UHGV virus genome: UHGV-0360526
Direction: 5' to 3' (one strand)
Length of the DNA stretch: 43,707 nt
Origin: a virus
Shown here: piece by piece, positions 1 to 43,707 of the stretch
How positions within the stretch are numbered: position 1 is the first letter of the stretch
How the letters are laid out: the number at the start of each line of letters is the position of its first letter
Position numbers and translations under genes: made by a program
The notes under the pieces: model-generated
The model's database searches: none
Told to the model about the DNA's origin: nothing
Seen by the model: only the letters and a program-made list of their open reading frames with translations

Positions 1-648
1 GTAATTGAAGAAACTGTAAAGAACGAGACTAAAGTTAACGAAGCACAACCGCCTGTGAAAGTTGAGCTTTTACCCTGCGTTAATGAAATACTCGGGGTGA
101 AATTCTTAACTTTTAGCCCGTATACTGACCTGGTTTTCGAACTTTATCAAGACCAGCCTTTCAACTTATTCACACTTGTCTGCACTTATAATGGTGATGT
201 TTTGGCGGTTGCACCTGGTCTCAATAGAGACAAATTACTTACAGGCACGGTTATTACTGAAATTCTTCTGCGGTTAATGCATAAGTTTGAAGGGCCTGAA
301 CTTGACAAAATCGCTGTTAAGTTAGCTGACTTACTAATCACTGCCGCCACCTGGTTGTGTTTTAACCCTTCTATCTATTTCCATTTCAGTACAAATATTC
401 TTCACGCCGTAACAGACGACGGTAAAAAGTATCGCATCTTAATTAAGGGTGGGGTGCAACAACCTTTGTTCTCTAGACAAAACTGCCATATTAAGTTTTC
501 GCCTGACTTGGTAGAAGTTTACGGTCAGCGAGTAGCGGCTGGCCACTACGACGCCCATCTCAGATTTTTCAATTACCTGTATGAAAAATTAGGGAAAGCT
601 GGCTTGACACCCAATCTTGCTTTTACAAACTCTGCCCCTTCTGCATGA
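1..648 (+). CDS. hypothetical protein, probably 5'-truncated at window edge
   Basis: Frame is open from base 1 to the stop at 646-648; listed ORF starts at GTG 55 but upstream codons are in-frame with no stop; followed by terminator hairpin. Confidence 0.5.
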   Translation, partial: VIEETVKNETKVNEAQPPVKVELLPCVNEILGVKFLTFSPYTDLVFELYQDQPFNLFTLVCTYNGDVLAVAPGLNRDKLLTGTVITEILLRLMHKFEGPELDKIAVKLADLLITAATWLCFNPSIYFHFSTNILHAVTDDGKKYRILIKGGVQQPLFSRQNCHIKFSPDLVEVYGQRVAAGHYDAHLRFFNYLYEKLGKAGLTPNLAFTNSAPSA

Positions 649-660
649 TGTTTAATAATT

Positions 661-692
661 GGGGAACTTCGGTTCCCCTTTCTTTTTTGTTT
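661..692 (+). terminator. rho-independent terminator
   Basis: Inverted repeat ggggaac-ttcg-gttcccc followed by T-rich run tttcttttttgttttt. Confidence 0.7.
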
Positions 693-742
693 TTACAACT
701 TTAGCGTATTGTTTTGAGACGACCTTTTAAGGAGTAATTAAC

Positions 743-1741
743 ATGGCTTTTATGAAGATTATAAAACATACCGCCACGGATTTAACAGTAGGTCGGTTAG
801 CACGTAGAGATATTCGCAACCCTCAACTTCAGGCATGTTTATCGGGCCCTAACGGCGCGGTGATTCGTGAGGCGTTGTGCAATAGTGAACTGAATACGTT
901 CTCTTTACAAAAAGGAAAAACAATCCAAGGGTTTATCATCACAAAACACATTTACGGCGACCCAACGTTACACTGCTTGTATATGCATGAAATTGTACCG
1001 GGTTGTTTGAACAAACTGAACCTGCTACTGGTACTCGACTATACCGGTTTTACGTATCTTAATCGAATCGCCAGTGGTGTAGAAGAAATCGCTGAGCTTA
1101 ATGACTTAGGATTTAGACACACCCACACTACGTATCGTTTAGGTACACGCTCGTTATTGGATATCGCTCTACCAACAAACGTGAAGAACATTTCCGGCGA
1201 TTTTTATAAAGAGCTAACCGCTGCACAACGTGAACAGCTTATGTTGCTTTTGGGTACGAGTGTCGTTGAAAACATCAACGCTGACCCTGTGAGTCGCTCA
1301 CGTCAAATCATGCCACAAGTCGAAACGTTGGTGGAGTTAGTACGTCATGTCAACCACCACACCTACGTTTGGATGGACGGCAACGATGTTGTGGGCGCGG
1401 TGCAAGTTAAATTGCGTAATCTTAACGAATGTGAATTAAAAGCCATTGCGGTAAGTGAGACACATCGGGGTCGTGGTATCGGACGGACTTTATTGTATCG
1501 TGCTCTACAAATTGCATCGACAACAGCGGCACCATTAGAGATAGGGTGTTTCAATAACAACCCTGCATTCAGGCACCTGGCCGTCGAATTATTTAAATTT
1601 CGCCCCTACGAATACGAACTTGTTTTAGTGCGTGACGAAAACGTCGTCAGTTGGGAGCGTCAGAAAAATCATGTCAGATTGGTGTTAGTCGACGAAGTGT
1701 CATCGTTACAAGGCGGATATAATGCGGAAACCGATAATTAA
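743..1741 (+). CDS. GNAT-family N-acetyltransferase-like protein
   Basis: 332-aa ORF; C-terminal segment AIAVSETHRGRGIGRTLLYRALQIA matches the GNAT acetyl-CoA binding motif (R/Q-x-x-G-x-G/A); RBS aaggag upstream. Confidence 0.45.
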   Translation: MAFMKIIKHTATDLTVGRLARRDIRNPQLQACLSGPNGAVIREALCNSELNTFSLQKGKTIQGFIITKHIYGDPTLHCLYMHEIVPGCLNKLNLLLVLDYTGFTYLNRIASGVEEIAELNDLGFRHTHTTYRLGTRSLLDIALPTNVKNISGDFYKELTAAQREQLMLLLGTSVVENINADPVSRSRQIMPQVETLVELVRHVNHHTYVWMDGNDVVGAVQVKLRNLNECELKAIAVSETHRGRGIGRTLLYRALQIASTTAAPLEIGCFNNNPAFRHLAVELFKFRPYEYELVLVRDENVVSWERQKNHVRLVLVDEVSSLQGGYNAETDN

Positions 1742-2537
1742 ATGGATGGGTGGGAAAACCCGCGTTTTGGGTGAATTACAAAAGGTCTTACCTAAACGTA
1801 CAACCTTTGTAGAACCGTTTGTGGGCGCAGGGTCTGTTTTCCTAAATACGAATTACAGCCGGTATATTCTATCGGATTCTAACCCCGATTTGATACGCTT
1901 ACTTTGTGTTGCGCGTGAACAGCCTGAAGAACTGATCGCTGCATCGCAACCGTTGTTCTTAGACGGTAATACCACTGTAAAGTATATGGAACGTCGTGAA
2001 CTGTTTAATAGCGGTAAATCGATGTCCGAAGTTGAACGTGCTGCAATGTTTTTATACTTAATGCGTCACGGTTATAACGGTATGTGTCGCTATAACAGTA
2101 GCGGTGGGTTCAATGTTCCGTTTGGACGTTACCCGAATGGGGTTTATTATCCATTAGAAGAAATTCGGGATTGGGCTAAACGTTGCGCAGAAGTTGATTA
2201 TCTGGAAATTGTTTGTGAGGACTTTCGTTCTGTATTAGCACGGACACCTGAGGATGCTGTGATTTATGCTGATCCTCCGTATATTCCGTTATCGGATACC
2301 GCGAAACACGCGCAATACCACCGTAAAGAATTCTCACAAACGGATCATCGTGAATTAGCCAAGTTACTACAGCAGCAGGTGGAACGTGGCAACAGCGTCG
2401 TGCTGTCAAATGCAGACACCCTACTCACCCGCGAAATTTATTACGGTTTTGAGTGGCGCAGTATTGAGGTCGGTCGCTATATGGGTGCGTCTGGGGCCGC
2501 CCGGAAAACGGTGACTGAATTACTGGGAGTGCTCTAA
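1722..2537 (+). CDS. dam: DNA adenine methyltransferase (Dam-like, N6-adenine MTase)
   Basis: N-terminal KWMGGK (Dam KWAGGK-like), SAM-binding FVGAGSV (FxGxG) and catalytic DPPY motifs in a 271-aa protein. Confidence 0.88.
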   Translation: MRKPIIKWMGGKTRVLGELQKVLPKRTTFVEPFVGAGSVFLNTNYSRYILSDSNPDLIRLLCVAREQPEELIAASQPLFLDGNTTVKYMERRELFNSGKSMSEVERAAMFLYLMRHGYNGMCRYNSSGGFNVPFGRYPNGVYYPLEEIRDWAKRCAEVDYLEIVCEDFRSVLARTPEDAVIYADPPYIPLSDTAKHAQYHRKEFSQTDHRELAKLLQQQVERGNSVVLSNADTLLTREIYYGFEWRSIEVGRYMGASGAARKTVTELLGVL

Positions 2538-3310
2538 TGCGCATAGTGGATATCCACGATTATCGTAATGACCATTTAGCAATTGGTGTGGACGGGAAAA
2601 TGGTTTCACTAACCCGTGTACGGAAAGGGTTACTGGAAAAGGACGTCATTCGCGAATCTGAAGATCCGACCTTTATCATTCTTTCGAACACGAATCAGCT
2701 GCAAGGAATCTTCTCCGGCCGCACTGACGGTAAGATTTTCTACATGTCAGCAATCGTTGTGTTTGCGAAGAAGAACATCAATTTCGCACAACTCAAACGG
2801 TTGTTAAATGTGGAGGTGTTTGATATCACCTACCCTGCCAACGACCTAAAACGTCGCGATCAGTTAATGGCGTTCTTGAGTATGCAACCGACGTCTATCG
2901 ACTATGACCTGACGTTTACTGAAGAACCCGAAGTTCCCACCGATTTACCTGATGTAGTTGACATTGAATCTCTAACGTTAGAAGAAACGTTTACGATTCC
3001 TAAGGTGGCTAATGTCAGTTTGGATACGTACTCCCTGGGATTGTTAGCTATTGGGGCTGCCGAAGGGCTGTGCTGTCGTAAAGACGGTAAAGTTGAAGGT
3101 ATCTTAGTCTATTCGAAAATCAACGAAAAGACGTTTGCAACCGAAGGTTTCTTCTATAACGACCGTACTTACGGGAATGCGCTCTTGACCGCATACTGCC
3201 GTATTGCGTATTTAAAGGGTGCAACCGTGCGTCTTACTTTTCCATACTCAGCACCTCCAGCAATGTCTGGTGTTGAAGTAGAAGCATTAACTGGCCATTT
3301 TATCTTTTAA
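2537..3310 (+). CDS. hypothetical protein
   Basis: 257-aa ORF; start ATG overlaps upstream stop (TAATG); no recognisable motif. Confidence 0.55.
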   Translation: MRIVDIHDYRNDHLAIGVDGKMVSLTRVRKGLLEKDVIRESEDPTFIILSNTNQLQGIFSGRTDGKIFYMSAIVVFAKKNINFAQLKRLLNVEVFDITYPANDLKRRDQLMAFLSMQPTSIDYDLTFTEEPEVPTDLPDVVDIESLTLEETFTIPKVANVSLDTYSLGLLAIGAAEGLCCRKDGKVEGILVYSKINEKTFATEGFFYNDRTYGNALLTAYCRIAYLKGATVRLTFPYSAPPAMSGVEVEALTGHFIF

Positions 3311-3319
3311 GGACATTGA

Positions 3320-3547
3320 ATGGAAATCAAACGTATTGTAACCAAAGACAAAAAGATTACTTATGTCGCAGGCGATAACGAATTCTCGGCGGTTATTAAT
3401 GATGAGAACGTGCTGATTATCGGTTATCCAGGTAAAGTCATTACTCGCAGTCATCAACGCGTGATTGACAAACTCATCGCCAAAGCGAAAGCACGTGACG
3501 GTGTTGGGTCAGTAGAAACCCATACCGGGTTGACGTTGGCACTCTAA
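3320..3547 (+). CDS. hypothetical small protein
   Basis: 75-aa ORF directly downstream of previous gene. Confidence 0.45.
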   Translation: MEIKRIVTKDKKITYVAGDNEFSAVINDENVLIIGYPGKVITRSHQRVIDKLIAKAKARDGVGSVETHTGLTLAL

Positions 3548-3585
3548 CCAGCAGGTAATATGACCTCTTAACTGGAGACTTAGAG

Positions 3586-4092
3586 ATGAAAGAGACTCTG
3601 GATTTTAATCAGCTGGAGCAGCACGATTTTGATCTCGGTGTTCGCGACTTAGAAGCTGACTACGAAACACGTTGTAAAGAATTCTTTAATCGCTACGGGC
3701 AACTGATTACCGGGGCATCTGAAGACACCGAATTCTCGTTAGACGATTTCGAAAAGATTCTGTCTTGCTTTATCACCGACAGCTTAGCGAAACAGGCGTT
3801 GCTGGTAGAACAGAACCTGCAAATGGTAGAGCCTACGGATGCTCACGCTGTGCTAAAAGAATCCATTATTCCGAACGACGAGATTATGGATGCGGTAGCA
3901 GGTATTCGCGGTACGTTCGACACAGCTGTGGAAGACTATACCGAACAGCTTCGTGAGTCTGGGCTAACGTTGTGTGCACCTGCGGGCGAACAGCTACCTT
4001 CTGAAGAAGAAACGGAAGAAGCACGCAGTCGCTTAGCACGTTATGTGATTACTTCTATTTTAGTAGACGATCGCGAAGAAAACGTACTGTAA
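3586..4092 (+). CDS. hypothetical acidic protein
   Basis: 168-aa ORF with RBS ggagac upstream; followed by terminator. Confidence 0.55.
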   Translation: MKETLDFNQLEQHDFDLGVRDLEADYETRCKEFFNRYGQLITGASEDTEFSLDDFEKILSCFITDSLAKQALLVEQNLQMVEPTDAHAVLKESIIPNDEIMDAVAGIRGTFDTAVEDYTEQLRESGLTLCAPAGEQLPSEEETEEARSRLARYVITSILVDDREENVL

Positions 4093-4097
4093 ACTTA

Positions 4098-4135
4098 CCC
4101 TCTCTCCGTTTGGAGAGAGGGAGTATTTATTTTTA
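4098..4135 (+). terminator. rho-independent terminator
   Basis: Stem ccctctctcc-gttt-ggagagaggg followed by tatttatttttacg. Confidence 0.75.
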
Positions 4136-4190
4136 CGCTTTCGTGTCTAATTATGCACACGTAAACAAAATTAATTGAGGAACAGCTTAA

Positions 4191-4526
4191 ATGTGGTTAA
4201 GTGCGATTCACCGTGATTTACCAAAACAAGAAATGGTATTTACTGTTGGCGAGCCAGCAACTGTAGTGGGTGTTGCTAAGTTCGAAAGGGTAGAAGAAGG
4301 CCAATTCGTCGTAGTGGACGACAACGAAAATGAATTCATGTTGTTCCACCCTGAGGTCGATACCTCTGAAATTTGTGAGGGTTCTCTTTTGTTGTCCTGG
4401 CAAGATCCTGAAACCGGCGCATGGAAGTGGCGTGTCGCTAAACCGACGCTTGAAACAGAATCTGCATACGTGACTGAACACGTATACGTGTTTGGGGAAA
4501 CTTATGTCGAACCAAAACCACACTAA
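4191..4526 (+). CDS. hypothetical protein
   Basis: 111-aa ORF; RBS gaggaa upstream of ATG. Confidence 0.5.
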   Translation: MWLSAIHRDLPKQEMVFTVGEPATVVGVAKFERVEEGQFVVVDDNENEFMLFHPEVDTSEICEGSLLLSWQDPETGAWKWRVAKPTLETESAYVTEHVYVFGETYVEPKPH

Positions 4527-4812
4527 TACCGACGAAACGAATTTACAGCGCTTGCAACGGGCACTAACTGCACCGCTAGGTGGCGAGATTCACGAACGTT
4601 GGATAATTGCGAGGGTGGTAGAAATTGACTATTCTCAGGATCAGTTACTGTTAAACAACTGCTCGTCGAACGTACCTTTCACGCTACCACGCGCCGTATT
4701 CCGTCTTACGCCCAACGTTGATGAAATACTGACTATTGACAGGAAACTTCTATCGATAGAGCTTCAGCATTTCCCGCTACCTGGTAAGTCGGTTAATATT
4801 GCGCTGTCCTAA
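4504..4812 (+). CDS. hypothetical protein (start uncertain, 4492 or 4504)
   Basis: ORF 4492-4812 overlaps upstream gene; internal ATG at 4504 reduces overlap. Confidence 0.4.
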   Translation: MSNQNHTNTDETNLQRLQRALTAPLGGEIHERWIIARVVEIDYSQDQLLLNNCSSNVPFTLPRAVFRLTPNVDEILTIDRKLLSIELQHFPLPGKSVNIALS

Positions 4813-4831
4813 TGACAGTCTAAAAAACTTA

Positions 4832-4862
4832 AGATATATTTCATCTATGTGAGAATTCTCAC
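4832..4862 (+). promoter_or_regulatory. conserved promoter-like motif (AGATATAT..TT.C.TA.G) plus 5' hairpin, copy 1
   Basis: aagatatatttcatctatg followed by hairpin gtgagaattctcac, 24 nt before ATG 4886; same motif and hairpin arrangement recur at 18688 and 23073. Confidence 0.45.
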
Positions 4863-4885
4863 TTAACTAAATGGAGTAATCTAAA

Positions 4886-5155
4886 ATGGGTAAGATTTAT
4901 ATTGTTGAGAAACGTGCGGGTAATGTTCTTTCCTATTACGAAGAAGGTAAACCTGAGAAAATTAAAACACTCAAACTCGACGGATTTGATGTGAAGAGTT
5001 TACGCAAGGGTGTGAAGATTACCTTTAAAGGTCTGACTCGCGTAAGTAACTTACACATTGTTAAGGCCGATGGTACGATGGTTGCGTTAGCACCTGTCAG
5101 TGCTGCGAAAACGACAGCAGGTCGTGGATGCTACGGTAGCAGTCGTAAGATTTAA
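4886..5155 (+). CDS. hypothetical small basic protein (monocistronic unit)
   Basis: 89-aa ORF bracketed by promoter-like motif upstream and terminator downstream. Confidence 0.6.
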   Translation: MGKIYIVEKRAGNVLSYYEEGKPEKIKTLKLDGFDVKSLRKGVKITFKGLTRVSNLHIVKADGTMVALAPVSAAKTTAGRGCYGSSRKI

Positions 5156-5161
5156 GCAGTG

Positions 5162-5200
5162 CCCCTCTCTCCGTTAGGAGAGAGGGTACTTTTATTTTTC
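5162..5200 (+). terminator. rho-independent terminator
   Basis: Stem cccctctctcc-gtta-ggagagaggg followed by tacttttatttttc; stem nearly identical to terminator at 4098. Confidence 0.75.
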
Positions 5201-5210
5201 TTCGAGGTGT

Positions 5211-5702
5211 GTGATGACAACGGTATTGGTAACAAAGGATTACATTTTAGCTGACCGACTTGTGGATTATGCTGGTACGGTTAAAGAATTGCCCAAACTG
5301 CATAAACACAAAAACAAGTTTGTTTTCTACACGGGCGAACGTGTACTGGACACCGAGTTTTGGAAAATGTCGATTACCGCTGCTATAGAAGAATATTTAG
5401 ACGAGGATAAACGTAAGAAGGTTGAGCCCTTGCTTGCGGATCTTATCGAAAAAGAGCGAATATACGATCAAATCGTCATTTTTACGGCTAGAGAAACACA
5501 TTGGCTGACGTTAGTAGCAGATAAGTTTAAAACGTTTGTAATAAATAAAAATGCGGTTTGGACAACGGGTTCTGGCGGAGGATTTGCGCGGGCCGCATGG
5601 GCAACTGGAATATCAGAAAAGAAAATTATGCCATTGGTAGGTTCTATTGATCCATCTAGCTCGACCACCTATGACTTGTTTTACAGGAAGCACTTACGAT
5701 GA
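5211..5702 (+). CDS. hypothetical protein
   Basis: 163-aa ORF; stop overlaps next start (ATGA). Confidence 0.55.
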   Translation: MMTTVLVTKDYILADRLVDYAGTVKELPKLHKHKNKFVFYTGERVLDTEFWKMSITAAIEEYLDEDKRKKVEPLLADLIEKERIYDQIVIFTARETHWLTLVADKFKTFVINKNAVWTTGSGGGFARAAWATGISEKKIMPLVGSIDPSSSTTYDLFYRKHLR

Positions 5703-6220
5703 AGATAAACGCTGTCTTAATTGGCGATGAAATATTCGTTAATACAAAAACACAATATTTGTATTACGAAGGTATTACTGTAATAGACGATTATTACGGT
5801 AAGTACGGTTGGTGGATTCCGTCCCCTAACTCCTTACGATTAGAAGATGCATTAACCGCCGAAAAGAACAAATTGGATAGCGATTGGACTTATATCAGTT
5901 CCGTAATTGACGTCAGCGGTCGAATTAAAGACGTCTATTGGGCTAAAGAGTCAGGGTGGCGTATTACGCTACACCAACCAACACCAGTAAGATTGTTGTA
6001 CGACCACTCGGACAGTTCAGAATTAGCGTTTACCATTGAGACGCTCTCGGTACGTAAGGATCTAGACAACGTAGGAAAAGGGAAGTGGTCTATTGAGCGC
6101 ATTGAGGAGATTCTCAGCCACTTTAAAGCTAACAACCAATTTAAACGTTGGTGCACGTTACCTGAGTTAGTAGAGGAGTTGAAAAAGCGGGATTGCAAAC
6201 CGCTGCCTTTTAACCCGTAG
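5699..6220 (+). CDS. hypothetical protein
   Basis: 173-aa ORF translationally coupled to upstream gene. Confidence 0.55.
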   Translation: MKINAVLIGDEIFVNTKTQYLYYEGITVIDDYYGKYGWWIPSPNSLRLEDALTAEKNKLDSDWTYISSVIDVSGRIKDVYWAKESGWRITLHQPTPVRLLYDHSDSSELAFTIETLSVRKDLDNVGKGKWSIERIEEILSHFKANNQFKRWCTLPELVEELKKRDCKPLPFNP

Positions 6221-6266
6221 TCTTTTTTACAACTGCGGCTATTTTAATGATTAGGAGAATATAGAG

Positions 6267-6662
6267 ATGACCGCAATAATAGGTATAATGTCAAGAAAAG
6301 CTGATGTCATTAAGACATTTATCGACCAATATAACAACTCACCGTATACGCGTCTTAGATTGCGTAAACCCCAGAATAGCACCGAATGGGTTCGCTGGTT
6401 TAATATTTGGGATAAAACAATAAGTAAAATCAATCCGTTATTCAGAATTAGGATTGAGCCTGCTTATTGGATTGTAATGGAAATATCGCTATTACGTATT
6501 CTCGAAAAACGTCCTATAGACGTAAAGACGATGTTTGGAATAGATACGTATAAAATGTTGAACAATGGTTTTGTGGGTAATGGGGAACACACGTTGTATC
6601 AAGCGATGCTGGAAATGTGTTTGTTCGATTTAGTTACTTACGAATTGGGGATTTCAAAATGA
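6267..6662 (+). CDS. hypothetical protein
   Basis: 131-aa ORF; RBS aggaga upstream. Confidence 0.5.
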   Translation: MTAIIGIMSRKADVIKTFIDQYNNSPYTRLRLRKPQNSTEWVRWFNIWDKTISKINPLFRIRIEPAYWIVMEISLLRILEKRPIDVKTMFGIDTYKMLNNGFVGNGEHTLYQAMLEMCLFDLVTYELGISK

Positions 6663-7123
6663 ATTACTTCGAATCTAAAGAAATTGTTGAGTTGTTTAAA
6701 CAGCGTGAGAAAACTGCTTTCCGTGACTTGTACGATTCTGATTATCGCCCACTGTTTGCGGTATTAATGCGACTGGATAAAGAACCCGAAGTCGCGTTAG
6801 CAGAGGTACAGCACCACCACGTCAGTTTCGTATTAACCGAAAACATGAGCCGGTGGGTAGACGGTATGCTGATCCGTATTGGGCTCTTGGAAACGCCGCA
6901 CCGTTGGGAAGTGGTTATTCAGAAATCACTGTTCCCACGGGAAGACATTTTCAACAAATATCGTCCGAAACAGTATTACAATCACGACGGGTCACCAAAA
7001 CGTCCTTTCCTGGCACCCCAACATTTTGTAACCTACGTAACGCTACGTTATAAAGACACCGTGGTGCCGTTTGACACCTATCTGGAAATGCGCGAGATAA
7101 TTTTAGGGAAGAATCCGTCATGA
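6659..7123 (+). CDS. hypothetical protein (start chosen at ATG overlapping upstream stop)
   Basis: ORF 6617-7123; ATG at 6659 forms ATGA overlap with stop of previous gene and has RBS gggga. Confidence 0.5.
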   Translation: MNYFESKEIVELFKQREKTAFRDLYDSDYRPLFAVLMRLDKEPEVALAEVQHHHVSFVLTENMSRWVDGMLIRIGLLETPHRWEVVIQKSLFPREDIFNKYRPKQYYNHDGSPKRPFLAPQHFVTYVTLRYKDTVVPFDTYLEMREIILGKNPS

Positions 7124-7602
7124 TTCAATTTTCCGTTGACGCAGAAAGATTAGCGTCATTTAAAGAGCGTGCTCAGTTTGCAGTTAAAAACGGCTATATT
7201 GAAAAAGGTGTTCGTGACACCTGCAAGCTAATCAACGACCATCCGCACTTGGCGACAATGTGGAGTTGTGAAGGTCACGGTATGTATTCTAAGTCACCTG
7301 GAAATCTGCATATCGTTTTTGCAACGGACGCTATTGGAAGTCAGATTCCAATGCAGCTTATGACTGAACTTGCAAAATCGGATTTACCGAATTTCTGGAA
7401 TCTTAGTTTGTGTCGTCTTTATATACCAGATGCGTACACAGATTTGGTATATCTTGAACCTGACTATGGATTAAATACCGATGACACTTCTTACTGGTCT
7501 TGGAAAATCGGATACATGTGCTTGATTAATCGTCCCGCGTTAATTGAGACACGTCAAGCTCTTTATAAAGCATTTCACACCGTATTAGTTGAGAATAAAT
7601 AA
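7120..7602 (+). CDS. hypothetical protein
   Basis: 160-aa ORF; ATGA overlap with upstream gene. Confidence 0.55.
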   Translation: MIQFSVDAERLASFKERAQFAVKNGYIEKGVRDTCKLINDHPHLATMWSCEGHGMYSKSPGNLHIVFATDAIGSQIPMQLMTELAKSDLPNFWNLSLCRLYIPDAYTDLVYLEPDYGLNTDDTSYWSWKIGYMCLINRPALIETRQALYKAFHTVLVENK

Positions 7603-8294
7603 TGGCTACCAAACAAAAGAAACCGCGTAACAAAAAGTATAACCCAAAAGCAGCCGCTAACCGTACTGCACACACCATTGCTGAAAATGCGTTAAACCGC
7701 ATTACTTTCGTCGGTAGCTCTATTCGCCCTATCGGTCCGTACGCAGGCCGTGGCTTCCAGTTTACAACGTCACCGCGTATGCGCATGGCAGCTACCGATA
7801 TGTTAATCGGTGGTTTGTTTGACGAGCCACGTAACTGGAAGCTGTGGGTTGCGCATCTGTACGAAACGGATAATGGTGTACAGGCAGAAACCATCGTGGC
7901 AACACTTGACGACTACACGTTAAGCGATTTCTGCCAACATGGCGATAAAATCATCAAGTCGCTACGCGAGACGGAAGAAAACTACTTCGGTTACGCTTTC
8001 GTTGCTGCACCTAACGAACGTTATGATTTTGACCAGGGAGAAGAACGCTTACTGGAAAACTTCATGCATTCGGGTCTGTTAGACAAATCCTTACACTTAC
8101 CTGAAGAAGAACTGATGGTTACGCGTAAGGATATGGTAACGCTACTGTTAGCCGATCGTGGTCGTTTTGATATCACCGAACCGCATGTACGTAAAGTACA
8201 GAAACTTGTGGATAAGGTGGACGAAACTGACCTGGACACTAACGAAGTCGCAACACGTATTCAAACCGTAGTAAACCAGATTGAGGATTACTAA
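7602..8294 (+). CDS. hypothetical protein with basic N-terminus
   Basis: 230-aa ORF; TAATG overlap; N-terminus KQKKPRNKKYNPK is strongly basic. Confidence 0.55.
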   Translation: MATKQKKPRNKKYNPKAAANRTAHTIAENALNRITFVGSSIRPIGPYAGRGFQFTTSPRMRMAATDMLIGGLFDEPRNWKLWVAHLYETDNGVQAETIVATLDDYTLSDFCQHGDKIIKSLRETEENYFGYAFVAAPNERYDFDQGEERLLENFMHSGLLDKSLHLPEEELMVTRKDMVTLLLADRGRFDITEPHVRKVQKLVDKVDETDLDTNEVATRIQTVVNQIEDY

Positions 8295-8296
8295 AC

Positions 8297-8827
8297 GTGA
8301 TAGCACGACTTGTGAGTTGGTTTAAGCAATGTCGGGCAAAGGCGGTCGAATGGCCGCCTATTACGCATGACGAGAAAGTAGTTTCTTTTTTGGAATATAA
8401 TAAAGACTTGAAAAGATTAGGTGAGTTAATGCACTTAACGGAACGTCAGGTTTTTGCTAAGATTTCAAGTAGTGCTTTACGTAAACGAATAATTCCTCAC
8501 CTATCCTTTTCAGGGCAGGTTTTTGCAATAGCGACAGAGGAATTTTTATCGGTGGTGGGCAATATAACTCCACGTATACGGTACTCGGCTACGGGTACAT
8601 CTGATGCGGTCGGTACAGTTGATTTCGGACGGTTGTATCAGAGCATTAAAAGTACGGGCCATATACATGTTAAACGGGTATCAGAAACTTCTGTGGTGAT
8701 TTATCATCGTACTGAGCATGATTTGTTAGGCCGAGTTATAACGCTAACAAATTTACGCAGTTTTTATGTTGACTTACTTACGGAGTTTTATCCAGAACCT
8801 TGGTGCTTTTTAAATGCGAATAAATGA
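8297..8827 (+). CDS. hypothetical protein (GTG start)
   Basis: 176-aa ORF beginning at GTG immediately after upstream stop. Confidence 0.4.
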   Translation: MIARLVSWFKQCRAKAVEWPPITHDEKVVSFLEYNKDLKRLGELMHLTERQVFAKISSSALRKRIIPHLSFSGQVFAIATEEFLSVVGNITPRIRYSATGTSDAVGTVDFGRLYQSIKSTGHIHVKRVSETSVVIYHRTEHDLLGRVITLTNLRSFYVDLLTEFYPEPWCFLNANK

Positions 8828-9026
8828 CGGATATATCATCTCAGCAATTGTTTCAACTACACTGATTGTAGCGATGTTGATGTTCTACGTTAAGACGTCT
8901 GACGAATCACGTAGAGACTCCCTTTATCGTGAATGTATGTCAGGCACTACTGTAGATAATCCACGTTACGCTGAATTAGTAATGGCGTGTACGGAATACG
9001 CTAATCGAATGGGAGGAGGGAAATGA
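8814..9026 (+). CDS. small membrane protein (one predicted TM helix)
   Basis: 70-aa ORF with hydrophobic stretch IISAIVSTTLIVAMLMFYV. Confidence 0.4.
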   Translation: MRINDGYIISAIVSTTLIVAMLMFYVKTSDESRRDSLYRECMSGTTVDNPRYAELVMACTEYANRMGGGK

Positions 9027-9220
9027 AAATTTGGTTACCGATTCTAGTATTTATCCTTATCGCAGGGGCACTCGCAAGTGCTGAGTTAGATAGCCGTACT
9101 TTAGAAACGAAACGTGAGTTGTATCAGGACTGTATAAAGGATTATACTCCAGGTACAGAGCTTCATGCACAAGCTGTAAGAAGTTGTGCGCTGATGGCTG
9201 AAACGCAGACTCGTTCCTAA
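9023..9220 (+). CDS. small membrane or secreted protein
   Basis: 65-aa ORF with N-terminal hydrophobic segment KIWLPILVFILIAGALASA; ATGA overlap with upstream gene. Confidence 0.45.
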   Translation: MKIWLPILVFILIAGALASAELDSRTLETKRELYQDCIKDYTPGTELHAQAVRSCALMAETQTRS

Positions 9221-9594
9221 TGCGTATCTGGACGCTACAACTCGCTAAGTGGCGGTTAGCTAAGCAGAAAGGATTTCACGCTGTGGATATCACCGTGAAG
9301 TCAGGGCGAAAGGAACTCGCCCCCGACTGGGATTTCCTAATGGCGTATAAATCTTCTGCCCAAGACGCTGTCGCTGAACGTGAGTACACGATAAAGTATT
9401 TGTACAAACTCGAACGACTGTTAGATACCGATGCCGAAACCTTAGTGTCGTTACTTAGACACGAAGATTTGGTTTTGATGTGTTATTGTCCCGCAGGTAA
9501 GTTCTGTCATCGTCACCTACTGGCGAACAAACTTCAAGAAGTGGGAATGTTGTTCGGTATCGACGTTGAGTTGTGTGGAGAATTAACCGAATGA
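9220..9594 (+). CDS. DUF488-like protein
   Basis: 124-aa ORF with C-terminal LMCYCPAGKFCHRHLLA resembling the conserved C-x-C...CHR signature I associate with DUF488; from memory, not searched. Confidence 0.35.
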   Translation: MRIWTLQLAKWRLAKQKGFHAVDITVKSGRKELAPDWDFLMAYKSSAQDAVAEREYTIKYLYKLERLLDTDAETLVSLLRHEDLVLMCYCPAGKFCHRHLLANKLQEVGMLFGIDVELCGELTE

Positions 9595-10028
9595 AAGTAA
9601 AAGCAACAATAGAAGTTATTCCTAAAAAGGAAATCGCAGTGTGTTCTGGTTTAATATTCGAGCAGCTGCGTAACGAATGCTATAACAGTGCCAACCCTGA
9701 AACGATATTTAGACGTCTATCGAGACATTGTCTAAATTACTGTCAAGTTGTTACGCCGACAAAGGATGGTGATATAGTCCAAGAACATTTGATTATTAAT
9801 GAACTCGTGGGTGGTGTTCTTAACAGAATGGAGCTTGAAGAAGTGAATGGTTCGTTAAAGCTTTATGCCGACTTTCGTCCATGTGGACCACTGGGTGATA
9901 AAGTAAATGAATTTATTCACGCGCACGGTTATGTAAACCTTAAACCACGTTTACACTATATCGATTCTAAAGTAGCTATGATTTCAACTATCGATATTGA
10001 CCTATCAAAACCTTCTGAAAATCACTAA
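9591..10028 (+). CDS. hypothetical protein (start at ATG overlapping upstream stop)
   Basis: ORF 9573-10028; ATG 9591 gives ATGA coupling. Confidence 0.5.
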   Translation: MKVKATIEVIPKKEIAVCSGLIFEQLRNECYNSANPETIFRRLSRHCLNYCQVVTPTKDGDIVQEHLIINELVGGVLNRMELEEVNGSLKLYADFRPCGPLGDKVNEFIHAHGYVNLKPRLHYIDSKVAMISTIDIDLSKPSENH

Positions 10029-10058
10029 CCGTCCTTGATTTTTAACTACAGAATAGTC

Positions 10059-10104
10059 TCCTACCGCCCGATTCTATGGGCGGTAGGAGTTTTTATTTTT
10101 TTTT
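10059..10104 (+). terminator. rho-independent terminator
   Basis: Stem ctcctaccgccc-gattctat-gggcggtaggag followed by tttttatttttttttg. Confidence 0.75.
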
Positions 10105-10120
10105 GATCTGGGAGGTTTTA

Positions 10121-10681
10121 GTGACTACTTACGTACCTGATTTAAGTCTGGCCTCAGCCGAATTGGTGGTCGCTTTAATCAACCACGATAACGGTTCACG
10201 GTTGTCTCTAAGCGAAATCCGTATTAGCAACACTACGGCAAACCCGTCCCCGACCACGTCGCGTCGTAACACAATGACAGAGATTACAAAAATCAGGAAA
10301 CCTGATGGCGCTTCTGTGGTTGTTTATTACGACCGTTTGGATGCGGACGAAGTGTTAGCGTCTGAACCTATTTTGATTTCGTTAGACGGTACTGAAGACA
10401 ACCTTCGCGACATTTTAGGTGTTGTAAATGAATTCTGCGGAACGAACTTACAACCCGAGGATTTACGTGCTTCAGATATCACCTTAGGTAACGAACCCAT
10501 TGCTGTTAACGTTGCCGACGATTCTCCTGCGTGGATGAATGCGTTTATGGTAACGTTATTCGATACAACCGAACGAGCATTAGCAAACGAAGATGATGCG
10601 ATCTTCTGTATTGGTGATGATGCTGTTCTTACCTTTGAGGTTCCAGATGACGACTCAGTTGAAGAAAACCCGGCTACATGA
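10121..10681 (+). CDS. hypothetical protein carrying a C-terminal domain shared with the 644-aa protein at 16081
   Basis: Listed ORF starts at 10076 inside the terminator hairpin; GTG at 10121 preceded by RBS ggagg is a more plausible start; C-terminus (YYDRL..CGTNLQPEDL..DDAVLTF) aligns with C-terminus of ORF 16081-18015. Confidence 0.5.
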   Translation: MTTYVPDLSLASAELVVALINHDNGSRLSLSEIRISNTTANPSPTTSRRNTMTEITKIRKPDGASVVVYYDRLDADEVLASEPILISLDGTEDNLRDILGVVNEFCGTNLQPEDLRASDITLGNEPIAVNVADDSPAWMNAFMVTLFDTTERALANEDDAIFCIGDDAVLTFEVPDDDSVEENPAT

Positions 10682-10887
10682 ACTTGACCGTTTTACCGGT
10701 AATGGAGGCCAATGCAAACTTTTATCAAAACTTAACAATCCCAAATCATGAAGCGCGGAGTTGGGCATCACTTTCACGTTAGAAGATGATGGATTAAAAC
10801 CAGTATAATAATCCGCTTATAAAAAATATTGGGGGGGGGTAAAGCACCTCTCCAGATCTTTTAGCTCCCGATAGAGAATTAAATATC

Positions 10888-13800
10888 ATGGCTAAAGCGG
10901 TAAAGAAAATTCGTTTACACGATTTACGTCCGTACACCGGCGATATCGGTGAAGGCGTTTTACTTTTTTCGAAAGACGAAAGGGATTATCAGTTACCTGT
11001 CCGAGAGATTGTTGCGGATATTGACACCGTCAGAAACGCGGTTGCTGACGCACAAACGGCTGCAGCCAAATCGCAACAGTCTGCAACAGAAGCTACGCAA
11101 GCAAAAGACTTAGCAGAAGCAGCGAAGCAAGAAACTGACACGTTAGCTTCCACCATTAGCGAGCAAGCGAAAACCGTTGCTACTAAAACTGCTGAGGTTA
11201 GCAAAAAACACGCTGAAGTTTTAGCCGCGAAAACTGCCGTAGATACCGTATCACAATCGGTAAATGAGAAAGCTCAAGCTGTTGCCACAAGCGAACAATC
11301 GGTGACGGCCGCAGTGGCAGATGTAACTAAGAAAGCAGAAACGGTTACGCAAAAAGCCGGGCAAGTACAACAGACGGCTACCAGTATCGCAAATACCGCA
11401 GCTTCAGTTGAGGCCAGTAAGGGCGCAGTGGAAAAGGTTGCTGCGCAGGTCACGAAAGATAAAGAAAGCTCAGAAGGCGCAGCTACGCGCTCGGAATCAG
11501 CTGCACTGCGTGCGGAGAAAATCGCTGCACAGGGCTTAATCGACGCTAGTACGACTGGTAAAGGTATCGTTAAACTTAACAATACCCTGACTAGCGAATC
11601 CGTGACGGAGGCTGCTACACCGTCTACAGTTAAGCAGTTGAATGACGAACTACAGTTAAAGGCTAACAAACATTCGCCGAATTTTACGGGTAAGCCGACG
11701 TCACCAACACCCCCGAAAGATTCAAACGACACGAGCATCTCCACAACGGCTTGGGTGCGTGCCGCGATTGCGGAATTGGTTGGGTCTTCACCTGAAACGT
11801 TAGATACCTTAGCGGAATTAGCCGAGGCGTTAGGTAATGACCCTAACTTCGCGACTACGATTACTGAGAAACTTGCGCAGAAGCAACCTATCAGTCCGCT
11901 ACTCACCGCTATTGCCGCAGTCACATCCGCAGCAAACAAGCTCCCCTATTTCACCGGTGCTAATAAAGTCGGATTAACTGACTTTACAGAAACAGCCAGA
12001 ACCCTGTTAGCGAAAGGGACAACTGCGGATATCATCAATTTCTTGGGATTAAAGGCCACTGTAGATAAAGCGAATGGCGCGTTACAGAAAAACTCTAACG
12101 GCGCTGATATCCCAGATAAAGAAACGTTTGCCCGCAATATCGGCCTATCGCCTGACACCTATCTGCGTTTCCGTGGCGAAATGCCTCTAGATGCTGATAT
12201 TAACACATTTGCTCCAAATACCAATTACACAGGAACGTGGGCTAAGTCGACATCAACCAATGCGTCGATGGCAAAACACTTCCCAGAAGACGGTGCGGTC
12301 GGTTATCTGGAAGTGTATAAAGCCGGTAATTACAGCGGTGCGCAACGTTTTACCTGTCGTAATGGTAACGTGTACAACCGTATGTTGTCAGGTGCGTGGA
12401 ATGGTGCCAATGGACCCTGGTCACCGTGGAGAATGGTAACTACTGGTGTACGTCCGTTATCTACCTCTATAGACTTGAACTCTCTGGGTGGCGCTGAGCA
12501 TATGGGTAACTGGCGAAACTCGTCCAGTTCGCTGGCTGTTTTTAGCAGACATTACCCTGAAGAAGGTGGTGGCGCGCAAGGCGTACTAGAAGTAATGGAA
12601 GGTGGTCTTTTCGGACGGTTGCAACGATACACCACACGTCGTGGTACGATGTATGTTCGTGGTTTGACCGCAACATGGGATTCATCAAACCCGCAATGGG
12701 AAGATTGGATTCAGGTTGGTTATCAGACTGACGGTGCTTTCTTTAAAGCCAATTTTAACGATCTCGTTAAACCGGGACGTTTCAGTGTCACTGGTGAAGC
12801 AACTAATGGTCCACTTACCGGTTCTTCTGGTGAAACCATATTAGGCGTTTGTGAAGTTACCTTACGCTTAGACGGTACAGGGGTCGAACAGAATTATACT
12901 ACATACGGTACGGGTGTAGAAACTAAAGGTCGTAAATTCCAACGTATCCGTACGGGTAACGCTTGGAGTGACTGGCGTGAGGTTTTCACATCGTATTCGC
13001 TTCCGCTGGTATTAGGTATCGGCGGTGAACGTGCGAATGTTGATCCTTTAGACTGGCAAACCTATGACTTTAAACCGGGTGAGTTAATCTGTACGCCGCT
13101 TAACACCATGAAAAACATTCCTGCGGGAATGGATTGGGGTGTTATTGACGGTAACTTAGTTAGCATTCTGGTTGGTCCATCAGATGGCGCATCCTCAGGC
13201 CGGAGTATGTTGGTTTGGCGTAGTACGGTGTCTACTGCCAACTATCGATTCTTTGCAGTACGTATCGCTGGTGAGAAAGGTAGTCGTACGATTACGCCAC
13301 GACAGATGCCTGTATTGAATGCAGCACACACCTGGGCAGAAAAACAGACCTTTGCAAAAGGGTTAGCAGGCGAGTTAACAGGCAATGCTTCAACCGCAAC
13401 GAAATTAAAGACCGCACGTAGAATTGGTGGAGTCGCTTTCGACGGTAGTGGTGATATTAACCTCCCAGGTGTTAACCAACAGGGCAATCAAAACACCACG
13501 GGTAATGCTGGTACAGCCACTAAACTTCAAACCGCCAGAAATATTAACGGTGTGAGGTTCGATGGTTCTGCTGACATCAACATCAACACTCTGGTGGGCC
13601 GTGGTCGGGTTACTGCTCTATCCGGATCAAACAAAGGTACGCCCGGTATTCAGATGTACGAAGTTTACAATAACGGTTATCCGACCGCTTATGGTAACTT
13701 GCTGCATTTGGGCGGTTCTACCGCAGTGGGTGAAGGTGAACTGTTAATCGGTTGGTCGGGCACGAGCGGTGCGCACGCACCCGTTTATATTCGTAGTCGT

Positions 13801-15486
13801 CGAGACACTAACGATGCACCGTGGTCAGATTGGGCACAAGTTTATACTGCCCGTGACAGTATTCCTGGTGTAAATGCTACCGGTAATCAAGATACTACCG
13901 GCAACGCCGCTACCGCGACGAAACTGAAAACCGCTCGCAGAATCGGCGGCGTTACCTTTGACGGTACTGGGGATATCAATTTACCAGGGGTTAACCAGCA
14001 AGGCAACCAGAATACGACAGGTAATGCAGCAACCGCTACCAAGTTACAAACAGGACGTAGGATCGGTGGTGTGGTTTTCGATGGGACGAAAGACGTTAAT
14101 CTTCCTGGAGTAAACCAAGCCGGTAACCAACCGACTACGGGGAATGCTGCGACTGCGACTAAGCTCCAGACTGCACGAAATATAGGTGGCGTAGCTTTTG
14201 ATGGCACTAAGGACATCAATTTACCTGGCGTAAACCAGACGGGTAATCAGTCGACCACCGGAAACGCGGCCACTGCAACAAAGTTGCAAACTGCAAGAAC
14301 CATCAACGGTATTGCGTTTGACGGCACTAAAAACATCGAAATAACGGCTGAGAGTTTAAATCTTGGTCAAACTGTAGAATTGGCCGGTGGGTCATTGCAG
14401 AAGAAACAGAACGGTGCCGATATTCCAGATAAAAGGAAATTCTTACGAAATGTTGGTGCCCCGAACACAACAACCATATCTTTTAATGGTGGTGCCGGAT
14501 GGTTCAAACTGGCAACTGTAACGATGCCACAAGCCAGTTCCGTGGTTTACATAAGCATGATTGGCGGTGCAGGGTTTAACGTTGGTTCCCCGCATCAAGC
14601 GGGTATTTCTGAGCTGGTTCTGCGCGCCGGGAATGGAAATCCAAAAGGTATCACTGGTGCTTTATGGCGACTGACCTCAGTCGGCTTTACTAATTTTGCA
14701 TGGGTGAATACATCTGGTGACACCTACGATATTTATGTTGAAATAGGTAATTACGCCACGGGTGTTAACATTCAGTGGGATTACACCAGTAACGCCAGCG
14801 TAACGATCCATACAACGCCAAGTTATACGGCTAATAAACCAGCAGGACTAACAGACGGAAACGTCTATCTGATTTATAGCACACACAACAAACCTAACGC
14901 TGGTGACATCGGTGCATTACCGTCAGGGGGCGGTACTATAGGTGGCGATTTAACCGTTAACGGTAAATTGGTCACTAAGTACCCTGATTTTCGAATCGCT
15001 TACGGCAACTACGGCTTTATGTTACGTAACGATGGTGCCAATACCTATTTCTTAGTAACCGACGCCGGACAAGCTGCAACGGGTTCCTGGAACGGACTAC
15101 GTCCGTTGTATTTTAATAACGCTAACGGCCAAGTAACCTTTGGTCATAACGTTACTGGCAGCGGTAACGGTTCGTTTAACGACGTACAGATTCGTTCTGA
15201 CCGTCGTAACAAACGTAATCTGGTGAAACTGGATAAAGCTTTGGATCGGTTAGAGTTACTAACCGGTTATTTGTACGAAATTCAGCATCCGGATGACGGT
15301 TGGCAAACCTCTGTAGGTCTAATTGCTCAAGACGCATTAGAAGCGTTACCTGAACTTGTGTCTGAGGATGATGATGCCATTTCAGGCGAAAAACGTTTAC
15401 GTCTAAATTACAATGGTGTTATTGCGCTGTTAGTAGAGGGTATGAAGTCTCTTCGCCGAGAGCTTAAAGAGCTTAAGGAGAAATAA
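10888..15486 (+). CDS. long tail fibre protein with tandem fibre repeats and C-terminal intramolecular chaperone (peptidase S74-like) domain
   Basis: 1532 aa; Ala/Thr/Gln-rich coiled-coil-like N-terminal region; six ~40-aa repeats (GNQxTTGNAATATKLQTARxIGGVxFDGTxDINLPGVNQ); C-terminal SDRRNKRN...GLIAQD...LRLNYNGVIALLVEG resembles the autoproteolytic chaperone domain of phage fibres/endosialidases. Confidence 0.8.
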   Translation: MAKAVKKIRLHDLRPYTGDIGEGVLLFSKDERDYQLPVREIVADIDTVRNAVADAQTAAAKSQQSATEATQAKDLAEAAKQETDTLASTISEQAKTVATKTAEVSKKHAEVLAAKTAVDTVSQSVNEKAQAVATSEQSVTAAVADVTKKAETVTQKAGQVQQTATSIANTAASVEASKGAVEKVAAQVTKDKESSEGAATRSESAALRAEKIAAQGLIDASTTGKGIVKLNNTLTSESVTEAATPSTVKQLNDELQLKANKHSPNFTGKPTSPTPPKDSNDTSISTTAWVRAAIAELVGSSPETLDTLAELAEALGNDPNFATTITEKLAQKQPISPLLTAIAAVTSAANKLPYFTGANKVGLTDFTETARTLLAKGTTADIINFLGLKATVDKANGALQKNSNGADIPDKETFARNIGLSPDTYLRFRGEMPLDADINTFAPNTNYTGTWAKSTSTNASMAKHFPEDGAVGYLEVYKAGNYSGAQRFTCRNGNVYNRMLSGAWNGANGPWSPWRMVTTGVRPLSTSIDLNSLGGAEHMGNWRNSSSSLAVFSRHYPEEGGGAQGVLEVMEGGLFGRLQRYTTRRGTMYVRGLTATWDSSNPQWEDWIQVGYQTDGAFFKANFNDLVKPGRFSVTGEATNGPLTGSSGETILGVCEVTLRLDGTGVEQNYTTYGTGVETKGRKFQRIRTGNAWSDWREVFTSYSLPLVLGIGGERANVDPLDWQTYDFKPGELICTPLNTMKNIPAGMDWGVIDGNLVSILVGPSDGASSGRSMLVWRSTVSTANYRFFAVRIAGEKGSRTITPRQMPVLNAAHTWAEKQTFAKGLAGELTGNASTATKLKTARRIGGVAFDGSGDINLPGVNQQGNQNTTGNAGTATKLQTARNINGVRFDGSADININTLVGRGRVTALSGSNKGTPGIQMYEVYNNGYPTAYGNLLHLGGSTAVGEGELLIGWSGTSGAHAPVYIRSRRDTNDAPWSDWAQVYTARDSIPGVNATGNQDTTGNAATATKLKTARRIGGVTFDGTGDINLPGVNQQGNQNTTGNAATATKLQTGRRIGGVVFDGTKDVNLPGVNQAGNQPTTGNAATATKLQTARNIGGVAFDGTKDINLPGVNQTGNQSTTGNAATATKLQTARTINGIAFDGTKNIEITAESLNLGQTVELAGGSLQKKQNGADIPDKRKFLRNVGAPNTTTISFNGGAGWFKLATVTMPQASSVVYISMIGGAGFNVGSPHQAGISELVLRAGNGNPKGITGALWRLTSVGFTNFAWVNTSGDTYDIYVEIGNYATGVNIQWDYTSNASVTIHTTPSYTANKPAGLTDGNVYLIYSTHNKPNAGDIGALPSGGGTIGGDLTVNGKLVTKYPDFRIAYGNYGFMLRNDGANTYFLVTDAGQAATGSWNGLRPLYFNNANGQVTFGHNVTGSGNGSFNDVQIRSDRRNKRNLVKLDKALDRLELLTGYLYEIQHPDDGWQTSVGLIAQDALEALPELVSEDDDAISGEKRLRLNYNGVIALLVEGMKSLRRELKELKEK
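13381..14361 (+). repeat. in-frame tandem coding repeats (~120 nt / 40 aa) within the tail fibre gene
   Basis: Two copies at 13381-13590 and four at 13882-14361 encode GNQxTTGNAATATKLQTARxIGGVxFDGTxDINLPGVNQ; copies differ mainly at synonymous positions. Confidence 0.8.
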
Positions 15487-15489
15487 AAA

Positions 15490-15993
15490 ATGGGGGTAGC
15501 ATCTGGATGGGTCGGTTCTTCGGCCAAGAACGAAACGGGCGAACAATGGATGAGCGCTGCTGGTAGTAAATTAGGACTGGGTAGACCTTTTATGATGAGT
15601 CAAATGGTGGGAAGATCTATGGGCTGTAAAATTGCAACCGCTGCATATAGCGATTCTTTAGGTAAGAAATGGGGCGCGGTAGGACCAAGCTGGCCGTTAA
15701 ACCAGAAAAATCAGGGAACCATTCAAAACGCTGGTAACTGCGGGGTGGGAACTTTAGTAGGTATCGAGTTACAGTTAACGACGGTAGTTGCTAACGCAAA
15801 GCCTACTTTAGCGGTTTACTTACAAGGCGGCAGAACCTCTAACATTACCGTAAATTTAGGTGGCAACACCTGCGCGCTGACCTATCAGCAGGTTATTAAC
15901 GGACAGCATTATTACTGGACTAATAACATCAGCGCTGCGTTCCAAAACGTGATGAAATCAACAGGCGCACTACGTGATTTGAGAATTAGCTAA
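15490..15993 (+). CDS. hypothetical Gly-rich protein downstream of tail fibre (possible fibre accessory or adhesin)
   Basis: 167-aa ORF starting 4 nt after the fibre stop; Gly/Asn-rich; function inferred only from position. Confidence 0.4.
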   Translation: MGVASGWVGSSAKNETGEQWMSAAGSKLGLGRPFMMSQMVGRSMGCKIATAAYSDSLGKKWGAVGPSWPLNQKNQGTIQNAGNCGVGTLVGIELQLTTVVANAKPTLAVYLQGGRTSNITVNLGGNTCALTYQQVINGQHYYWTNNISAAFQNVMKSTGALRDLRIS

Positions 15994-16080
15994 TTATTTT
16001 TCAAGTGGAAGCGCTTGAAATCGTAATCGGGGGGATGTTTTAAAAGACTTTCTACGTCCCCCTAAACTTAAAGGTGAGTT

Positions 16081-18015
16081 ATGATGTTGGTGCGCGATAT
16101 TAAAGATTACACCGAACTAACAGCATACGCGTTAAATTCGTTGTTAACACTTGACAAACCAGAAATATTCGACGAATCCGTCACGATGACGGTAGACCAA
16201 GAAACGAACTATGATTACGTTGGTCAAGTTACTGGTCGTGTTTCTGTGGCTAGTCCCACTGAATATAAAATTGCGATGTATACCTATACAACGGGAGAGT
16301 ACGCGCAAGGTGAATCACCATTAAACGAATCAGGTGAGTTTAATTTTAAACGAACATGGCCGGGGACAAAACAATTTCGTTTAATTAGAATTGCTGATGG
16401 CAAATGGATTTCTACGTTAGAGTTCCCATTGTGCATACGTAGTTACCATATGCCAGAAAACGCGGACCCTGAAACGATCAGGATTATGAAAGATCGTTGT
16501 TATACTTACGATCAGGCTGTTGCTACTCTTGCATTAATGGCCTACGGTCATGAAAAGGTAGAACAGTTTGTAAAAGGTCTTTTAGCGCTGGTCAATGAAG
16601 ACGGTGGTGTTAAATTCTACGTAAACCGACTTTCGGCTAAATCTTCGCGAAATTATTACCGTATGGGCAACGTCGCGTGGGTACTTTACGCTTTAGCTTT
16701 TTATCTTGAAAAATTTCCTGCCGGAAATCTAGCGGCACAGGTTCATGAAAAATTAACACTTTCCTTAACCTGGCTGGAAACTTATAAGGTAACGCAGGAG
16801 ACAGATCGCCGCAAAGGTTTATATCTTGGTGGAAAGGGTCGTTTTGTTACTACCGAATCAGGCGAACGTGTTTTTGAAGAAGACTACGTTGCACCTTTTG
16901 CGGCTTTAGAACATCAGGTAGATATTTGGTTCCTGTTCGAATTACTAGGGCGCGTCGGTTTTGATGCATACCAACAAAAAGCAGCGGACTTCGGTAATAG
17001 AATAGTAGAAGCTTTTTGGATGGAAGACGAAGGACGTTTTCGTCAGGGTGTGAGAGAAACAGAAGATGATAACGCAGCTGCGTTAGATCAGTCCAGTTGG
17101 GGTGGGCTATTTGCGGCCAAATTTAAACCAGAGTACGCCGAACGTTGTCACGCTTTTATGGAGAAATTTCGTTCGGAAACCTCTGAGTGTCGTGGCTACA
17201 CACCATACAAAACCGAGTTTGGTTACCCTACTGCTAAAGAAGGGGTGTGGGTTGAAGGTGCCGCCGGTGTTGCGTTATTCGAACGTCAGTTAGGAAATGA
17301 TAAACGTGCTGTTGAGATCATTAACGACTTAGATGTTCTTTTATCAGAATACGGTTATCGTGATTCTTGCGATGATCCTACCTACGATACGCTGCCGCCG
17401 TGGTGGTCAACCACAAACACTGCATGGGTGCTTTTAGTCTGTAAGCCAAGTAATTTTTGGCTTGTAGATAAGCCTCCTTTAACGGAGAGATATAATCCGC
17501 AGAATAAATTTTTACCAGATATTTCATTAAACTCTTTAAATCTTGTAATTTCGTTAGTGAATCACGATTTAAAAACAGATTACACGGAGTCTGATGTTGA
17601 AATCAGCAAGATTTCACTTAGCACGGAAGAAAATCGTGACACAACAGCGATAATGGAAATAAAACGTCCTAATAAACGGTCGTTACAGATCTATTACAAC
17701 CGTTTAACCGCAGCGCGGTGGTTAAACCAGCAACCTATTCTGGTAAAGGTCACCGGTAACGGTTTTACTACACGCGATCTGATCGACGGAATTAACGCGG
17801 CTTGTGGTTGTAATTTACAACCCGACGATCTTACTGACGACACATTTACCGTAGGGAAAGACGCTGTAACGTTACAGGTTTCACCCAACTCGTTAGGTTA
17901 TAAAGGTCAATTCTCCGTTCTGGTTTTCGGTAACGATGAAGAAGCCGCTGTGGTAAAAGACAACGATTTAATCGTTACCGCAGATAACCGTGTCTTAACA
18001 TTCGGAGGTCACTAA
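16081..18015 (+). CDS. putative (alpha/alpha)6-barrel glycoside-hydrolase-like virion protein with C-terminal fibre-docking-like domain
   Basis: 644 aa; central region has repeated helix-pair signatures (YDQAVATLALMAYG, NVAWVLYALAFY, LDQSSWGGL, TNTAWVLLV) typical of six-hairpin glycosidases; C-terminus homologous to ORF 10121-10681; enzyme assignment is tentative. Confidence 0.35.
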   Translation: MMLVRDIKDYTELTAYALNSLLTLDKPEIFDESVTMTVDQETNYDYVGQVTGRVSVASPTEYKIAMYTYTTGEYAQGESPLNESGEFNFKRTWPGTKQFRLIRIADGKWISTLEFPLCIRSYHMPENADPETIRIMKDRCYTYDQAVATLALMAYGHEKVEQFVKGLLALVNEDGGVKFYVNRLSAKSSRNYYRMGNVAWVLYALAFYLEKFPAGNLAAQVHEKLTLSLTWLETYKVTQETDRRKGLYLGGKGRFVTTESGERVFEEDYVAPFAALEHQVDIWFLFELLGRVGFDAYQQKAADFGNRIVEAFWMEDEGRFRQGVRETEDDNAAALDQSSWGGLFAAKFKPEYAERCHAFMEKFRSETSECRGYTPYKTEFGYPTAKEGVWVEGAAGVALFERQLGNDKRAVEIINDLDVLLSEYGYRDSCDDPTYDTLPPWWSTTNTAWVLLVCKPSNFWLVDKPPLTERYNPQNKFLPDISLNSLNLVISLVNHDLKTDYTESDVEISKISLSTEENRDTTAIMEIKRPNKRSLQIYYNRLTAARWLNQQPILVKVTGNGFTTRDLIDGINAACGCNLQPDDLTDDTFTVGKDAVTLQVSPNSLGYKGQFSVLVFGNDEEAAVVKDNDLIVTADNRVLTFGGH

Positions 18016-18635
18016 TGGCTGAACTGGTAGGAAAGGTGCGCATTCATGAACTGGAGACGCTTTCAGAAGACATCACGGGTGTAGTAGTCTTAGCGTCTAA
18101 GGAACAAACTGAATACCAACTCCCGATTGAGAAATTAGGGGGTGGTGAGGTTACAGTGAGCCCGTCGGCGAATAACATCCTTAAGTCTAACAGCGATGGG
18201 TTGTTTGTTGACGGCACTCATCCGATTGTACCAAAAATGGATGCAAAAACCTTATCGGGAAATATGGTGGTAGAAAAAACGTTGACAGGTGGTGCGGTAA
18301 TCTGCAAAACAACAGTTGACGTTAATAATAGACTGGGGATTTCGCAATTATCTGGAGTGTCAATTTATACCCAGTGTCTGTTGGAAAATAAATTGGTTTA
18401 CCTGGCAGAAGACGGCAGTATTATTGATGCGTACTTCTACATTAGTAATACAAAGAACACAGCCAGTACAATAACCCACACCATTCGGGTTGTCTTAGCG
18501 AAAGTACCTTCTAAAGTTGTCGATATCACCGATTTGTCTGAAACTGAGGTGCAGTATCAGGATGCTAATTTGCCTGTTAAGATCGTTATTAAGCATCTTA
18601 CAGGGACAACACTTTCCCAGAACGGAATGAAATAA
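18015..18635 (+). CDS. short tail-fibre-like protein sharing the N-terminal domain of the 1532-aa fibre
   Basis: 206 aa; N-terminus MAELVGKVRIHELETLSEDITGVVVLASKEQTEYQLPIEKL aligns with fibre N-terminus MAKAVKKIRLHDLRPYTGDIGEGVLLFSKDERDYQLPVREI; TAATG overlap with upstream gene. Confidence 0.55.
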   Translation: MAELVGKVRIHELETLSEDITGVVVLASKEQTEYQLPIEKLGGGEVTVSPSANNILKSNSDGLFVDGTHPIVPKMDAKTLSGNMVVEKTLTGGAVICKTTVDVNNRLGISQLSGVSIYTQCLLENKLVYLAEDGSIIDAYFYISNTKNTASTITHTIRVVLAKVPSKVVDITDLSETEVQYQDANLPVKIVIKHLTGTTLSQNGMK

Positions 18636-18641
18636 ATTTTA

Positions 18642-18687
18642 GGTAGTAGGGGCTTAGCCCCTACTACCTTTCTTTTTTTATTTTTTC
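18642..18687 (+). terminator. rho-independent terminator
   Basis: Stem ggtagtagggg-ctta-gcccctactacc followed by tttctttttttattttttc. Confidence 0.8.
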
Positions 18688-18732
18688 TCAGATATATATT
18701 ACCTAGAGGAGAGCGAAATTTACATTCGCTCT
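18688..18732 (+). promoter_or_regulatory. conserved promoter-like motif plus 5' hairpin, copy 2
   Basis: tcagatatatattacctag followed by hairpin agagcgaa-atttaca-ttcgctct; 28 nt before ATG 18760. Confidence 0.45.
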
Positions 18733-18759
18733 ATTAGTTATAGCCGAAAGGAGGATTAG

Positions 18760-19611
18760 ATGTATCACCCGTATTATCTCCCGCACATTCTAGCAAATAG
18801 GGACCCCGGTTATTACTACGAACAAACAAAAGGATCTTTTAATCGGCTCTACATTCGCGAATTTAATATCGATGAAATGACGGACGACCAGTATCTGGAG
18901 TATCTAAAAGACCTTTACGGTTTTTCAAAATCGAATAAAGGTGACTTTGGACGTTCCGCAGTCATTAGAGACGGCGAATATCGTCATTTGGCTAAGCCTG
19001 TTACGTACCCTATTGTTACACGCGCTTATACATCGGATAGGCAATATATCGCTGAGCTAAAATTTCCATTGCGGATAGACGGGCCCCAAATTAGCGCTAT
19101 AGAAGTAGAGATTCAACCAATTGCTGAAGACTATATTGAAGACTACTTCAAGAAAGCTAAAGACGTGCTCGAGGAGGGTTTAAGCTACTCTGAAGAAGGA
19201 ACGATTTGTCTTCTCTCGTTACTCTCGAAGACTTACGTCACAGCAAATTTTCGTATCTCCGATTCCAGTAACTACAATACACTTACCCCCTCTAAAACAA
19301 AACCTGTTTATTGGGACGATCGGTTAGTCGACAGACAACGCTGGCTTACTATCTTAGATATGGTAGAATTCGAGCCTCCTAAACACACCGAAGACAATTT
19401 TATTTTATTGCACAACTTCGAACCGATCTATATCCCGACGCATTTTGATCAAGCCTTACGTCATCGGTTGAAGTATGTGTTGGAATTACGGTACGGAAAG
19501 ATAAACGGACTAACCTGTTCCGGTGAATTGGGCGAAGAAGAACGCGAGAAGATAAAAATCGTGTTTGATAAATTAGTTGAAGATTACATTAAGAAGGAAG
19601 GGCAATTATGA
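18760..19611 (+). CDS. hypothetical protein
   Basis: 283-aa ORF with strong RBS aaggagg. Confidence 0.6.
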   Translation: MYHPYYLPHILANRDPGYYYEQTKGSFNRLYIREFNIDEMTDDQYLEYLKDLYGFSKSNKGDFGRSAVIRDGEYRHLAKPVTYPIVTRAYTSDRQYIAELKFPLRIDGPQISAIEVEIQPIAEDYIEDYFKKAKDVLEEGLSYSEEGTICLLSLLSKTYVTANFRISDSSNYNTLTPSKTKPVYWDDRLVDRQRWLTILDMVEFEPPKHTEDNFILLHNFEPIYIPTHFDQALRHRLKYVLELRYGKINGLTCSGELGEEEREKIKIVFDKLVEDYIKKEGQL

Positions 19612-20051
19612 AACCAAATACTACTAATGGCATTATGCTACTTTGTGATTCTGAAACGTTAGCAAATCGTATTCGTGGTTTGATGCAAGTACGTTGGCAG
19701 CAAAAGGTTCGCGTGGATTATGCTGCTCCGTTTGTTCACATTACCTGGTTGCCAGAAGCTGACGATTTCAAAGAAAGTATAACCACGAGAAGAATTAAAG
19801 AATGGTTATCGGCAATCATTAATAAACAGATTACCGTTATCAATTTCCAACTTTTCGGGACTACTGAAGAACATGAAATCTTGAAACAGTGTTTAAGAGC
19901 GTTGGCTGTTTCCTTTTCTGTTCGTGGTAGCTGCTACACGGCTTACTTTATCGGTTCACTTGAACTGTTTAAGAATACACTAATGCTTCAACTAAAAGAC
20001 GACTACAAACTTTTAGATAAAATCGATTTCGAATTCCCAGGTATGATTTAA
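19608..20051 (+). CDS. hypothetical protein
   Basis: 147-aa ORF, ATGA overlap with upstream gene. Confidence 0.55.
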   Translation: MKPNTTNGIMLLCDSETLANRIRGLMQVRWQQKVRVDYAAPFVHITWLPEADDFKESITTRRIKEWLSAIINKQITVINFQLFGTTEEHEILKQCLRALAVSFSVRGSCYTAYFIGSLELFKNTLMLQLKDDYKLLDKIDFEFPGMI

Positions 20052-20062
20052 GGAACTATAAC

Positions 20063-20842
20063 ATGTTACAGTTCGAACTCACCGAAGAAGAAAAAGTCAT
20101 CAGCAGGTTTAAGATCTCCCCTATCCCCACTGAAGAACAAATTAAGGAAATCGCTGAGTTACAAAAATCGTACACCTTTTACTATAAAGTTAAATCGGAA
20201 TCGTTTAACATTTTCTGGGTAGAAGGTGATGTCGATTTTCCTAACAAACTCATTAGTGCGATTACGGATATTTTAGTACGGCCTGTTGAGGTGTCTAAAG
20301 ATCCAGAATTACCCGATCAAATGACTTGTGGGCTAAAGGACAAGCCAACTACGAAAGGCAACGCTTACTACACAAAGGAGTTCCCACTTACCCCCAAACA
20401 AGCAGATAAAATTGGACCAATACTATACCATTTTTTCAGCGATAAATTCACGTATGTGATTGAAGACAACATGCTTAAAGTGAGCTATGAATATACTGCT
20501 TATCGAGCTCCTATAAATCAACTATTGAAAGATATAGAGGGCGAAAATATTCTGCTATTTACCGTTGAAAACATTACAGAAGCCGGTGCTGATGAGCTTA
20601 TCAGTGTTGTGAAAGGTGAATACAAGCTCGCCGAAATAATGATTTATCAAAGCAGATATCTTAAAGGTGACTTGCATCTCCTGATCAAAAACGAACCACG
20701 ACTTCTTAAAACTTTGGAAACCCATGCGAAGAAAATTAAGAGAGACAGTGAATCTTTTAAACACGTTCTCGAGAAATATGAGAAAGAAGTCAGCGAACGC
20801 CTTTCACGCCACTTTTTTGGGGGAGTTCGAAAATCACATTGA
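20063..20842 (+). CDS. hypothetical protein (possible C-terminal extension to 20906 through T6G5 tract)
   Basis: 259-aa ORF with RBS aagga; ends 23 nt after a T6G5 homopolymer; +1 frame stays open to 20906. Confidence 0.55.
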   Translation: MLQFELTEEEKVISRFKISPIPTEEQIKEIAELQKSYTFYYKVKSESFNIFWVEGDVDFPNKLISAITDILVRPVEVSKDPELPDQMTCGLKDKPTTKGNAYYTKEFPLTPKQADKIGPILYHFFSDKFTYVIEDNMLKVSYEYTAYRAPINQLLKDIEGENILLFTVENITEAGADELISVVKGEYKLAEIMIYQSRYLKGDLHLLIKNEPRLLKTLETHAKKIKRDSESFKHVLEKYEKEVSERLSRHFFGGVRKSH

Positions 20843-20948
20843 CAAATACGCCCAGTTGTTTGATAAGTTTTGTAACGAGATGAGAGAAATTCGAAATCTT
20901 AAATAACGAAGGTTTAATTACCCCACCATTTACCTAAAGGAGCATTAA

Positions 20949-21464
20949 ATGTCAGTAAATATTAACATGAATCTTTACACTAAACGTGAACGTCAGATTC
21001 TGGCGAATCAACCTGGTGTTACGACTATCGACGGTAAACCTATTGACCGTTTAAAAGTTATCGTTGCGCGAAATTGTCATGAACACGATTGGGATATCAC
21101 CTACTTCCGTTGCTGTTCGGTCGCAAACGCGCTTACTCAACTCTCTAACTATCACCCAGGACCGCTATTAAAAGACTGGGTTTGGTTAGTGCCAAGAACA
21201 CCCTCAGCAATTGAGTATCCTTCTGGGTTAGTCTATATTCGCCCCGTTGCTTACCCAGAACGCCTAAAGGAATATCTTGAAGTTATCTGGAACCGTCCTC
21301 GTAAAGAGCTGGCGACGATTATTAATTTACTGCAGCAGATCGATATCCCCGGCGTTTCGGATTTGAAACTCACGTCTCGTGATATTAACCAGGCTTACTG
21401 GGAACTGGAGTGGACTGAACCGAAATTCGAAAACACTAACCGCATCTTCTTGCACCGGGGGTAA
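20949..21464 (+). CDS. hypothetical protein
   Basis: 171-aa ORF; RBS aaaggag. Confidence 0.55.
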   Translation: MSVNINMNLYTKRERQILANQPGVTTIDGKPIDRLKVIVARNCHEHDWDITYFRCCSVANALTQLSNYHPGPLLKDWVWLVPRTPSAIEYPSGLVYIRPVAYPERLKEYLEVIWNRPRKELATIINLLQQIDIPGVSDLKLTSRDINQAYWELEWTEPKFENTNRIFLHRG

Positions 21465-21466
21465 AA

Positions 21467-21748
21467 ATGTTAGATTGGTTGTTGGGCTTAATTAACTCAC
21501 GTCAACAGGAGCTTTATAAAGAAAACACGCGGTTACGGCAGCAGCTTAGTAACAATCGTCAAACCAAACGACAATTAATTCGGATAGTAAAACAACAGGC
21601 GCGCTGTATACGCGATATCGATTATCAGTATCACCGACTGAATACCTTAGACCCAACAACAAAAGCTTTAGGCAGTACGATTGGACACGCACGTAAAGTC
21701 AGTCACGATGCGTTAGTTCGAATCGATACAGTAGAAGAGAAACTGTGA
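21467..21748 (+). CDS. hypothetical protein (predicted helical, basic)
   Basis: 93-aa ORF immediately downstream of previous gene. Confidence 0.5.
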   Translation: MLDWLLGLINSRQQELYKENTRLRQQLSNNRQTKRQLIRIVKQQARCIRDIDYQYHRLNTLDPTTKALGSTIGHARKVSHDALVRIDTVEEKL

Positions 21749-21782
21749 TTAGCTCTCCCTCGGGAACACCGAGGGAGATAAG

Positions 21783-22181
21783 GTGATTTACATGATGCGT
21801 TTAGTTTACTTAAAAAGGCGTTTGTTATTAAAAGCCCAACTGTTTGTTAACGGGAAAGTTAAAAACTGGCTGTGTGGTAAAAGGGTACAATATGTCGTTA
21901 AAGAAGGCGACTGGTATACGGAGGTTGTGACTTCCCCTAATGGCGAGCTTATAAACGTTACTATTCGTGACGTTTTGGTTAAGGTTGGCAGGGGAGGCGG
22001 TCTGTTGTTTGAATCAGAAACTATAAGAGTCGTTGCTAAACAATTGAAAGATGGTCGAGTTATATTCAATGTTACCGCCCAGAAATACTACGACAATTTA
22101 TTCGAGTGTCAACGAGCAATAGACAGAATGACCCGTGAGATGCGAAGAATGCACATTACGGAGATCACTATAGGAGTTTAA
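21783..22181 (+). CDS. hypothetical protein
   Basis: 132-aa ORF; GTG 21783 or ATG 21792 start; RBS gagggag lies in a hairpin. Confidence 0.5.
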   Translation: MIYMMRLVYLKRRLLLKAQLFVNGKVKNWLCGKRVQYVVKEGDWYTEVVTSPNGELINVTIRDVLVKVGRGGGLLFESETIRVVAKQLKDGRVIFNVTAQKYYDNLFECQRAIDRMTREMRRMHITEITIGV

Positions 22182-22492
22182 TGATGGAAAGTAAAATCAC
22201 AAACACATCGGTACCTGAGAACATTGTCAACTATATTCTCCGTGGTGGGTTGTTAGAAGACAATAAAGAAACGTGCGATAAACTCGTTTCTCAACTACTA
22301 CCTATTCGTTCAGAATACTGCGAAATCGTTATCTTAGGTTCCGAGTATTGCGTACGTTCTTACTGCCGTCGTTACGAAGCCTTACGCGTCCCTCGTACGT
22401 TAGGCGGTGTGATCTTGCTCATATCGTCTTTTCAAGATGCCCATGTGCGTGTGGCGACCTGGATTGCCAGAGGGGGTAACAGTGGTTTTTAA
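22181..22492 (+). CDS. hypothetical protein
   Basis: 103-aa ORF; TAATGATG junction with upstream gene. Confidence 0.5.
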   Translation: MMESKITNTSVPENIVNYILRGGLLEDNKETCDKLVSQLLPIRSEYCEIVILGSEYCVRSYCRRYEALRVPRTLGGVILLISSFQDAHVRVATWIARGGNSGF

Positions 22493-22790
22493 ATTGCTAG
22501 GTTTTGGAAAATGCAAATCGTGCACAAAGCACGAAGAATATATCAAGTTATTAGAAGAAACAGTTGAAACACAACAAGAACTTATCTCTGAATATCGTGC
22601 GAAAACCGGTTCAGTAGAATATTTGACTGTTCTCGTTTGTGCTATTGCTGAATTGGGTTGTGAGGGGAAATTGCCTAAAGAGGAGATATTAAAACTATTA
22701 AAAGAAAAAACGTCGTTTTACCGTAAAGATATTGAAGAGTGTAAACGTGAGGTTAAAAGAGCGAACTGGGAGATTATCAATGAAGCGTGA
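22482..22790 (+). CDS. hypothetical protein (start uncertain; listed ORF begins 22437)
   Basis: In-frame GTG at 22482 preceded by gaggggg minimises overlap with upstream gene. Confidence 0.4.
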   Translation: MVFKLLGFGKCKSCTKHEEYIKLLEETVETQQELISEYRAKTGSVEYLTVLVCAIAELGCEGKLPKEEILKLLKEKTSFYRKDIEECKREVKRANWEIINEA

Positions 22791-23061
22791 AACTATTGTA
22801 TTTTGTCAAAACGGTGATGTAAAACAATACCGGGGCAAGAAGTTAATTCGTACGTTAGAATACCGAGAAGCAAAACGTTTTGTTGAAGAGTGTGCGTGGT
22901 TGATGCACTACGAAGGGAACTATCGCGCCATCTTAGAAGCACCGCGTTTAGAACGTGCAGTTGCGCAGATGGCGATAGGTAATCCTAAGAACTGTTACCT
23001 GGCCCGTAAGCCAAAATACCTACAGCGTGTCTCGCTAGGTAGTTTTATTGCAGGATTTTAA
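22780..23061 (+). CDS. hypothetical protein (start uncertain; listed ORF begins 22732)
   Basis: In-frame ATG at 22780 with RBS gggag; overlaps upstream stop. Confidence 0.4.
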   Translation: MKRETIVFCQNGDVKQYRGKKLIRTLEYREAKRFVEECAWLMHYEGNYRAILEAPRLERAVAQMAIGNPKNCYLARKPKYLQRVSLGSFIAGF

Positions 23062-23072
23062 TAAAAATAATT

Positions 23073-23113
23073 TCAGATATATATTACCTAGGTGAGAGTA
23101 CAAAAGCTCTCAC
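23073..23113 (+). promoter_or_regulatory. conserved promoter-like motif plus 5' hairpin, copy 3
   Basis: tcagatatatattacctag identical to copy at 18688, followed by hairpin gtgagag-tacaaaag-ctctcac; 29 nt before ATG 23142. Confidence 0.45.
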
Positions 23114-23141
23114 TTAACGAACCATTTTAGGAGAATATACC

Positions 23142-23408
23142 ATGAACTTCACTAAAGCTGATTATGCTAAAGAATTCGTTTCTAAAGAAGATTACAAGTT
23201 TACTGTTGAACTAGACTACGTATTAACTGAAGATGAAAAAGATGCGCTGTATAAAGCGTTCCGCAAACACTTCGGTGCGTTGTTCTTTATGGGTTTCCGT
23301 AAAGACTCTATCGATATTGGCTATACTGTCGCAGTACGTACCGATGAGGAAATGTTCAATATGGTGTGTGAAATCGTCAGTACCATTACTGCTAAACGTG
23401 CGATTTAA
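23142..23408 (+). CDS. hypothetical small protein (monocistronic unit)
   Basis: 88-aa ORF with RBS aggag, bracketed by promoter-like motif and terminator. Confidence 0.6.
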   Translation: MNFTKADYAKEFVSKEDYKFTVELDYVLTEDEKDALYKAFRKHFGALFFMGFRKDSIDIGYTVAVRTDEEMFNMVCEIVSTITAKRAI

Positions 23409-23430
23409 CTTCAACGTTTAATTACACTAC

Positions 23431-23462
23431 AGGGTAAGGGATTCTCTTACCCTATTATTTCG
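23431..23462 (+). terminator. rho-independent terminator (moderate)
   Basis: Stem agggtaaggg-attct-cttaccct followed by attatttcg. Confidence 0.55.
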
Positions 23463-23489
23463 ATATGTAAAACTAAAAGGAAAATAAAA

Positions 23490-24266
23490 ATGAAAACTGT
23501 TGAGTTTAAAAATAGCAGTCTTTGGGCATACACGCACATCATTACGAGTTTCCTGAAAAACGTTACTTCGCACCTCGCTTATCAGTTTTGTGGAAATGAG
23601 CTCACTATCGGTGGTTTTAACGAGGAAGAATTAAAACGTGCAAAAGAGTTCATTGACGATGTTCTTCATGGCGACGCGACGTGTTTAGTTGCGAGTTACG
23701 TTGCTAAAGACAAAGGAAGATTAAACATCATGGCAATCTTCCGGGCGCTCTCCGAAAAAGTATACGAAGTTGAGAAGGTTAGTCATGGCGTTTATATTGT
23801 TTACTTTAAACGTTCAGCGGAGAAAAACACTGATAAACTTCTGGAGTATTTCGACTGTAACCCAGGGGAAGGTATGGATGTCTATACGCTCGGTTATGAT
23901 GGGGTACCTCACCGGAATAACCTTATTCGTATTGACGAACCTTTTTCAGTCAATGATAACTCCACGCCTATAGAGATGGTTCTGGTACACAAAGATCGTT
24001 TCGCGCATTACGATTCTGATACTGTTCAACGTGTCCTGAACAACGTTAATATTCAGTTTTCACAAACCGAGCACCTGGTACGTGCTTGTGTTAGGTCTAA
24101 TGGCACAACATCGTTTTTCCTCGAACGTCAAATCGTTTGGCAGACTTATCTGGCTTTGATGGAAGAACTCGATAGGATTGAACCAGTTCAGGTTGGTACA
24201 AATTGCTTATATTGGATAAAAACAAAGGGGTTCAAGAATGAAGACGCTCAATTCAGATTTGCGTGA
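23490..24266 (+). CDS. hypothetical protein
   Basis: 258-aa ORF. Confidence 0.55.
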   Translation: MKTVEFKNSSLWAYTHIITSFLKNVTSHLAYQFCGNELTIGGFNEEELKRAKEFIDDVLHGDATCLVASYVAKDKGRLNIMAIFRALSEKVYEVEKVSHGVYIVYFKRSAEKNTDKLLEYFDCNPGEGMDVYTLGYDGVPHRNNLIRIDEPFSVNDNSTPIEMVLVHKDRFAHYDSDTVQRVLNNVNIQFSQTEHLVRACVRSNGTTSFFLERQIVWQTYLALMEELDRIEPVQVGTNCLYWIKTKGFKNEDAQFRFA

Positions 24267-24666
24267 TTATATCCGTAAGTACCCAGCCAGTATTCCTGTA
24301 CTGGCATCGCTTACACTTTCAGGTACTGACGTTAACATCTTAACGGTGGAACAGTTCCACGAGATAATAAAAACCGCTTATAACTCCATTACCGCAACGT
24401 CAGTACGTAAACGTTGCGATTATCCCGACGGGGATTTCGGCACCGAGATGTTTACCGATTACGCGGTTGCGTTTCTGTTAGGACGACACTGTCTCGATAA
24501 ACTTAACACTGCTGTAGAAGGGGAAACAGTGACGGAAATAGTTAATGCTTGGCAGCAACGTATTCTGAACGACCCTTACTGCCGCCAGGCGTTAAAACGT
24601 ATGTCCACAACGGCGATTACAAACGACCAGCGTGCTTTAGAGTTCTTTAAGCACAACTACAGCTAA
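24238..24666 (+). CDS. hypothetical protein, paralog of ORF 25886-26317
   Basis: 142 aa; LNSDLRDYIRKYPASIPVLASL and C-terminal NDPYCRQALKRMS..RALEFFKHN align with the 25886 product. Confidence 0.55.
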   Translation: MKTLNSDLRDYIRKYPASIPVLASLTLSGTDVNILTVEQFHEIIKTAYNSITATSVRKRCDYPDGDFGTEMFTDYAVAFLLGRHCLDKLNTAVEGETVTEIVNAWQQRILNDPYCRQALKRMSTTAITNDQRALEFFKHNYS

Positions 24667-24687
24667 TTTACCAAAAGGAAAAATGAC

Positions 24688-25809
24688 ATGTTTAATATCG
24701 AAATTACCCCGCTCGTTAAAACTGAAATCCGTCCGGTTCCCGAAGCACAATTACTCGATCAACTTTATCGCATATTCCTGGATAAAGGTGTACATTTCCG
24801 TGTAGAGCAGGTCAACGATGAAAGCATCGTGTTCTACTGGACTCACAGCAATGATTACCTATGCGACACTATTGCGGCGGAAATCGGTGAGTTGCTCAAC
24901 CCGGTAGCCGAGAACGCCAAGGTAAAAGCGGCCGAGACAGAGCAACCGAAAGTCGAAGAGCAGCAGTGGTCTATAAACAATGAAGACTCGTCATACGTAA
25001 ATCAATATGATGTTGAAACGATCGAGAAAATTAAAGAGGCATTAAATATCCTCTATCCCGATGCCTTATACATTAGTCAAAAATACGACATGTTAGCTTT
25101 CAGGATGAAGGAATTCGATCCTAAGATCATGAAAGCTATTCGCATCATCGTTGCTCTGATCGTCAAAGACGCCGTTCGACTTATTTCGGTTCGTGATATC
25201 GGAAAAGAAGACGCAGATGCAGTCATGCGTAGTGCTGTTCACGAATACAAGGAGAAAATTCGTGGGTCTAATTATGTCGACGGCACGCTAACCGTGCTTG
25301 TTGATAATGATCCTGACGTTATTAAATGGTTCGAAGAACCGTATTCCTTTACTTACACTGGTCCAGAAGCCGAAGCGATTAATGATACCTTGACAGCTTT
25401 CTATCCTACCAAAGTAGAGACTAAACTCGAGGGCGAAAAACTCACCATTAAATGGAAATGGTGGGACGCTGCTCTTGACGAAGAAATTAGCAACCTCATT
25501 AATGAGATTGTTGACAATCGTCTACGTCTTCTGACAATCACTACTATTGAGAAAGAAGATGCCGATACGTTTATGCGTGATATCGCTCGTTGGTTTCCTG
25601 AGAAAGTCCGTCAGTGGACTTACACAGACAATACACTTACCATTCTACTCAACTATGAACCCGGTATTATCGGAAAGTTAAAAACTCATCTGCGTGACTT
25701 GTGGTCAGTTCGTTTTCTTAAAAATAATGAGCATTCGTTCGATGCTCTCTTTAGAGAAATATCTTCTGGCGCAGGCTGCGATTGCCCTGCTTGTCAAAAA
25801 TTTCGTTAA
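24688..25809 (+). CDS. hypothetical protein with internal duplication and C-terminal Cys cluster
   Basis: 373 aa; two related segments (KEDADAVMR..DGTLTVLVDNDPDVI and KEDADTFMRD..DNTLTILLNYEPGII); C-terminal GCDCPACQKF. Confidence 0.55.
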   Translation: MFNIEITPLVKTEIRPVPEAQLLDQLYRIFLDKGVHFRVEQVNDESIVFYWTHSNDYLCDTIAAEIGELLNPVAENAKVKAAETEQPKVEEQQWSINNEDSSYVNQYDVETIEKIKEALNILYPDALYISQKYDMLAFRMKEFDPKIMKAIRIIVALIVKDAVRLISVRDIGKEDADAVMRSAVHEYKEKIRGSNYVDGTLTVLVDNDPDVIKWFEEPYSFTYTGPEAEAINDTLTAFYPTKVETKLEGEKLTIKWKWWDAALDEEISNLINEIVDNRLRLLTITTIEKEDADTFMRDIARWFPEKVRQWTYTDNTLTILLNYEPGIIGKLKTHLRDLWSVRFLKNNEHSFDALFREISSGAGCDCPACQKFR

Positions 25810-25833
25810 TTGATGACTTTCTAAATTCATCTA

Positions 25834-25867
25834 AGGGGTGACAATTCACCCCTCTATTATTGTTTTT
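25834..25867 (+). terminator. rho-independent terminator
   Basis: Stem aggggtga-caat-tcacccct followed by ctattattgttttt. Confidence 0.7.
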
Positions 25868-25885
25868 ACCTAAAGGAGTATTAAA

Positions 25886-26317
25886 ATGTTTTTCGTATTA
25901 AATGATGAATTTCGTAACTACATTCGTAACAACCCTATTGCTCTGGGCGTTTTAGCAGGTTTCTGTCGTCCAAATACTGATTTCGATTTAGTTAAGTTAG
26001 AAGAATATCAGGAAATTGTGAATACTAACTACTTGCACATCTGTAGCTGGGGTAAACGTCCTCGCGAAGAGTACCCTATCGGTGAGTTAGGTGACAGTAT
26101 GCATCGTGACCAGAATCTGATGCACGAATTCGTTGAATACACACTGGAAAATCTTAACTATCCGCTTCTGGTCGACACTGTACCAGAAATGGTTGACGAA
26201 TGGTTAAGTCGTGTTTACAACGATCCTACTGCCAGCACTCTACTGAGTCAGATGTCGCAAACTTCTCGTGATATCGACACCCGGACCCTGATGTACTTAG
26301 CACACAACGTTCGTTAA
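25886..26317 (+). CDS. hypothetical protein, paralog of ORF 24238-24666
   Basis: 143 aa; RBS aaaggag; aligned motifs with the 24238 product. Confidence 0.55.
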   Translation: MFFVLNDEFRNYIRNNPIALGVLAGFCRPNTDFDLVKLEEYQEIVNTNYLHICSWGKRPREEYPIGELGDSMHRDQNLMHEFVEYTLENLNYPLLVDTVPEMVDEWLSRVYNDPTASTLLSQMSQTSRDIDTRTLMYLAHNVR

Positions 26318-26324
26318 TCTCACT

Positions 26325-26380
26325 CCGCTATAGGCTTCGGTCTATAGCGGAATTAATTTTCTTTCCCTTTTCTTTTTTTG
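26325..26380 (+). terminator. rho-independent terminator
   Basis: Stem ccgctatag-gcttcgg-tctatagcgg followed by long T-rich run. Confidence 0.75.
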
Positions 26381-26485
26381 TTATTTTGACGCTACGTTAC
26401 TTACCTTCTACTCGGCTATTCCTATGCTGGCTGAGGGATGTAAAACGACCTCTTAAACCTTTTTTACTTATTGTGAGTTAACGCG

Positions 26486-27334
26486 ATGTCTCTTACGTCA
26501 AAACAGAAACTGCTAAAACTCATCAACACTGAAAACAATATTGTTCCGCCATTGACCTTCAGTGATGTTGATATCGGCGAACCTACTGGTACTGGGGTTG
26601 ATACCCAGGTGGTTCTGACTTCTAAACTCAAAGGCGATGAGTCTACTACTTTAACCGTGACTTACCATCGTCGTAATTTGCCCGAATACCTAACAGGTGA
26701 GTTGGTATTCGGTAACGACGGTGTTGTAACTGCTGCAGATTTGCTTAATGCGATCAACGCAAAATACGATTTAAATATTCTGCCGTCGGATATCATTGAT
26801 GCGAAAGTTGAAGGTGAAACCCATCAGCTTACCGCTAACGAGAAATCCTACGAATGGTGTGGCGAGGTGACACTCACGCTACGCGACCCTATTGATCTGG
26901 CTAAATTGTTACCTGTTACTCAATTAGAAAACCTGGTAGAGTATCCGTCCACTAAGAAAGGTAACGCAGCGGTTTATTCTTATCCAATTGACTTCACCGC
27001 AGAAAAAGATTACCTCGATCCGATTACCATTAACGACACCGTAGACTTAGTAGAGTTAGCCACTAAACTGACTAACGTCGTTGATGAGAAATGGGTAAGT
27101 GTACCTAAGAACACTGCTAATAACCTGTACGGTGCTAAGGTTATCTACGACGGCCCTACCGCAGGTTTCGAAGGTGCAAATACGAAGTACACGCGTGTGC
27201 TGGTACTCGCCCTAAGCGGTATGTGTTCTAACCTGACCGGTAAACTGTTAATTCACTTTAACGGAACCGATCGTCCGAAGTCGAAGATTGAATTAGCCAA
27301 GACTAATTCGGTCTTACCGGGATTCTTAGATTAA
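26486..27334 (+). CDS. hypothetical protein, member 1 of a four-gene paralog family
   Basis: 282 aa; N-terminal pattern (L..LI.......TF.DVD.G.P......T.VVLT) shared with ORFs 27348, 30488, 31098. Confidence 0.55.
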   Translation: MSLTSKQKLLKLINTENNIVPPLTFSDVDIGEPTGTGVDTQVVLTSKLKGDESTTLTVTYHRRNLPEYLTGELVFGNDGVVTAADLLNAINAKYDLNILPSDIIDAKVEGETHQLTANEKSYEWCGEVTLTLRDPIDLAKLLPVTQLENLVEYPSTKKGNAAVYSYPIDFTAEKDYLDPITINDTVDLVELATKLTNVVDEKWVSVPKNTANNLYGAKVIYDGPTAGFEGANTKYTRVLVLALSGMCSNLTGKLLIHFNGTDRPKSKIELAKTNSVLPGFLD

Positions 27335-27347
27335 GAGGATTACAGTA

Positions 27348-27824
27348 ATGACCAGTCAAGAAACTATCTTCGATCTTATTAAAAAGGCTAACCCAGACGC
27401 TGAGTTCGACACCGCCAAAGTCACATTGGGCGAGCCCGTCGTAAGTACCGGTACGTACAACACCGAAATTACGGTTGTTCCGGTTAAGAATCTCGGTTAT
27501 GTTAATAAGCAAACGTTCCAGTATAACCGCATTGATGCAGGTTTGTATTTCCTCAACGTATTGCCGAAACTGTTAGTTGAAACAGCCGCCACAACTGCGG
27601 ACCTGTTGCCTGTAGTTAACGAGCAGTATGGCTTAACCCTTACCGAAGATGACGTATGGGTAGAGCAGGTTGGTCAGTTACCGCTGGACGGTAGTGCAAT
27701 CGAGCACGGTATTTTCTTCCGTCCCGAGTGTTTAACCTGGGTCGGTGGTTTTACAGTGCGGGTTGCGCGTAAACCGGCTGCTGAAACACGGCCAGCCAAG
27801 CCATCACGCGCTAAGAAGAAATAA
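27348..27824 (+). CDS. hypothetical protein, member 2 of the paralog family (basic C-terminal tail)
   Basis: 158 aa; RBS agagga; N-terminal family pattern; C-terminus RKPAAETRPAKPSRAKKK. Confidence 0.55.
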   Translation: MTSQETIFDLIKKANPDAEFDTAKVTLGEPVVSTGTYNTEITVVPVKNLGYVNKQTFQYNRIDAGLYFLNVLPKLLVETAATTADLLPVVNEQYGLTLTEDDVWVEQVGQLPLDGSAIEHGIFFRPECLTWVGGFTVRVARKPAAETRPAKPSRAKKK

Positions 27825-27828
27825 CGAC

Positions 27829-27862
27829 AGGGTGGGGTAATCCCACCCTCTTTTCTTTTTTT
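27829..27862 (+). terminator. rho-independent terminator
   Basis: Stem agggtgggg-taat-cccaccct followed by cttttctttttttg. Confidence 0.8.
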
Positions 27863-27885
27863 GTGTAAAAGAGGAGTTAAACAAA

Positions 27886-28476
27886 ATGGCCGAACGTTGG
27901 ACTAAAGAAGGTATTATTGGATCAAAAACAGATTTAGAGGGTGGGTACGTTAATGACCCCGACGATAAAGGTGGGGAAACCTGTCACGGGGTAACACTGA
28001 CAACCGCACGCGAATACGGGTATAAAGGAAGAATGAAAGATCTGACCCGTGCGCAAGCGTTTGATATTTACGATCGCGGTTGGTGGAAGAAACTTAAACT
28101 CGATGAGATTTTCGCTATCTCGCCCTTACTCGCAGACCGGATGTTTGATTTTGCTATTAACTCTGGCCGCGTTAACTGTGTGAAATCGTTACAACGTATT
28201 CTCAACGTTTTAAATAACGAAGGGAGACTTTACGCAGATATTGACACCGACGGGGGCATGGGGCCTAAAACGCTAGGTGCCCTGAATGCTTATCTGAATT
28301 ACCGTAAAGGTGAGGGGTTAGGCATCTTAATCTTTGCGTTAATCTCACACCAGGTAACCTACTACACAGAAATCTCCGAAAAACGTAAGAAGAATGAAAA
28401 ATTCGCTTACGGCTGGTACGGACGCGTGTACAGGGAAATGCCGGATTATGTAGTGAAGGCGGGGTTAGTAAAATGA
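27886..28476 (+). CDS. GH108-type muramidase (endolysin-like) with C-terminal peptidoglycan-binding region
   Basis: 196 aa; N-terminal LEGGYVNDPDDKGGETCHGVT matches the glycoside hydrolase family 108 signature; C-terminal DGGMGPKTLGALNAYL resembles the associated PG-binding domain. Confidence 0.8.
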   Translation: MAERWTKEGIIGSKTDLEGGYVNDPDDKGGETCHGVTLTTAREYGYKGRMKDLTRAQAFDIYDRGWWKKLKLDEIFAISPLLADRMFDFAINSGRVNCVKSLQRILNVLNNEGRLYADIDTDGGMGPKTLGALNAYLNYRKGEGLGILIFALISHQVTYYTEISEKRKKNEKFAYGWYGRVYREMPDYVVKAGLVK

Positions 28477-28577
28477 ACTGGTTTGCTAAACTCTTAGCAC
28501 TATTGTGGAAAGCGTTAACGTCTGGACGGAAACGTAAAGACGAAAAACGCGGGTACGAATTTTTCTGGTTTCTTTAA
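28473..28577 (+). CDS. small ORF (34 aa) overlapping muramidase stop; possible small lysis-associated peptide
   Basis: ATG 28473 forms ATGA overlap with the muramidase stop; MNWFAKLLALLWKALTSGRKRKDEKRGYEFFWFL is amphipathic/hydrophobic; too short for the ORF track. Confidence 0.25.
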   Translation: MNWFAKLLALLWKALTSGRKRKDEKRGYEFFWFL

Positions 28578-28592
28578 GGAAAGGTGTGGGTA

Positions 28593-29258
28593 ATGGAAAA
28601 GCTTCAATATAAACGTTTAGACAATAAGTGGTTTGTATTAACGGAGGATTACCATTATCCGTTTACGTTACGCGAGATTTATCACGACCACGTACACTTA
28701 GACCGTGCGGTTTATTTAACGGGTGTATTGCCTGACACACAACTGTGGTTAACCGCACCGAAAGGGTTCGTTACCGATTTAGCGTCAATTCCTGAACACC
28801 TCCAGGGAATTTTCCATCCTGACGGACCGTGGGCACCTGCGGCCTGCATTCACGACCTACTTTATCAAAAATGTAACACGGAGCGGAGCTATCCCATGAC
28901 ACCGGGCGGTAACGTTTCGCGTATTATCGATAAAGAGTTCTCTGACTTAACATTCCTGCGTATTATGCAGTCGTTGGAAATCTCGCCTTATATCTGCCAA
29001 ACATTTTATAAGGCCGTTGTTGAATTCGGCTGGGATTCCTACGTAGATCCTAATGCAGAACCATCCTACAACACTAACGCGTTTCGTACGTTAGATTACA
29101 ATCGAAACTATTTATTCGTTCGCGAGTTTAAGGAGCCTGCAATTCCTGACCACGAACGTATTGATATCACCACAGAACAACCCGTTAATGTCAAATACCT
29201 GAACATCAAACGTGCTTTTCTGTCTGGGAGGGAAGATGTTTCATCCAAATCCGAGTAA
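28593..29258 (+). CDS. hypothetical protein (possibly DUF1353-like)
   Basis: Listed ORF 28584-29258; ATG 28593 follows RBS aaggaaagg; motif FVTDLASIPEHLQ reminds me of DUF1353 but not verified. Confidence 0.4.
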   Translation: MEKLQYKRLDNKWFVLTEDYHYPFTLREIYHDHVHLDRAVYLTGVLPDTQLWLTAPKGFVTDLASIPEHLQGIFHPDGPWAPAACIHDLLYQKCNTERSYPMTPGGNVSRIIDKEFSDLTFLRIMQSLEISPYICQTFYKAVVEFGWDSYVDPNAEPSYNTNAFRTLDYNRNYLFVREFKEPAIPDHERIDITTEQPVNVKYLNIKRAFLSGREDVSSKSE

Positions 29259-29751
29259 CTTTAAACTCAAAGAGTTAGTACCACAATCGTACATCGCCAA
29301 ATACGGTGATTCTGCAATTCGGTTTATGAACCCGTTGTTAATGATTTCGCTACAGCAGATTCGTAACCGTTTCGGTAGAATGGTGATTAACTCAACCGCC
29401 GCACAACAACGCGGACTAAGAACCTTAGATTTCTTTATTAATCAAGAAAAGCCTAAGGGCGGCAGTTATAAACAACGTGCGTTACAGCTTTACGCCGATT
29501 CAGGAAGTCAACACAAATTCGGTAACGCAATTGATGCAACGTTGTTGGATAGCACCGTAAAACAGGTTCACGACTATATCGCTGCTAACCCTGACGAGTT
29601 TCCGTTCATTCACTTTATTGAATGTGACATCAGTTGGTTACACATCGACGTTCGTAACCAGCCTAACATTACTTTCTGGTCACCAAATCGAGGTACTGTG
29701 AAGGTTGTTAAGCAAAAACCAATCGATTGGAGCGCCTTAGTCGAGATTTAA
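29236..29751 (+). CDS. peptidase M15-like (zinc D-Ala-D-Ala carboxypeptidase fold) cell-wall peptidase
   Basis: SQHKFGNAIDA (H-x6-D zinc ligands) and downstream WLHIDVR match the M15 family signature; ATG 29236 with RBS ggaggg. Confidence 0.6.
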   Translation: MFHPNPSNFKLKELVPQSYIAKYGDSAIRFMNPLLMISLQQIRNRFGRMVINSTAAQQRGLRTLDFFINQEKPKGGSYKQRALQLYADSGSQHKFGNAIDATLLDSTVKQVHDYIAANPDEFPFIHFIECDISWLHIDVRNQPNITFWSPNRGTVKVVKQKPIDWSALVEI

Positions 29752-29834
29752 TTATTTCTAAGGTGTTTATACCTTATTTTGTATAAAGGCGCTTAGAATG
29801 CGTTTTACGCACGATTTGGCGGTTAAAATGAATA

Positions 29835-29875
29835 TACCCTACTCCCGATAAGGAGTAGGGTAGTTTTTATTATTC
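29835..29875. terminator. bidirectional terminator between convergent genes
   Basis: Stem taccctactcc-cgataa-ggagtagggta flanked by A/T runs on both sides; lies between plus-strand stop 29751 and minus-strand stop 29870. Confidence 0.7.
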
Positions 29876-30352
29876 CGCAGGATGGAGCATTGTTCCAGTG
29901 TCAGGCGCTACACCTTCTATACAGCGGAAGAACGTAATGCCTTTACCATCGCCCGTTTTATATTCTAAAGTAGAATACGCAAAAGTTGGTGTTTTTGAAA
30001 GTAAACCATTCACACGGTAGTAACGTTGTCCTGTGATAGGATCGATATTCCCATTAACTTTACCTAATAAATCTTTATAAAGTTGGGGCGACTCAATCTT
30101 ACCATTTGGCCAAGTGGCTACCCAGTTAGCACCAGTATCGACTACGGTTACTGAACCCAACATGAGGTTAGTCGAATTGACGACAGGTTTATAATTTACA
30201 AAATCTTGCTCTACACCCATACAGGTGTAAATAACCATGTCGTGTGGCTCTACGGGTACAGTCGAGAATTGACCGTTAGCGGTGGGTTGTAGGGCACATC
30301 CTGCTAATGAAAAAACACCAACCATAGCGATAAGAAAACGTTTTAGCATGTT
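29870..30352 (-). CDS. lipoprotein (signal peptide with lipobox LAGC), possible superinfection-exclusion or receptor-masking protein
   Basis: Listed ORF to 30409; ATG at 30352 with RBS aaggtga gives MLKRFLIAMVGVFSLAGCALQ, a classic lipoprotein signal; function inferred from context only. Confidence 0.6.
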   Translation of the reverse strand, partial: NMLKRFLIAMVGVFSLAGCALQPTANGQFSTVPVEPHDMVIYTCMGVEQDFVNYKPVVNSTNLMLGSVTVVDTGANWVATWPNGKIESPQLYKDLLGKVNGNIDPITGQRYYRVNGLLSKTPTFAYSTLEYKTGDGKGITFFRCIEGVAPDTGTMLHPAE

Positions 30353-30434
30353 TTCACCTTCTATAAAAAAGTTAAAAATAATAATTTTACAGACGACCCT
30401 TACTGCCATCTGTCATAACTATTAAAACCACTTC

Positions 30435-30440
30435 TATAAT
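30435..30440 (+). promoter_or_regulatory. candidate sigma70-like -10 box (TATAAT)
   Basis: Perfect TATAAT about 47 nt upstream of ATG 30488 in the divergent intergenic region; -35 match is poor. Confidence 0.25.
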
Positions 30441-30487
30441 CCGAACAATACTATGCAATCCACCCTGCCACACACGAGGTAAAAACG

Positions 30488-31033
30488 ATGGCTAAAGCTT
30501 TCAATCTGCAGCTCATTGAAGCTGTTAAAGCTAAAAACCCTGAAACTGCTTCTAAACTGACCGTAAATGATGTCGATTTCGGGGCCGTAGAAGCTTACAC
30601 CCCGACCGGTAAAAGCGACGCCCGTAACACTAAAGTTGTCCTGACAGCGAAAGAAAGCAGCGCTAACTTCACCGGTAATAAAGAATTTCATTATATCCGT
30701 CTGGCTTCCGCTAACCTGATCGGTGCCAAAGCTTACCAGCAGGAAGGTAGCCTCGAACTGGAAAACGCTGCCATTGTAGCCAAACTGAACGAAGAGATGG
30801 TTACTAAAGGTTATGTAGATGACGCGTTTGCAGAAGGCGAACTCACTATTGAGAAAACTGACGGCGAAAGCGGTGCTAAAGTTTACACTGTCAAAGTAAA
30901 CGATGCGCACATCAAATTCTTAGCCGGTACCATTGCCACCTTCACCTATACCAACCCGGTTCCTCCGAAGACAGCTCTGAGCGGGCTGGAAGGTGAACTC
31001 GATGGTTTCACCGCACCGGGTATCGGGGGCTAA
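30488..31033 (+). CDS. hypothetical protein, member 3 of the paralog family
   Basis: 181 aa; RBS gaggt; C-terminal GELDGFTAPG shared with member 4. Confidence 0.6.
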   Translation: MAKAFNLQLIEAVKAKNPETASKLTVNDVDFGAVEAYTPTGKSDARNTKVVLTAKESSANFTGNKEFHYIRLASANLIGAKAYQQEGSLELENAAIVAKLNEEMVTKGYVDDAFAEGELTIEKTDGESGAKVYTVKVNDAHIKFLAGTIATFTYTNPVPPKTALSGLEGELDGFTAPGIGG

Positions 31034-31037
31034 TTAA

Positions 31038-31070
31038 ATCGGGGGGGGGTAACCTCCCCGATATTTCTTT
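31038..31070 (+). terminator. hairpin containing G9 tract (weak terminator)
   Basis: atcggggggggg-taacct-ccccgat followed by atttcttt. Confidence 0.4.
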
Positions 31071-31097
31071 AACTCGTACTATTAAGGATTTAAGATA

Positions 31098-31628
31098 ATG
31101 GCTGCTACTAACCAGATGATGTTGGTCGCGCTTTATAATGCTGCTAACACTGAGCTACCACATCAGGTTACTGATAAAGAAGTGTCCTTTGGTCTCCCTA
31201 CTGCGCTGGAAGGCGAAAGTAAGAATACCAAAGTTACCATGACTGCACTGCCAGGTTCTGAGAATTTCAAAGGCGCTATCGAACTGCATTACGATCGTCT
31301 GGAACCGGGAGTTGTAGGACGTATTGAACTAACTGACGATCTGTCTCGTTGGGAAGATCAAAACGAATTGCGCGCATGGTTACAATATTACATCAACAAA
31401 GTAAAACCTGACGATGCTATCGCACCAGCTGACGTTTCTTATTCTACCGAAGACCAGAAAGACGAACATGAAAACGTCACTCTGCGTACGGTAACGTGCA
31501 CCGTTACTGAAAAGAACCTCCGTTATAAACCGGGCGTAATGGCAACTTTCGTAATTACACCGAAAGTTGTTGATAATCGTATTGACCTGGCCACCACCAA
31601 CGGTGAGCTGGACGGTTTTACGTCCTAA
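31098..31628 (+). CDS. hypothetical protein, member 4 of the paralog family
   Basis: 176 aa; RBS aagga; C-terminal NGELDGFTS. Confidence 0.6.
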   Translation: MAATNQMMLVALYNAANTELPHQVTDKEVSFGLPTALEGESKNTKVTMTALPGSENFKGAIELHYDRLEPGVVGRIELTDDLSRWEDQNELRAWLQYYINKVKPDDAIAPADVSYSTEDQKDEHENVTLRTVTCTVTEKNLRYKPGVMATFVITPKVVDNRIDLATTNGELDGFTS

Positions 31629-31641
31629 GAAAAAATAAAAA

Positions 31642-31682
31642 TACCTACCTCCTATTACGGGAGGTAGGTATACTTTTTTTTC
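31642..31682. terminator. bidirectional terminator between convergent genes
   Basis: Stem tacctacctcc-tattacg-ggaggtaggta with A-run upstream and T-run downstream; between plus-strand stop 31628 and minus-strand stop 31691. Confidence 0.8.
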
Positions 31683-31690
31683 GCTGTCGA

Positions 31691-32362
31691 TTACAGCCCT
31701 TGCTCTAACGCAAACGCTTTTATCGAATCGTAATCACGTGCTTCAGCCCAAGCCCTGACTTCTCTTTTCTGCTCAGACATTGCGTGGTGTAGTCTTTGAT
31801 CGCGCTCAACGATTGCTGCCAGCAACGTCTTGCACTGTTCTAACGTAAACGGTTCAATACGGGTGTTGTTAGCCGTTAACCAATACGCTGGCGCAGTTTC
31901 TGACTGAATATAACGACTCAGTGCTACCTGTGACTTCTCATCTGCCTGGAAAGTGAAATCACCTACCTGAATCTCAGCATAGCGTGCATCCTGATAACGG
32001 AATTCCAAAGCGCTTAGAATTTTCTGAACATCGGTAAAGATGTACCGCACCGTGGAACGTAAACCTGTACGAATTTCTTCCAGGTCAATCCCCAACGTGT
32101 CGTTAACAAAGTCTTTCGCTTTCTGTAGCGTAAACCGTGCTTCGATTTCAGACATGTCGTAGTTACGCATTTGTTCCAATGCTTCGCGATCAGACATCCC
32201 ATCAATCAACTTATAGTGCAGTAACGCACAAAACCCTGTACGGCCGTGATCTTCACTACCGATTTTCTCCATGTAGTTACCATGACGGTCAATCGGTAAA
32301 TCATGCGCAAAATAACGGCGACGGATTTCTTCTTTCGTTAAGCCTTCACCAGTAGCAGACAT
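31691..32362 (-). CDS. hypothetical protein (last gene of minus-strand operon)
   Basis: 223-aa ORF overlapping the start of the upstream gene. Confidence 0.55.
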   Translation of the reverse strand: MSATGEGLTKEEIRRRYFAHDLPIDRHGNYMEKIGSEDHGRTGFCALLHYKLIDGMSDREALEQMRNYDMSEIEARFTLQKAKDFVNDTLGIDLEEIRTGLRSTVRYIFTDVQKILSALEFRYQDARYAEIQVGDFTFQADEKSQVALSRYIQSETAPAYWLTANNTRIEPFTLEQCKTLLAAIVERDQRLHHAMSEQKREVRAWAEARDYDSIKAFALEQGL

Positions 32363-32910
32363 TCATCGTCTCCTTTAATCAACCCTAATTCGATTAACAA
32401 TTCAAAATCGATATGACGGAATCTTGTGTCGAAGTCCGATTCCCAATCGATACGGATACCCTGGCATTCTTCTGGCGTTAGCTCAGGAAAAATCACGGTA
32501 TTAAATTTCTCTCGCTCATCGTAAAACCCATCAATCGGTGAGTTCGGGTTACGTGTTGCGAAGATAGTAATGCCGGGGAAGGACAATGCCAACACAGTGA
32601 TAGATTCTGCGCTGGGTTCGCTTAAAGAGCGGCGTAGAAACGCAATTTTGTGACGTGGGAAATCCAATACCCGTTCTTCAAACCCTGGGTTACGTTTTTC
32701 AATTTCCGCGACCGACAGGTCAGTAAGTTCGGTGCAGTACATTGGGATGATTACAGTCACGCCGTGACGAATCAGTAAGCGTTTTACGTCATCGGTAAAA
32801 TCTTCACCGTTAATCACCACATAACAACCGAATAGCTTACTGTTTTCCAGAAACTTATCCAGAAGTCGAATTCTACGCTTCGTAATATTGTTGATCAGAA
32901 TTGGTTTCAT
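32338..32910 (-). CDS. hypothetical protein
   Basis: 190-aa ORF; start overlaps the 3' end of the radical SAM gene. Confidence 0.5.
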   Translation of the reverse strand: MKPILINNITKRRIRLLDKFLENSKLFGCYVVINGEDFTDDVKRLLIRHGVTVIIPMYCTELTDLSVAEIEKRNPGFEERVLDFPRHKIAFLRRSLSEPSAESITVLALSFPGITIFATRNPNSPIDGFYDEREKFNTVIFPELTPEECQGIRIDWESDFDTRFRHIDFELLIELGLIKGDDECLLLVKA

Positions 32911-34195
32911 CTTTGGCTTCTCTTAATAATTTTTCCTTTTGGGCACGTTCACGAACACAGCGTGGGCAATAACACATGCTCGTGTCGTGGAACGCTTTTG
33001 CTGACGTCGTACCCATCTTCTGTTTCCAGTATTCCGCCACCATCAGTTTCGCTGTCGTCCAGCCACACTGACGACGTTCAGCGTGATACGCTTTACGGTC
33101 TTCTAACGTTCCTTCCCCGTTCTCGTAAGAAGCCGCCGCACAGCTACCACAAGCGTGTTTCATCGGACAACCTAAACAGGTCTCTGGGTAGTTGGTATAT
33201 TGCGTTTGAATCTCTTCTAACAATTTACCGTTGTCCAGACTGACGAATTCCCGACCTACCAACTCAAACACCGCAGAACGCGACGTTACCGTTGACATAA
33301 AGCGGTTACAGCCAAAGATCTTACGGTCAAATCCTAAGCACGTCATGTGGGTTAACGTCCCGCAGAACGGACGTAAACGTTCTGGGTTCAACCGTACAGT
33401 GTCATTATACAGTAACTGGTCACGCCAGTTCGGTTCCCAAATCGTATCGAAATCCAACCCTTCTGGAATGATGTGCGATAAGATATTACGTGGATTGGTG
33501 TGTAATCCTTTTTCAACCCAATAATCTATCACATCCATCATCTGTAAAGCGATTGATGTCGCCATGCTACGCGGCATAACGTCTTCGAAGGTTACGTTCC
33601 CAGAAATTGTCCCACCGCCAGTAATGTCAATTAATGACTTCATCCCCGCAGCATAGAACGGCAGTGTTTCTAACGTAAAGGTCGCTTTTACGCCGAGTTC
33701 TGCAATACCAACCTCTTTTAAGTAATTATAGCCACGTACTGCGGCTTCGTAAGAACCCTGACGCGTCGTTGTGAAGATACGATAGCGGTCATGGGATTCA
33801 GGTAAACCATCAATCGAAACCCCAACCGAAAGTTTGTCTTTCCAACGTTCTACAATCTCACGGTTCAACGGACGATCTAACAGCGTTCCGTTCGTGGAGA
33901 TACTAAACATAAACGGTCGGTTGTGTTCTTTACACAACTGCTCAGCGGTTTCAAACGCAGCCAGCAGCAGTTTAGGCTGCATGAACGGTTCACCACCGAT
34001 AATGTCGATAATAACTTCGACATTCGGTTCGTTTTTATCACGTTCAAAACAGGCGTGTAAGAAATCAACAATGTCAGCCGCTTTGTTGTTACGTGGGTAC
34101 TTACGTTCGTAGCAATATTCGCAGTCCAGGTTACACGAAAGGTTGGTTACGATCTGATACGTTAACTGCTTAGGGAATTCATTTACTTGACTCAT
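32873..34195 (-). CDS. radical SAM enzyme with C-terminal SPASM-like domain (peptide-maturase-like)
   Basis: 440 aa; CNLDCEYC (CxxxCxxC) near N-terminus, GGEP SAM-binding motif, C-terminal Cys clusters CGTLTHMTCLGFDRKIFGCNRF and CLGCPMKHACGSCAAAS. Confidence 0.8.
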   Translation of the reverse strand: MSQVNEFPKQLTYQIVTNLSCNLDCEYCYERKYPRNNKAADIVDFLHACFERDKNEPNVEVIIDIIGGEPFMQPKLLLAAFETAEQLCKEHNRPFMFSISTNGTLLDRPLNREIVERWKDKLSVGVSIDGLPESHDRYRIFTTTRQGSYEAAVRGYNYLKEVGIAELGVKATFTLETLPFYAAGMKSLIDITGGGTISGNVTFEDVMPRSMATSIALQMMDVIDYWVEKGLHTNPRNILSHIIPEGLDFDTIWEPNWRDQLLYNDTVRLNPERLRPFCGTLTHMTCLGFDRKIFGCNRFMSTVTSRSAVFELVGREFVSLDNGKLLEEIQTQYTNYPETCLGCPMKHACGSCAAASYENGEGTLEDRKAYHAERRQCGWTTAKLMVAEYWKQKMGTTSAKAFHDTSMCYCPRCVRERAQKEKLLREAKDETNSDQQYYEA

Positions 34196-35102
34196 TTGCC
34201 GCCCCTCTATTACGTCCTGCCATCACTACGCGACGAATATATTCGTACGCCTCTACACCGATAGAGAAGGCCAGTTGGTTACATCCCGATTCCAGAACGT
34301 TAGGTGCATTCTGGAGTTGGTGCTCACCACCGTCTGCATTAATCCAAAGACTTTCGCTGCAAACGTTACACCCTTCTTCAAACACTTTACTTACTGTAAA
34401 GCCGCATTCACGACCATTTACTACATTCAGTCGTTCAATGTTGTCCTGAACCTGATAGTAGCCGTAAATAAAGTTCATGACGTGGTCAGGCGATAAAGGT
34501 TTTGGCATTTTCGCGTCTAAGAGTAACGTCATTGCACGGAAACCGTAATGGTAAATCGCGCTGTGCAGCTGAATAATATCTTCGTGCCAGCGTTTGTCCC
34601 CTAAACGGTCCCGTGTCAGGACACCCCAAGTCTGGACATTATCCAGCTCGTAGATCGTTTCCAGTGCTTCGTAACAGCCTTCGTCAATAAAGCGCATAAA
34701 CGGGCGCTCAGACGACTTAAACCCATCGATGCTAACGTAGACATTGTCAAACTGTTTTAGCAACGGGAGATGCGATTTACGCATCTTTAAGCCATTGGTA
34801 TACAACTGGTGTTTGAGTTCTGGACGAATCACTTTTAATTCGTCAACAAACGCCTCAATTTTACGGGTTGCCAGTAATGGCTCACCACCCGTCCACTGAA
34901 TTTCGGTAATGGTTGGATTAGCTTCCAGCGCTTCCAAAATTCGCTCACGTTGAAACTCTCGCGGAGAATCTTCACGATTCATGTAATAGGCTCCACCGCA
35001 GAAGCTACAATCCAGGTTACACTTGGACGTAGCGACTACGGACAATACGGTGGGTTTATCGTATAAACGATTCGATAACCTTGGTTCTGCATTGGTTGTC
35101 AT
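34179..35102 (-). CDS. radical SAM enzyme (second, shorter paralog-like)
   Basis: 307 aa; CNLDCSFC (CxxxCxxC), GGEPLL motif, C-terminal Cys residues ECG..GCNVCSES..GCNQ; 17-nt overlap with downstream rSAM gene. Confidence 0.75.
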   Translation of the reverse strand: MTTNAEPRLSNRLYDKPTVLSVVATSKCNLDCSFCGGAYYMNREDSPREFQRERILEALEANPTITEIQWTGGEPLLATRKIEAFVDELKVIRPELKHQLYTNGLKMRKSHLPLLKQFDNVYVSIDGFKSSERPFMRFIDEGCYEALETIYELDNVQTWGVLTRDRLGDKRWHEDIIQLHSAIYHYGFRAMTLLLDAKMPKPLSPDHVMNFIYGYYQVQDNIERLNVVNGRECGFTVSKVFEEGCNVCSESLWINADGGEHQLQNAPNVLESGCNQLAFSIGVEAYEYIRRVVMAGRNRGAANESSK

Positions 35103-35123
35103 TGCAGGTGACTCCGGTCGTTT

Positions 35124-36023
35124 TTAAATATAATCAATGGCGAACAAAGGATCGTCGTCTACGTTAGCACCAGGGGTTAACAAGAATGGAGAGTTATACG
35201 CTTCCAAAATACGATTAAGGTCTTTATAACGGACATTTAAACGTTCTAAATCCGCTAACGTTACGTTACGGTCCAACACCGCCGACACTGCTGCTTTCTC
35301 TTCGTCAGTTAACGTGACTTTCGTCATTAAGAAACTAACGAGTTTTGCCAGATCCGCTTCTGTTGACGGATGCTCGCCAATACGTGTTTGAATCAAATGC
35401 TGCATCCAAGGCTTACGGATGCGTTTTGTGATTTCGTGTTCATCCGTCAGGGCAACCCACACGGAACGTTCACGGTCCCACACGAACTTATAGCTGTACG
35501 CCATTAAATCCGCTAAGCAATTAATCCCTAACGCTTCGTACCCTTCAATTTCGATATACGATTCCGTATCGAAATAGTTCTTCGTTTCTGGTGTTACCAG
35601 AGTAAAGAAATACGGGAACGAGCCTAAGTAATCTGGCGACCACCAACGACGGGCAACCGGTTTTGCACCCATTTCTTCAAATGGGGTAAAGAACAATTCC
35701 ATATCTACGGAGTTATTCAAAATCCCGTCACTAAAGAAATATTTACCCGCAACCAGTTTACCACGCAACTCGGAGTCACCGGTAAAAACCACTACACTTT
35801 CTGCCGTCAGATCACGAATCTTAAACGTATTTTCTACACGATAGTTTTTACGATCGGTAAAGAAACGTCCGCGCACTTTAGGCCATTCGCCCGGCAACTG
35901 TGTCAGCAGACGAACTTCATCTGCTAAATGTGCACGTACGGAATCAGGGGAAGAAATGTGAAGTGGATGATTGAAAATTGTTTTGTACGCTAAATGTAAA
36001 TCATTCTTCATCGATTGCTCCAA
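35124..36023 (-). CDS. hypothetical protein between Cys-rich peptide genes and radical SAM genes
   Basis: 299-aa ORF with RBS ggag; no recognisable motif. Confidence 0.5.
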   Translation of the reverse strand: MEQSMKNDLHLAYKTIFNHPLHISSPDSVRAHLADEVRLLTQLPGEWPKVRGRFFTDRKNYRVENTFKIRDLTAESVVVFTGDSELRGKLVAGKYFFSDGILNNSVDMELFFTPFEEMGAKPVARRWWSPDYLGSFPYFFTLVTPETKNYFDTESYIEIEGYEALGINCLADLMAYSYKFVWDRERSVWVALTDEHEITKRIRKPWMQHLIQTRIGEHPSTEADLAKLVSFLMTKVTLTDEEKAAVSAVLDRNVTLADLERLNVRYKDLNRILEAYNSPFLLTPGANVDDDPLFAIDYI

Positions 36024-36160
36024 TTATTTCGCGGTCAAACGGACATTCAGGGTATAGAAACCACCGCACCATTACCTACCGGTAACTTGAAACTCAGTAG
36101 TAAACCCGTACGATTAACTCGGTTATTGCGTAATAGACATACTACCACTGGAGGGCTTAG

Positions 36161-36367
36161 TTACCTTCCCCCCGCACCTTTACTACAGCTACCACTGCAC
36201 GACCAGCTACATCCGCCGTTACAGTTATAATGGCTTAAAGGTAAACCGGCAAGGTTATTGGTTGAAGACACGGTGCCCTGGTTTGCAATATAGTTGTTTG
36301 CGTTAGCGGTCGTAATATACCCTTCCGCTGTTACTAACCGATCACGAAGGTTCTTAAGGCTAATCAC
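36161..36367 (-). CDS. CxxxC-repeat Cys-rich peptide 3 (short core)
   Basis: Listed ORF 36161-36433 overlaps peptide 2 out of frame; GTG at 36367 preceded by gggagg gives VISLKNLRDRL..., matching the leaders of peptides 1 and 2; core CNGGCSWSCSGSCSKGAGGR. Confidence 0.5.
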   Translation of the reverse strand: MISLKNLRDRLVTAEGYITTANANNYIANQGTVSSTNNLAGLPLSHYNCNGGCSWSCSGSCSKGAGGR

Positions 36368-36369
36368 AA

Positions 36370-36768
36370 TTACCTCCCAGAACAGCCACCGGAGCAAGCA
36401 CCAGAGCAGCCTGCAGAACAGTTTCCTACACACGAGTTAGAACAACTCCCCGTACAGCTTCCTGAACAGCCACCAGAACAGGTATTCGAACATCCACTAC
36501 AGCCTGCACTACAACCTGATACACAGTTTGCAGAACAGGAAGAACCACAGCCGCCTGATGCGTTCCCTGTACAACCACCAGAACAGCTCGAACAGGTCCA
36601 GCTACAGCTCCCACCACAGTCATAGTGGTTGCGAGCTTGCCCACCGAATAAGTCTGCGTTGTTCGTCGCTTTCCCACGAATATAGTTTTGTACTGCACCC
36701 GTATTCTTCAATGCAGTGTTGTCAATGTTATTTAGCCGCGCTTGTAGCGCAGGTAATCCAATTGCCAT
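36370..36768 (-). CDS. CxxxC-repeat Cys-rich peptide 2 (putative radical SAM substrate)
   Basis: 132 aa; ~50-aa leader MAIGLPALQARL... then ~80-aa core of about 20 Cys, mostly in C-x-x-x register with Ser/Gly between. Confidence 0.6.
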   Translation of the reverse strand: MAIGLPALQARLNNIDNTALKNTGAVQNYIRGKATNNADLFGGQARNHYDCGGSCSWTCSSCSGGCTGNASGGCGSSCSANCVSGCSAGCSGCSNTCSGGCSGSCTGSCSNSCVGNCSAGCSGACSGGCSGR

Positions 36769-36778
36769 TTTTCACCTC

Positions 36779-37177
36779 TTAGGTTGGGCCAGAACAGCCA
36801 CCGGAGCAAGCACCAGAACAACCCGTAGAACAACGGCCCGAGCAAGCACCTCCACAGGTCCCACTGCAACCTGAGCAGCCGCCGGAACACGTTGAACTAC
36901 ATCCAGTACACTGGTTACCACACGCGGATGAACAGCTACCTACACACACCGACGTACAGGTGCCCGAACAACTCGTACAGCCATGCGTACAACCGTTTGA
37001 GCACGTCCAGCTACAGCTTCCCCCGCAGTCTAACCGACTTGGCGTCCAACCCGAAAAAGTGTCGGCGGCATTATGTGCTTTCGACGCAACTTGCGGATCA
37101 ACACGTGGGCCAGTTGCCATTTGGTTCTCTACGTTGGTGATTCGGTCACGTACATTTTTAACACTGATCGCCATCAC
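36779..37177 (-). CDS. CxxxC-repeat Cys-rich peptide 1 (putative radical SAM substrate)
   Basis: 132 aa; leader MMAISVKNVRDRI...SRLDCGG then core with 21 Cys (CSWTCSNGCTHGC...CSGACSGGCSG); RBS aagga; ATG at 37174 also possible. Confidence 0.6.
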   Translation of the reverse strand: MMAISVKNVRDRITNVENQMATGPRVDPQVASKAHNAADTFSGWTPSRLDCGGSCSWTCSNGCTHGCTSCSGTCTSVCVGSCSSACGNQCTGCSSTCSGGCSGCSGTCGGACSGRCSTGCSGACSGGCSGPT

Positions 37178-37184
37178 GTATCCT

Positions 37185-37231
37185 TAAAATAAAAAAGAAT
37201 GGAGGACTACGCCCATAAGCATAGTTCCTCC
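37185..37231 (-). terminator. rho-independent terminator between fibre gene and Cys-rich peptide genes
   Basis: On minus strand: stem ggaggaact-atgcttatgggcgt-agtcctcc followed by attcttttttatttt, ending ~10 nt before the RBS of peptide 1. Confidence 0.65.
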
Positions 37232-37241
37232 TGTAATAAAG

Positions 37242-38441
37242 TTATTTCGTACCCGCTTCTGCCTGAACGTCATCACGGGACGTCAAGTTAGCGTTAACGT
37301 GCACTGGAGCCTGAACCACACCGCCGTATTTCTTGTGGAGATAACCTGTGTGCGGGTTATCCGCCGCAATATGGTTTTGTAGGTTCTGATTCGCCTGACT
37401 GATTGCGTTCGTGTTATTCGCAACCTGTTGTTTAAGCGCATCCAGGTTTTGTTGCAGATTATCAATTTTCTGATCGGACTCATTACCCCGTTGTTCTAAC
37501 GCAGCAATGCGCTGAATCGCTTGGTTGAGTTTGGTGTTCAGATCGTTGATATTTTTCTGTAACTGTAACACTAGCGAATTTAGGTTCGCCAATGCCAATG
37601 CCATCTTCTGGTAGTTTTGGGCAACGATGTTAAGTTGGTCGTTCCACGCTTCCAAAGATTTGACAACAGCATCAATACGTTTTCCTAACGCTTCGTCTGC
37701 TTTCTTCAACGCATTAATATCAGTAATGGTTGCATCGATGGCAGATTGTACGTCACGGATAAGTGCACGGATCTCCGTTTCTGTTAACCCGTTAACCTGA
37801 TGAATATCCAGATGGTGGACATTACCCGTGGCGTTAATGTGCGCGTTCAGCGCGTCCAGGAAATCGTTTTTCAGGCTTTCGAGAATCGCTTTGATGTTCT
37901 CAAGCTGTACAGCATCACCCGCCGTTATCGCATCTTTGATGCCAGCGAGCACTGTAATGATATATTCGAAGCCGTAAATATCGCCGACGTCTTTATACGT
38001 TGGTGCCGAAGGAAACGTGTCCGGCACATTTCGCAAGTCTTTAAAGCCAACAGTTCGATTATCGAGATTCAGCTCGGCAATCGCCTGTTCTATCGCGGGC
38101 ACGTTTGCCGACTGCGGACCCCCGACTACTTGCGCTGATACCGTGATATCGGTCGGAATCGCGGTGTTCGTTACAACAACCGCCATTACCACTTCCCGGT
38201 TCTTCGTCAATTTCTCGTAAGCCGGGTGTGCAAAAATCAACTCGTAGTCCGTTCCGCGCTCATACGTCGCGTCGGGTCGATTGGCAACCCGCAAGCGGAA
38301 CGTATCAGCATAAAACGGTCCGTCAGGAAAAGCAAACGCACGGTTAACTTTACCTGTACCTAACGTAATCTGACGCTCCACGGCGTTAGAGGTTAGGCTT
38401 CCCGTTAAATCTAAAGGGTATTGGTATACAATGGAGGCCAT
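37242..38441 (-). CDS. tail-fibre-like protein (N-terminal attachment domain plus long coiled coil)
   Basis: Listed ORF to 38549; ATG at 38441 with RBS aaggagag gives MASIVYQYPLDL; N-terminus shares the P-x-G-P-F-Y motif region with the 1727-aa protein; C-terminal half is heptad-rich. Confidence 0.6.
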   Translation of the reverse strand: MASIVYQYPLDLTGSLTSNAVERQITLGTGKVNRAFAFPDGPFYADTFRLRVANRPDATYERGTDYELIFAHPAYEKLTKNREVVMAVVVTNTAIPTDITVSAQVVGGPQSANVPAIEQAIAELNLDNRTVGFKDLRNVPDTFPSAPTYKDVGDIYGFEYIITVLAGIKDAITAGDAVQLENIKAILESLKNDFLDALNAHINATGNVHHLDIHQVNGLTETEIRALIRDVQSAIDATITDINALKKADEALGKRIDAVVKSLEAWNDQLNIVAQNYQKMALALANLNSLVLQLQKNINDLNTKLNQAIQRIAALEQRGNESDQKIDNLQQNLDALKQQVANNTNAISQANQNLQNHIAADNPHTGYLHKKYGGVVQAPVHVNANLTSRDDVQAEAGTK

Positions 38442-38481
38442 GGCCACTCTCCTTAATCCGAGACGTCCTTGTCTCGTGGCG

Positions 38482-41400
38482 TTAAGATGTAAACATAAGA
38501 TTGAACTGGAGCTTATCGATATCGCGGGTTTGTGCTGGGTTAACCGCATCGTACGTGGTTGCCACGTAGACCGTTAATGTCCCGTCAGCAAACGAGGTTT
38601 TCACCGGTGGCGTAGTCCCTGTTTGTCCGTCGGTTACAATGACGACAGGTTGAGCCGGGAGTTGATGGAACTGACCCTTAACCGCTTTATACACCAAACC
38701 AGATTGTGCTGCTAACTCCGTGTCGGTATACACGATAAACGGTGTGTCGATATCTGTCTGTTTAATGACAGTGTTCGACTCAACGTCAATCAACTGAACA
38801 GCACCGAACTTCGTACGGTAGCTATCGTATTCATTTTTTGGAATGACAAACGTAGCATGTATACGGACTTCTTCGGCTGGCTTAAATCCGGCGTGTTCTT
38901 TTTCCAGATAACTGTTAGCGGTTAACGTTACTGTCTGTTCAGCCATCGTACCGCCAGACTGGTTTAACCCGTAACGAACTTGGGTTATACCTGTCGGAGC
39001 CGCAAGCCTGATTTTTAGTCTACGATTAGCGGTGCCGGGATTACCAGGCACTTTAACACGCAGACTCAGCGCCAGATATGCATTCGCACCGGTAGTCGGT
39101 TTCGTATACGCGCCCAACCACTTCATGTTCGCAGTTGCCGCTTGACTGTTCTCAGAAGCAGTAGCCGCAGCAACGTTTGCAGCAACCGCTTTCTGCCAGA
39201 ACTGGTCAGCGCAGTTTTCATACGCTACTCTACCGATACTTTTATAACCTGCGTAGGTTTCCTGTATCGGTAGCTTGGGTCGTGTTGTAACCCCGTTCAA
39301 CGCATTCCATTTCTGACCATCGACATACCCCGCACCATTACTCGCAGATGCCGTAGGGGCTTTCAGTGGTTGGTTAACTAAGGTTTGAAGTGGACCCGTT
39401 TTTCGATCGTACGCCGCTGCAACGTCGTGCTGATCTCTAACGGCAGCATGTTCTTCTAATTCACGAACCCTGCCTAGTCGTTTCACTTTATCGATGTTGA
39501 TAGCAACTATGCGCTTTTTATCGGTTGTAACTGTACCAACAAATAATCGCGAAGTCGTATCCGGCAGCTTTTCCAGACCGATCTGATATTGAGCCTTCGA
39601 ACCTACAAGAGCAGCATGAACATAGAACGTCTGGTTAGCATGGTTTTCTGGGAATTCGTTGCTTAAATCCACCGACCACGTCGGTAATGTATAGCTATTA
39701 CTACCGAAATCTAACCTGACCTCTTCCGTCAAGTATAGAATCCAACCTTCCGCGGTTTCCACGCCTGCGATAATAACTGCCTGCCCCGCTGTTGAGAATG
39801 TGGTATCATTAACGAACTCTTCGACTGTGTATGCGTTACCTGAACAGAAAACGCGGTCAGCTTTAGAGAAAATTCGTGCCATCTTGTCCCAATTACCCGC
39901 ACCCATGTAACAACCAGATTCTGGGTTGTGGGCAGGAGCCATCTGACGCAACTGTGACTTACCGGGAACTCGCGTCCAACCCGACCCAGGGTTAAAGGTA
40001 TACTTCGCAGCGTAACCCAAAGCATTTAGGTCCCCGATATTCCGTATTGTCAGCGTATAAGGTAGCCATAGACCGAAGTTTACACCGTCGGCAGAAGCAA
40101 AAATTGGCTGGCCTACACGTCGCGTTTTATTACCCGCTTCTTCCCTCAGAGACTGATAACTTAAGCCGTAATCAAGGTCTAAGAACCAATCTACCAGCTT
40201 AAAGGTTGCAGAATTAAAACGTAGATAACCGTTTTCTTTAGTCGGACTCACCATGAAGTAATAGATGTCGAGGACTCGACGTCCGTTACTCAAGGTTTTC
40301 ATGCATGAGACTTGTAATAAGTCGAACTCACAAACAGTGTTAATGCCTAGCAACCAGAGTGCAAACAACGCGTTGCCGCTTTGGTGTGCTGCGCTGATGC
40401 GCTCGTTCGCGTAACCGTTTGCTTGGCCAGATGGTGCACCATCGACAATCATCCTAATCATTTTCTGGCGATCCGCTTCCTCTAACGTCAGCCGTTCTGA
40501 TGACAGGGCAAAGTTACCGTAGATGTTCCGATATGGAAAGGTTTCCGCTTTCGTCAAATACCAACCATTTAACTGACCGTGACGCTCCTCAGGAGTCATA
40601 CATGCAGCCATACAGCTTAACTGTTCGTAAAGGGTTGCATCAACTTCTCGACGGTTGTTGTTCGGGCCATAACCGCTATATCCGGGAACGTCATAAGGTT
40701 TACTTGGGTCAACTTCTACTTCGATCGTATAGCGGTTGCGCGGATTGGATAACCATACTTTGTTTGAGCCACCGATACCAACAGGATGAGAAAGACCGAT
40801 GGTATAGATAGAACCACGACCTTTATCCCAAGTAAATGTTGCTTCGCCTGAGGTATTGTTTGGGTTATCATAACGCAGATAATCAAAAAACTCTTTGCCT
40901 TGCGTACTTTTAATAGTAACATTCGGCATCTGGTCCGCATCGTTAATCTGCCAGCAGGAAAGCATCATTCCTGAGACATTAGGTTTAGCATACGTCGCAA
41001 AACAACGATTGTTTGCTTGGCCGCCACCCCACTTACGACTGGTTTCTACAGTTGAGCCATCCGCGTACGATAGTCTGGTAGCATCAACCTTAATGGGGAA
41101 ACGTTCGGCACCCTCTAACGTAACTCTGCCCGTTAACGTATCGATTGTGAAACTTGTTGACCATTGACGGAAATTAATCGTCGTACCGTCGGCAGCCGCA
41201 AACCACACGCTGGGTACATGGTTCACACGAATCACGCTGTCGCGTACCGCACAAGCATGGTTACATTCTGGACCGTGAACAAAGTTGTGACCGATTGTCC
41301 ATTTAGCCCGTGCCTCTGGCGGGTAATACGTAAAGAACTGACCAGTCTGCGACTCTTCGGTCTTCTGGCCAATTCTTAGGCAGAGGTTATCTCCGAATTG

Positions 41401-43665
41401 CCCCATTTCTCCGGTTAGGGTTACACGTTCAAATTCTAACTCAGTATTGGTAGTCAAATCGGCTTTACGTAAACGCCATACCGCCACAGCATAAGCAGAG
41501 TTATTTACCGTGGAACGAAGAAGATAAACGTGGTCGTCAACTAACACAACATCGTCGGCTTCTGGCCAAGGATTCCAGGTTTGTTCCACAGTACCGCTGG
41601 GGTTGCCATTACGGTACTTAGGCATTGTAACACGACATACCACCGTGTGTTTACTGTGGTCCATCGAACCATTGAACAACACCAAATAACGGTTATTGTC
41701 AGAACCCAGACAAATAATCGCTTCCTGGCCACCGATCAATATCGCTTTTAAGGTCACCCCAGGGTATTTACTCATCCCAACAGGATGGTATTTCACCGAA
41801 GTTTGCTGAGGGTTCACAAACACATTCGACGTATTGATATCAGCATAGCCGTAGTAAATCGCCTCTGTACCAGGTACGCCATTAGAAGCATTACGTAACG
41901 AATAAACTTTACCTTGTTGATATCCTACAACACCTTTCTGATAGGACTGGTTCTTTGTAAAACCTGAATAATTACCGAGCGCCGGAATGGGTAAGAAGTT
42001 TTTGTTACCGAACTTCGCCCCACCGACAGTCCACGCAGGTAAGATGGTATTCAGTTTATCAGAAACTTTCTTGATCTCTTTTGCGAACAACCACCCTTGA
42101 CGCGAAGTGACAGCTTTATCGTTCGTGGTATCAATCGCATCCCACAACTGTAAGATACCATCCACAGTCGCACTGCCAATCGGGACATTATCCAAATCGG
42201 CGGTAGTGTGCGTGTGCTCCTTCACACTTTTATTTTTCAGCACATTCGCTAACGCTTTTGTTACCGGTTTAGCGATCGGCATGGTGTTTTCCATCTTATC
42301 GATACCGAAATCGGTTTTCGTTAAGGTTAACACCATTTTATCGCCTGTCTTAACAAACCCTTTACCGTTAACCGTGTAGTCATCGTCAACGTACAAGTCT
42401 AACCGGTCTTTTAATTCGGTCACCGCCTTTTGGGAAATAGCAGTGCCTAGTGCTACGGAGGTTGCGATATTCGTAATCGAAAACACCCCATAAACCGACT
42501 CGGTTGCTGTGGGAATATTCGCGTTCAACGTTAGCGGATTAGACTGCTTCGCTGTACCGTACGGTTTTACGGTGTCTGATGGTTTGAAATAGGCGTTCGC
42601 TTCAAGTAACGTTACAGACGTCAGGTACATGTTCACCATTTCTGGTGTAACCAAATACACAGAGTTGTAAACCGGCGCTAATACATCTTGTTCTGTCCCA
42701 GAGTGTACCCAAAGCGTATTCAGCCCCGCACTAAATTCAACCGCCAAACCCGATTCGTTGTTGTCCTGGTCTGCTTTAATCACCAACGGTTGCGGTGAGG
42801 TAATTAACCACTTATCACCACGGATACTGATGATGTGTCCGCCTGCGGTTTTAAACGTCAGTTCGTTACCGTTCGTGCTGCCCCATCGACCGTAAACAGT
42901 GCCGAGGGCTTCACCCATTAACTGATCAACGTCTGATTGCTCAATACCCGCCGAACCCATCAGCGTAGCCAATTCGTCAATCGTCAGTCCAAACGCTTTT
43001 GTAGCGTCGACAGCACGTCCCAAAACCGGAAGGGCACCAACATCAGTGGTCGTATACTGGTGTGCGTTAGGATTAAGGTGGTGTTGGTATAACTCCTCGT
43101 CGAAAACCTTTTTACCGTTCTCGTAAATCAGGTTAGTGACTTCGGTAAACGCTGCATCTAACTCTGTTGAACGTTGAACGATTTTCTTACGGATGTCGTT
43201 TAACGCTTTAACAACCTCATCCCTCAGAATAGCTTCTTCTAAGTTAGCAGGAGGATCGATGGGTTGAATAACTGGCGCATACGCCATTAACTCTGACCAG
43301 TCCACGTTACGTGGGTCTTTCAGGTCAGTACGAACTAAGAACTTTCCGATTTCAGATTGTGGTACACGATACTGGCGTGCTACCCCTAAAATCTCATATT
43401 CGATTTCTGTTGCGGTCAGCAACATGAACCCGCCATAAATCTGATCTTGTTCAGCTTCTGCGAGTTCTTTAAAGTAATAGCCTAAATAGTAGTCCAACCC
43501 CTCAATCAGAGTACGACGTCCGTTAGGCGCGGTATCGTCGGCTACTGTGAGTTTTAATCCGATACGATAAAAAGGTCCTTCAGGCGGAATGACCACATTA
43601 AATCGGTTAGGGTACGTCGCTGTGCTTAACGTACCGTTAAACTGCGCCGCGTCTTCTCTCGGCAT
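38482..43665 (-). CDS. giant virion protein (1727 aa), putative tailspike / receptor-binding protein
   Basis: Single uninterrupted ORF; N-terminal region (NRFNVVIPPEGPFYRIGLKLTV) homologous to N-terminus of the adjacent fibre-like protein; RBS aggagt; remainder unassigned. Confidence 0.6.
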   Translation of the reverse strand: MPREDAAQFNGTLSTATYPNRFNVVIPPEGPFYRIGLKLTVADDTAPNGRRTLIEGLDYYLGYYFKELAEAEQDQIYGGFMLLTATEIEYEILGVARQYRVPQSEIGKFLVRTDLKDPRNVDWSELMAYAPVIQPIDPPANLEEAILRDEVVKALNDIRKKIVQRSTELDAAFTEVTNLIYENGKKVFDEELYQHHLNPNAHQYTTTDVGALPVLGRAVDATKAFGLTIDELATLMGSAGIEQSDVDQLMGEALGTVYGRWGSTNGNELTFKTAGGHIISIRGDKWLITSPQPLVIKADQDNNESGLAVEFSAGLNTLWVHSGTEQDVLAPVYNSVYLVTPEMVNMYLTSVTLLEANAYFKPSDTVKPYGTAKQSNPLTLNANIPTATESVYGVFSITNIATSVALGTAISQKAVTELKDRLDLYVDDDYTVNGKGFVKTGDKMVLTLTKTDFGIDKMENTMPIAKPVTKALANVLKNKSVKEHTHTTADLDNVPIGSATVDGILQLWDAIDTTNDKAVTSRQGWLFAKEIKKVSDKLNTILPAWTVGGAKFGNKNFLPIPALGNYSGFTKNQSYQKGVVGYQQGKVYSLRNASNGVPGTEAIYYGYADINTSNVFVNPQQTSVKYHPVGMSKYPGVTLKAILIGGQEAIICLGSDNNRYLVLFNGSMDHSKHTVVCRVTMPKYRNGNPSGTVEQTWNPWPEADDVVLVDDHVYLLRSTVNNSAYAVAVWRLRKADLTTNTELEFERVTLTGEMGQFGDNLCLRIGQKTEESQTGQFFTYYPPEARAKWTIGHNFVHGPECNHACAVRDSVIRVNHVPSVWFAAADGTTINFRQWSTSFTIDTLTGRVTLEGAERFPIKVDATRLSYADGSTVETSRKWGGGQANNRCFATYAKPNVSGMMLSCWQINDADQMPNVTIKSTQGKEFFDYLRYDNPNNTSGEATFTWDKGRGSIYTIGLSHPVGIGGSNKVWLSNPRNRYTIEVEVDPSKPYDVPGYSGYGPNNNRREVDATLYEQLSCMAACMTPEERHGQLNGWYLTKAETFPYRNIYGNFALSSERLTLEEADRQKMIRMIVDGAPSGQANGYANERISAAHQSGNALFALWLLGINTVCEFDLLQVSCMKTLSNGRRVLDIYYFMVSPTKENGYLRFNSATFKLVDWFLDLDYGLSYQSLREEAGNKTRRVGQPIFASADGVNFGLWLPYTLTIRNIGDLNALGYAAKYTFNPGSGWTRVPGKSQLRQMAPAHNPESGCYMGAGNWDKMARIFSKADRVFCSGNAYTVEEFVNDTTFSTAGQAVIIAGVETAEGWILYLTEEVRLDFGSNSYTLPTWSVDLSNEFPENHANQTFYVHAALVGSKAQYQIGLEKLPDTTSRLFVGTVTTDKKRIVAINIDKVKRLGRVRELEEHAAVRDQHDVAAAYDRKTGPLQTLVNQPLKAPTASASNGAGYVDGQKWNALNGVTTRPKLPIQETYAGYKSIGRVAYENCADQFWQKAVAANVAAATASENSQAATANMKWLGAYTKPTTGANAYLALSLRVKVPGNPGTANRRLKIRLAAPTGITQVRYGLNQSGGTMAEQTVTLTANSYLEKEHAGFKPAEEVRIHATFVIPKNEYDSYRTKFGAVQLIDVESNTVIKQTDIDTPFIVYTDTELAAQSGLVYKAVKGQFHQLPAQPVVIVTDGQTGTTPPVKTSFADGTLTVYVATTYDAVNPAQTRDIDKLQFNLMFTS

Positions 43666-43707
43666 CGTAAAGACTCCTACTTTTAAATAAAATGGATACC
43701 CCTCCCC

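Follow-up and report, generated by a model that had tools for sequence, protein, structure and literature searches.

Two short, putatively early transcription units with virion RNA polymerase-type promoters in an uncultured relative of SPN3US-like jumbo phages

The window analyzed here is the whole 43,707-nt stretch of the virus genome UHGV-0360526, and it contains two small plus-strand genes that are organized in a similar manner. Gene A (4886–5155) encodes a protein of 89 aa with a pI of 10.05, and gene B (23142–23408) encodes a protein of 88 aa with a pI of 5.1; both open reading frames lie exactly where a preliminary description of the window had placed them. Each gene has a Shine-Dalgarno motif that could be read from the sequence, GGAG at 4873–4876 (plus strand, 9 nt before the ATG) for gene A and AGGAG at 23129–23133 (plus strand, 8 nt before the ATG) for gene B. 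Further upstream, the shared motif and hairpin claimed in the same description are present at 4832 and 23075, where the two loci have a common element (AGATATAT, 9 nt, GTGAGA...TCTCAC, TTAAC), and a third copy of the motif was found at 18690. Both units are located amid tail-fibre and other structural genes, in a region that holds tail-fibre, endolysin, and virion genes.

Judged by its proteins, the window belongs to an uncultured enterobacterial phage related to the SPN3US-like nucleus-forming jumbo phages. A 1727-aa protein of the window is 56% identical to its counterpart in Erwinia phage Asesino and 49% identical to that in SPN3US, with the regions being syntenic, and the database matches of protein A are confined to SPN3US-like phages. 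Relatives among cultured phages are detectable at the protein level only, and a megablast search of cultured phages with 5 kb of the window gave no match. The source is an undescribed jumbo phage of approximately 225 kb, which recurs in gut metagenomes as well as in Salmonella, Shigella, and E. coli assemblies. An Rfam search of the window found no family. The 43.7-kb window contains no RNA polymerase gene, and the assignment of a virion RNA polymerase (vRNAP) is based on relatives: the syntenic phages SPN3US and Asesino encode both a virion and a non-virion (nvRNAP) multisubunit RNA polymerase.

The promoter of unit A (4832–4850, plus strand) is composed of the 13-mer AGATATATTTCAT (4832–4844) and the 6-nt spacer CTATGT, followed by a predicted start G at 4851. 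It appears to be an off-consensus variant of a vRNAP-type early promoter, in which 3 of 13 positions depart from the consensus. The element is invariant among seven contigs of the lineage, and the variants AGATAGATGTTAT or AGATAGATATCAT precede the orthologues of gene A in SPN3US, Asesino, pEa_SNUABM_29, SPAsTU, pEa_SNUABM_10, and phiEaH2. A perfect 14-nt palindrome, GTGAGAATTCTCAC (4849–4862, plus strand; 5-bp stem and 4-nt loop), extends from −2 to +12, and the sole change seen in relatives is an A to G substitution in its loop. As RNA, this upstream hairpin has a folding energy of −7.3 kcal/mol (z −2.65); when counted from the predicted +1, only 3 bp would be left in the RNA, with −2.2 kcal/mol. 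For the A orthologues of the window, Asesino, and pEa_SNUABM_10, the stem begins 2–3 nt before the predicted +1, so that only 3–4 bp would be left in a transcript from that position. In the case of A, transcription would then have to start at a shifted position, or else the hairpin would function in DNA or in RNA that reads through from upstream.

At 7 nt past the stop codon, unit A is closed by an intrinsic terminator (5163–5199, plus strand) consisting of CCCTCTCTCCGTTAGGAGAGAGGG and then TACTTTTATTTTT, the hairpin of which (5163–5186) has a G+C-rich 10-bp stem with seven G-C pairs and a folding energy of −24.2 kcal/mol (z −6.8). In relatives its stems are invariant and its loops variable, and a strong terminator occupies the equivalent position behind every A orthologue. 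A twin located approximately 1 kb upstream (4098–4121, plus strand) is identical to it at 23 of 24 nt, and the two bracket a segment of variable gene content among relatives. Gene A occurs together with the promoter variant and a strong terminator in SPN3US, Asesino, pEa_SNUABM_29, SPAsTU, and pEa_SNUABM_10, and the architecture of unit A is conserved in four genera of SPN3US-like phages; in phiEaH2, the unit includes one additional gene.

In unit B, the promoter (23075–23093, plus strand) contains the consensus 13-mer AGATATATATTAC (23075–23087) and the spacer CTAGGT, with a predicted start G at 23094. The 5′ hairpin (23092–23113, plus strand; GTGAGAGT/GCTCTCAC) has an 8-bp stem and a folding energy as RNA of −12.6 kcal/mol (z −3.45); relatives have a different loop (tcagtt instead of tacaaaag), with a stem that is both kept and extended. 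Gene B has a G+C content of 37.8% versus 44.3% for the window. The terminator-like element behind it (23431–23462, plus strand) comprises AGGGTAAGGGATTCTCTTACCCT and an interrupted T-tract, ATTATTTCG. Its hairpin (23431–23453) begins 22 nt past the stop codon and has a 10-bp stem with five G-C pairs (−13.7 kcal/mol, z −3.9), and stem-top changes in relatives improve the pairing. This element has the features of an intrinsic terminator only in part, with a weak and interrupted T-tract, and it is probably leaky.

The preliminary description had regarded both genes as self-contained, insulated units with terminators close behind them. The hairpins and T-tracts at 7 and 22 nt bear out much of this, although the weak T-tract of unit B qualifies it, and the insulation is on the 3′ side only because no terminator is found upstream of either promoter. 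In addition, the next genes (from approximately 5211/5214 and from 23490) start 25–36 nt past the terminator hairpins and have no recognizable promoter of their own, and they probably need read-through. Nor is the motif a mark of single-gene units. The third promoter (18690–18732, plus strand; AGATATATATTAC, spacer CTAGAG, and G(+1) at 18709) comes after a strong terminator (18641–18669) and heads a multi-gene operon, the first member of which is a 283-aa gene (18760–19611). This site also has an 8-bp hairpin (18710–18732; −13.4 kcal/mol as RNA, z −2.30), and a compensatory C-G to T-A change was observed in its stem in three related contigs (L018, L019, and L047).

The motif has the general form AGATA(T/G)AT(N)T(T/C)A(C/T), followed by 6 nt and G(+1), which gives an AT-rich 13-mer around −10; the consensus in the window is AGATATATATTAC-(6N)-G. 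Using a weight matrix trained on the SPN3US sites alone, the three window sites scored 43.6 (23075), 35.8 (18690), and 14.9 (4832), and nothing else in the window scored above 8; in 300 shuffled windows, matches scoring at least 14.9 averaged 0.007 per window. All three copies are on the coding strand. Similarly, SPN3US has 16 plus-strand copies that are co-oriented with the downstream genes, one of which is directly upstream of the nvRNAP genes gp34-gp35, with gp35 being the β′ subunit (PMC5105663), and the others mostly precede genes for hypothetical proteins, together with one gene for an HTH protein. All 26 sites, which come from the window and its lineage, from SPN3US, and from four further phages, have a G at the predicted +1. 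The conserved sequence is much longer than a −10 hexamer, running from AGATA on the upstream side through CTAGGTG on the downstream side, and subclasses are recognizable (TATAT-TAC, TAGAT-TAT, and TAGATGT-AT). A second conserved box, TCGAC(T/C)AT, is present downstream in many SPN3US leaders. Among the matches listed in a degenerate scan of IMG/VR, most were chance matches on unrelated contigs, and loci on lineage contigs alone were used from it; a search for TATATTAC was uninformative. In the accessible literature, we found no transcriptomic or start-site data for SPN3US-like phages.

Comparison with characterized phages points to the polymerase that may read this motif. For phage AR9, mapping with dRNA-seq and primer extension gave the early promoter consensus AAATATATATTAT-(6N)-G(+1), which is used in a chloramphenicol-insensitive manner (PMC5312081; reviewed in PMC7598289), and in phiKZ and phiR1-37 a transcription start site is conserved 6 nt past the element (PMC5312081). 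The 13-mer of the window matches that of AR9 at 11 of 13 positions and has the same 6-nt spacer, G start, and AT-rich character near −10. The differences are that the 5′ end of the element is AAATA in AR9 and AGATA here, that the last base here is C or T, that subclasses and a GAGAG hairpin are present here, and that the start sites here are predicted from sequence. In AR9, one predicted early promoter with a single mismatch was inactive (PMC5312081). The SPN3US copies resemble vRNAP promoters of phiKZ-related phages in their number (approximately 16 or more per genome), co-orientation, location before mostly hypothetical operons, and presence before nvRNAP genes; in 201phi2-1, early promoters likewise precede hypothetical genes. 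The conserved motif of the preliminary description appears to be a genuine phage-specific promoter, and considering that it is nearly identical to the early vRNAP promoter of AR9 and lies upstream of the nvRNAP genes of SPN3US, whose product must be made by the vRNAP, early expression can be argued for the genes behind it.

Canonical early promoters, as far as sequence comparison can tell, are coupled to a predicted 5′-terminal hairpin. In nine of ten canonical sites, a hairpin of −5.9 kcal/mol or lower begins at +1 to +3, compared with a background rate of 8.7% (binomial P ~3e-9), and the initially transcribed GAGAG of this subclass forms the hairpin. The signal is specific to this position and to the canonical subclass, as the hairpin energy pooled over all subclasses gave a marginal result (Mann-Whitney P = 0.056) and many copies of the motif lack a palindrome altogether. 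From site to site, the stems vary widely in sequence and the loops range in length from 3 to 8 nt, while the position relative to +1 is fixed. We did not find a 5′ hairpin coupled to an early promoter described for AR9, phiKZ, or 201phi2-1 in the literature.

A known parallel is provided by the 5′-terminal stem-loops of ompA-type leaders in E. coli, which reportedly stabilize mRNA (Emory, Bouvet and Belasco, 1992). Similar to these leaders, the predicted transcripts here would have a hairpin within 0–2 nt of the predicted 5′ end, and then a leader without structure and a Shine-Dalgarno motif. The hairpin is near the predicted 5′ end in unit B, at 18690, and in nine of ten canonical sites, whereas that of gene A is mostly upstream of the predicted start, with only 3 bp downstream of it. 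A further difference is that the 5′ arm here belongs to the conserved promoter and initially transcribed sequence, and the stabilizing role is putative.

Taken together, it is fairly likely that the two units are short early transcription units of an SPN3US-like, nucleus-forming (phiKZ-related) jumbo phage that are read by the vRNAP. The motif would serve as the promoter for this multisubunit enzyme, which would be packaged in the virion and delivered into the cell along with the DNA, and transcription would start at the invariant G (4851 in A and 23094 in B). The first bases of the RNA could then pair with a nearby complementary segment to form a 5′-terminal stem-loop, which would most likely shield the mRNA from 5′-end-dependent decay by RppH and RNase E, and a good Shine-Dalgarno sequence would drive the translation of a single small open reading frame. 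Since the intrinsic terminator, strong in A and weak in B, would end or attenuate the transcript, the small protein may be made early and in excess over the products of the downstream genes. We counted against this reading the absence of RNA polymerase genes from the window, the −10-like TATATT within the motif, the 10/12 σ70 match of unit A, the three off-consensus positions of its promoter, the hairpin stem of A that begins upstream of its predicted start, and the location of the units among structural genes.

Other origins of these features should be considered. The motif might instead be a promoter for the nvRNAP, or for both polymerases, so that expression would be middle, late, or continuous. 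The surrounding tail-fibre, endolysin, and virion genes would fit this, as would the 'continuously expressed' genes of AR9 that carry both promoter types and some nvRNAP genes of 201phi2-1 that have middle promoters; the off-consensus variant of unit A, conserved across genera, might mark a different class, and the TCGAC(T/C)AT box in the SPN3US leaders could be a second promoter. However, the middle and late motifs known from phiKZ, 201phi2-1, and AR9 are short, different (TATG; AACA-(6N)-TA/G), and not findable by bioinformatics, whereas the present motif agrees in sequence, spacing, and start base with the consensus of early promoters in AR9 and precedes the nvRNAP genes themselves in SPN3US, which makes this option rather unlikely. 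Recognition by the bacterial RNA polymerase, with the motif acting as a strong host σ70 promoter with a −10-like TATATT and an AT-rich UP-like upstream region, is improbable. A scan did find ATGACA-17-TATATT (10/12, 4812–4840) and TTAATA-16-TATATT (9/12, 23058–23085), and the upstream flanks are A/T-rich; against this, promoter-like matches are not enriched in the window over shuffled sequence (26 vs 33.8 and 29 vs 33.1), no −35 is conserved across the sites, conservation reaches far past the −10 hexamer within an architecture equal to that of vRNAP promoters, and transcription of phiKZ does not depend on the host polymerase.

The palindrome could also act as DNA rather than as RNA, either as an operator bound by a repressor or activator of the phage or as a DNA hairpin promoter element as in phage N4, where a hairpin upstream of the start is read by an unrelated single-subunit enzyme. 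The perfect symmetry of the unit A palindrome, the GTGAGA common to A and B, the stems of A orthologues that reach 2–3 nt upstream of the predicted start, and an HTH gene downstream of one SPN3US copy are compatible with such a role. It is nevertheless very improbable, given that the widely varying stems keep a fixed position relative to +1 with loops of 3 to 8 nt, that pairing is kept in relatives through compensatory change despite loop replacement, and that many copies of the motif occur without a palindrome; both the hairpin position and the type of enzyme differ from N4. Finally, chance similarity or spurious open reading frames might be suspected from the shortness of both genes and the lack of homologues of B outside its lineage. 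The conservation data have effectively refuted this and leave it a negligible probability: three weight-matrix matches stand against 0.007 expected, the A family is conserved in protein sequence in several genera with 12–14 invariant columns, B is identical on many contigs and retains 26 invariant positions in a tandem-duplicated form, and both open reading frames have a Shine-Dalgarno sequence.

Returning to the vRNAP-read early units, their products differ in distribution. Protein A is an orthologue of SPN3US gp112 (YP_009153406; ACQ60_gp154; family phrog_12339), with 45% identity, an equal promoter variant, and the same terminator position and neighbors; gp112 is different in having a longer Lys-rich tail (101 aa), and it is not a virion protein (PMC5105663). 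The structure of protein A was predicted to be a small OB-like β-barrel (residues 1–70) followed by a disordered basic Lys/Arg tail, for which OB-fold or cold-shock-like small β-barrels are the closest fold comparison. No Pfam match was found for protein A and hence no membership in a known family (for example, one with CSD RNP motifs), and no PDB sequence was significantly similar, the best being Mec-8 (E = 0.77). Considering that the gene is conserved and syntenic and that an OB-like barrel with a basic tail is predicted, nucleic-acid binding is favored over an anti-defence moron, and an early nucleic-acid-binding protein is the most likely assignment. Gene A was also considered as a moron or accessory gene and rejected as such, being syntenic and conserved in four genera with a G+C content of 42.2% versus 44.3% for the window.

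Protein B is confined to its own lineage, in which it is identical on many contigs and in some relatives has a 164-aa tandem-duplicated form (45–57% identical). No match was obtained by tblastn against phages, no family in Pfam, PHROGs, or PADLOC, and no relative among PDB sequences; a HMMER search of 1.84 billion representatives returned only its own lineage, and a profile comparison with SPN3US gp125 and gp135, which lie behind similar promoters, revealed no homology. A comparison of the B locus across genera is not possible because the proteins encoded at 23490–24266 and 18760–19611 have no match in cultured phages. The predicted β-α-β-β-α topology corresponds to a generic ferredoxin-like fold. 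The preliminary description had recognized no motif in either protein. Protein B, which is acidic, lineage-restricted, and of a generic fold, is a candidate host-interaction factor.

The description had further considered insulated small genes of this kind typical of highly expressed host-takeover or anti-defence factors. The motif does suggest the early class, in which host-takeover genes lie, and early, strong expression is supported by sequence evidence; however, single-gene units are common, since approximately 25% of the transcription units in six Pseudomonas phages, including phiKZ, consist of one gene between a start site and a terminator (PMC10914365), and both genes are probably ordinary early phage genes. 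As to anti-defence activity, searches of Pfam, PHROGs, PADLOC, and PDB yielded nothing informative. The units resemble such single-gene units, or moron cassettes, in having a promoter, one small open reading frame, and a terminator, and gene B is compatible with a moron in its restriction to one lineage, its low G+C content, and its location in a block without homologues in cultured phages. They differ from moron cassettes in the synteny and conservation of A, in the lack of an upstream terminator in both units, and in the use of the phage's own promoter type instead of a host promoter.

A more far-reaching and doubtful proposal is that promoter and hairpin form one module that marks immediate-early transcripts for a specific fate, and that A is an abundant early nucleic-acid-binding protein. 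GAGAG would then have been selected to pair with the downstream segment, and the marked transcripts might withstand host RNases or be handled selectively before the injected DNA has left the early infection vesicle. If this were true, the gp112 family, with an OB-like barrel and a histone-like tail, would form a functionally new class of proteins.

For the SPN3US-like branch of nucleus-forming jumbo phages, the promoter model (13-mer, 6 nt, and G) is concrete and testable, and it may allow early genes to be read from sequence in both cultured and uncultured relatives. It also singles out two proteins for experiment: gp112/protein A, which is conserved, non-virion, and possibly essential, and protein B, which is confined to one lineage. 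If the hairpin stabilizes mRNA, the promoter-hairpin module would be a compact and portable expression element.

The genes for the two small proteins, A (89 amino acids, 4886-5155) and B (88 amino acids, 23142-23408), lie where the preliminary description had placed them, with Shine-Dalgarno sequences GGAG and AGGAG located 9 and 8 nt before the ATG, respectively. As had been described, both are preceded by a conserved motif and hairpin, which consist of AGATATAT, 9 nt, an inverted repeat built on GTGAGA...TCTCAC and then TTAAC. The same element recurs at 18690, 5′ of a 283-aa gene that is the first in a multi-gene operon, and the hairpins at A, 18690 and B have folding energies of -7.3, -13.4 and -12.6 kcal/mol (z -2.3 to -3.5). 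Regarding the hairpin/T-tract terminator claimed after each gene, A has a strong intrinsic one (5163-5186 plus TACTTTTATTTTT, starting 7 nt past the stop; -24.2 kcal/mol, z -6.8), whereas B has a terminator-like hairpin with a 10-bp stem (23431-23453, starting 22 nt past the stop) and an interrupted T-tract. The order of promoter, gene and terminator, probably with strong expression, is a sound reading of the sequence, but the units are not fully self-contained: no terminator was found 5′ of the promoter at A or B. The motif also heads the operon at 18690 and thus is not specific to single-gene units. The genes after A and B start 25-36 nt beyond the terminator hairpins and show no recognisable promoter of their own.

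A megablast of 5 kb of the window against cultured phages found no DNA-level match. A 1727-aa protein (38482-43665, minus strand) shares 56% identity with its counterpart in Erwinia phage Asesino and approximately 49% with that in Salmonella phage SPN3US, both of which occupy the same relative position, and protein A matches only SPN3US-like jumbo phages (Seoulvirus, Erskinevirus and Machinavirus). Many 221-228-kb contigs, from gut metagenomes and from assemblies of Salmonella, Shigella and E. coli, encode exact copies of window proteins. Going by these protein matches and recurring contigs, the source of the window is an undescribed enterobacterial phage within the phiKZ-related, nucleus-forming jumbo phages. 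Phages of this group encode their own virion and non-virion RNA polymerases (vRNAP and nvRNAP), both multisubunit (PMC7598289; PMC5105663). The lineage, which lacks a close cultured relative, recurs as 221-228 kb contigs (relatives L012-L019 and L164-L170), both in gut metagenomes and in assemblies bearing the label Salmonella enterica, Shigella flexneri or E. coli. Among its otherwise near-identical members, the tail-fibre/adhesin module 5′ of the 18690 promoter (10888-18635; L012-L017 1-6400) is highly mosaic, varying in gp38-like adhesins, SASA/DUF6645, GDSL lipase, Caudo_TAP and fibres of unequal length. In addition, a radical-SAM gene (440 aa) and a neighbouring 307-aa ORF lie at 32873-35102 on the minus strand, and the syntenic position in SPN3US is occupied by a pair of adjacent genes with radical-SAM annotation.

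All gene A orthologues examined (SPN3US gp112, Asesino gp127, and those of pEa_SNUABM_29, SPAsTU and pEa_SNUABM_10) are preceded at approximately 50 nt by a TTTCAGATAGAT(G/A)T(T/C)AT element, and each has a strong terminator right past the stop. The element is also present in phiEaH2, but there one added gene separates it from the A orthologue; this gene (gp034, 206 aa; relative L004, 798-1815) is thus an insertion taken up by the early unit. The plus strand of the complete SPN3US genome contains 16 copies of AGATA[GT]AT.T.A[CT], upstream of and co-oriented with genes, six of which read AGATATATATTAC(C/T)TAGGTGAG, exactly the sequence that the window has at 18690 and 23075. A weight matrix trained solely on SPN3US sites retrieved exactly three sites in the window (scores 43.6, 35.8 and 14.9), compared with 0.007 hits scoring >=14.9 in shuffled windows; similarity by chance is excluded. 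On this comparative evidence, the motif appears to be a family-wide promoter of SPN3US-like phages. One SPN3US copy (72486-72560; L008 22486-22560) lies directly past the major head protein gene, with a Shine-Dalgarno sequence and ATG behind it (ggagacagtaATG) at a place where no gene is annotated.

In phage AR9, dRNA-seq and primer extension located early promoters of consensus AAATATATATTAT-(6N)-G(+1) (PMC5312081). Their use proved not to depend on protein synthesis, so the polymerase that reads them is the injected vRNAP. The window consensus, AGATATATATTAC-(6N)-G, agrees with the AR9 13-mer at 11 of 13 positions and has identical spacing. In phiKZ and phiR1-37, too, transcription starts at a conserved site 6 nt past the element (PMC5312081); with this spacing, starts are predicted at 4851 (A), 18709 (third site) and 23094 (B), and the predicted start base is G in all 26 sites examined. 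One SPN3US copy stands immediately 5′ of gp34-gp35, gp35 being the nvRNAP beta′ subunit (PMC5105663); nvRNAP genes sit among the early genes, and vRNAP must make nvRNAP. The remaining genes behind SPN3US copies encode mostly hypothetical proteins and one HTH protein, and early promoters of 201phi2-1 likewise precede hypothetical genes. We infer that, in the SPN3US-like group, this motif serves as the early promoter for vRNAP. Recognition by nvRNAP, or by both polymerases, is rather unlikely, and would be most conceivable for the off-consensus variant before A (4832); middle and late motifs of phiKZ-related phages are short, different and undetectable from sequence alone (PMC7598289; PMC5312081). 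A host sigma-70 promoter is more improbable still: there is a 10/12 match at 4812-4840, but such hits are no commoner in the window than in shuffles, a conserved -35 is absent across sites, and conservation reaches far past the -10 hexamer.

In its canonical form, the putative vRNAP promoter is coupled to a hairpin. At nine of ten sites with the canonical 13-mer (as at 18690 and 23075), a simple hairpin of <= -5.9 kcal/mol starts at +1 to +3 of the predicted transcript, versus 8.7% of random G-initiated SPN3US 32-mers under the identical criterion (binomial P ~3e-9, for sites that are not fully independent since phages may share some of them as orthologues). The conserved initial sequence GAGAG forms the 5′ arm, and the 3′ arm and loop vary by site. 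Within the lineage, leader regions are near-invariant; the differences are loop changes (such as tacaaaag replaced by tcagtt at B, and an a-to-g substitution at A), one compensatory change in the 18690 stem (C-G to T-A), and a few single-base changes within the promoter spacer or close to the Shine-Dalgarno sequence. Such a pattern is consistent with a folded RNA at the start of the message. A DNA operator is an unlikely alternative, given that the stems vary from site to site. In E. coli, 5′-end structures of this type shield mRNA from RppH/RNase E-dependent decay. Since the hairpin is mostly absent from other promoter subclasses (AGATAGATATTAT and similar), it does not belong to promoter recognition as such. 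In the A orthologues of the window, Asesino and pEa_SNUABM_10, the stem begins 2-3 nt 5′ of the predicted start, so that an RNA made from that start would contain just 3-4 bp; the alternatives are a shifted start in this promoter variant and a hairpin that acts in transcripts reading through from upstream.

One-gene units are widespread among phages and make up approximately a quarter of the transcription units found in six Pseudomonas phages including phiKZ (PMC10914365). In SPN3US, the distance from motif to next strong terminator ranges from 0.36 kb, which is gp112 alone, to >5 kb, and the A unit is remarkable mainly for remaining single-gene across genera. Its terminator should be efficient and that of B is probably leaky; because no promoter is visible for the genes downstream, the two terminators may attenuate transcription and so keep the small protein at a high ratio to the products of those genes. 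The terminators at 4098-4121 and 5163-5186 are identical at 23 of 24 positions (CCCTCTCTCCGTT[T/A]GGAGAGAGGG) and flank approximately 1 kb that, in lineage relatives, holds one or two small genes of unequal length before A; this repeat might mediate cassette exchange. At SPN3US 165687-165746 (L010 15687-15746), an early promoter and 5′ hairpin are followed 42 nt on by an intrinsic terminator (GGCTACCTTCGGGTAGCC plus T-tract) ahead of the gene, resembling the short, conditionally terminated 5′-UTR RNAs of phiKZ. T-runs ending in TTTTTAC occur just past a terminator or before a gene at 649-742, 4122-4135, 6221-6235 and 25854-25870, with G and a small hairpin 6 nt after TTTTTAC at 4122-4150; they may represent promoters of a degenerate or second class, or mere terminator tails. 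SPN3US leaders (L007-L011) also carry a conserved box, TCGAC(T/C)AT, approximately 10 nt 5′ of the Shine-Dalgarno sequence (e.g., 65457, 94282, 114032 and 223320; also 57148, 167594 and 224199), both behind early promoters and at genes that lack the early motif. The SPN3US plus strand contains TCGACTAT 12 times versus ~3.7 expected, and gene B has ACGAACCAT at the matching place (23116-23124). The box could define another class of promoter or act in translation.

Protein A is basic (pI 10.05), and AF2 predicts, with confidence, that residues 1-70 form an all-beta domain (pLDDT ~90), followed by a disordered tail; orthologues have longer Lys/Arg-rich tails. Its SPN3US orthologue, gp112, corresponds to ACQ60_gp154 because RefSeq locus numbers run opposite to the original gene numbers (original = 266 minus RefSeq number, checked on gp75, the major head protein, gp244 and gp245), and was reported as non-virion and of unclear essentiality (PMC5105663). 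Our best guess is that protein A is an early nucleic-acid-binding protein. Protein B is acidic (pI 5.1; gene G+C 37.8% vs 44.3% for the window) and identical on many lineage contigs, its sole other relative being a 164-aa tandem-duplicated form; as a predicted early, acidic and lineage-specific protein, it could reasonably be a factor that interacts with the host. Both families are tandemly duplicated in relatives (pEa_SNUABM_10, L006 1492-2031; proteins P0041-P0047 and P0056): the A domain in Machinavirus-like phages (170-202 aa), and B in some lineage members (164 aa).

Taken at the sequence level, the elements at A and B appear to be of a known kind: the promoters that vRNAP reads early in infection by phiKZ-related jumbo phages, and the early transcription units of these phages. 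What may be new is an explicit promoter consensus for the SPN3US-like group, the coupling of the early promoter to a 5′-terminal hairpin, and the marking out of gp112/protein A as a small basic protein that is conserved and probably early.

Follow-up and report, generated by a model that had tools for sequence, protein, structure and literature searches.

Two short DUF7941 genes and two classes of a 42-residue N-terminal motif in an exchangeable receptor-binding-protein cassette of an SPN3US-like jumbo phage

The 43,707-nucleotide stretch of viral DNA analyzed here (UHGV-0360526, hereafter the window) carries an accessory, exchangeable cassette of receptor-binding proteins from an SPN3US-like chimallivirus, a jumbo phage of Salmonella, E. 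coli or Shigella. The cassette contains two gp122-type DUF7941 proteins, both of which consist of a globular domain homologous to phiKZ gp127 followed by a short tail, and every exchangeable fibre or enzyme of the cassette opens with the same 42-aa N-terminal motif (N-motif), which occurs in two classes. As a whole, the explanation put forward here, in which the short DUF7941 proteins are putative adaptor subunits for the two motif classes, is given a little less than an even chance of being correct. Direct docking of the N-motif on DUF7941 is a plausible hypothesis.

The assignment to the chimalliviruses was based on synteny and on related records, the chimallin gene lying outside the window. 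Gene-by-gene synteny was observed with SPN3US (a Salmonella jumbo phage of the Chimalliviridae) and with Asesino; in SPN3US a DUF488 gene is followed by a small gene and then by gp122, and the same order is found in the window. Related contigs measure 220-226 kb and, among the rows listed of 169 tblastn-positive records, all are jumbo phages of 212-306 kb. When sequenced phages were searched at the DNA level, only short matches inside the fibre were returned, a close relative being absent from that collection. In genomes of the SPN3US type the gp122-type gene and the motif gene are each present once, the motif being exclusively of class 1.

The first gp122-type gene (DUF7941-short #1; 10121..10681, + strand; 186 aa) was identified through Pfam family PF25613, synteny, AF2 modelling and Foldseek, and the second (DUF7941-short #2; 17503..18015, + strand) forms residues 475-644 of a 644-aa protein encoded at 16081-18015. 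The first-pass annotation had described a C-terminal domain of ~110 aa shared by these two ORFs. Both ORFs exist with those boundaries and lengths, and the similarity was borne out by formal alignment of ORF 10121-10681 with residues 477-641 of the 644-aa protein (34% identity over 169 aa, E=5e-30), within which all of the quoted motifs (YYDRL/YYNRL, PILI/V, CG.NLQP.DL and VLTF) are located. Since the alignment extends over 169 aa, the shared region is ~170 aa, that is, the whole of the small protein, instead of ~110 aa. Nor is it a C-terminal domain as a rule: it is normally a free-standing protein of ~170 aa, and is C-terminal only in the 644-aa fusion. DUF7941 #2 stands alone as a 170-171 aa protein in eight related loci (L004, L005, L011, L012, L016, L020, L022 and L024), and the fusion recurs in L017 and in cluster P0014. 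Both copies score well above the PF25613 cutoff of 27 bits (70.4 bits for #1, 56.5 for #2) and span positions 3-156 of the 276 in the profile only, followed by a disordered tail of ~30 aa that ends in GDDAVLTF in #1 and in DNRVLTFGGH in #2. They thus correspond to the known short form of the family, the linker and C-terminal globular domain of the full-length form being absent from both. [quoted passage not shown] Structure prediction, which had been proposed as a check on the shared domain, therefore places it as a homolog of gp127. A profile search against PDB sequences likewise matched DUF7941 to PHIKZ127 (PDB 9XQD; E=1.7e-5), which was found by profile only, neither the 186-aa nor the 206-aa protein giving a match when searched against the PDB as a single sequence.

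The window encodes four further DUF7941 paralogues. Two of them (26486..27824, + strand) were assigned through phrog_1037, Pfam and synteny: ORF 26486, of full-length form (282 aa), matches phrog_1037 over its full length (E=1e-62), and ORF 27348, consisting of the NTD only (158 aa), scores 103 bits against the PF25613 cutoff of 27 (E=2e-29). Downstream of this pair lies a GH108 endolysin gene in place of an N-motif gene, and the pair is syntenic with Goslar gp22-gp24. The remaining two, short paralogues of 181 and 176 aa at 30488..31628 (+ strand; 31.4 bits for ORF 30488 and 39 bits for ORF 31098, cutoff 27), have no N-motif gene nearby.

In phiKZ, gp127 caps the outer baseplate lobes, the gp139 band terminating at gp127 at the star-lobe tip, and the fibres are attached through gp131-like domains, not through gp127 (PMC13250141). 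The DUF7941 proteins of Goslar are predicted to dock by their linker on the next NTD; filaments are formed by purified gp22, and sugar-binding or hydrolase domains are present on some members of the family (bioRxiv 10.64898/2026.04.21.720040). In SPN3US virions gp123 and gp124 were detected, gp123 at only 7 spectral counts, and gp122 was not; the DUF7941 paralogues of SPN3US (paralog family B) are labelled 'Head' because they are present in the particles of a tailless mutant. This labelling would suit a role of gp122-type proteins as capsid-associated head proteins like the rest of family B, next to fibre genes incidentally. Such a role is very improbable, given that gp122 itself was not detected in tailless particles, that the closest solved relative is located in the baseplate, that the linkage to motif genes is conserved and that one of the copies has been joined to a receptor-binding domain of tail-fibre type. 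The lack of gp122 in a proteome sensitive to gp123 at 7 spectral counts, together with gene overlaps that suggest translational coupling, would also be expected if gp122-type proteins were non-virion, chaperone-like assembly or attachment factors, made with the downstream fibre and then released. We regard this as improbable, since other short DUF7941 proteins of the NTD-plus-linker form (Goslar gp23, SPN3US gp160) are abundant virion proteins, phiKZ gp127 is visible in the baseplate, and the 644-aa fusion puts the module on a domain of receptor-binding type that is expected in the virion. Fibre chaperones, moreover, are usually encoded downstream of the fibre gene, which also counts against such a factor.

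A profile of the N-motif detected exactly two intact copies in the window, at the start of a 1532-aa fibre and of a 206-aa protein, and one truncated vestige at 10647-10703. The homology between the N-termini of the two intact proteins, also put forward by the first-pass annotation, holds over their first 41 residues (41% identity, E=2e-8), beyond which they are unrelated. The motif is rare and restricted to this phage clade, where it is found on receptor-binding proteins of 133-1540 aa. In a search of 1.84 billion representative proteins, 18 sequences passed E<=1e-3, one of which, the eukaryotic P0149, was counted as spurious; the remaining 17 carriers, which measure 133-1494 aa apart from some shorter fragments and have a SASA esterase among them, all have the motif from residue 1 (17/17). 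The motif is absent from the gp22-gp30 region of Goslar, and tblastn matches in Felixounavirus genomes (E 0.1-1) were considered chance matches because what they match is the C-terminal end of a hypothetical protein from the early region. The possibility that the N-motif mimics the DUF7941 inter-domain linker, which it resembles by eye (L..L..Y...G..V.S.P), was not supported: the best hhalign match between the two lies elsewhere (E=0.43), and hmmsearch scores were negative or near zero.

The two classes of N-motif track position, with class 1 following DUF7941 #1 in 9/9 and class 2 following #2 in 7/7 of the loci checked, and class-2 motifs are confined to genomes with DUF7941 #2. In all loci examined a motif gene, intact or vestigial, lies directly 3' of the DUF7941-short gene, often with stop and start overlapping, the one exception being L004, in which DUF7941 #2 is an orphan with no motif gene after it. 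The proposed pairing of an anchor gene with a motif gene thus recurs in every related locus inspected but this one. The idea of a duplicated two-gene module survives in that two paralogous DUF7941 genes each stand directly upstream of a motif gene in the window; the adjacency of the first to the 1532-aa fibre, however, is a deletion artefact. Similarly, an N-terminal module is indeed common to otherwise unrelated receptor-binding proteins, but the numbers are not 1:1, genomes with two anchors having two to four motif proteins. The motif also occurs without an adjacent DUF7941 gene, in the long fibres and in L005_273 and L022_710.

The deletion has left a scar between DUF7941 #1 and the long fibre. 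Overlapping the end of DUF7941 #1 is the vestigial 5' end of a gp123-like gene (10647..10751, + strand; N-motif HMM E=2e-9 to 4e-9), the translation of which reads MTTQLKKTRLHELDRFTGN and then continues into unrelated residues and a stop codon; intact homologs are found at the same place in four related loci (L004, L005, L012 and L013). The right-hand edge of the scar is a remnant of a gp124-like gene (10770..10808, + strand), identified by blastn, translation and alignment, that retains the last ~13 codons, ending in ITFTLEDDGLKPV and the stop; in blastn comparisons, homology with L004 resumes at L004 position 13958, where 14 codons of its 1002-aa gene remain. The scar at 10647-10808 indicates that gp123-like and gp124-like genes were deleted between DUF7941 #1 and the long fibre. 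A G+C-rich hairpin followed by a T run, resembling an intrinsic terminator, was identified further downstream (10831..10862, + strand) by aligning the upstream regions of nine loci; it has a GGGGGAGG..CCTCCCCC stem, partly degraded in the window, and then a TTTT run, and was inherited from downstream of the lost gp124-like gene. Judging by these sequence remnants, the first pair (DUF7941 #1 and the 1532-aa fibre) is secondary, and its adjacency an artefact of a deletion in this lineage. The long fibre of relatives has the N-motif without a DUF7941 gene upstream.

The long tail fibre itself (10888..15486, + strand; 1532 aa) was identified by Pfam and PHROG matches and by the N-motif HMM (E=7e-25). 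It comprises, in order, a class-1 N-motif (10888-11013), an Ala-rich helical shaft, Phage_fiber_2 (E=9.5e-10), repeats, Gp34_trimer (E=1.5e-16) and, at residues 1437-1491, a predicted Peptidase_S74 intramolecular chaperone (E=2.7e-10) in the C-terminal position, and has orthologs in six loci (L004, L005, L012, L013, L020 and L022). It is followed by a T4 Gp38-like adhesin (15490..15993, + strand; 167 aa), in which the Gp38 attachment domain Gp38_N is matched over all of its 40 positions (1-40/40, E=3.5e-20) and which belongs with the tail fibre adhesins of phrog_1121 (E=2e-45); Gp38_N was the only family found for this ORF in a Pfam scan at E<=0.01, GP38 (PF05268) not being listed.

The N-terminal 473 aa of the 644-aa protein (16081..17499, + strand), characterized by prophage-fibre homology, AF2 and Foldseek, constitute a putative receptor-binding or glycan-active domain of prophage tail-fibre origin. 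This part is predicted to form a helix, a beta-sandwich and an (alpha/alpha)6 barrel (pLDDT 90.8), and shares 45-60% identity with the C-terminal domains found in >100 tail fibres of enterobacterial prophages, which have four different N-terminal anchors. Foldseek matched it to epimerase/isomerase, rhamnosidase, GH76 and GH105 folds (E 1e-7 to 1e-4), the (alpha/alpha)6 matches having TM values of 0.4-0.6 and identities of 9-12%, and no Pfam family was matched. DUF7941 #2 is fused in frame at the C-terminus of this domain. The two halves were modelled separately, and a joint MAFFT alignment with the fibre homologs and short DUF7941 proteins was discarded because MAFFT misplaced the latter. The 644-aa protein was also considered as a homolog of SPN3US gp124, and no homology was found. 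Its stop codon overlaps the start of the gene for the 206-aa short receptor-binding protein (ATGA; 18015..18635, + strand; N-motif HMM E=1e-22), which consists of a class-2 N-motif (18015-18140) and a distal domain of ~160 aa, with its C-terminal part matching phrog_33169 at positions 684-841/842. In relatives, this slot is occupied by a 706-aa SASA esterase, by a pair of 133-aa and 348-aa proteins, or by proteins of 207 and 710 aa.

In the proposed mechanism, the DUF7941-short adaptors would join the periphery of the baseplate by the head-to-tail DUF7941 contact proposed for Goslar, each of the two presenting a socket into which one class of N-terminal plug would fit. Receptor-binding proteins acquired horizontally could thus be mounted at two independent points. 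Socket #2, fused behind the sugar-active domain, would form a branched complex with the 206-aa protein. The cassettes themselves are swapped by recombination with crossover points inside the DUF7941 genes, so that a DUF7941 tail and the downstream motif are inherited together. In its most specific form, that gp122-type DUF7941 proteins and the 42-aa motif are two orthogonal, co-evolving socket-and-plug pairs that fix enterobacterial fibres and sugar-active enzymes gained by horizontal transfer to the tips of the baseplate lobes, with one socket carrying an enzyme in a branched complex, the proposal is tentative and open to considerable doubt. The correlation between DUF7941 divergence and motif divergence climbs with physical proximity from r=-0.05 to r=0.91. 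Covariation was considered, and rejected, as evidence of contact: its smooth rise with proximity fits recombination tracts and hence cannot separate linkage from co-adaptation. The match between class and position and the co-inheritance of tail and motif are explained equally well by duplication history and linkage.

The same correlation, together with the crossovers inside DUF7941 genes, would fit an alternative in which the N-motif docks on another conserved baseplate protein (for example a homolog of phiKZ gp139, gp26 or gp130, or gp131-like paralog family C), gp122-type proteins are independent subunits of DUF7941 filaments or baseplate lobes, and their adjacency reflects one ancient tandem duplication plus the service of conserved DUF7941 genes as recombination handles when cassettes are exchanged. 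The motif fibres with no DUF7941 gene upstream, the unequal numbers, the four DUF7941 genes of the window without a motif partner and the use of gp131-like domains for fibre attachment in phiKZ all point in this direction, as do the 644-aa fusion and Goslar gp86, gp92 and gp161, in which DUF7941 has cargo in cis without a plug. This alternative is nonetheless somewhat unlikely: it leaves unexplained why lineages that share only 33-45% identity have conserved the DUF7941-to-motif gene order, often down to the overlap of stop and start, and why class-2 motifs occur only in genomes with DUF7941 #2.

Structural information on the mounting of host-recognition proteins in chimalliviruses is limited, modelling having failed for the outer baseplate and fibres of Goslar and the phiKZ periphery being built in part, and the naming of DUF7941 as a functional family dates only from a preprint of April 2026. 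The locus provides a concrete rule: a rare N-motif, in two classes, is coupled genetically to a small subfamily of DUF7941, and the cassette boundaries are clear. If adaptor and motif do interlock, a rule for the attachment of accessory fibres would have been defined for the first time in nucleus-forming jumbo phages, and it could be used directly to re-target them; physical coupling would explain the borrowing of T4-like and prophage fibres by enterobacterial jumbo phages, and would show which 42 residues and which partner gene have to be retained when host range is engineered. Even if the coupling is not physical, the locus is a well-documented case in which fibre cassettes have been exchanged, complete with a deletion scar and a domain fusion.

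Among known systems, the gp122-gp123-gp124 module of SPN3US (Seoulvirus, Erskinevirus) is similar in that gp122 is 45% identical to ORF 10121 and gp123 opens with the same N-motif (MATVVKKKRLHELDSYDGD...). In contrast to that module, the lineage of the window has lost the gp123/gp124-like pair, possesses a further gp122-type gene that comes with a separate class of motif proteins, and carries a T4-like long fibre that has acquired the N-motif. Within the DUF7941 family PF25613 (phiKZ gp126/gp127/gp143, Goslar gp22/gp23 and eight others, and SPN3US paralog family B including gp122), the two copies share profile scores that exceed the curated cutoff, an NTD with the fold solved for phiKZ gp127 and the restriction to chimalliviruses; they resemble Goslar gp23 in their short NTD and disordered tail, and Goslar gp86, gp92 and gp161 in the fusion to a sugar-active domain. 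The gp122-type subfamily differs from other DUF7941 proteins in its distinctive ..VLTF tail, in lacking a C-terminal domain and in systematically preceding a gene that opens with the 42-aa motif, and the cargo of the 644-aa protein is N-terminal to DUF7941, whereas the reverse order is reported for Goslar. Prophage tail fibres with the (alpha/alpha)6 domain (anchors PF08400, PF12571, PF18668 or PF03406; 45-60% identity over ~470 aa) carry it at the distal C-terminus behind an N-terminal anchor, whereas the 644-aa protein has no such anchor and bears DUF7941 at its C-terminus. Branched or multivalent systems with conserved N-terminal anchors (CBA120 TSP1-4, G7C gp63.1/gp66, the SP6/K1-5 adaptor and phiKp24) likewise present unrelated, horizontally swapped distal domains on a common short attachment module, and one receptor-binding protein may act in them as docking platform for another. 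Pfam scans of the 186-, 644-, 206- and 1532-aa proteins detected no T4 gp10-like or TSP1/Gp66 N-terminal (PF18668) docking domain, the latter being present only in some prophage homologs of the (alpha/alpha)6 domain; unlike in the CBA120/G7C-type systems, the candidate platform here is the chimallivirus-specific DUF7941 module.

The locus is an exchangeable receptor-binding cassette of an SPN3US-like chimallivirus. Its building blocks are two DUF7941 genes of the gp122 type and a common N-terminal module of 42 aa that occurs as two classes; it also contains a deletion specific to this lineage and a fusion of domains. The first-pass annotation had described a duplicated two-gene module, each anchor protein being followed by a fibre, and the ORF positions were as it gave them. 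The 186-aa product of ORF 10121-10681 (DUF7941 #1) aligns with residues 477-641 of the 644-aa product of ORF 16081-18015 (whose C-terminal part is DUF7941 #2) at 34% identity over 169 aa (E=5e-30), so the proposed similarity holds, its extent being ~170 aa, the whole small protein, rather than ~110 aa. The claimed homology of the fibre N-termini was likewise borne out by formal pairwise alignment: the first 41 residues of the 1532-aa fibre (10888-15486) are 41% identical to those of the 206-aa protein (18015-18635; E=2e-8), and the similarity goes no further. Both similarities are far beyond chance.

A DNA-level search of sequenced phages returned no close relative of the window. SPN3US-like jumbo phages (Seoulvirus, Erskinevirus) encode, at a single place, a protein with 45% identity to the 186-aa one, and homologues 82-96% identical to it occur on contigs of up to 226 kb, both in data sets sequenced from Salmonella, E. 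coli and Shigella and in IMG/VR. The window follows SPN3US and Asesino gene for gene, running from a methyltransferase through a DUF488 gene and a small gene to the 186-aa protein; a D12-class DNA methyltransferase (1722-2537) and a DUF488-N3a protein (9220-9594) lie upstream of the cassette in positions conserved with SPN3US. The SPN3US orthologue is gp122 (original numbering), followed by gp123 (156 aa), which starts MATVVKKKRLHELDSYDGD..., the motif of both window fibre N-termini, and by gp124 (1005 aa, tail-associated). The minus strand at 32873-35102 and 37242-43665 carries a pair of radical-SAM genes lying side by side (440 and 307 aa) and the genes of two large proteins of the virion, 435 aa and 1727 aa long (phrog_2163 and phrog_7449); the virion proteins are probably counterparts of SPN3US paralog family C, the phiKZ gp131-like baseplate/fibre candidates.

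In three related loci (L004, L012 and L013), DUF7941 #1 is followed by a 153-aa gp123-like motif protein, a ~1000-aa gp124-like protein, the motif-bearing long fibre, one or more Gp38-like adhesins and a free-standing 170-aa DUF7941 #2; L005 has two further motif proteins, one of 273 aa and, after #2, one of 205 aa. By blastn, L004 10583-13957 is missing from the window, where the first 19 codons of the gp123-like gene (MTTQLKKTRLHELDRFTGN; 10647-10703) overlap the end of #1 just as they do in relatives and the last ~13 codons of the gp124-like gene persist at 10770-10808. The adjacency of #1 and the long fibre is therefore a deletion product, which alters how the duplicated module is to be read. 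The scar (10647-10862) includes a partly degraded terminator-like hairpin of the gp124-like gene, starting with a G9 run, and a 34-codon remnant ORF that might be translated as a free motif peptide; the same deletion arrangement is found in L010/L017, L011 and L020. Ancestrally, the gp123-like gene was the partner of #1, and the 206-aa-type gene that of #2. The slot after #2 is variable: its gene was lost in L004, leaving #2 orphaned; L020 and L021 have a 706-aa esterase there, L022 has two motif proteins, one of 207 aa followed by one of 710 aa, and L024 has a motif vestige together with a motif protein of 133 aa and a further protein of 348 aa. Vestigial motif fragments lie between #2 and the current motif gene at L024:5892-5942 and L025:365-415, and such fragments in relatives suggest that cassettes have been replaced repeatedly through recombination within or close to the motif.

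In the window, an HMM built on the 42-aa motif detected one vestige besides two intact copies. Of 1.84 billion representative proteins, 18 matched a HMMER profile of the motif at E<=1e-3, 17 of them genuinely; the other, the eukaryotic P0149, was spurious. Weak tblastn matches in Felixounavirus were due to chance. The motif was absent from the Goslar gp22-gp30 proteins that were checked. It begins at residue 1 in all 17 genuine matches, which comprise proteins of 133, 154, 156, 188, 205, 259, 273, 706, 710 and 1494 aa, a SASA-type esterase among them, together with fragments. It therefore behaves like an N-terminal attachment module, restricted to this clade, on interchangeable receptor-binding proteins. 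Class 1 ([VL]KKxRLH) characterizes every gene after #1, the scars and every long fibre, and class 2 ([VI]G[KT]xR[IV]HEL) every gene after #2 as well as the 273-aa protein of L005 and the 710-aa protein of L022; class and position agree in 9/9 and 7/7 cases, respectively, and SPN3US-type genomes, which have #1 only, carry class 1 only.

The long fibre contains ~5 tandem copies of a ~45-aa unit (GNQxTTGNAxTATKLxTARxIxGVxFDGxxDINLPGVNQ). Within 10888-15993, it ends in a Peptidase_S74 chaperone, predicted to be of the self-cleaving type, and the next gene downstream encodes a T4 Gp38-like adhesin, of which relatives have two. Peptidase_S74 and a Gp38-like adhesin would together combine two different fibre-tip maturation strategies, which is unusual.

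Judged by its homologies, the 644-aa protein is a fusion of a prophage-fibre-type domain with DUF7941 #2. Its first ~470 aa are 45-60% identical to C-terminal domains of >100 enterobacterial prophage tail fibres, which bear four different N-terminal anchors (PF08400, PF12571, PF18668, PF03406), and among the protein homologues retrieved the DUF7941 end is present in only one other cluster (P0014, 97% identical); the same fusion occurs in locus L017. An AF2 model of the prophage-fibre-type part (pLDDT 90.8) comprises a helix, a beta-sandwich and an (alpha/alpha)6 barrel, whose predicted fold resembles sugar epimerases/isomerases, rhamnosidase, GH76 and GH105. Homology to relatives with a free-standing #2 restarts at nucleotide 17633, within the NTD, meaning that 15643-17632 came in as a block from a relative in which the fusion arrangement already existed.

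Both anchor copies match Pfam DUF7941 (PF25613) at profile positions 3-156 of 276, the N-terminal half. A profile of the short DUF7941 proteins (NTD plus disordered tail) matches PHIKZ127 in the PDB (E=1.7e-5), and the AF2 model of the 186-aa protein, globular over residues 1-150 at moderate confidence (pLDDT 70-88) with a disordered tail, has the phiKZ gp127 NTD of the outer peripheral baseplate as its sole significant structural match (9xqd_0, E=1.5e-7). In the phiKZ atlas, a band of gp139 dimers across each star lobe ends at gp127 (PMC13250141). DUF7941 is SPN3US paralog family B, which was assigned to the head because it was found in tailless particles, and its location is disputed, SPN3US proteomics placing it in the head and the phiKZ structure and a Goslar preprint at the baseplate periphery. 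SPN3US gp122 is only a possible family B member; gp123 and gp124 were detected in virions without a head label. Six genes of the window encode DUF7941 (10121, the C-terminus of 16081, 26486, 27348, 30488 and 31098), of which only the first two, mutual closest paralogues with a common ..VLTF tail, precede motif genes; the other four lie within 26486-28476 and 30488-31628. A second G/C homopolymer run is located at 31041-31049, between paralogues 30488 and 31098.

The first-pass annotation had further proposed that the anchor C-domain is the docking site of the fibre N-terminus. Docking is the best single mechanistic reading, although a tentative one with somewhat less than even odds, and is based on genetic linkage and homology to a baseplate-tip protein. 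The short DUF7941 gene directly precedes an intact or vestigial motif gene in every examined locus except at #2 of L004, and their stop and start codons commonly overlap; the match of motif class to position, and the restriction to class 1 where #1 is the only copy, also count in its favour. The main rival, in which the motif has another docking site and history accounts for the linkage, we consider somewhat less likely. Several observations weigh against docking or are neutral: DUF7941 and motif numbers are not 1:1, motif fibres occur without an adjacent DUF7941 gene, gp122 was not detected in SPN3US virions, phiKZ fibres attach via gp131-like domains (PMC13250141), and no similarity was detectable between the motif and the DUF7941 linker. 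Divergence of #2 correlates with that of the downstream motif along a gradient of physical distance (r=-0.05 for residues 1-60, then 0.67, 0.82 and, for the tail, 0.91), which recombination tracts alone would suffice to produce.

The DUF7941 family is itself already known, and in the searched literature mentioning it we found neither the coupling of gp122-type genes to the motif, nor the two motif classes, nor the reversed fusion. The Goslar preprint (April 2026; bioRxiv 10.64898/2026.04.21.720040) describes DUF7941 as a family specific to chimalliviruses and composed of an NTD, a disordered linker predicted to dock head-to-tail on the next NTD, and a CTD; purified gp22 formed filaments, and some members are fused to sugar-binding or hydrolase domains. 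The order of Goslar gp22-gp24 is that of window 26486-28476, in which paralogues 26486 and 27348 are followed by a GH108 and PG_binding_3 endolysin (27886-28476). The Goslar fusions have the opposite order to the 644-aa protein, in which the cargo is N-terminal to DUF7941.

Follow-up and report, generated by a model that had tools for sequence, protein, structure and literature searches.

Six units of a 40-residue repeat in a jumbo-phage tail fibre gene, in the virus genome UHGV-0360526, have kept their amino acid sequence while their silent sites have diverged to saturation. The pattern is probably the outcome of old duplications followed by purifying selection on the protein, with drift of the silent sites. 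The window, that is, the whole stretch of DNA analysed, is 43,707 nucleotides long, and the features discussed are collected in Table 1.

Tail fibre gene and repeat units

By its sequence matches, the gene is a phage long tail fibre of the Mu S / P1 S / T4 gp34-gp37 type. It is matched by tail fibre PHROGs (best phrog_6722, E = 2e-294), by the Pfam families Phage_fiber_2, Gp34_trimer and Peptidase_S74, each above its curated cut-off, and by the PDB sequences of Mu gpS, T4 gp34 and S16 gp37. The repeat units are centred on TATKL, follow the consensus GNAATATKLQTARxIGGVxFDGTAxINLPGVNxxGNQxTT and recur with an exact 40-aa period in two blocks (starts in Table 1). Six near-identical repeats of about 40 residues had been described from the DNA; the six units and their period stand, but only four units (1, 3, 4 and 5) are full and the array is interrupted. 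Unit 2 is cut after residue 28, and its final 13 residues, IPGVNATGNQDTT, directly precede unit 3. Units 2 and 6 match the others over their first 27-28 residues only, with 47-57% aa identity over 40 residues. The end first given for the array, 14361, falls within unit 6 but beyond its conserved part.

Table 1. Features of the tail fibre locus, in window coordinates
Feature	Position (nt)	Strand	Residues (aa)	Remarks
Tail fibre gene	10888..15486	+	1532 aa	ORF, PHROG, Pfam, PDB sequence matches
Single Pfam Phage_fiber_2 repeat	11548..11670	+	221-261	E = 9.5e-10; outside the six units
Landmark copy 1	12043..12177	+	386-430	Mu/P1 S-type 'NGADIPDK..F..N.G' motif; mosaic breakpoint
Two tandem diverged ~90-aa domains	12175..12717	+	430-517 and 520-610	
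Shadow ORF	13242..13487	-	81 aa	Antisense to fibre gene; not a gene
Repeat unit 1, full	13381..13500	+	832-871	
Repeat unit 2, N-part	13501..13584	+	872-899	'ING' terminal subtype
92-aa knob-like insert	13585..13860	+	900-991	Splits unit 2
Repeat unit 2, C-part	13861..13899	+	992-1004	HMM positions 28-40
Shadow ORF	13887..14219	-	110 aa	Antisense to units 3-5; not a gene
Repeat unit 3, full	13900..14019	+	1005-1044	
Repeat unit 4, full	14020..14139	+	1045-1084	
GTAAACCA in unit 4	14110..14117	+		Deletion junction of L003; copy in unit 5 at 14230-14237
120 nt missing in L003	14119..14238	+		Exactly one unit length
Repeat unit 5, full	14140..14259	+	1085-1124	
Repeat unit 6, conserved N-part only	14260..14340	+	1125-1151	'ING' terminal subtype
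Landmark copy 2	14356..14490	+	1157-1201	Mosaic breakpoint
Gp34_trimer-like domain	14914..15111	+	1343-1408	Pfam E = 1.5e-16; PDB match
Peptidase_S74 intramolecular chaperone domain	15196..15360	+	1437-1491	Pfam; S16 gp37 tip 6f45
gp38-like tail fibre adhesin gene	15490..15993	+		Directly downstream of fibre gene; phrog_1121, E = 1.9e-45

The repeat region scanned alone gave no match to Phage_fiber_2 (PF03406) at E <= 10, the only match in the fibre being the upstream one. Assignment of the six units to this family was ruled out, since the profile matched none of them. The 40-aa unit had no sequence match in Pfam, NCBIfam or PDB, and on these searches the units are a repeat distinct from PF03406 that forms an uncurated family. 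The unit was found by tblastn in 180 phage records, including P1, SSU5, Goslar and phages of Vibrio, Acinetobacter and Prochlorococcus, and it occurs in more than 547 IMG/VR stretches, in 3783 proteins at E <= 1e-10 and in at least 20 PHROG families, mostly tail-fibre families. The array is an ordinary member of this very common family. From its context, each unit is presumably a segment of the trimeric shaft.

An AF2 monomer model is of low confidence (pLDDT 57, and about 50-65 across the units), and the 92-aa insert is its only region with beta strands at pLDDT 70-79. The best Foldseek matches of the insert model were the AS12 tailspike and R1/R2 pyocin fibres (probability 0.98, E = 0.03-0.16); for 6eu4, 6cl6 and 6cl5 the TM was about 0.17, with a low-confidence model as query. 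One homologue carries the NCBI name 'pyocin knob domain-containing protein'. The two tandem domains upstream of the array, 36-38% identical to each other (E down to 1e-15 in a chunked blastp self-comparison), are probably knob-like as well, given their resemblance to the insert.

Two minus-strand ORFs across the array had been dismissed as artefacts, which the analysis supports; they exist at exactly the stated coordinates. Both lie in the antisense frame that shares its third codon positions with the sense frame; this frame has 44 stops across the gene, vs 77 and 103 for the remaining antisense frames. The 81-aa ORF is broken in two related contigs (L001 and L004), and the 110-aa ORF, whose own 'repeat' is the units read in the reverse frame, is shortened in three (L003-L005) by a one-unit deletion.

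Landmark motifs and mosaicism

A larger duplicated landmark had been taken as a sign that the fibre is built of two concatenated modules. The duplication is real, with 45-aa copies that are 53% identical (E = 4e-12, chunked blastp) and that have the cores LQKNSNGADIPDKETFARNIG (aa 398-418, nt 12079-12141) and LQKKQNGADIPDKRKFLRNVG (aa 1169-1189, nt 14392-14454), but the modules are far more than two. Copy 1 aligns to Mu gpS (LAKDRNGADIPNKPLFIQNLGL, 5yvq) and 8ju3. Both copies are mosaic breakpoints: there is a sharp change in identity to L003 and L004 at copy 1, identity to L001, L002, L004 and L005 switches at copy 2, and megablast homology to Yersinia phages and E. coli phage CMS-2020a begins in copy 2, at nt 14393 (query position 3506). 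The landmarks are probably conserved Mu/P1 S-type junction sequences where phages swap whole fibre modules. The 5' 143 nt of the downstream adhesin gene are 97% identical to phage CMS-2020a.

Divergence of protein and silent sites

Pairwise divergence was measured over the four full units, which share 78-93% aa identity vs 61-74% nt identity. Identity is 80-97% at codon positions 1 and 2 and 15-35% at position 3, and by the Nei-Gojobori method pS between units is 0.79-1.11 (saturated) vs a pN of 0.04-0.16. Nucleotide and amino acid divergence are far from equal, and the original observation of near-identical protein encoded by differing codons is borne out; the three codon strings quoted in its support are units 3, 4 and 5 verbatim. 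On the DNA, TRF detected no array and a find_repeats search with seed 10 recovered none of the units, which become visible only by blastn with word size 7, as HSPs of 67-74%. At the protein level, chunked blastp gave E-values of 1e-23 to 1e-36. The longest exact DNA match between any units is 11 nt. RecA-type recombination needs roughly 20-30 bp of identity, so that the array would be effectively shielded from unequal homologous crossover.

Units in related phages

The five IMG/VR jumbo-phage contigs L001-L005 have 85-94% aa identity to a 352-aa region of the fibre, and their units are orthologous by position. Same-position units have nt identities of 0.75-0.99 vs 0.45-0.77 for different positions; for unit 6, whose 3' third enters the mosaic junction, the same-position value is 0.60-0.68 in four loci. 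The shared unit positions indicate that the duplications predate the clade, and the units show no concerted evolution. Identity to each relative shifts block by block along the gene, array included: third-position (p3) identity of unit 2 is 0.40 to L002 and L003 and 0.80 to L005, and that of unit 6 is 0.95 to L003 and 0.40 to L004. A near-identical full-length relative was absent from the phage collection, where megablast covered just 10-11% of the gene.

Unit number is not stable among close relatives. Block 2, which holds 3 or 4 units in the clade, is one unit shorter in L003, L004 and L005. In L003 the deletion junction lies at GTAAACCA, an 8-nt stretch that is the longest exactly shared by units 4 and 5, and the rest is 97-100% identical. 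Unit loss therefore still occurs, and its presence in three relatives indicates that it is not obviously lethal. The shortened L003 fibre gene persists in a sequenced contig. The fibre of a further locus, L006, has an internal duplication that is 100% nt-identical. We infer birth-and-death dynamics of the units.

Comparison with known tail fibres

The 'tail fiber repeat protein' of Escherichia jumbo phage vB_EcoM_Goslar has the same 40-aa unit, with 73% aa identity over the 352-aa region, and shares with L001-L005 the architecture seen here, of units, knob insert and further units; its array has 10 units vs six. P1-type S genes carry the same units at 62-64% aa identity, and the C-terminal Gp34_trimer-like domain also aligns with fibres of the Mu gpS / P1 gpS type. 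Compared with Mu gpS, the present fibre has the landmark twice, and knob domains and repeats totalling about 770 residues separate the first copy from the post-landmark part. Unlike the Mu/P1 S fibres, it has an S74 chaperone domain at its end, and the gene after it encodes a gp38-like adhesin instead of a U/Tfa-type assembly protein. The Gp34_trimer domain is shared with T4 gp34, and the tip of Salmonella phage S16 gp37 (6f45) aligns to aa 1378-1531; as in the S16 gp37-gp38 tip, the downstream gene matches a tail fibre adhesin family (phrog_1121). The solved gp34 and gp37 chains have no detectable counterpart of the 40-aa units.

Codon identity and explanations of the pattern

Pure neutral saturation predicts a codon identity equal to random, but the observed identity is lower. 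In columns with the same residue, the six units share the codon in 115 of 391 pairs (29%), where codon usage predicts 145-153 (37-39%; z about -2.7 to -2.9, P about 0.000-0.005) and permutation 130-132 (33-34%). The deficit survives permutation within the array (P = 0.024) and within units (P = 0.013) for all six units, with P = 0.06 on the four full units alone. The mean longest shared run between units is 7.1 nt vs 9.2 nt simulated, with no simulation as low (P = 0.000); the maximum-run test gave P = 0.10, which falls short of significance. No other part of the gene has codon usage as flat as that of the repeats (homozygosity 0.326 vs 0.35-0.39). These values would fit an active scrambling of codons, in which synonymous changes that lower inter-unit identity are favoured since they reduce unit loss or gain. 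The orthologous arrays of L001-L005 all lean the same way, and the L003 deletion, at the longest remaining match, shows that identity between units does carry a risk.

Selection against homologous recombination between repeats, as originally proposed, is plausible, and a codon identity below chance weakly suggests it, but active scrambling is in our view unlikely. The deficit is unreplicated: in a survey of 17 array clusters this clade is the only one with z < -1 (median z +1.8), 12 of the 17 lie above the expected codon identity, and 4 hold pairs of units whose codon identity is 80% or more, while the Goslar array is at random expectation (z -0.7 to +0.2). By shared ancestry the six arrays of the clade count as one observation, and the case was chosen for its dissimilar-looking codons, which inflates the nominal P values and makes a P of about 0.01 weak. 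Since relatives with one unit fewer exist, selection may act only weakly against the loss of units. Identical duplications such as that of L006 exist elsewhere, and neighbouring units show no consistent excess of scrambling over distant ones. AGR codons for arginine at the variable position 14 may account for part of the deficit against codon usage; judging from the codons, they could lie a single step from codons for Lys, Ser or Asn.

It is less probable still that the units were imported from donor phages with different codon preferences instead of diverging in place. The patchwork of the gene, with identity to relatives changing even inside the array, and a GC3 of 0.38-0.57 among units agree with such a mosaic origin. 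However, the within-unit permutation, which preserves the codon composition of each unit, still shows the deficit, and exchange between orthologous positions leaves paralogue order intact, in keeping with the positional orthology found clade-wide. An import would account for heterogeneity, but not for a conserved protein with saturated silent sites, for which old paralogues are still needed.

Under the preferred explanation of old duplication and purifying selection, the units would be copies of a very widespread tail-fibre shaft repeat that duplicated long before the jumbo-phage clade diversified. Strong purifying selection would keep the residues, presumably since each unit is a shaft segment of fixed length, while silent sites drift to saturation. 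Shielding of the array from crossover would be mainly a by-product of age and survivorship; fresh nt-identical units, as in other fibres, are expected to be lost or to diverge. Unit number would still shift through microhomology-mediated deletion, and in this clade active selection for codon dissimilarity would contribute little, if anything.

In engineered 'codon scrambling' of repetitive genes, synonymous codons are used to remove DNA repeats while the protein is kept. For mononucleotide runs, a study of selection on silent sites for stability of the sequence reports that synonymous codon choice can eliminate error-prone repeats from the DNA without altering the protein (Ackermann and Chao, 2006; PMC1378130). 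Those runs are genome-wide, whereas the present case concerns 120-nt protein repeats and weak support in one clade. If active scrambling, unlikely as we hold it to be, were true, this array would be a natural case of codon scrambling that guards the length of the fibre against loss of units by recombination, and the one-unit deletion at an 8-nt match would be its residual failure mode.

Modular organization of the fibre gene

The gene carrying the repeats encodes a phage tail fibre. Its product is matched by many tail-fibre PHROGs, the best being phrog_6722 (E = 2e-294), and a PDB sequence search aligned it to chains of known structure from Mu gpS, T4 gp34 and the S16 gp37 tip. From the N- to the C-terminus, the fibre comprises an alanine/threonine/glutamine-rich region, one Phage_fiber_2 repeat, the first copy of a duplicated landmark motif, at least two tandem diverged domains of ~90 aa, the repeat array with a knob-like insert, the second landmark copy, a gp34-like trimer domain and an S74 chaperone. 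The original prediction of two concatenated modules was correct about the duplicated landmark, but eight successive parts are listed here instead of two.

The landmark stretch is 45 aa long (aa 386-430 and 1157-1201; 53% amino acid and 51% nucleotide identity) and aligns to the Mu gpS motif LAKDRNGADIPNKPLFIQNLGL. Identity to relatives shifts abruptly at both copies, and it is exactly at the second copy, at nt 14392 (query 3506), that megablast matches to Yersinia phages and to the E. coli phage CMS-2020a start. These observations suggest that the motif marks junctions at which fibre modules are exchanged. Using blastp on the gene in chunks, two of the ~90-aa domains were located at 12175-12717 (+) (aa 430-517 and 520-610, 36-38% identical); this pair represents an additional and older level of internal repetition, absent from the earlier description. 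DNA matches of the whole window are distant only, to Erwinia and Salmonella jumbo phages, and the sequences most closely related to it, IMG/VR contigs, measure 150-225 kb. This jumbo-phage tail fibre is an ordinary mosaic.

Features of the window and of the tail fibre
Feature	Position	Strand	Basis or remark
Tail fibre gene, 1532 aa	10888-15486	+	ORF
Phage_fiber_2 (Pfam)	aa 221-261		single repeat
Gp34_trimer (Pfam)	aa 1343-1408		
Peptidase_S74 intramolecular chaperone (Pfam)	aa 1437-1491		
gp38-like tail-fibre adhesin gene, directly after fibre	15490-15993	+	phrog_1121 match
Radical SAM domain protein	32873-34195	-	phrog_1802, E = 2e-114
1727-aa protein	38482-43665	-	phrog_7449 end to end; weaker virion structural protein family matches

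Neighbouring sequences

Over its first ~143 nt (15500-15642), the adhesin gene shares 97% identity with E. coli phage CMS-2020a (~109 kb), whereas the remaining window has only distant phage matches, which suggests that a jumbo phage and a far smaller E. coli phage recently exchanged a fibre-tip module. A 201-aa ORF upstream of the fibre (10076-10681, +) carries a 'virion structural protein' domain (phrog_2935 and phrog_1037) that is also found C-terminally (aa 480-634) in a 644-aa tail-fibre-like protein downstream (16081-18015, +); a small domain is thus duplicated on either side of the fibre gene. At 23060-23098, ~45 nt before an ATG (23143), lies an AT-rich 39-nt element that more than 30 SPN3US-like jumbo phages of Salmonella and Erwinia share at 95-100% identity, in unannotated DNA every time. 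It contains TATATTAC, which occurs twice more in the window, at 18695-18702 (+) and 36312-36319 (-). All three copies are intergenic and co-oriented with the next gene, in a number not above chance. The element may be a conserved jumbo-phage promoter element, and phiKZ-type early promoters presumably resemble it. A search of the window for tRNA genes found none.

A common 40-residue repeat of the presumed fibre shaft

The array has an exact 40-aa period, with units 1 to 6 starting at aa 832, 872, 1005, 1045, 1085 and 1125 (nt 13381, 13501, 13900, 14020, 14140 and 14260). Units 1, 3, 4 and 5 are full, while units 2 and 6 form a 'terminal' subtype in which ING replaces IGG and only the first 27-28 residues are kept. 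An HMM built from the units showed that unit 2 is split after residue 28 by a 92-aa insert, and that the final 13 unit residues, IPGVNATGNQDTT, resume directly before unit 3. In an AlphaFold monomer model from a 33-sequence alignment (pLDDT 57 overall, ~50-65 in the units), the insert is predicted as beta strands with pLDDT 70-79, the sole moderate-confidence part of the repeat region; its best fold matches, all weak, are R1/R2 pyocin fibres and a phage tailspike that ends in a pyocin knob.

Searches of Pfam, NCBIfam and PDB sequences with the units gave no match. The sole PDB matches of the repeat region, designed 'Cake' beta-propellers and prolyl isomerases, were rejected as periodicity artefacts. 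The unit was nevertheless found by tblastn in 180 phage records, including P1, SSU5, Goslar, 9g and Vibrio, Acinetobacter, Shewanella and Prochlorococcus phages, as well as in more than 547 IMG/VR stretches and in 3783 proteins at E <= 1e-10. It is a very common yet uncurated 40-aa repeat, presumably of the fibre shaft, with no Pfam or NCBIfam model or solved structure; two papers on tail-fibre domains contain no description of it.

Conserved protein, diverged DNA and the age of the units

The copies had been described as nearly identical in protein with differing codons, and both this contrast and the codon strings quoted for it were confirmed. Among the four full units, amino acid identity is 78-93% and nucleotide identity 61-74%, so that divergence at the two levels is unequal; codon positions 1 and 2 are 80-97% identical versus 15-35% at position 3. 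The Nei-Gojobori method gave pN of 0.04-0.16 and pS of 0.79-1.11, too saturated to correct. As dS is not computable at pS > 0.75, simulations were relied on instead, and such values were not taken as 'beyond saturation', being expected of the method where two-fold codons are frequent. At the DNA level, neither Tandem Repeats Finder nor a repeat search with seed 10 returned anything at the units, itself evidence of scrambling, while blastp of the gene in chunks gave E-values down to 1e-36 between repeat segments at the protein level. A diversity-generating retroelement target was rejected, as no template/variable repeat pair was found within the gene at the nucleotide level.

The same units occur in five related fibres on IMG/VR contigs (L001-L005; 85-94% amino acid identity). 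In every relative, the best DNA match of a window unit is the unit at the same position, with nucleotide identity of 0.75-0.99 on the diagonal versus 0.45-0.77 off it. Unit 6 is an exception at 0.60-0.68 in four loci because its 3' third enters a mosaic junction, yet the same-position unit is still its best match. The duplications must thus be older than the clade. Concerted evolution was rejected since the units group by position, and recent duplication since silent sites are saturated. Conserved residues with randomised silent sites require no more than old paralogues subject to strong purifying selection, and the protein/DNA contrast is real and best explained in this way. Following ancient duplications, purifying selection would hold the residues while silent sites randomise; the low DNA identity would then protect from homologous crossover largely as a by-product.

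Two minus-strand ORFs, at 13242-13487 and 13887-14219, had been dismissed as repeat artefacts, and rightly so. Both occupy the antisense frame that shares its third positions with the sense frame. There, a stop requires a Tyr codon, or a His/Gln codon after one that ends in T; neither Tyr nor His occurs in the units. Across the gene this frame has 44 stops, versus 77 and 103 in the other two. Among relatives, the first ORF is broken in L001 and L004, and the second is cut in L003-L005 by a one-unit deletion. Antisense coding genes were therefore rejected in favour of shadow ORFs.

Unit loss and possible selection on silent sites

The original prediction also proposed selection against homologous recombination between repeats. 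L003 matches the window at 97-100% identity between 13864 and the gene end, except that exactly 120 nt (one unit) are missing, with the junction at GTAAACCA (14110-14117 and 14230-14237), the longest exact match of units 4 and 5. Units 3-6 are represented by four units in L001 and L002 and by three in L003-L005. Since all four are present in L001 and L002, and unit 5 is no recent duplicate of the units next to it, the simplest interpretation is a recent microhomology-mediated deletion in L003. Recombination still acts on the array, and shared sequence is a real liability; fibre genes with one unit fewer are nevertheless present in sequenced phage contigs, which makes it less likely that unit loss is strongly selected against. 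Another related fibre (L006:4276-8562, IMG/VR UViG_2778261177_000004), with 15 unit matches, contains an internal 'units + knob' duplication with a period of 254 aa (762 nt). Between its copies, a 258-nt knob segment is 100% nucleotide-identical, as are the initial 180 nt of the next units, and a further 225 nt are 97% identical. This duplication is fresh and provides a natural contrast to the scrambled array of the window.

The question was then whether codons at same-residue columns differ more than expected by chance. Identical codon pairs number 115 of 391 (29%), against 145-153 (37-39%) expected from phage codon usage (P about 0.000-0.005), 130 when codons are shuffled among same-residue positions within the array (P 0.024) and 132 when shuffled within each unit (P 0.013). 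The mean longest in-register exact run is 7.1 nt versus 9.2 nt expected, with none of 2000 simulations that low; the maximum run is 11 nt versus 15.1 nt (P 0.10). Codon usage is also flatter in the repeats than in the rest of the gene. Inter-unit codon identity is thus in modest deficit, as active selection for codon dissimilarity would have it. Against this stands a survey of 34 arrays of at least four units, for which 80 of the more than 547 stretches were retrieved, grouped into 17 clusters by 18-mers (12-mers with single linkage had merged nearly all). Codon identity fell below random expectation by more than one unit of deviation (z < -1) in the window's clade only, whereas 12 of the 17 clusters lie above expectation, eight of these above +2, and in four of them some unit pairs reach a codon identity of 80% or more. 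The deficit is restricted to this clade, whose six arrays share ancestry and count as one observation, and the array was picked for study because its codons looked different. For these reasons active selection, possible but unproven, is considered improbable. What remains is a weak signal of extra codon dissimilarity, specific to this clade. The codon deficit favours the proposed selection and its lack of generality does not. In the literature, no direct precedent was found for tail-fibre repeats with synonymous divergence; silent-site selection for stability has a precedent in concept in mononucleotide runs (PMC1378130).

Arginine codons in the repeats (13381-14379) are AGA/AGG in 6 of 12 cases versus ~11% in the rest of the gene. 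At the variable unit position 14 all three arginines are AGR; of the five at position 13, which is conserved, two are AGA and three CGN. What is seen at position 14 might stem from Lys, Ser or Asn as single-step neighbours, not from codon preference.

Implications

If the reading of old units under purifying selection holds, little changes: this is one more mosaic jumbo-phage fibre of already known mobile modules. A curated profile and a trimer structure of the 40-aa unit would improve tail-fibre annotation. Fibre arrays offer a concrete, testable case for relating the DNA identity of repeats to their stability in receptor-binding genes of phages, with a saturated array whose matches do not exceed 11 nt and which lost one unit at an 8-nt microhomology in L003, in contrast to related fibres with fresh nucleotide-identical units. 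Below-chance codon identity, if true and general, would mean silent-site selection for genome stability in viruses.

What the first reader, a model, noticed from the sequence alone, without database searches (positions are those of the whole stretch)
18688..18732. Three-copy conserved promoter-like motif followed by a 5' hairpin at fixed distance from start codons
The motif (C/A)AGATATAT(A)TT.C.TA.G occurs at 4832-4849, 18688-18706 and 23073-23091 (the last two identical over 19 nt). Each is followed directly by a 7-8 bp stem hairpin (4849-4862, 18710-18732, 23092-23113) and then an ATG 24-29 nt later. It is not an obvious sigma70 -35/-10 pair, so it may be a phage-specific promoter (phage RNAP or modified host RNAP) with a transcript-stabilising 5' hairpin, or an RNA processing site. 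A related TTACCTAAAGGAG.ATTAAA leader precedes the ATGs at 20949 and 25886.
Basis: seen in the sequence. Interest (0 to 1): 0.6.

Follow-up and report, generated by a model that had tools for sequence, protein, structure and literature searches.

The report
Jumbo-phage early promoter with 5' hairpin
The repeated motif is the early promoter used by the RNA polymerase that phiKZ/SPN3US-type giant phages carry in their virions, a known kind of element; the new detail is that it is joined to a conserved RNA hairpin at the very start of the transcript.

Summary
TCAGATATATATTACCTAG occurs twice exactly (18688-18706, 23073-23091). A diverged copy lies at 4832-4848. Each copy is intergenic, points at the next gene, and is followed by a hairpin and then a Shine-Dalgarno/ATG.

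The window comes from an uncultured relative of Salmonella phage SPN3US and Erwinia jumbo phages. These are phiKZ-related and encode multisubunit virion and non-virion RNA polymerases.

The motif contains the phiKZ early-promoter core TATATTAC. It matches the 201phi2-1 and OBP early-promoter consensus nearly base for base. It was the only DNA in a 7-kb stretch of the window (17.5-24.5 kb) that matched known phages. The best reading is therefore a virion-RNA-polymerase early promoter with its start site at the GTG/AGG just after the motif.

The hairpin is a conserved structure, not a conserved sequence. Across 44 distinct copies, 90% of stem cells pair, 7 of 8 pairs show compensatory changes, G.U pairs lie on the sense strand, and loops vary freely. 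I read it as a 5'-terminal RNA stem-loop that most likely protects early mRNAs from 5'-end-dependent decay. That function is inferred, not shown.

The 'TTACCTAAAGGAG' leader is a ribosome-binding region, not a promoter relative. The promoter is a new member of a known kind. The coupled hairpin seems undescribed.

The parts
18641..18679 (+). Intrinsic terminator (13-bp GC-rich stem plus T-run) that closes the upstream tail-fibre operon, directly before promoter copy 2
   Evidence: (terminator scan)
18682..18706 (+). Early promoter copy 2. The core AGATATATATTACCTAG lies at 18690-18706 and contains TATATTAC at 18695-18702. Upstream is a T-rich tract shared with the terminator.
   Evidence: 38.8 bits, E=2.5e-6
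18707..18709 (+). Inferred transcription start region (AGG) for copy 2, uncertain by about 2 nt
   Evidence: Inference from the 201phi2-1/phiKZ motif TATATTAC-N5-TG, whose end coincides with the start-site region. Not measured.
18710..18732 (+). 5' hairpin of copy 2: AGAGCGAA / ATTTACA loop / TTCGCTCT, 8 bp
   Evidence: whole-leader fold -13.4 kcal/mol. Orthologues carry GAGTGAA/TTCACTC, a compensatory C-G to U-A change.
18748..18762 (+). Shine-Dalgarno AAGGAGG (18748-18754) and the ATG (18760) of a 283-aa protein of unknown function (ORF 18760-19611)
23013..23047 (+). Terminator-like hairpin (TACCTA...TAGGTA plus TTTTATT) just upstream of promoter copy 3
   Evidence: (family D9)
23060..23091 (+). 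Early promoter copy 3. Upstream A-rich element AATAAAAATAATTTC, then core AGATATATATTACCTAG at 23075-23091, with TATATTAC at 23080-23087. 36 nt (23060-23095) are 100% identical to SPN3US 65398-65433.
   Evidence: 48.4 bits, E=1.3e-8
23092..23094 (+). Inferred transcription start region (GTG) for copy 3, uncertain by about 2 nt
   Evidence: Inference from phiKZ/201phi2-1. Not measured.
23092..23113 (+). 5' hairpin of copy 3: GTGAGAGT / ACAAAA loop / GCTCTCAC, 8 bp including one U.G pair
   Evidence: -12.1 kcal/mol, z=-3.45. Orthologues keep the stem and replace the loop with TCAGTT or TCAGCT.
23129..23144 (+). Shine-Dalgarno AGGAG (23129-23133) and the ATG (23142) of an 88-aa protein (ORF 23142-23408). 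A terminator-like hairpin follows at 23431-23453.
4822..4848 (+). Diverged promoter copy 1. A-tract AAAAAACTTA, then core AGATATATTTCATCTAT at 4832-4848 (13 of 17 positions match). Its activity is uncertain.
   Evidence: 18.5 bits, E=0.16. Conserved exactly in four related contigs. The SPN3US homologue of the downstream gene is also preceded by a promoter-like motif.
4849..4862 (+). 5' hairpin of copy 1: GTGAG / AATT loop / CTCAC, 5 bp. The inferred start site is within 4849-4851.
   Evidence: whole-leader fold -7.3 kcal/mol, z=-2.65
4873..5199 (+). Shine-Dalgarno GGAG (4873-4876), the ORF 4886-5155 (89 aa, PHROG 12339, unknown function) and the terminator 5163-5199. Together with promoter copy 1 and its hairpin (4822-4862) these form a one-gene unit.
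   Evidence: family D3
20930..20951 (+). TTACCTAAAGGAGCATTAAA + ATG: a ribosome-binding region, not part of the promoter family
25866..25888 (+). TTACCTAAAGGAGTATTAAA + ATG: a ribosome-binding region that follows a terminator-like hairpin at 25834-25853

Best explanation
The window is part of the genome of an uncultured phiKZ-related jumbo phage of the SPN3US/Asesino group.

The motif (A/T-rich tract)-TTTC-AGATATATATTACCTAG is an early promoter of the kind recognised by the multisubunit RNA polymerase that these phages package in the virion and inject with their DNA. Transcription most likely starts at the GTG (AGG in copy 2) directly after the motif. That places the TATATTAC core at about -14 to -7.

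The first 20-25 nt of the transcript fold into a stem-loop that begins at or within a few nucleotides of the 5' end. A short linker, a Shine-Dalgarno sequence and a small early gene follow.

The hairpin acts as RNA, or at least as the sense strand. Its most likely role is to leave no single-stranded 5' end for RppH or RNase E, so that early phage mRNAs last longer in an enterobacterial host.

Shown here: the motif, its family, its position relative to genes, and the conservation and covariation of the hairpin. Inferred: the polymerase that uses it, the exact start site, and what the hairpin does.
For: Identity of the phage:
- The 1727-aa virion protein is 52-56% identical to proteins of Erwinia phage Asesino and the SPN3US-like phage SPFM11.
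- The window shares markers with the SPN3US 100-150 kb region: the radical-SAM gene, gp168 (the homologue of the 1727-aa protein, same length), and gp112.
- It is 81-95% identical in DNA to IMG/VR contigs of 220-225 kb. These contigs encode a 76-77% identical homologue of SPN3US gp241, the virion RNA polymerase beta-N subunit (PMC5105663).

Identity of the motif:
- It contains TATATTAC, the phiKZ early-promoter core.
- TTTCAGATATATATTACCTAGGTG fits the 201phi2-1 consensus TTTRARR-BTATATTACDWHDGTG and resembles OBP/N1M2 TTTCARRYAKATATTATYWAAGTG (PMC7058600 Table 2).
- Reviews state that such ~10-nt AT-rich motifs, centred near -10, are the early promoters used by the virion polymerase in every jumbo phage of this group that has been profiled (PMC7598289; PMC8244752; PMC11512511).
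- phiKZ itself shows TATATTAC-N5-TG at 7 intergenic sites in its first 50 kb.

Distribution:
- In a megablast of window 17.5-24.5 kb, the motif was the only part that matched known phages.
- blastn of the 66-nt site found 275 places in 76 phage records; the matches listed are almost all unannotated, i.e. intergenic.
- The exact 17-mer occurs 39 times in IMG/VR, mostly on contigs of 220-260 kb.
- In SPN3US all 10 covariance-model hits are on the + strand. The nine I checked against the annotation lie in intergenic gaps less than about 100 nt upstream of a co-oriented gene.
- In the window all 3 sites are intergenic and co-oriented, and none lies in the late structural region on the minus strand.

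Start site:
- SPN3US sites of the related 'class B' type have their Shine-Dalgarno only 14-19 nt after the motif. The start must therefore lie right after the motif.

Hairpin:
- The 36 unique downstream segments have a mean z-score of -2.3.
- The sense strand folds better than the antisense strand (-7.05 against -5.36 kcal/mol, p=8e-5).
- An uninterrupted stem of at least 6 bp starting at +1 to +5 is present in 24 of 36 segments, against 9-19% of shuffles; stems contain 25 G.T pairs.
- On the model-based alignment, 89.9% of cells pair, against 72.8% in shuffles and 40-56% when the partner is slid. Seven of 8 pairs change on both sides, 44 cells are compensatory, and 0 of 500 shuffles reach these values.
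- The orthologue of copy 3 keeps the stem and replaces the loop, while the protein it drives is only 56% identical.

Stabiliser role:
- 5'-terminal stem-loops and low single-stranded content at the 5' end slow RppH/RNase E-dependent decay in E. coli (PMC7509114 citing Emory et al. 1992; PMC11541907).
Against: - No transcript 5' end, polymerase requirement or timing has been measured for this clade. Everything about use rests on homology to phiKZ and 201phi2-1.
- The window itself contains no RNA polymerase gene.
- Copy 1 changes several positions of the otherwise invariant core (ATATTACC to ATTTCATC) and scores only E=0.16, so it may be weak or inactive.
- The hairpin is not universal. About a quarter of class-A copies in relatives lack a good stem. 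Only about 3 of 7 phiKZ sites have one. SPN3US class-B sites mostly lack it.
- The model-based alignment used for the pair counts leans towards the structure it was fitted to.
- G.T pairs would equally stabilise a hairpin in the non-template DNA strand.
- Nothing here measures mRNA half-life.
Confidence: 0.8

Rival explanations
1. The motif is a promoter, but for the non-virion phage RNA polymerase or a modified form of it. That would make it a middle-class promoter rather than an early one used by the virion polymerase.
For: The polymerase was not identified here. The motif comes in two variants in SPN3US (class A TATATTAC with hairpin, class B GATATTATCT without), which could mark two temporal classes. 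In 201phi2-1 not all promoters fitted the expected temporal class.
Against: Mapped phiKZ middle and late promoters look different: AAAATTACC or TACT near -22, and TATG at +1. The TATATTAC type is the class shown to be early and independent of protein synthesis in phiKZ.
Confidence: 0.08
2. The motif is an ordinary host sigma-70 promoter, with TATATT serving as the -10 hexamer.
For: The consensus scan finds TTAATA-16-TATATT over copy 3, matching 9 of 12 positions.
Against: Such weak matches are no more frequent than in shuffles (29 found against 33 expected). Copies 1 and 2 have no -35 match. Conservation covers more than 25 contiguous nt, including positions a sigma-70 holoenzyme does not read, and it persists across phages whose proteins are only about 50% identical. 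phiKZ-type infection does not depend on the host polymerase.
Confidence: 0.04
3. The inverted repeat works at the DNA level or during transcription, not as an mRNA stabiliser. It could be part of the extended promoter or initially transcribed region that helps the sigma-less virion polymerase to initiate or escape, for instance by forming a nascent-RNA or non-template-strand hairpin that prevents backtracking or R-loops. Alternatively it could be an operator for a shut-off protein.
For: The 5' arm (GTGAGAG or GTGAGAT) is itself highly conserved and adjoins the promoter. The hairpin goes with class A but not class B sites. G.T pairs fit non-template DNA as well as RNA.
Against: Stem sequences differ widely between copies within one genome and covary, which a sequence-specific operator protein would not tolerate. 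The hairpin extends to about +25, beyond an initiation bubble. Some apparently intact promoters lack it.
Confidence: 0.15
4. The hairpin is an early attenuator or terminator that yields a short 5' RNA of about 25 nt, or it is an RNA processing site.
For: Many copies in SPN3US and Erwinia phages have a 3-4 nt T-run right after the stem, e.g. TAATCTTTTAAC. phiKZ and 201phi2-1 make short 5'-UTR-derived RNAs by premature termination. The scan lists 18710-18732 as weakly terminator-like.
Against: The three window copies have no U-run after the stem (ATTAGTT, TTAACG, TTAACT). Stems are AU-rich and short. The reported phiKZ short RNAs are 71-141 nt. RNase III needs much longer duplexes.
Confidence: 0.07

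Closest known systems
Early promoters of phiKZ and 201phi2-1 used by the virion RNA polymerase (core TATATTAC; Ceyssens 2014, Wicke 2020 and Putzeys 2024 as cited in PMC7598289, PMC8244752 and PMC11512511)
   Same: Same TATATTAC core. Same spacing to a conserved (G)TG at the start region. Same upstream TTT-purine and A-rich elements. Same placement in front of operons of small genes of unknown function. The phage lineage encodes the homologous multisubunit virion polymerase.
   Different: The conserved block is longer and almost invariant here (AGATATATATTACCTAGGTGAG). It is coupled to a covarying hairpin at the start of the transcript, which only about 3 of 7 phiKZ sites showed. Start sites are not mapped in this clade.
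Predicted early promoters of OBP and N1M2 (TTTCARRYAKATATTATYWAAGTG; PMC7058600)
   Same: Same overall layout. The 'class B' variant seen in SPN3US (CAGATAGATATTATCT) matches this consensus.
   Different: The window copies carry the TATATTAC variant, not TATTAT. Those promoters are predictions only.
5'-terminal stem-loop mRNA stabilisers in enterobacteria (ompA 5' UTR, Emory et al. 1992; the stem-loop at the start of phage T7 phi10 transcripts, recalled from memory)
   Same: A hairpin at or within a few nt of the 5' end of an mRNA in an enterobacterial host, followed by a single-stranded linker and the ribosome-binding site. Structure matters rather than sequence.
   Different: No half-life data here. 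The hairpin is attached to a promoter for a multisubunit virion polymerase, and its 5' arm overlaps the conserved start region.
Hairpin promoters used by the virion RNA polymerase of phage N4
   Same: A virion-packaged polymerase transcribes early genes from promoters associated with a short inverted repeat.
   Different: In N4 the hairpin is the recognition element itself. It lies upstream of +1, has a 3-nt loop, forms in DNA, and is read by a single-subunit polymerase. Here recognition is by a linear AT-rich motif and the hairpin lies downstream of the start, with loops of 3-8 nt.

Membership tests
phiKZ-type jumbo-phage early promoter (virion RNA polymerase) | Highly conserved ~10-nt AT-rich core (TATATTAC or close variant) centred about 10 nt upstream of the start | tested here: met
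   Exact TATATTAC at 18695-18702 and 23080-23087, inside a 17-19 nt invariant block. Copy 1 has TATTTCAT instead, so this feature is met for two of the three copies.
phiKZ-type jumbo-phage early promoter (virion RNA polymerase) | Further conserved A/T-rich elements near -20 and -30, and a conserved G/TG at the start region 5-7 nt after the core | tested here: met
   TTTC plus an A-tract lies upstream in copies 1 and 3. Copy 2 has a T-tract there. GTG or AGG follows 5 nt after the core. The whole fits the 201phi2-1 consensus TTTRARR-BTATATTACDWHDGTG.
phiKZ-type jumbo-phage early promoter (virion RNA polymerase) | Intergenic, co-oriented with and just upstream of operons of presumed early genes; absent from late structural operons | tested here: met
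   All 3 sites in the window qualify. All 10 model hits in SPN3US are on the + strand, and the nine checked against the annotation qualify. Downstream genes are small and of unknown function. Their early timing itself was not measured.
phiKZ-type jumbo-phage early promoter (virion RNA polymerase) | The phage encodes and packages a multisubunit virion RNA polymerase | tested here: met
   The window itself holds no polymerase gene. Contigs 81-95% identical to it in DNA encode a 76-77% identical homologue of SPN3US gp241, the virion polymerase beta-N subunit (PMC5105663).
phiKZ-type jumbo-phage early promoter (virion RNA polymerase) | Primary 5' ends mapped at the motif; transcription resistant to rifampicin and independent of new protein synthesis | not testable with these tools
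   No transcriptome for this clade was found in the held literature.
5'-terminal stem-loop mRNA stabiliser | A stem-loop that starts within 0-4 nt of the transcript 5' end | tested here: inconclusive
   Stems start 1-5 nt after the 17-nt motif core (AGATATATATTACCTAG). That is at or next to the inferred start, but the start site is not measured.
5'-terminal stem-loop mRNA stabiliser | Structure rather than sequence is conserved, on the sense (RNA) strand | tested here: met
   89.9% of cells pair, 7 of 8 pairs have compensatory changes, and no shuffle of 500 reaches this. The sense strand is more stable than the antisense. Stems hold 25 G.T pairs. Loops are replaced between orthologues.
5'-terminal stem-loop mRNA stabiliser | Lengthens mRNA half-life by blocking 5'-end-dependent RppH/RNase E attack | not testable with these tools
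   Needs half-life measurements on stem mutants.
N4-type hairpin promoter (virion polymerase) | A DNA hairpin upstream of +1 with a 3-nt loop as the recognition element, read by a single-subunit virion polymerase | tested here: not met
   The hairpin lies downstream of the conserved linear motif, loops are 3-8 nt, and stems vary in sequence. The lineage has a multisubunit virion polymerase.
Host sigma-70 promoter | -35 and -10 hexamers spaced 16-18 nt apart | tested here: not met
   Only copy 3 gives a 9-of-12 match. Such matches are not enriched over shuffles.
Intrinsic terminator / attenuator | GC-rich stem followed directly by a U-run | tested here: not met
   None of the three window hairpins is followed by a U-run. 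One is listed only marginally by the scan.
Any curated RNA family (Rfam 15) | A match at the family's gathering score | tested here: not met
   There are no matches in the whole window. Only chance-level hits (E=0.2-0.9) appear around 18.6 kb.

The most novel reading that the evidence does not exclude
The class-A early promoters of SPN3US-like nucleus-forming jumbo phages form a portable cassette: promoter, obligatory 5'-terminal RNA hairpin, then leader. The hairpin would then do more than stabilise the transcript in a generic way. It would be a specific mark of transcripts made by the injected virion polymerase. Possible uses are promoter escape by a sigma-less enzyme, export of early mRNA from the early-infection vesicle, or preferential ribosome loading. 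That would give a handle on how the first phage mRNAs are made and handled before the phage nucleus exists.
Probability: 0.12. Interest if true: 0.75.

Novelty: new member of a known kind. Interest (0 to 1): 0.38.

Why it matters
- For annotation: the motif marks the starts of early transcription units in an uncultured SPN3US-like jumbo phage. The model built here finds such starts in related genomes.
- For biology: the promoter block of about 40 nt stays almost identical between phages whose proteins are only about 50% identical. This implies very tight co-evolution with the virion polymerase.
- For the hairpin: the coupled, covarying 5' hairpin appears not to have been described. It suggests that these phages protect or mark their very first mRNAs. 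It is a simple, testable element: disrupt and restore the stem, then measure start site, yield and half-life.
- For applications: the promoter-hairpin-leader cassette could serve as an expression module specific to infected cells.

Tried and rejected
- A loose IUPAC search for the motif was not significant (7 matches against 3.8 expected). TATATTAC with one mismatch was no commoner than chance. Only the long exact block and the covariance model discriminate.
- A position weight matrix built from exact-core copies was biased by the way the copies were selected, so it under-scores variants.
- RNAalifold on an ungapped MAFFT alignment of 26 leaders predicted no structure, because loop lengths differ. 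I replaced it with a covariance-model alignment and with alignment-free stem statistics.
- The primary phiKZ promoter paper (Ceyssens 2014) and the supplementary start-site tables of two transcriptome papers are not held. The exact offset of the start from TATATTAC therefore had to be inferred.
- No paper in the library contains the motif string.
- The hairpin does not generalise to phiKZ: only about 3 of 7 sites in its first 50 kb show one. The rest of that genome was not fetched.
- I tested whether the TTACCTAAAGGAG leaders mark paralogous genes or a phiKZ-like middle promoter (AAAATTACC). The two proteins are not related. The spacing would put a start inside the coding sequence. The string is simply a Shine-Dalgarno region.
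- The genes downstream of the cassettes in the window and in SPN3US are not homologous.
- A possible degenerate copy near 26460 was read and dismissed.
- Rfam gave nothing.
Full report
**1. What is in the sequence**

The three sites exist as described.
- TCAGATATATATTACCTAG is present at 18688-18706 and at 23073-23091. The similarity extends to 26 nt at 92% identity (family D14).
- The third site, AGATATATTTCATCTAT at 4832-4848, shares 13 of 17 core positions and the following GTGAG.
- All three lie in intergenic gaps on the + strand, upstream of + strand ORFs that start at 4886, 18760 and 23142.
- Copy 2 sits directly after a strong intrinsic terminator (18641-18669 plus T-run) that ends a tail-fibre operon.
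- Copy 3 follows a weaker terminator-like hairpin (23013-23047).
- Copies 1 and 3 drive single small ORFs (89 and 88 aa) that are themselves followed by terminators (5163-5199; 23431-23453).

The hairpins fold as follows.
- 5 bp plus a 4-nt loop at 4849-4862.
- 8 bp plus a 7-nt loop at 18710-18732.
- 8 bp plus a 6-nt loop at 23092-23113.
- The leaders have z-scores of -2.4 to -3.5 against dinucleotide shuffles.

A loose version of the motif is not rarer than chance. The long exact block is. A covariance model of promoter plus hairpin finds exactly these three sites in the window and nothing else on either strand. Their scores are 48.4, 38.8 and 18.5 bits.

**2. Where the window comes from**

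- The window encodes long tail-fibre proteins, a radical-SAM protein and a 1727-aa virion protein.
- The virion protein is 56% identical to a protein of Erwinia phage Asesino and 52% identical to one of the SPN3US-like phage SPFM11.
- Several window genes have homologues in SPN3US between about 100 and 150 kb: gp112, the radical-SAM gene and gp168.
- No known phage shares DNA similarity with window 17.5-24.5 kb except over the 36-46 nt of the motif itself.
- Metagenomic viral contigs of 220-225 kb are 81-95% identical to the window. They encode a 76-77% identical homologue of SPN3US gp241.
- gp241 is the beta-N subunit of the virion-packaged multisubunit RNA polymerase, shown by mass spectrometry and amber mutants (PMC5105663).

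The window is therefore a piece of an uncultured phiKZ-related jumbo phage of the SPN3US/Asesino group.

**3. What the motif is**

phiKZ-related phages transcribe their early genes with the injected virion polymerase. They do so from promoters with a well-conserved AT-rich element centred near -10. Such a motif can be found in every phage of the group, and it proved to be the early promoter wherever transcripts were profiled (PMC7598289; PMC8244752; PMC10914365; PMC11512511).

The published consensus sequences are (PMC7058600 Table 2):
- phiKZ: TATATTAC
- 201phi2-1: TTTRARR-BTATATTACDWHDGTG
- OBP/N1M2: TTTCARRYAKATATTATYWAAGTG

The window sequence TTTCAGATATATATTACCTAGGTG fits the 201phi2-1 consensus at essentially every position. 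In the first 50 kb of phiKZ I found seven TATATTAC sites. All are intergenic, on the + strand, and of the form TATATTAC-N5-TG.

The same block recurs widely.
- blastn of the 66-nt site found 275 places in 76 phage records. Nearly all are Salmonella (SPN3US-like), Erwinia, Escherichia and Proteus jumbo phages, and the matches listed are almost all unannotated, i.e. intergenic.
- The exact 17-mer occurs 39 times in IMG/VR, mostly on contigs of 220-260 kb. About 30 of these copies share the same flanks.

In the complete SPN3US genome, the class-A form AGATATATATTAC(C/T)TAG+GTGAG lies at 4427, 56294, 65413, 94239, 113986, 165687 and 223277. A related class-B form, CAGATAGATATTATCT, matches the OBP-type consensus. 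It lies at about nine further sites. Those I checked against the annotation lie on the + strand in gaps just upstream of genes, although 25226 falls inside annotated CDS SPN3US_0030.

The promoter block of about 40 nt is conserved far better than the proteins. This is what one expects of a site read by a conserved phage polymerase.

**4. Where transcription probably starts**

No start site has been mapped in this clade. I infer it from three points.
- In 201phi2-1 the motif ends at the start-site region, and the AT-rich core lies about 10 bp upstream of it.
- In phiKZ the core is centred near -10.
- In SPN3US class-B sites the Shine-Dalgarno lies only 14-19 nt after the motif. The start must therefore be close to the end of the motif.

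By these arguments the start falls within GTG (23092-23094 and 4849-4851) or AGG (18707-18709). The uncertainty is about 2 nt.

**5. The hairpin**

Across the 36 distinct sequences that follow class-A motifs in the window, SPN3US and the IMG/VR loci:
- The first 32 nt fold at a mean of -7.0 kcal/mol, with a mean z-score of -2.3 against shuffles.
- The sense strand is more stable than the antisense strand (-7.05 against -5.36 kcal/mol; Wilcoxon p=8e-5).
- An uninterrupted stem of at least 6 bp that starts 1-5 nt after the motif is present in 24 of 36 sequences, or 16 of 27 sequence clusters. In full shuffles the figure is 9% (maximum 25%). With the conserved first 8 nt held fixed it is 19% (maximum 42%).
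- Stems contain 25 G.T pairs.

More than ten different stem sequences occur. Examples are GAGATTAC/GTAATCTC, GAGAGTTA/TAACTCTT, GAGCGTTA/TAACGCTT, AGATGAG/CTCATCT, TGATAGA/TCTATCA and AGAGCGAA/TTCGCTCT.

A covariance model seeded with seven copies recovered 50 sites, all in the sense orientation. Pair counts on its alignment:
- 89.9% of stem cells pair, against 72.8% in column shuffles and 40-56% with the partner slid by 1-3 columns.
- 7 of 8 pairs change on both sides.
- 44 cells are compensatory.
- 0 of 500 shuffles reach any of these measures.

That alignment is fitted to the structure, so the counts lean towards it. The alignment-free statistics point the same way.

Orthologue comparisons are telling.
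- Copy 2 has AGAGCGAA/TTCGCTCT where its relatives have GAGTGAA/TTCACTC.
- Copy 3 keeps GTGAGAGT...CTCTCAC while the loop ACAAAA is replaced by TCAGTT or TCAGCT. The 88-aa protein it drives has drifted to 56-57% identity.

Selection therefore acts on pairing, on the sense strand.

The hairpin is not universal.
- About a quarter of class-A copies lack a good stem.
- SPN3US class-B sites mostly lack one.
- Only about 3 of 7 phiKZ sites have one.
- No Rfam family matches.

**6. How it most likely works**

I commit to the following model. The injected virion polymerase recognises the linear AT-rich motif and starts at the GTG. The nascent RNA folds at once into a stem-loop that includes, or lies next to, its 5' nucleotide. 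This leaves RppH and the 5' sensor of RNase E no single-stranded 5' end. The early mRNAs therefore last longer.

Early mRNAs are often tiny one-gene units bounded by terminators. With a hairpin at the 5' end and a terminator stem at the 3' end, both ends of such an mRNA are structured.

The background is established. 5'-terminal stem-loops stabilise E. coli mRNAs (Emory et al. 1992, cited in PMC7509114). The first nucleotides and the single-stranded content of the 5' UTR govern RppH-dependent decay (PMC11541907). T7 phi10 transcripts also begin with a stem-loop; I recall this from memory and did not check it.

The promoter assignment is strong, at about 0.9. The stabiliser role is an inference, at about 0.5.

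Rivals for the hairpin:
- A role in initiation or escape by the sigma-less polymerase, or in the non-template DNA strand. The conserved 5' arm and the link to class A speak for this.
- A short attenuated RNA. T-runs follow many stems in relatives, but none does in the window.

Rivals for the motif:
- A promoter of the non-virion polymerase. The mapped middle and late motifs of phiKZ are different.
- A host sigma-70 promoter. Only one copy gives a weak match, and such matches are not enriched.

**7. The 'related leader'**

TTACCTAAAGGAG(C/T)ATTAAA-ATG occurs at 20930 and 25866 and is far beyond chance. However:
- It consists of AAGGAG placed 6-7 nt from the ATG.
- The two proteins are unrelated.
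- The same string precedes genes in relatives, and similar strings (TAATCTAAAGGAGTATT) precede many SPN3US genes.

It is a strong translation-initiation region. Its likeness to the TTACCTAGAGGAG of copy 2 is most simply a coincidence of a promoter end with AGGAG.

**8. Status of copy 1**

Its core departs from the otherwise invariant ATATTAC, and its score is marginal. Three points speak for a real site.
- It has the A-tract, the GTGAG and a start-proximal hairpin.
- It is conserved base for base in four related contigs, across a breakpoint in the upstream sequence.
- The SPN3US homologue of its downstream gene, gp112 (45% identical), is also preceded by a promoter-like motif, TTTTCAGATAGATGTTATTTTA, at the same place.

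I regard it as a probable weaker or variant promoter.

**9. Novelty and verdict**

The promoter is a new member of a well-known kind. A specialist in jumbo phages would recognise TATATTAC at once.

What appears unreported is the tight coupling to a covarying 5'-terminal hairpin. No paper in the held library contains the motif string, and none of the jumbo-phage papers I read describes a hairpin at these promoters. The portability of the promoter-hairpin-leader cassette in front of unrelated early genes also seems undescribed.

This is a modest but testable addition. Interest 0.38.

Noticed in passing
L039-L043 (SPN3US genome): 15614, 23810, 25226, 28969, 72486, 72684, 109885, 184044, 191602: SPN3US carries a second promoter-like variant, CAGATAGATATTATCT. 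It matches the OBP/N1M2 consensus rather than the phiKZ one. It usually lacks the 5' hairpin and has a shorter leader. One copy lies in front of the polymerase genes gp34/gp35 (gp35 is the non-virion beta' subunit). Intermediate forms such as CAGATAGATATTACCTTA+GTGAG+hairpin occur in relatives (L047:3110). The two variants may mark two promoter strengths or two timing classes.
   Followed up: partly
SPN3US 56338, 57149, 65458, 94283, 114033, 167595, 223321, 224200; Erwinia-phage loci L006, L013, L036, L037: A conserved box CGAC(T/C)AT (GACTATCAAGGA in Erwinia phages) sits between the 5' hairpin and the Shine-Dalgarno in many leaders. CGACTAT is strand-biased in SPN3US (25 on the + strand, 8 on the - strand). 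The leader of window copy 3 has the related GAACCATTTTAGGAG. It may be a translation-enhancing or protein-binding leader element.
   Followed up: partly
window 4860-4869 and 23111-23120: CACTTAAC follows the hairpin directly in copies 1 and 3 and in their orthologues. UUAAC resembles the start of the T7 gene 10 'epsilon' translational enhancer, which I recall from memory. The likeness was not tested.
   Followed up: no
window 4098-4134, 5163-5199, 29838-29874: A family of near-identical intrinsic terminators, CCCTCTCTCCGTTnGGAGAGAGGG plus T-run. It recalls the conserved terminator motifs reported for phiKZ and 201phi2-1.
   Followed up: no
window 18641-18669, 27829-27849, 29835-29862, 31641-31671: Terminator-like hairpins with T-runs on both strands, so possibly bidirectional. 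Those at 29835-29862 and 31641-31671 lie where + and - strand genes meet; the other two lie between + strand genes. Terminator-like sites are twice as frequent as in shuffles (33 against 16).
   Followed up: no
window 36377-36868 (minus-strand ORFs 36161-37177): Tandem 12-nt repeats (CCAGAACAGCCA and variants) in two blocks about 400 nt apart. They overlap several minus-strand ORFs, so they may encode a repetitive protein segment.
   Followed up: no
window 23142-23408 versus L018:7521-8003 and L026:328-813: The 88-aa gene driven by copy 3 is only 56-57% identical to its orthologues. In those relatives a second, 44-45% identical paralogue follows in tandem. This accessory early gene evolves fast behind an almost invariant promoter-leader cassette.
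   Followed up: partly
window 10888-15486: A 1532-aa tail-fibre protein matches 61 PHROG families in separate stretches. Its GC content (0.46-0.49) is higher than that of its neighbours (about 0.42). This suggests a mosaic, exchanged receptor-binding gene.
   Followed up: no

Follow-up and report, generated by a model that had tools for sequence, protein, structure and literature searches.

Paralogous DUF7941 virion proteins of a phiKZ-like jumbo phage as probable subunits and connectors of baseplate filaments

Four open reading frames (ORFs) in the viral genome UHGV-0360526, of which a stretch of 43,707 nucleotides (hereafter, the window) was analysed, probably (roughly two chances in three) encode paralogous DUF7941 virion proteins of a phiKZ-like (Chimalliviridae, Seoul-like) jumbo phage that act as baseplate-filament subunits and connectors. 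By analogy with the related phages Goslar and phiKZ, their most likely role is that of filament and connector subunits anchored on the peripheral baseplate, and not that of adhesins. The locus is an ordinary further example of a known, recently described family and leaves the general understanding of phage tails unchanged. It does add a well-resolved DUF7941 example from Seoul-like jumbo phages persisting in Salmonella, E. coli, and Shigella isolates, with two local extras, namely a second docking motif on one member and strong diversification of another.

Membership of the DUF7941 family

The four ORFs that the first-pass annotation had singled out as paralogs (members 1–4, or m1–m4; Table 1) are all present on the plus strand, and all exceed the gathering cut-off of Pfam DUF7941 (PF25613; 27 bits, whole-protein score), with 179.9 bits for m1 (residues 2–259), 103.1 bits for m2 (residues 2–143), 31.4 bits for m3, and 39.0 bits for m4 (residues 4–147). 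Pairwise BLASTP is strong only for m3 and m4 (E 6e-16, 29% identity) and marginal for m1 against m2 (E 0.005) and against m3 (E 0.002), but hhalign of the m3/m4 profile with the m1/m2 profile gave a probability of 97.2% (E 4.4e-11, 156 columns). The profile methods settle the homology of the four proteins, and the paralogy noted in the first-pass annotation is confirmed. The shared N-terminal pattern likewise holds, with a core of N17, V28, G31, T40, Y60, and R62 invariant in all four. With respect to PHROG families, m1 was assigned to phrog_1037, a "virion structural protein" (E 1e-62), and m4 to phrog_4862 (E 9e-35).

Table 1. Positions of the DUF7941 modules, their motifs, and the neighboring features in the window
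Feature	Position	Strand	Description
Fifth DUF7941 protein	10121–10681	+	186 aa, GTG start; directly upstream of 1532-aa long tail-fibre gene
Sixth DUF7941 module	17521–18015	+	C-terminal domain (residues 481–644) of 644-aa fibre-like ORF 16081–18015
Terminator-like hairpin + T-run	26324–26351		Upstream of m1
m1	26486–27334	+	282 aa; full-length DUF7941: N-terminal module (~1–134), linker (~135–160), C-terminal globular domain (to ~259), lineage-specific 23-aa tail
m1 linker motif DLAKLLPVTQLENL	26894–26935	+	Residues 137–150; regex match; presumed docking peptide
m1 second motif copy ELAKTNSVLPGF	27290–27325	+	Residues 269–280; in C-terminal extension
m2	27348–27824	+	158 aa; N-terminal module only, then Pro/Ala/Lys/Arg-rich basic tail
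Terminator-like hairpin + T-run	27829–27849	+	After m2
Intervening block	27886–29751	+	Not family; Pfam and PHROG matches
GH108 muramidase	27886–28476	+	Intervening block
34-aa ORF	28473–28577	+	Intervening block
DUF1353 protein	28593–29258	+	Intervening block
M15-like peptidase	29236–29751	+	Intervening block
Terminator-like hairpin + T-run	29835–29862		After peptidase gene
Lipoprotein gene	29870–30349	-	Signal peptide MLKRFLIAMVGVFSLAGC; phrog_9559
m3	30488–31033	+	181 aa; module + C-terminal docking-type tail
m3 tail motif ALSGLEGELDGF	30974–31009	+	Residues 163–174
Terminator-like hairpin + T-run	31038–31062	+	Between m3 and m4
m4	31098–31628	+	176 aa; module + C-terminal docking-type tail
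m4 tail motif DLATTNGELDGF	31584–31619	+	Residues 163–174
Terminator-like hairpin	31641–31671	.	Bidirectional; after m4

The original count of four is real but incomplete, for the window holds six DUF7941 modules, and a six-frame scan of it found none beyond these. The fifth protein scored 70 bits with Pfam DUF7941 and was recovered by a profile not including its own sequence (E 2.6e-10), its start having been reassigned from a terminator hairpin, a GGGAGG ribosome-binding site, and the GTG codon. The sixth module (56.5 bits, residues 482–620) follows an N-terminal part matching phrog_13714, "tail fiber protein" (residues 8–467), and is 34% identical to the fifth protein (E 3e-31). Several DUF7941 paralogs are encoded in this phiKZ-like genome, chimallin not being in the window; among isolated phages, its nearest relatives are SPN3US, Erwinia jumbo phages, Goslar, and phiKZ. 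The 2133 DUF7941 representatives include proteins with as many as 8 modules in tandem and others in which the module is fused with Ig, SPRY, or beta-propeller domains—both of which fit a role as a chainable connector. The two fibre-linked modules suggest that fibre or enzyme domains, too, are joined to the assembly through this connector.

Fold of the N-terminal module and location of its solved relative

Structure prediction yielded a mixed alpha/beta module (helix, 3–4 strands, helix, 3 strands), with two helices packed against a mixed sheet, and not the all-beta, Ig-like or beta-sandwich fold that the first-pass annotation had raised as a question. The top PDB match for the predicted folds of both m1 and m3 is the solved phiKZ baseplate protein gp127, with m1 matching PDB 9xqd_0 PHIKZ127 by sequence (E 1e-7) and by Foldseek (E 2.4e-5). 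Indeed, the predicted m1 and m3 folds superpose on the gp127 N-terminal domain as modelled, and the N-terminal alpha/beta module can be said to have the fold of that domain. Structure searches of the predicted models gave no significant match to an Ig-like fold and none to any fold other than that of gp127, and the m1–m4 sequences matched no PDB chain beyond PHIKZ127. The C-terminal domain of m1 was poorly predicted (pLDDT below 50).

In phiKZ, gp127 (PDB 9xqd) has been placed in the outer peripheral baseplate, where the gp139 band ends, with only its N-terminal domain modelled, at ~4.4 Å, by docking of a predicted structure (PMC13250141). This location of the only solved relative tells against a capsid reading of the decoration role proposed earlier, and makes it very improbable that m1–m4 are decoration, internal head, or ejected proteins. 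PHROG does list phrog_1037 and phrog_2935 under "head and packaging", and phiKZ-like phages have large head paralog families (PMC5105663), but the PHROG category is a label only—the family description being that of a virion structural protein—and the fold is not of the Ig-like decoration type. Furthermore, in SPN3US the paralogs of the head family seem to be other small genes, situated upstream. The phiKZ gp131 family (gp131 and gp133–135) likewise consists of baseplate-periphery paralogs, with a shared N-terminal attachment domain and varied C-terminal domains; assignment of m1–m4 to a gp131-like fibre-base family was rejected, as gp131, gp133, gp134, and gp135 give no DUF7941 match.

A conserved docking-type peptide

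The GELDGFT C-terminus described in the first-pass annotation is present in m3 and m4, and a related "IELAKTNSVLPGF" terminates m1. It proved to be a family-wide C-terminal signature that aligns with the linker of full-length forms: by hhalign, the m3/m4 tail aligns to the m1 linker, the motif of which is conserved in the linkers of Goslar gp22 and phiKZ gp127. In regex searches, the motif, of the form [ILV]-[DE]-L-A-x(4-9)-L-x-G-[FL], was found within the last 36 residues of 33 of the 59 short-form representatives, whereas other parts of these proteins gave 1 hit in 186 windows and shuffled tails gave 1.3 ± 1.1. Residues 159–176 are the most conserved segment in the alignment of m3 orthologs (mean pairwise identity 0.85), and the tail motif type of m4 also ends many unrelated short-form members. 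The second copy in m1 was seen in the same-lineage relatives P0193, P0212, and P0216, whereas the extra 23-residue tail that carries it is absent from the orthologs in SPN3US (YP_009153432), Goslar (gp22), and phiKZ (gp127). The regex found no canonical motif in the two fibre-linked modules or in m2, at whose C-terminus the Lys/Arg-rich tail noted earlier is indeed present. Of the four members, m1, m3, and m4 carry the peptide in conserved form and m2 lacks it. This short, highly conserved C-terminal peptide (L-x-G-F) is the obvious candidate for a subunit-to-subunit docking element.

Comparison with Goslar, phiKZ, and SPN3US

Goslar gp22 and gp23 have been described as "fibre cloud" proteins, estimated at ~580 and ~2140 copies per virion, respectively; purified gp22 appeared as filaments by negative-stain EM, and AlphaFold predicted docking of the linker on the next N-terminal domain (bioRxiv 10.64898/2026.04.21.720040). 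The family has been proposed to form baseplate-anchored filaments aiding host finding, a model based on one 2026 preprint that combines negative stain of one protein with AlphaFold predictions (bioRxiv 10.64898/2026.04.21.720040). The match between Goslar gp22 and m1 spans 232 residues (29% identity, E 5e-14), and in both proteins an N-terminal module, a linker, and a C-terminal domain follow one another; gp23 matches m3 (E 2e-5) and agrees with it in length (180 vs 181 aa) and in its tail, "PK..L..L....DGF..P". However, these identities are only 28–29%, in the window two gp23-like paralogs are adjacent, unlike in Goslar, and the copy numbers and EM of filaments are those of the Goslar proteins.

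In phiKZ, gp127 (97.5 bits for DUF7941) and gp126 (36.6 bits) form an adjacent pair of full-length and module-only genes, as do m1 and m2, at 14–26% sequence identity to the members in the window, and gp126 has no basic tail, unlike m2. Pairwise sequence similarity of m2 is not significant with either phiKZ gp126 or Goslar gp23, so it is by architecture and position that m2 corresponds to gp126. For the m3/m4 pair, phiKZ offers no clear counterpart, gp143 being a weak DUF7941 match (18 bits). Also shared is the order of full-form, short-form, and endolysin genes. The closest isolated-phage homolog of m1 is YP_009153432 of SPN3US (Salmonella, Seoulvirus; 44.5% identity, 92% of length), whose genomic setting is the same in that a series of small paralogous genes precedes it; behind it, however, comes a lengthy succession of larger genes for virion structural proteins and not a lysis block.

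Proposed assembly

By analogy with Goslar gp22/gp23 and phiKZ gp126/gp127, the N-terminal alpha/beta module of each member (~135–155 aa) would serve as an acceptor and the conserved peptide that follows it in m1, m3, and m4 as a donor, with the donor of one subunit docking on the acceptor of the next, a polarity that we infer. Subunits would in this way be linked head to tail into chains attached where the baseplate spokes end on the outside. Full-length m1, of the gp127/gp22 type, is probably the member that fastens the chain to the baseplate and initiates it; the short forms m3 and m4, of the gp23 type, would be the repeating filament subunits; and m2, an acceptor-only form of the gp126 type with a basic tail, may cap the chain. 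Host searching would be the presumed purpose of such filaments. One locus thus offers a natural set of forms (double donor, acceptor-only, and two single donors) suited to tests of initiation, elongation, branching, and capping.

The members could instead serve as fixed building blocks of the peripheral baseplate—components of the star lobes, as modelled for phiKZ gp127, present in few copies per spoke, with neither extended filaments nor host searching. This is in line with the only structure-based placement, one gp127 per star lobe in phiKZ, where the chain seems to end at a gp127–gp126 dimer, and with m2, like gp126, having no donor peptide. It is nevertheless unlikely given the estimated hundreds to thousands of copies of Goslar gp22 and gp23 per virion, the polymerisation of gp22 in vitro, the tandem arrays in the family, and the gp23-like character of m3 and m4, both of which have a terminator of their own and a donor tail that is strongly conserved.

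Among related phages, m3 is the most diversified gene of the region (57–76% identity vs 88–98% in the flanks) and a subunit changing much faster than its neighbors, with its variation concentrated at residues 33–46, 73–95, and 119–140. This variation speaks for a reading of m1–m4 as receptor-binding or host-range proteins themselves, whose variable module loops, especially those of m3, would contact the host surface directly; the fusion of DUF7941 to binding domains elsewhere and its genetic linkage to tail-fibre genes in the window point the same way. However, m1, m2, and m4 are not unusually variable, m1–m4 have no recognisable binding or enzymatic domain and no fold match besides gp127, and genes for dedicated adhesins are already present in the window (a T4-like long fibre and an adhesin resembling gp38), all of which make direct receptor binding quite improbable. 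The original description of diversified paralogs in a late region stands insofar as these are virion proteins in the structural/late region, and its suggestion of accessory receptor binding comes near the current host-searching filament proposal, although none of the four carries a recognisable binding domain.

Within the filament reading, a rather unlikely variant would replace simple chains with a branched network of mixed subunits, in which m1 could act as a branch point because it has two donor peptides (linker and terminal copy), m2 would cap, and the exposed bulk of the filament would consist of hypervariable m3. If so, the rapid diversification of m3 would mean that the filament subunit itself helps to determine adsorption or host range, or else is subject to host or immune pressure.

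Genomic setting

The earlier view that each pair is insulated by terminators is correct in part: hairpins bound m1/m2 and follow both m3 and m4, but m3 and m4 are not one pair and are taken as separate units because the hairpin at 31038–31062 stands between them. Terminator-like sites are enriched in the region, with 14 observed versus 6.6 ± 2.4 in shuffles. DUF7941 genes adjoin an endolysin gene in Goslar (gp22, gp23, and gp24; a GH108/ZliS-type endolysin, as in the window) and in phiKZ (gp143 and gp144) as well, and the position beside the "lysis cassette" is a matter of conserved synteny and does not amount to a functional sandwich. This conserved adjacency, here to a GH108 muramidase and an M15-like peptidase, might also be read as marking m1–m4 as lysis accessory proteins (holin, spanin, or regulators), a role that is scarcely credible for proteins that, judged by sequence, have no transmembrane segments or lipoboxes, whose family members are abundant virion proteins, and which terminator-like hairpins separate from the lysis genes. 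The gene order of the intervening block is the same in related contigs, and orthologs of the neighboring lipoprotein are 159–160 aa long.

Four ORFs of the DUF7941 family

The first-pass annotation had reported four paralogous ORFs (m1–m4) flanking the muramidase/peptidase/lipoprotein block, and these are present at the positions given, all on the + strand. The N-terminal pattern described for them was also borne out—that is, N17, V28, G31, T40, Y60, and R62 are invariant in the four-way alignment—and the Lys/Arg-rich m2 tail and the GELDGFT termini of m3 and m4 were likewise confirmed. In pairwise BLASTP, m3 and m4 formed the sole convincing pair (E 6e-16), with m1–m2 (E 0.005) and m1–m3 (E 0.002) being marginal; BLASTP pairs by themselves were too weak a proof of kinship between the upstream and downstream members, for which profiles were required. 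All four exceed the Pfam gathering score of 27 bits for DUF7941 (PF25613), scoring 179.9 (m1), 103.1 (m2), 31.4 (m3), and 39.0 bits (m4), and hhalign aligned the m3/m4 ortholog profile to a profile of m1, m2, SPN3US, Goslar gp22, and phiKZ gp126/gp127 over 156 columns with 97.2% probability (E 4.4e-11). These scores remove the doubt left by BLASTP, and the four members are indeed kin.

Coordinates of the DUF7941 modules and neighbouring features in the window
Feature	Coordinates	Strand	Length	Domains or motif
DUF7941 ORF	10076-10681			DUF7941
Tail fibre	within 10888-15993	+	1532 aa	Gp34_trimer, Phage_fiber_2, Peptidase_S74 chaperone
Protein after the tail fibre	within 10888-15993	+	167 aa	Gp38_N adhesin
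Fibre-DUF7941 protein	16081-18015	+	644 aa	phrog_13714 (16081-17520), DUF7941
Paralog pair 5′ of m1	24238-24666; 25886-26317	+	142, 143 aa	phrog_8484 (both)
m1	26486-27334	+	282 aa	longer motif at extreme C-terminus, IELAKTNSVLPGF
m2	27348-27824	+	158 aa	
Small ORF	28473-28577	+	34 aa	MNWFAKLLALLWKALTSGRKRKDEKRGYEFFWFL
DUF1353 and LAS/M15-like peptidase genes	28593-29751	+	peptidase 171 aa	phrog_894 (peptidase)
Lipoprotein gene	29870-30349	-		lipobox LAGC
m3	30488-31033	+	181 aa	longer motif, ALSGLEGELDGF
m4	31098-31628	+	176 aa	longer motif, IDLATTNGELDGF
Two radical SAM genes	32873-35102	-	440, 307 aa	

The family in the window exceeds these four, comprising six modules. A search with an HMM of the members plus their orthologs picked up ORF 10076-10681, which was absent from the training set (E 2.6e-10), and Pfam identifies this ORF as DUF7941 at 70 bits. 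Its true start is more likely GTG 10121, because a terminator hairpin and a GGGAGG ribosome-binding site precede it. The sixth module occupies residues 482–620 of the 644-aa protein (56.5 bits, Pfam). Between them, the two additional modules share 34% identity (E 3e-31), and a six-frame scan of the window found no further copies. ORF 10121-10681 lies directly 5′ of the 1532-aa T4-like long tail-fibre gene, and the module of the 644-aa protein is fused C-terminal to a domain matching tail-fibre PHROGs; the N-terminal 480 residues match phrog_13714 (E 6e-181), with no relative found in Pfam, PDB, and NCBIfam sequence searches, and may represent a so far uncharacterised domain of a fibre or depolymerase.

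T4-type long tail-fibre parts are found inside a phiKZ-like phage. In related contigs this fibre module is exchanged, L007 having two gp38-like genes and a stand-alone 170-aa DUF7941 protein, and L004 having a 710-aa protein and DUF4376 in its place.

Predicted folds

A confident model was obtained for m3 (mean pLDDT 92), showing, in order, a helix, four strands, a helix, three strands, and an extended tail. The m1 model, with the same order of elements, is confident for residues 1–134 only (pLDDT 70–86); its C-terminal domain lacks a usable model because the homologs are 78–93% identical and the alignment is shallow. With respect to the first-pass question of an Ig-like or beta-sandwich fold, the predicted m1 and m3 folds are not Ig-like. 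The top Foldseek match of the m1 model is phiKZ gp127 (9xqd_0, E 2.4e-5), and a PDB sequence search with m1 also retrieved this protein (PHIKZ127, E 1e-7); the match of the m3 model to gp127 was missed by Foldseek. Used as a query against PDB sequences, the four-member alignment gave no match, and the m3 profile retrieved nothing other than spurious designer-PPR matches.

The C-terminal peptide and the linker of full-length members

The GELDGFT terminus, described as a feature shared by m3 and m4, is part of a longer motif that is also found at the end of m1; within the window, the strict pattern occurs in m1, m3, and m4 only, each time at the very end. In hhalign, the m3/m4 tail aligns to the m1 linker, IDLAKLLPVTQLENLV, and Goslar gp22 and phiKZ gp127 carry this linker element at the same place as m1. 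Conservation among m3 orthologs peaks in the tail (mean pairwise identity 0.85, with three loop regions at 0.42–0.51). Furthermore, 1.84 billion representative proteins were searched with a profile, which returned 2133 DUF7941 family members. The best matches include 59 short forms, 33 of which have the motif within the final 36 residues; of windows taken from other parts of these proteins 1 of 186 has it, and shuffled tails give 1.3 ± 1.1 matches. On the basis of the hhalign result, the gp22 and gp127 linkers, and these conservation and motif counts, the tail of the short forms is the same element as the linker of the full-length forms, the part predicted to dock on the neighbouring subunit (bioRxiv 10.64898/2026.04.21.720040). 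In m1 the element is, unusually, present twice, the second copy lying in a 23-aa extension without counterpart in SPN3US, Goslar gp22, or phiKZ gp127.

Some DUF7941 representatives string two, three, or as many as eight modules together in one polypeptide, and others are fused to Ig, SPRY, or beta-propeller domains. These architectures fit a chainable connector module able to bear binding domains. Direct receptor binding by m1–m4 themselves, akin to the accessory receptor-binding role suggested in the first-pass annotation, is unlikely.

Known relatives and a proposed mechanism

DUF7941 has been described as specific to chimalliviruses, Goslar having ten members, two of which, gp22 and gp23, are estimated at ~580 and ~2140 copies per virion (bioRxiv 10.64898/2026.04.21.720040). 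Purified gp22 was observed to form filaments by negative-stain EM, and AlphaFold predicts docking of the linker, with the C-terminal domain, onto the following subunit's N-terminal domain; a gp126–gp127 dimer was also fitted into unassigned phiKZ density, and a baseplate-anchored "DUF7941 fibre cloud" was proposed for host finding (bioRxiv 10.64898/2026.04.21.720040). In phiKZ, gp127 is located in the outer peripheral baseplate, each spoke consisting of a band of gp139 dimers with gp127 terminal (PMC13250141; PDB 9xqd). Goslar gp22 aligns with m1 across 232 residues (E 5e-14), and Goslar gp23 matches m3 (E 2e-5) with equal size and the common ending PK..L..L....DGF..P. As with m2 and m1, phiKZ gp126 is a module-only protein adjoining a full-length gene, gp127; the pairwise similarity of m2 to phiKZ gp126 and Goslar gp23 is not significant. 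The N-termini of the phiKZ gp131 family (fibre bases in the phiKZ atlas) were tested as the same module and are not DUF7941.

Beyond the observed homology, fold, motif conservation, and synteny of m1–m4, baseplate location and filament formation would, by analogy, carry over from these two papers on relatives, and docking polarity, the role of each member, and a host-searching purpose are inferred. The m1 N-terminal module would anchor at the spoke tip as gp127 does, offering its linker and C-terminal domain, plus the lineage-specific second tail, to other modules. Head-to-tail polymers of m3 and m4 would form via their terminal peptides, the L-x-G-F donor of one subunit engaging the N-terminal acceptor module of the next; m2, without a donor peptide, would cap the chain; and the fibre-linked modules would join fibre or enzyme domains to the same network. 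The mechanism as a whole is given a probability of about 0.68. The main rival, in which m1–m4 are low-copy baseplate bricks only, agrees with the gp127 placement, is set against the filaments and copy numbers of the Goslar proteins, and is considered rather improbable. Capsid decoration, one sense of the decoration role initially suggested, is very improbable given the baseplate position of gp127; the SPN3US mutant-proteome paper (PMC5105663) does not, in its main text, assign the DUF7941 orthologs to head or tail.

The family is already in Pfam, one relative has been placed in the baseplate, and a filament model appeared in a 2026 preprint; m1–m4 therefore add to a described kind. Of local interest are the presence of six modules, an m1 with two donors, an m2 that is acceptor-only and ends in a basic tail, and a hypervariable m3, as is recognition of the C-terminal L-x-G-F peptide as equal to the linker.

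Transcription units and neighbouring genes

Terminator-like hairpins are located 5′ of m1 and then 3′ of m2, the peptidase gene, m3, and m4, with 14 terminator-like sites in the region versus 6.6 ± 2.4 in shuffles. Terminators had been proposed to insulate each pair; the hairpins exist, but a single insulated m3/m4 pair does not, as one follows m3 as well as m4, and these two are therefore separate transcription units.

The order DUF7941-then-endolysin is common to the window, Goslar (gp22, gp23, gp24), and phiKZ (gp143, gp144), a conserved adjacency that holds across endolysins of different families. A lysis role for m1–m4, which this adjacency might suggest, is the least probable of the readings.

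The 34-aa ORF overlaps the GH108 muramidase stop (ATGA); in related contigs it is 94–97% conserved and annotated as a gene. Its product, with a hydrophobic helix at the N-terminus and a basic stretch in the middle, may act on membranes as a small partner in lysis. In phiKZ, too, a tiny ORF (gp144.1) directly follows the endolysin. The DUF1353 protein gene (PHROG label "tail assembly chaperone") overlaps the peptidase gene, whose product carries the motif SQHKFGNAID...WLHID and the phrog_894 label "endolysin." The lipoprotein gene is convergent with these two and has a bidirectional terminator in common with them. The block may be either a true lysis cassette or a virion-associated wall-degrading protein set.

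Phage lineage

The nearest isolated phages by m1 are SPN3US and Erwinia jumbo phages (~44–46% amino-acid identity), with CR5, Goslar, and phiKZ among more distant matches. Megablast of the phage collection found no close nucleotide relative (best, 74% identity over 600 bp). Orthologs in the same gene order were found in 220–228 kb contigs from metagenomes and from many assemblies of Salmonella, E. coli, and Shigella isolates. A further instance is part of the complete genome of urinary E. coli 98232, where NZ_CP173450.1, a circular "plasmid" of 221,873 bp, is 85% identical in nucleotides to window positions 26408-31621. The lineage matches the already described "Seoul-like persistent jumbo phages" (bioRxiv 10.1101/2024.12.31.630880; PMC12768965). 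Against four related contigs, m3 is 57–76% identical and its neighbours 88–92% (m4), 96–98% (peptidase), and 97% in three of the four (DUF4376), with m1 and m2 intermediate (78–91%).

A second paralog pair, both phrog_8484, lies just 5′ of m1; SPN3US has a run of small genes at the matching position, and these may represent the "17-member head paralog family" described in that phage (PMC5105663). Downstream of the DUF4376 gene on the minus strand, the two adjoining radical SAM genes are 100% identical to those of three related contigs and 70–85% to those of the fourth.

Follow-up and report, generated by a model that had tools for sequence, protein, structure and literature searches.

An SPN3US-type jumbo-phage gene cassette encoding a putative muramidase, a probable phospholipase A2 and a putative zinc peptidase

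In Gram-negative hosts, phage lysis is modelled as the successive action of a holin, an endolysin and a spanin. To our knowledge, recognisable spanins are missing from a sizeable minority of phages, and how jumbo phages lyse their hosts has barely been studied. Non-spanin solutions for the outermost layer are provided by the LysA/LysB system of mycobacteriophages, in which LysB is a lipolytic serine esterase acting on mycolyl-arabinogalactan, and by the disruptin (gp28) of phage phiKT, a cationic peptide. A His/Asp phospholipase A2 (PLA2) acting on glycerophospholipid in phage lysis was not found described in the searchable literature. An enzyme of this kind is known from the typhoid toxin islet of Salmonella Typhi, where the DUF1353 protein TtaP was shown in 2024 to be a PLA2 that cleaves a fluorogenic PLA2 substrate and E. 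coli PE and PG, the D85A mutant being dead (PMC11525133). TtaP produces no visible damage to the S. Typhi envelope and is dispensable for toxin release (PMC11525133). In phages, a DUF1353 protein is encoded by the central gene of the gp156-gp157-gp158 set of Salmonella phage SPN3US, and no function has been published for SPN3US-type genes of this set.

The locus described here lies in a 43,707-nucleotide stretch of viral DNA (the window), whose source is a jumbo phage related to SPN3US. Four tightly packed genes of the same orientation, successive ones overlapping or nearly abutting, occupy positions 27886-29751 of the + strand, and all four of the ORFs (4/4) that a sequence-only reading had placed there were recovered. 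Their products are, in order, a TtsA-type GH108 muramidase, a 34-aa peptide, a 221-aa DUF1353 protein and a divergent M15A-type zinc peptidase, in agreement with the proposal of that reading that two different peptidoglycan hydrolases follow one another. The cassette is flanked by two hairpin terminators. On the 5' side, a G+C-rich hairpin followed by a T-run (27829..27849, + strand) ends the preceding head-paralog gene, and the GH108 start codon, preceded by an AGGAG ribosome-binding site, is found 36 nt beyond it. On the 3' side, a bidirectional hairpin terminator (29835..29862) separates the cassette from a convergent lipoprotein gene. The window as a whole contains no tRNA genes, and no tandem repeats were seen in its tail-fibre region (10800-15600).

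The gene order matches that of SPN3US gp156-gp157-gp158 and of the corresponding genes in jumbo phages of Erwinia, Cronobacter and Proteus, with protein identities of 59-78%; DNA identity between the window and its SPN3US-type relatives is only ~74%. Shared flanking genes are those for the lipoprotein, DUF4376, radical SAM and the head paralogs. One difference is a second small ORF (30-50 aa, single TM) directly upstream of the DUF1353 gene in SPN3US and the Erwinia phages, which the window lineage lacks. The arrangement had been called unusual from the sequence, a description that has to be qualified, since every Seoulvirus genome has the cassette in conserved form and it has already been annotated. 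The genes are thus already in databases, and what is new is their functional reading. PADLOC recognised none of the cassette proteins.

The first gene (27886..28476, + strand) encodes a 196-aa orthologue of gp156 with a C-terminal PG_binding_3 domain. Pfam assigned Glyco_hydro_108 (E 1.1e-23, above the cut-off) and PG_binding_3 (E 1.6e-15), and the protein matched the crystal structures 6V3Z (Sen1395, E 3e-43) and 6V40 (E 1e-42), a 197-aa PG_binding_3 muramidase that we take to be TtsA. The alignment to these structures extends to residue 178-179, PG_binding_3 included; the catalytic motif EGGYVNDPDDKGGET is aligned in both, and the EGGY...DxGG motif that contains the catalytic Glu is present as LEGGYVNDPDDKGGET, matching the same motif in 6V3Z and 6V40. 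The protein also matched the endolysin family PHROG 315 (E 5e-43) and, with a score below the model cut-off, the NCBIfam "holin-associated N-acetylmuramidase". Neither a signal peptide nor a SAR domain was detected. These matches point to a putative muramidase that would cut glycan strands.

The start codon of the 34-aa ORF (28473..28577, + strand) overlaps the GH108 stop codon in an ATGA, by which the two genes are translationally coupled. Among six members of the lineage, 10 of the 15 variable sites of this ORF fall at codon position 3 and five alter the protein, and a homologous ORF at the equivalent place in SPN3US shares its N-terminal motif NWFA.L...W.AL..(R)RKR. Due to this codon-position bias and the recurring motif, we consider the ORF a real gene rather than a chance one. 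Its product has a net charge of +5 and consists of 16 hydrophobic N-terminal residues, an RKRK cluster and an aromatic C-terminus; no family match was obtained in Pfam, PHROG or PADLOC. The peptide falls below the TM threshold; a canonical TM helix would need a longer and less polar stretch. A disruptin-like amphipathic helix was also considered and found unsupported, as the maximal hydrophobic moment of 0.45 was equalled by 701 of 2000 shuffled sequences (35%). The peptide is possibly active at the membrane surface.

The third gene (28593..29258, + strand), whose ATG is preceded by AAGGAAAGG, encodes the orthologue of SPN3US gp157. The 221-aa product matched Pfam DUF1353 (PF07087) with an E value of 8e-15, scoring 54.7 bits where the cut-off is 22.5, and carries extensions specific to jumbo phages at both its N- and C-terminus. 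H87, D88 and D118 are invariant across 49 homologues and were placed by the structure model on helices 81-91 and 114-127; their correspondence to H70, D71 and D85 of TtaP is drawn from the shared Pfam domain and from the pattern of residues published for TtaP. Sequence and profile searches of the PDB returned nothing meaningful, and only fold comparison gave a lead, its top structural match being a fungal PLA2. No export signal was detected. Taken together, domain and residues indicate that the protein is probably a phospholipase A2 of the Ca2+-type (His87-Asp88...Asp118). Membrane disruption had been proposed from the sequence for this protein, then without family assignment, and for the 34-aa peptide. 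For the former the proposal gains ground from its membership of the TtaP family and its conserved catalytic residues, whereas for the latter the gene stands and neither a TM helix nor amphipathicity above that of shuffled sequence was found.

The last gene (29236..29751, + strand) shares its first 23 nt with the end of the DUF1353 gene and encodes the orthologue of gp158. No match was obtained with the Pfam M15 models PF08291, PF13539 and PF02557 up to an E value of 5, nor with any NCBIfam model, and PF08291 is carried by only one homologue, which is 60% identical. As no curated M15 sequence model matches it, the protein represents a divergent subgroup. As for the DUF1353 protein, PDB sequence and profile searches yielded nothing meaningful, and it was fold comparison that was informative, revealing a LAS/Hedgehog-DD-peptidase fold. 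The zinc ligands, H93-x6-D100 in SQHKFGNAID and H136 in WLHIDVRN, are all invariant. We infer a putative M15A zinc peptidase (Peptidase_M15_3-like) that would act on peptide stems or cross-links. No export signal was detected in this protein either.

The genomic surroundings of DUF1353 were compared in other phages and in bacteria. Among the related phages DUF1353 is constant and its partner is swapped: GH108 plus M15 in the window lineage and SPN3US, GH108 only in the Erwinia Caitlin/Huxley type, and M15 only in Derbicusvirus. Lysis cassettes of unrelated small phages also contain it, as in Fusobacterium phiRTG5 (endolysin, TM protein, DUF1353, holin) and Caulobacter DMCA (M15, proline-rich lipoprotein, DUF1353). 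Among 88 DUF1353-neighbour proteins from 44 non-redundant viral loci in IMG/VR, Pfam identified 8 holins and 9 peptidoglycan-hydrolase domains; all 8 holins and most of the endolysins belong to one Fusobacterium prophage clade, so that independent lysis-cassette contexts are few. When 145 small-prophage and bacterial loci were searched by tblastn with the GH108, M15, lipoprotein and DUF4376 proteins of the window, none had GH108 directly beside DUF1353, an adjacency that is specific to jumbo phages. In bacterial chromosomes the neighbours of DUF1353 are caspase, CHAT and TPR proteins and no wall hydrolases. The bacterial proteins, in these non-phage contexts, frequently bear lipoprotein or Tat signals, from which we conclude that the family acts on the periplasmic side.

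The immediate surroundings of the cassette were assessed by a scan of every ORF of 25 aa or more for hydropathy and lipoboxes. Within ~18 kb nothing multi-TM or spanin-like was detected, in line with the sequence-only reading, which had seen no obvious holin or spanin pair with the cassette, and no TM ORF (19-residue window, Kyte-Doolittle ≥ 1.6) was found on the + strand between 26.5 and 29.8 kb. Likewise, there was no i-/o-spanin pair, u-spanin or embedded lipobox ORF adjoining the cassette. The only membrane protein encoded nearby is the opposite-strand lipoprotein (29870..30349, - strand, MLKRFLIAMVGVFSLAGC...), the counterpart of SPN3US gp159, which matches PHROG 9559 of unknown function (E 3e-66). 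Its gene adjoins the cassette in SPN3US and the Erwinia relatives, and gp159 is non-virion in SPN3US. With a folded mature part of 140 aa that is not proline-rich, and without a TM partner, it is not spanin-like. Further on lies a DUF4376-domain gene (31691..32362, - strand, Pfam E 5e-11). In the relatives compared from Seoulvirus, the Erwinia phages and Derbicusvirus, a gene of this family is at most ~2.5 kb from that of DUF1353; in Vibrio phage pVp-JHP1101 it is absent from this vicinity.

We lean, if only slightly, towards reading the cassette as a late, non-virion operon for demolition of the envelope, in which the phospholipase would supply the membrane damage. Three soluble cytoplasmic enzymes would attack separate parts of the envelope (glycan strands, peptide stems or cross-links, and phospholipid), with a small cationic peptide made alongside them. 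As they carry no export signal, the enzymes would be unable to cross the inner membrane unaided and would build up harmlessly until its breach, and the phospholipase, being of the secreted, Ca2+-dependent His/Asp type, would be silent at cytoplasmic Ca2+. The breach might be produced by holin-type proteins from another part of the genome, or the phospholipase and the peptide might make it themselves. The two hydrolases would then dissolve the wall, and the activated phospholipase would convert phospholipid of the inner membrane and of the inner leaflet of the outer membrane into lysolipid and fatty acid, a loss that would weaken the last barrier, the step normally carried out by spanins.

Proteomics of SPN3US bears on the non-virion part of this reading. 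In a triplicate analysis, gp156, gp157 and gp158 gave 2-10 spectra per run in virions and in tailless heads, whereas the portal, present in 12 copies, gave ~283 and the capsid protein ~6700, and gp156, gp157 and gp158 were all explicitly classed as "Non-virion" (PMC10052503 Table S2); they are therefore made during SPN3US infection without a structural role. The sequence-only reading had suggested that one enzyme might be virion-associated for entry, for which these orthologues offer no encouragement. That at least one enzyme travels in the particle or is ejected from the head, and opens the wall or membrane at infection, thus seems very improbable to us, even though gp157 had been counted among the low-abundance head proteins of SPN3US in an earlier data set, with 4 peptides and 9 spectra, gp158 was detected in some particle preparations, and the cassette genes sit among head-paralog (DUF7941) genes. 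The SPN3US authors take such traces for trapped cytoplasmic proteins.

A different objection is that the phage may possess its main lysis system elsewhere. A third peptidoglycan hydrolase, an SLT transglycosylase with a cleavable-looking signal (MFRIFFLLLVTLFAFNAYA, followed by S), is encoded ~37 kb from the cassette on the same 109.5-kb contig, together with a 159-aa 2-TM protein and small TM ORFs, so that a holin-free window does not imply a holin-free phage. The SLT region of Seoulvirus SPLA3 holds a pinholin-like 67-aa 2-TM ORF and a TM-protein/lipoprotein pair. The cassette could then be an accessory module that lets the phage lyse hosts with more kinds of wall chemistry or in more physiological states, such as stationary-phase cells with LD-cross-linked murein. 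TtsA-type muramidases and M15A (MepK-type) peptidases are specialised for such murein, TtsA being said to depend on LD-cross-links in work by Geiger et al. of 2018/2020, and the peptidoglycan-hydrolase partner of DUF1353 is dispensable or exchangeable among relatives. We regard this alternative as unlikely: the membrane proteins around the SLT have no holin or spanin family match, the SLT may have other purposes, and the SPLA3 pair (190375-191373), tried as the missing spanin, was weakened as a candidate, its o-spanin lipobox not being conserved in the window lineage, where the orthologue has an ordinary signal peptide without the lipobox Cys. It is improbable, on the other hand, that DUF1353 helps to assemble tails or tail fibres and that morphogenesis and endolysin genes adjoin by chance, the cassette then marking a tail-fibre/lysis boundary. 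PHROG 1158, "tail assembly chaperone", does match the protein (E 4e-60), many enterobacterial-type prophages have a tail fibre, a tail-fibre-assembly/DUF4376 protein and then DUF1353, and such families adjoin DUF1353 as frequently as lysis families do, DUF4376 lying beside it in many small prophages and accounting for 8 of the 88 IMG/VR neighbours; moreover, the window itself contains tail-fibre genes and a DUF4376 gene. However, the label is positional, with no experimental basis found in the DUF1353 literature, one member of the family is a proven enzyme (PMC11525133) whose His/Asp residues are invariant, many bacterial members are exported in non-phage contexts, and gp157 is non-virion in SPN3US. 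We thus consider "tail assembly chaperone" a database mislabel.

Going beyond the demolition operon, it is conceivable, though we hold it rather doubtful, that DUF1353 PLA2s form an unrecognised, Ca2+-dependent class of phage lysis proteins that replace or aid spanins. The enzyme would be released or activated only at the inner-membrane breach, then destroy the outer membrane and finish off the inner one. It would travel in a module with interchangeable peptidoglycan-hydrolase partners, and the TtsA/TtaP pair would be a domesticated remnant of that module. If true, such a phospholipase, encoded in one operon with endolysins, would add an enzymatic means of removing the outer membrane, the third after spanins and disruptin, and would be a Gram-negative counterpart to LysB of mycobacteriophages. 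It would also correct a widespread mis-annotation and give a testable function to TtaP, the sole gene of the typhoid toxin islet without a known biological role, which under domestication would be the long-sought outer-membrane perturber in toxin release. The set of muramidase, peptidase and lipase is also a possible enzybiotic combination against Gram-negatives. The amber-mutant genetic system of SPN3US makes the idea directly testable.

Compared with known systems, the cassette shares both the GH108 and the DUF1353 family with the typhoid toxin islet: its muramidase matches the TtsA/Sen1395 structures full-length (E ~1e-43), the catalytic residues of DUF1353 are conserved as in TtaP, and none of these proteins has a signal peptide. 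TtaP is the core domain alone (125 aa), whereas the phage protein reaches 221 aa through its terminal additions, and the islet genes ttsA and ttaP are non-adjacent, lack an M15 peptidase and serve non-lytic toxin release, in contrast to the clustered phage genes. The M15-like protein shares the LAS fold, the H-x6-D ... H zinc site and the conserved Arg and Glu with MEROPS M15A/Peptidase_M15_3 enzymes (Streptomyces albus Zn DD-peptidase; MepK-type) and with M15 endolysins (T5, Ply500, LysB4), but lies outside the Pfam M15 models and has a helical insertion at residues 64-88. For the DUF1353 protein, Group XIV secreted PLA2s, such as those of Streptomyces violaceoruber (1LWB) and Tuber borchii (4AUP), are among the closest known systems. 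Like the canonical SRRzRz1 cassette of lambda, the phage cassette has clustered, co-transcribed envelope-destruction genes whose soluble endolysin(s) depend on a membrane lesion; unlike the lambda set, it has two endolysin-type enzymes rather than one, no holin or spanin pair, and a putative lipid hydrolase in the place where membrane-acting proteins are expected. What it has in common with the LysB and disruptin systems is an enzyme or peptide whose gene sits next to that of the endolysin and whose dedicated task would be to destroy the outer lipid layer.

The window, 43.7 kb long, is a fragment of a jumbo myophage related to the Seoulvirus phages, among them Salmonella phage SPN3US. Its DNA identity to Seoulvirus genomes is only ~74% (megablast), and its gene order matches that of SPAsTU, SPN3US and SPLA3. 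Near-identical contigs of 220–225 kb, with DUF1353 proteins 94–97% identical to that of the window, were found in IMG/VR; NCBI record SKEP01000003.1 and one Logan assembly also contain matching contigs. The cassette is surrounded by tail-fibre genes (10888–15486 and 16081–18015) and several DUF7941 paralogs (Pfam), a family that SPN3US proteomics assigned to the head. Given that assignment, the 644-aa protein encoded at 16081–18015 (+) is odd, as its first ~470 residues resemble tail-fibre families and its last ~160 the DUF7941 "head paralog" family. The 1532-aa tail-fibre gene carries a composition anomaly at 11001–12000 (GC 0.50, AT skew +0.26 vs ~0.03 elsewhere), in which no tandem repeats were detected. 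At 32873–35102 (-) lie two adjoining radical-SAM/4Fe-4S genes that encode 440 and 307 aa, with a conserved 299-aa gene next in order; the pair is kept in Seoulvirus (gp163/164) and Derbicusvirus, beside the DUF4376 and DUF1353 genes.

The four ORFs of the cassette (27886–29751, +) were all found as the sequence-only reading had described them, on the same strand and tightly packed. The GH108 gene (27886–28476) ends in ATGA, where the 34-aa ORF (28473–28577) begins; the DUF1353 gene (28593–29258) starts 16 nt past the stop of the latter, preceded by AAGGAAAGG, and overlaps the M15-like gene (29236–29751) by 23 nt. On the 5' side, a hairpin with a T-run lies 36 nt before the first gene, and on the 3' side a bidirectional hairpin separates the last gene from a convergent lipoprotein gene. 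Strong terminator-like hairpins, several of them bidirectional, follow most genes between 26000 and 32000 (13 found vs 6.2 expected by shuffling). The lipoprotein (29870–30349, -; lipobox LAGC, ~140-aa mature part, PHROG 9559), which has a common terminator with the cassette, is conserved, its SPN3US orthologue gp159 is non-virion, and it is possibly a superinfection-exclusion or envelope protein.

The GH108 protein contains Glyco_hydro_108 and PG_binding_3 domains (Pfam) and aligns nearly full length, catalytic EGGY motif included, to crystal structures 6V3Z (Sen1395) and 6V40 (E ~1e-43), the latter of which we take to be TtsA. The M15-like protein matched no Pfam or NCBIfam model; it carries an invariant residue set (R62, H93-x6-D100, E129, H136 and D138) and is a divergent member of the M15A/LAS zinc peptidases. 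The 34-aa ORF is a real gene, because 10 of the 15 sites variable among six lineage members fall at codon position 3, only five altering an amino acid, and because its N-terminal motif is found again at the same position in SPN3US. The 221-aa protein formerly taken as unknown belongs to DUF1353 (Pfam E 8e-15), and is labeled "tail assembly chaperone" in PHROGs and GenBank records. When 49 homologues of this protein were aligned, H87, D88, D118 and a GFVTD motif were among the invariant residues. TtaP, the DUF1353 protein of the Salmonella Typhi typhoid toxin islet, was shown by Gartly et al. 2024 (PMC11525133) to be a phospholipase A2 (PLA2). Its dyad consists of H70 and D85, with D71 next to the His, and group XIV secreted PLA2s are its distant relatives.

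It had been proposed that one cassette enzyme might be virion-associated for entry. The SPN3US orthologues of the GH108, DUF1353 and M15-like proteins were identified as gp156, gp157 and gp158; a 2017 list gave gp157 as a minor head protein (9 spectra), and gp158 was sporadic in particle preparations. In a later triplicate study, virions yielded 3, 2 and 3 PSM for gp156, 3, 3 and 3 for gp157, and 9, 8 and 10 for gp158, with similar counts in tailless heads, compared with ~283 for the portal and ~6700 for the capsid protein, and all three were labeled Non-virion (PMC10052503). On these 2–10 PSM and that label, the proteins are made in infection and trapped as traces, not built into the particle, which argues against a role in entry.

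Across jumbo relatives the constant element is the DUF1353 gene, found with GH108 and M15 genes in the window lineage and SPN3US, with GH108 and a TM peptide in Erwinia Caitlin/Huxley-type phages, with M15 in Derbicusvirus (Phobos, CR5), and alone in one Vibrio jumbo phage. In small phages it recurs in two settings. One is within lysis cassettes, as in Fusobacterium phages (endolysin, N-terminal-TM protein, DUF1353, holin) and Caulobacter phage DMCA (M15 peptidase, proline-rich lipoprotein, DUF1353). In the other, seen in enterobacterial-type prophages, DUF1353 lies immediately 3' of tail-fibre and tail-fibre-assembly/DUF4376 genes. Among 88 neighbours at 44 non-redundant IMG/VR loci (Pfam, with PHROGs also run), 8 were holins, 9 PG-hydrolase domains, 8 DUF4376 and 2 tail-fibre N-terminal domains; the holins give limited independent support because all come from one clade. 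A DUF4376-domain gene (window 31691–32362, -) persistently accompanies DUF1353, both in those relatives that were checked from Seoulvirus, the Erwinia phages and Derbicusvirus and in Fusobacterium and enterobacterial-type prophages (loci compared: L014–L022 and IMG/VR L023–L087); in the enterobacterial-type prophages it is the C-terminal portion of proteins resembling tail-fibre-assembly factors. In bacterial genomes of very diverse phyla (L101–L180), chromosomal DUF1353 proteins often carry lipoprotein or Tat signals, and their immediate neighbours include caspase-like Peptidase_C14 (6/141), CHAT (4) and TPR proteins. These signals and the caspase and CHAT neighbours suggest an exported membrane-attacking effector serving several kinds of system, and hint at a further effector role of the phospholipase domain in caspase/CHAT-type conflict or cell-death systems.

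As previously noted, neither a multi-TM small protein nor a spanin-like pair lies near the cassette. Signal peptides, SAR domains and TM segments are all absent from its three enzymes. Apart from the convergent lipoprotein, the only membrane proteins in the window are a pair of small single-TM proteins encoded 19 kb upstream by translationally coupled genes (8814–9026 and 9023–9220, +; 70 and 65 aa). They look like paralogs: in each, a single TM or signal segment forms the N-terminus and the C-terminal part has two Cys ~18 residues apart. They match no family and may have a holin/antiholin-like role. SPLA3 encodes comparable small membrane proteins with two Cys (78122–78265, 115224–115433 and 117756–118088). 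SPN3US and Erwinia jumbo phages encode a 30–55 aa peptide in which an acidic/proline motif (DDDPPP) precedes one TM helix; it is translationally coupled to DUF1353, ending exactly at its start codon (L012 3401–3493; L014 3352–3504; L015 3367–3501; L016 3388–3504; L018 3322–3483). This peptide, absent upstream of DUF1353 in the window lineage, may be a membrane tether or mini-holin for the phospholipase.

The fully PHROG-annotated SPLA3 genome has no annotated holin or spanin. Our own scan of it revealed a third PG hydrolase, an SLT transglycosylase with an N-terminal signal sequence, together with a cluster of small 1–2-TM ORFs and a TM-protein/lipoprotein pair. In the window lineage the SLT locus is ~37 kb from the cassette on one 109.5-kb contig. 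The SLT gene (35454–36176 of locus L092 from SPLA3; 10001–10687 of locus L095 from the window lineage, SKEP01000003.1) encodes a signal peptide (…FAFNAYA/SKS, cut before SKS). Its flanks hold small 1–2-TM ORFs, a 2-TM protein of 159 aa and a TM-protein/secreted-protein pair, whose o-spanin-like lipobox, present in SPLA3, is lost in the putative o-spanin of the window lineage. This is possibly a second or the primary lysis locus. Overall, no canonical lysis genes adjoin the cassette, and candidates for them lie elsewhere in the genome.

We infer the activity, timing and gating of the cassette enzymes, and their part in lysis, as follows. In the simplest reading, the cassette would be a late operon for envelope demolition, whose three enzymes would stay cytoplasmic until a breach of the inner membrane. 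Muramidase and peptidase would cut the murein's two kinds of bond, and the DUF1353 protein would hydrolyse phospholipid. The DUF1353 protein has the His-Asp arrangement of Ca2+-dependent secreted PLA2s (His48, Asp49 and Asp99 in sPLA2), so it would be inactive at cytoplasmic Ca2+ and become active once the membrane is breached. Its products, lysolipid and fatty acid, would then arise both in the inner membrane and in the outer membrane's inner leaflet, and the enzyme would replace or assist spanins. The same gating could account for the finding that TtaP expression is harmless to intact cells (PMC11525133).

The cassette genes are already in GenBank (SPN3US gp156–158 and many relatives) and constitute no new sequence entity. 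In the searchable literature we found no proposal that DUF1353 proteins are phospholipases associated with lysis, and no paper joining PLA2, endolysin, spanin and outer membrane, and prophage DUF1353 proteins appear in the TtaP paper only as confounders (PMC11525133). The proposed lysis cassette, which combines one lipid hydrolase with two wall hydrolases and has no adjacent holin or spanin, is based on homology and synteny, and the contextual evidence for it is mixed. The phospholipase reading is a concrete, testable lead tied to an open question in typhoid toxin secretion. The typhoid toxin islet contains TtaP and TtsA, a GH108 muramidase highly similar to the first cassette gene, and thus islet and phage cassette have two unusual families in common.
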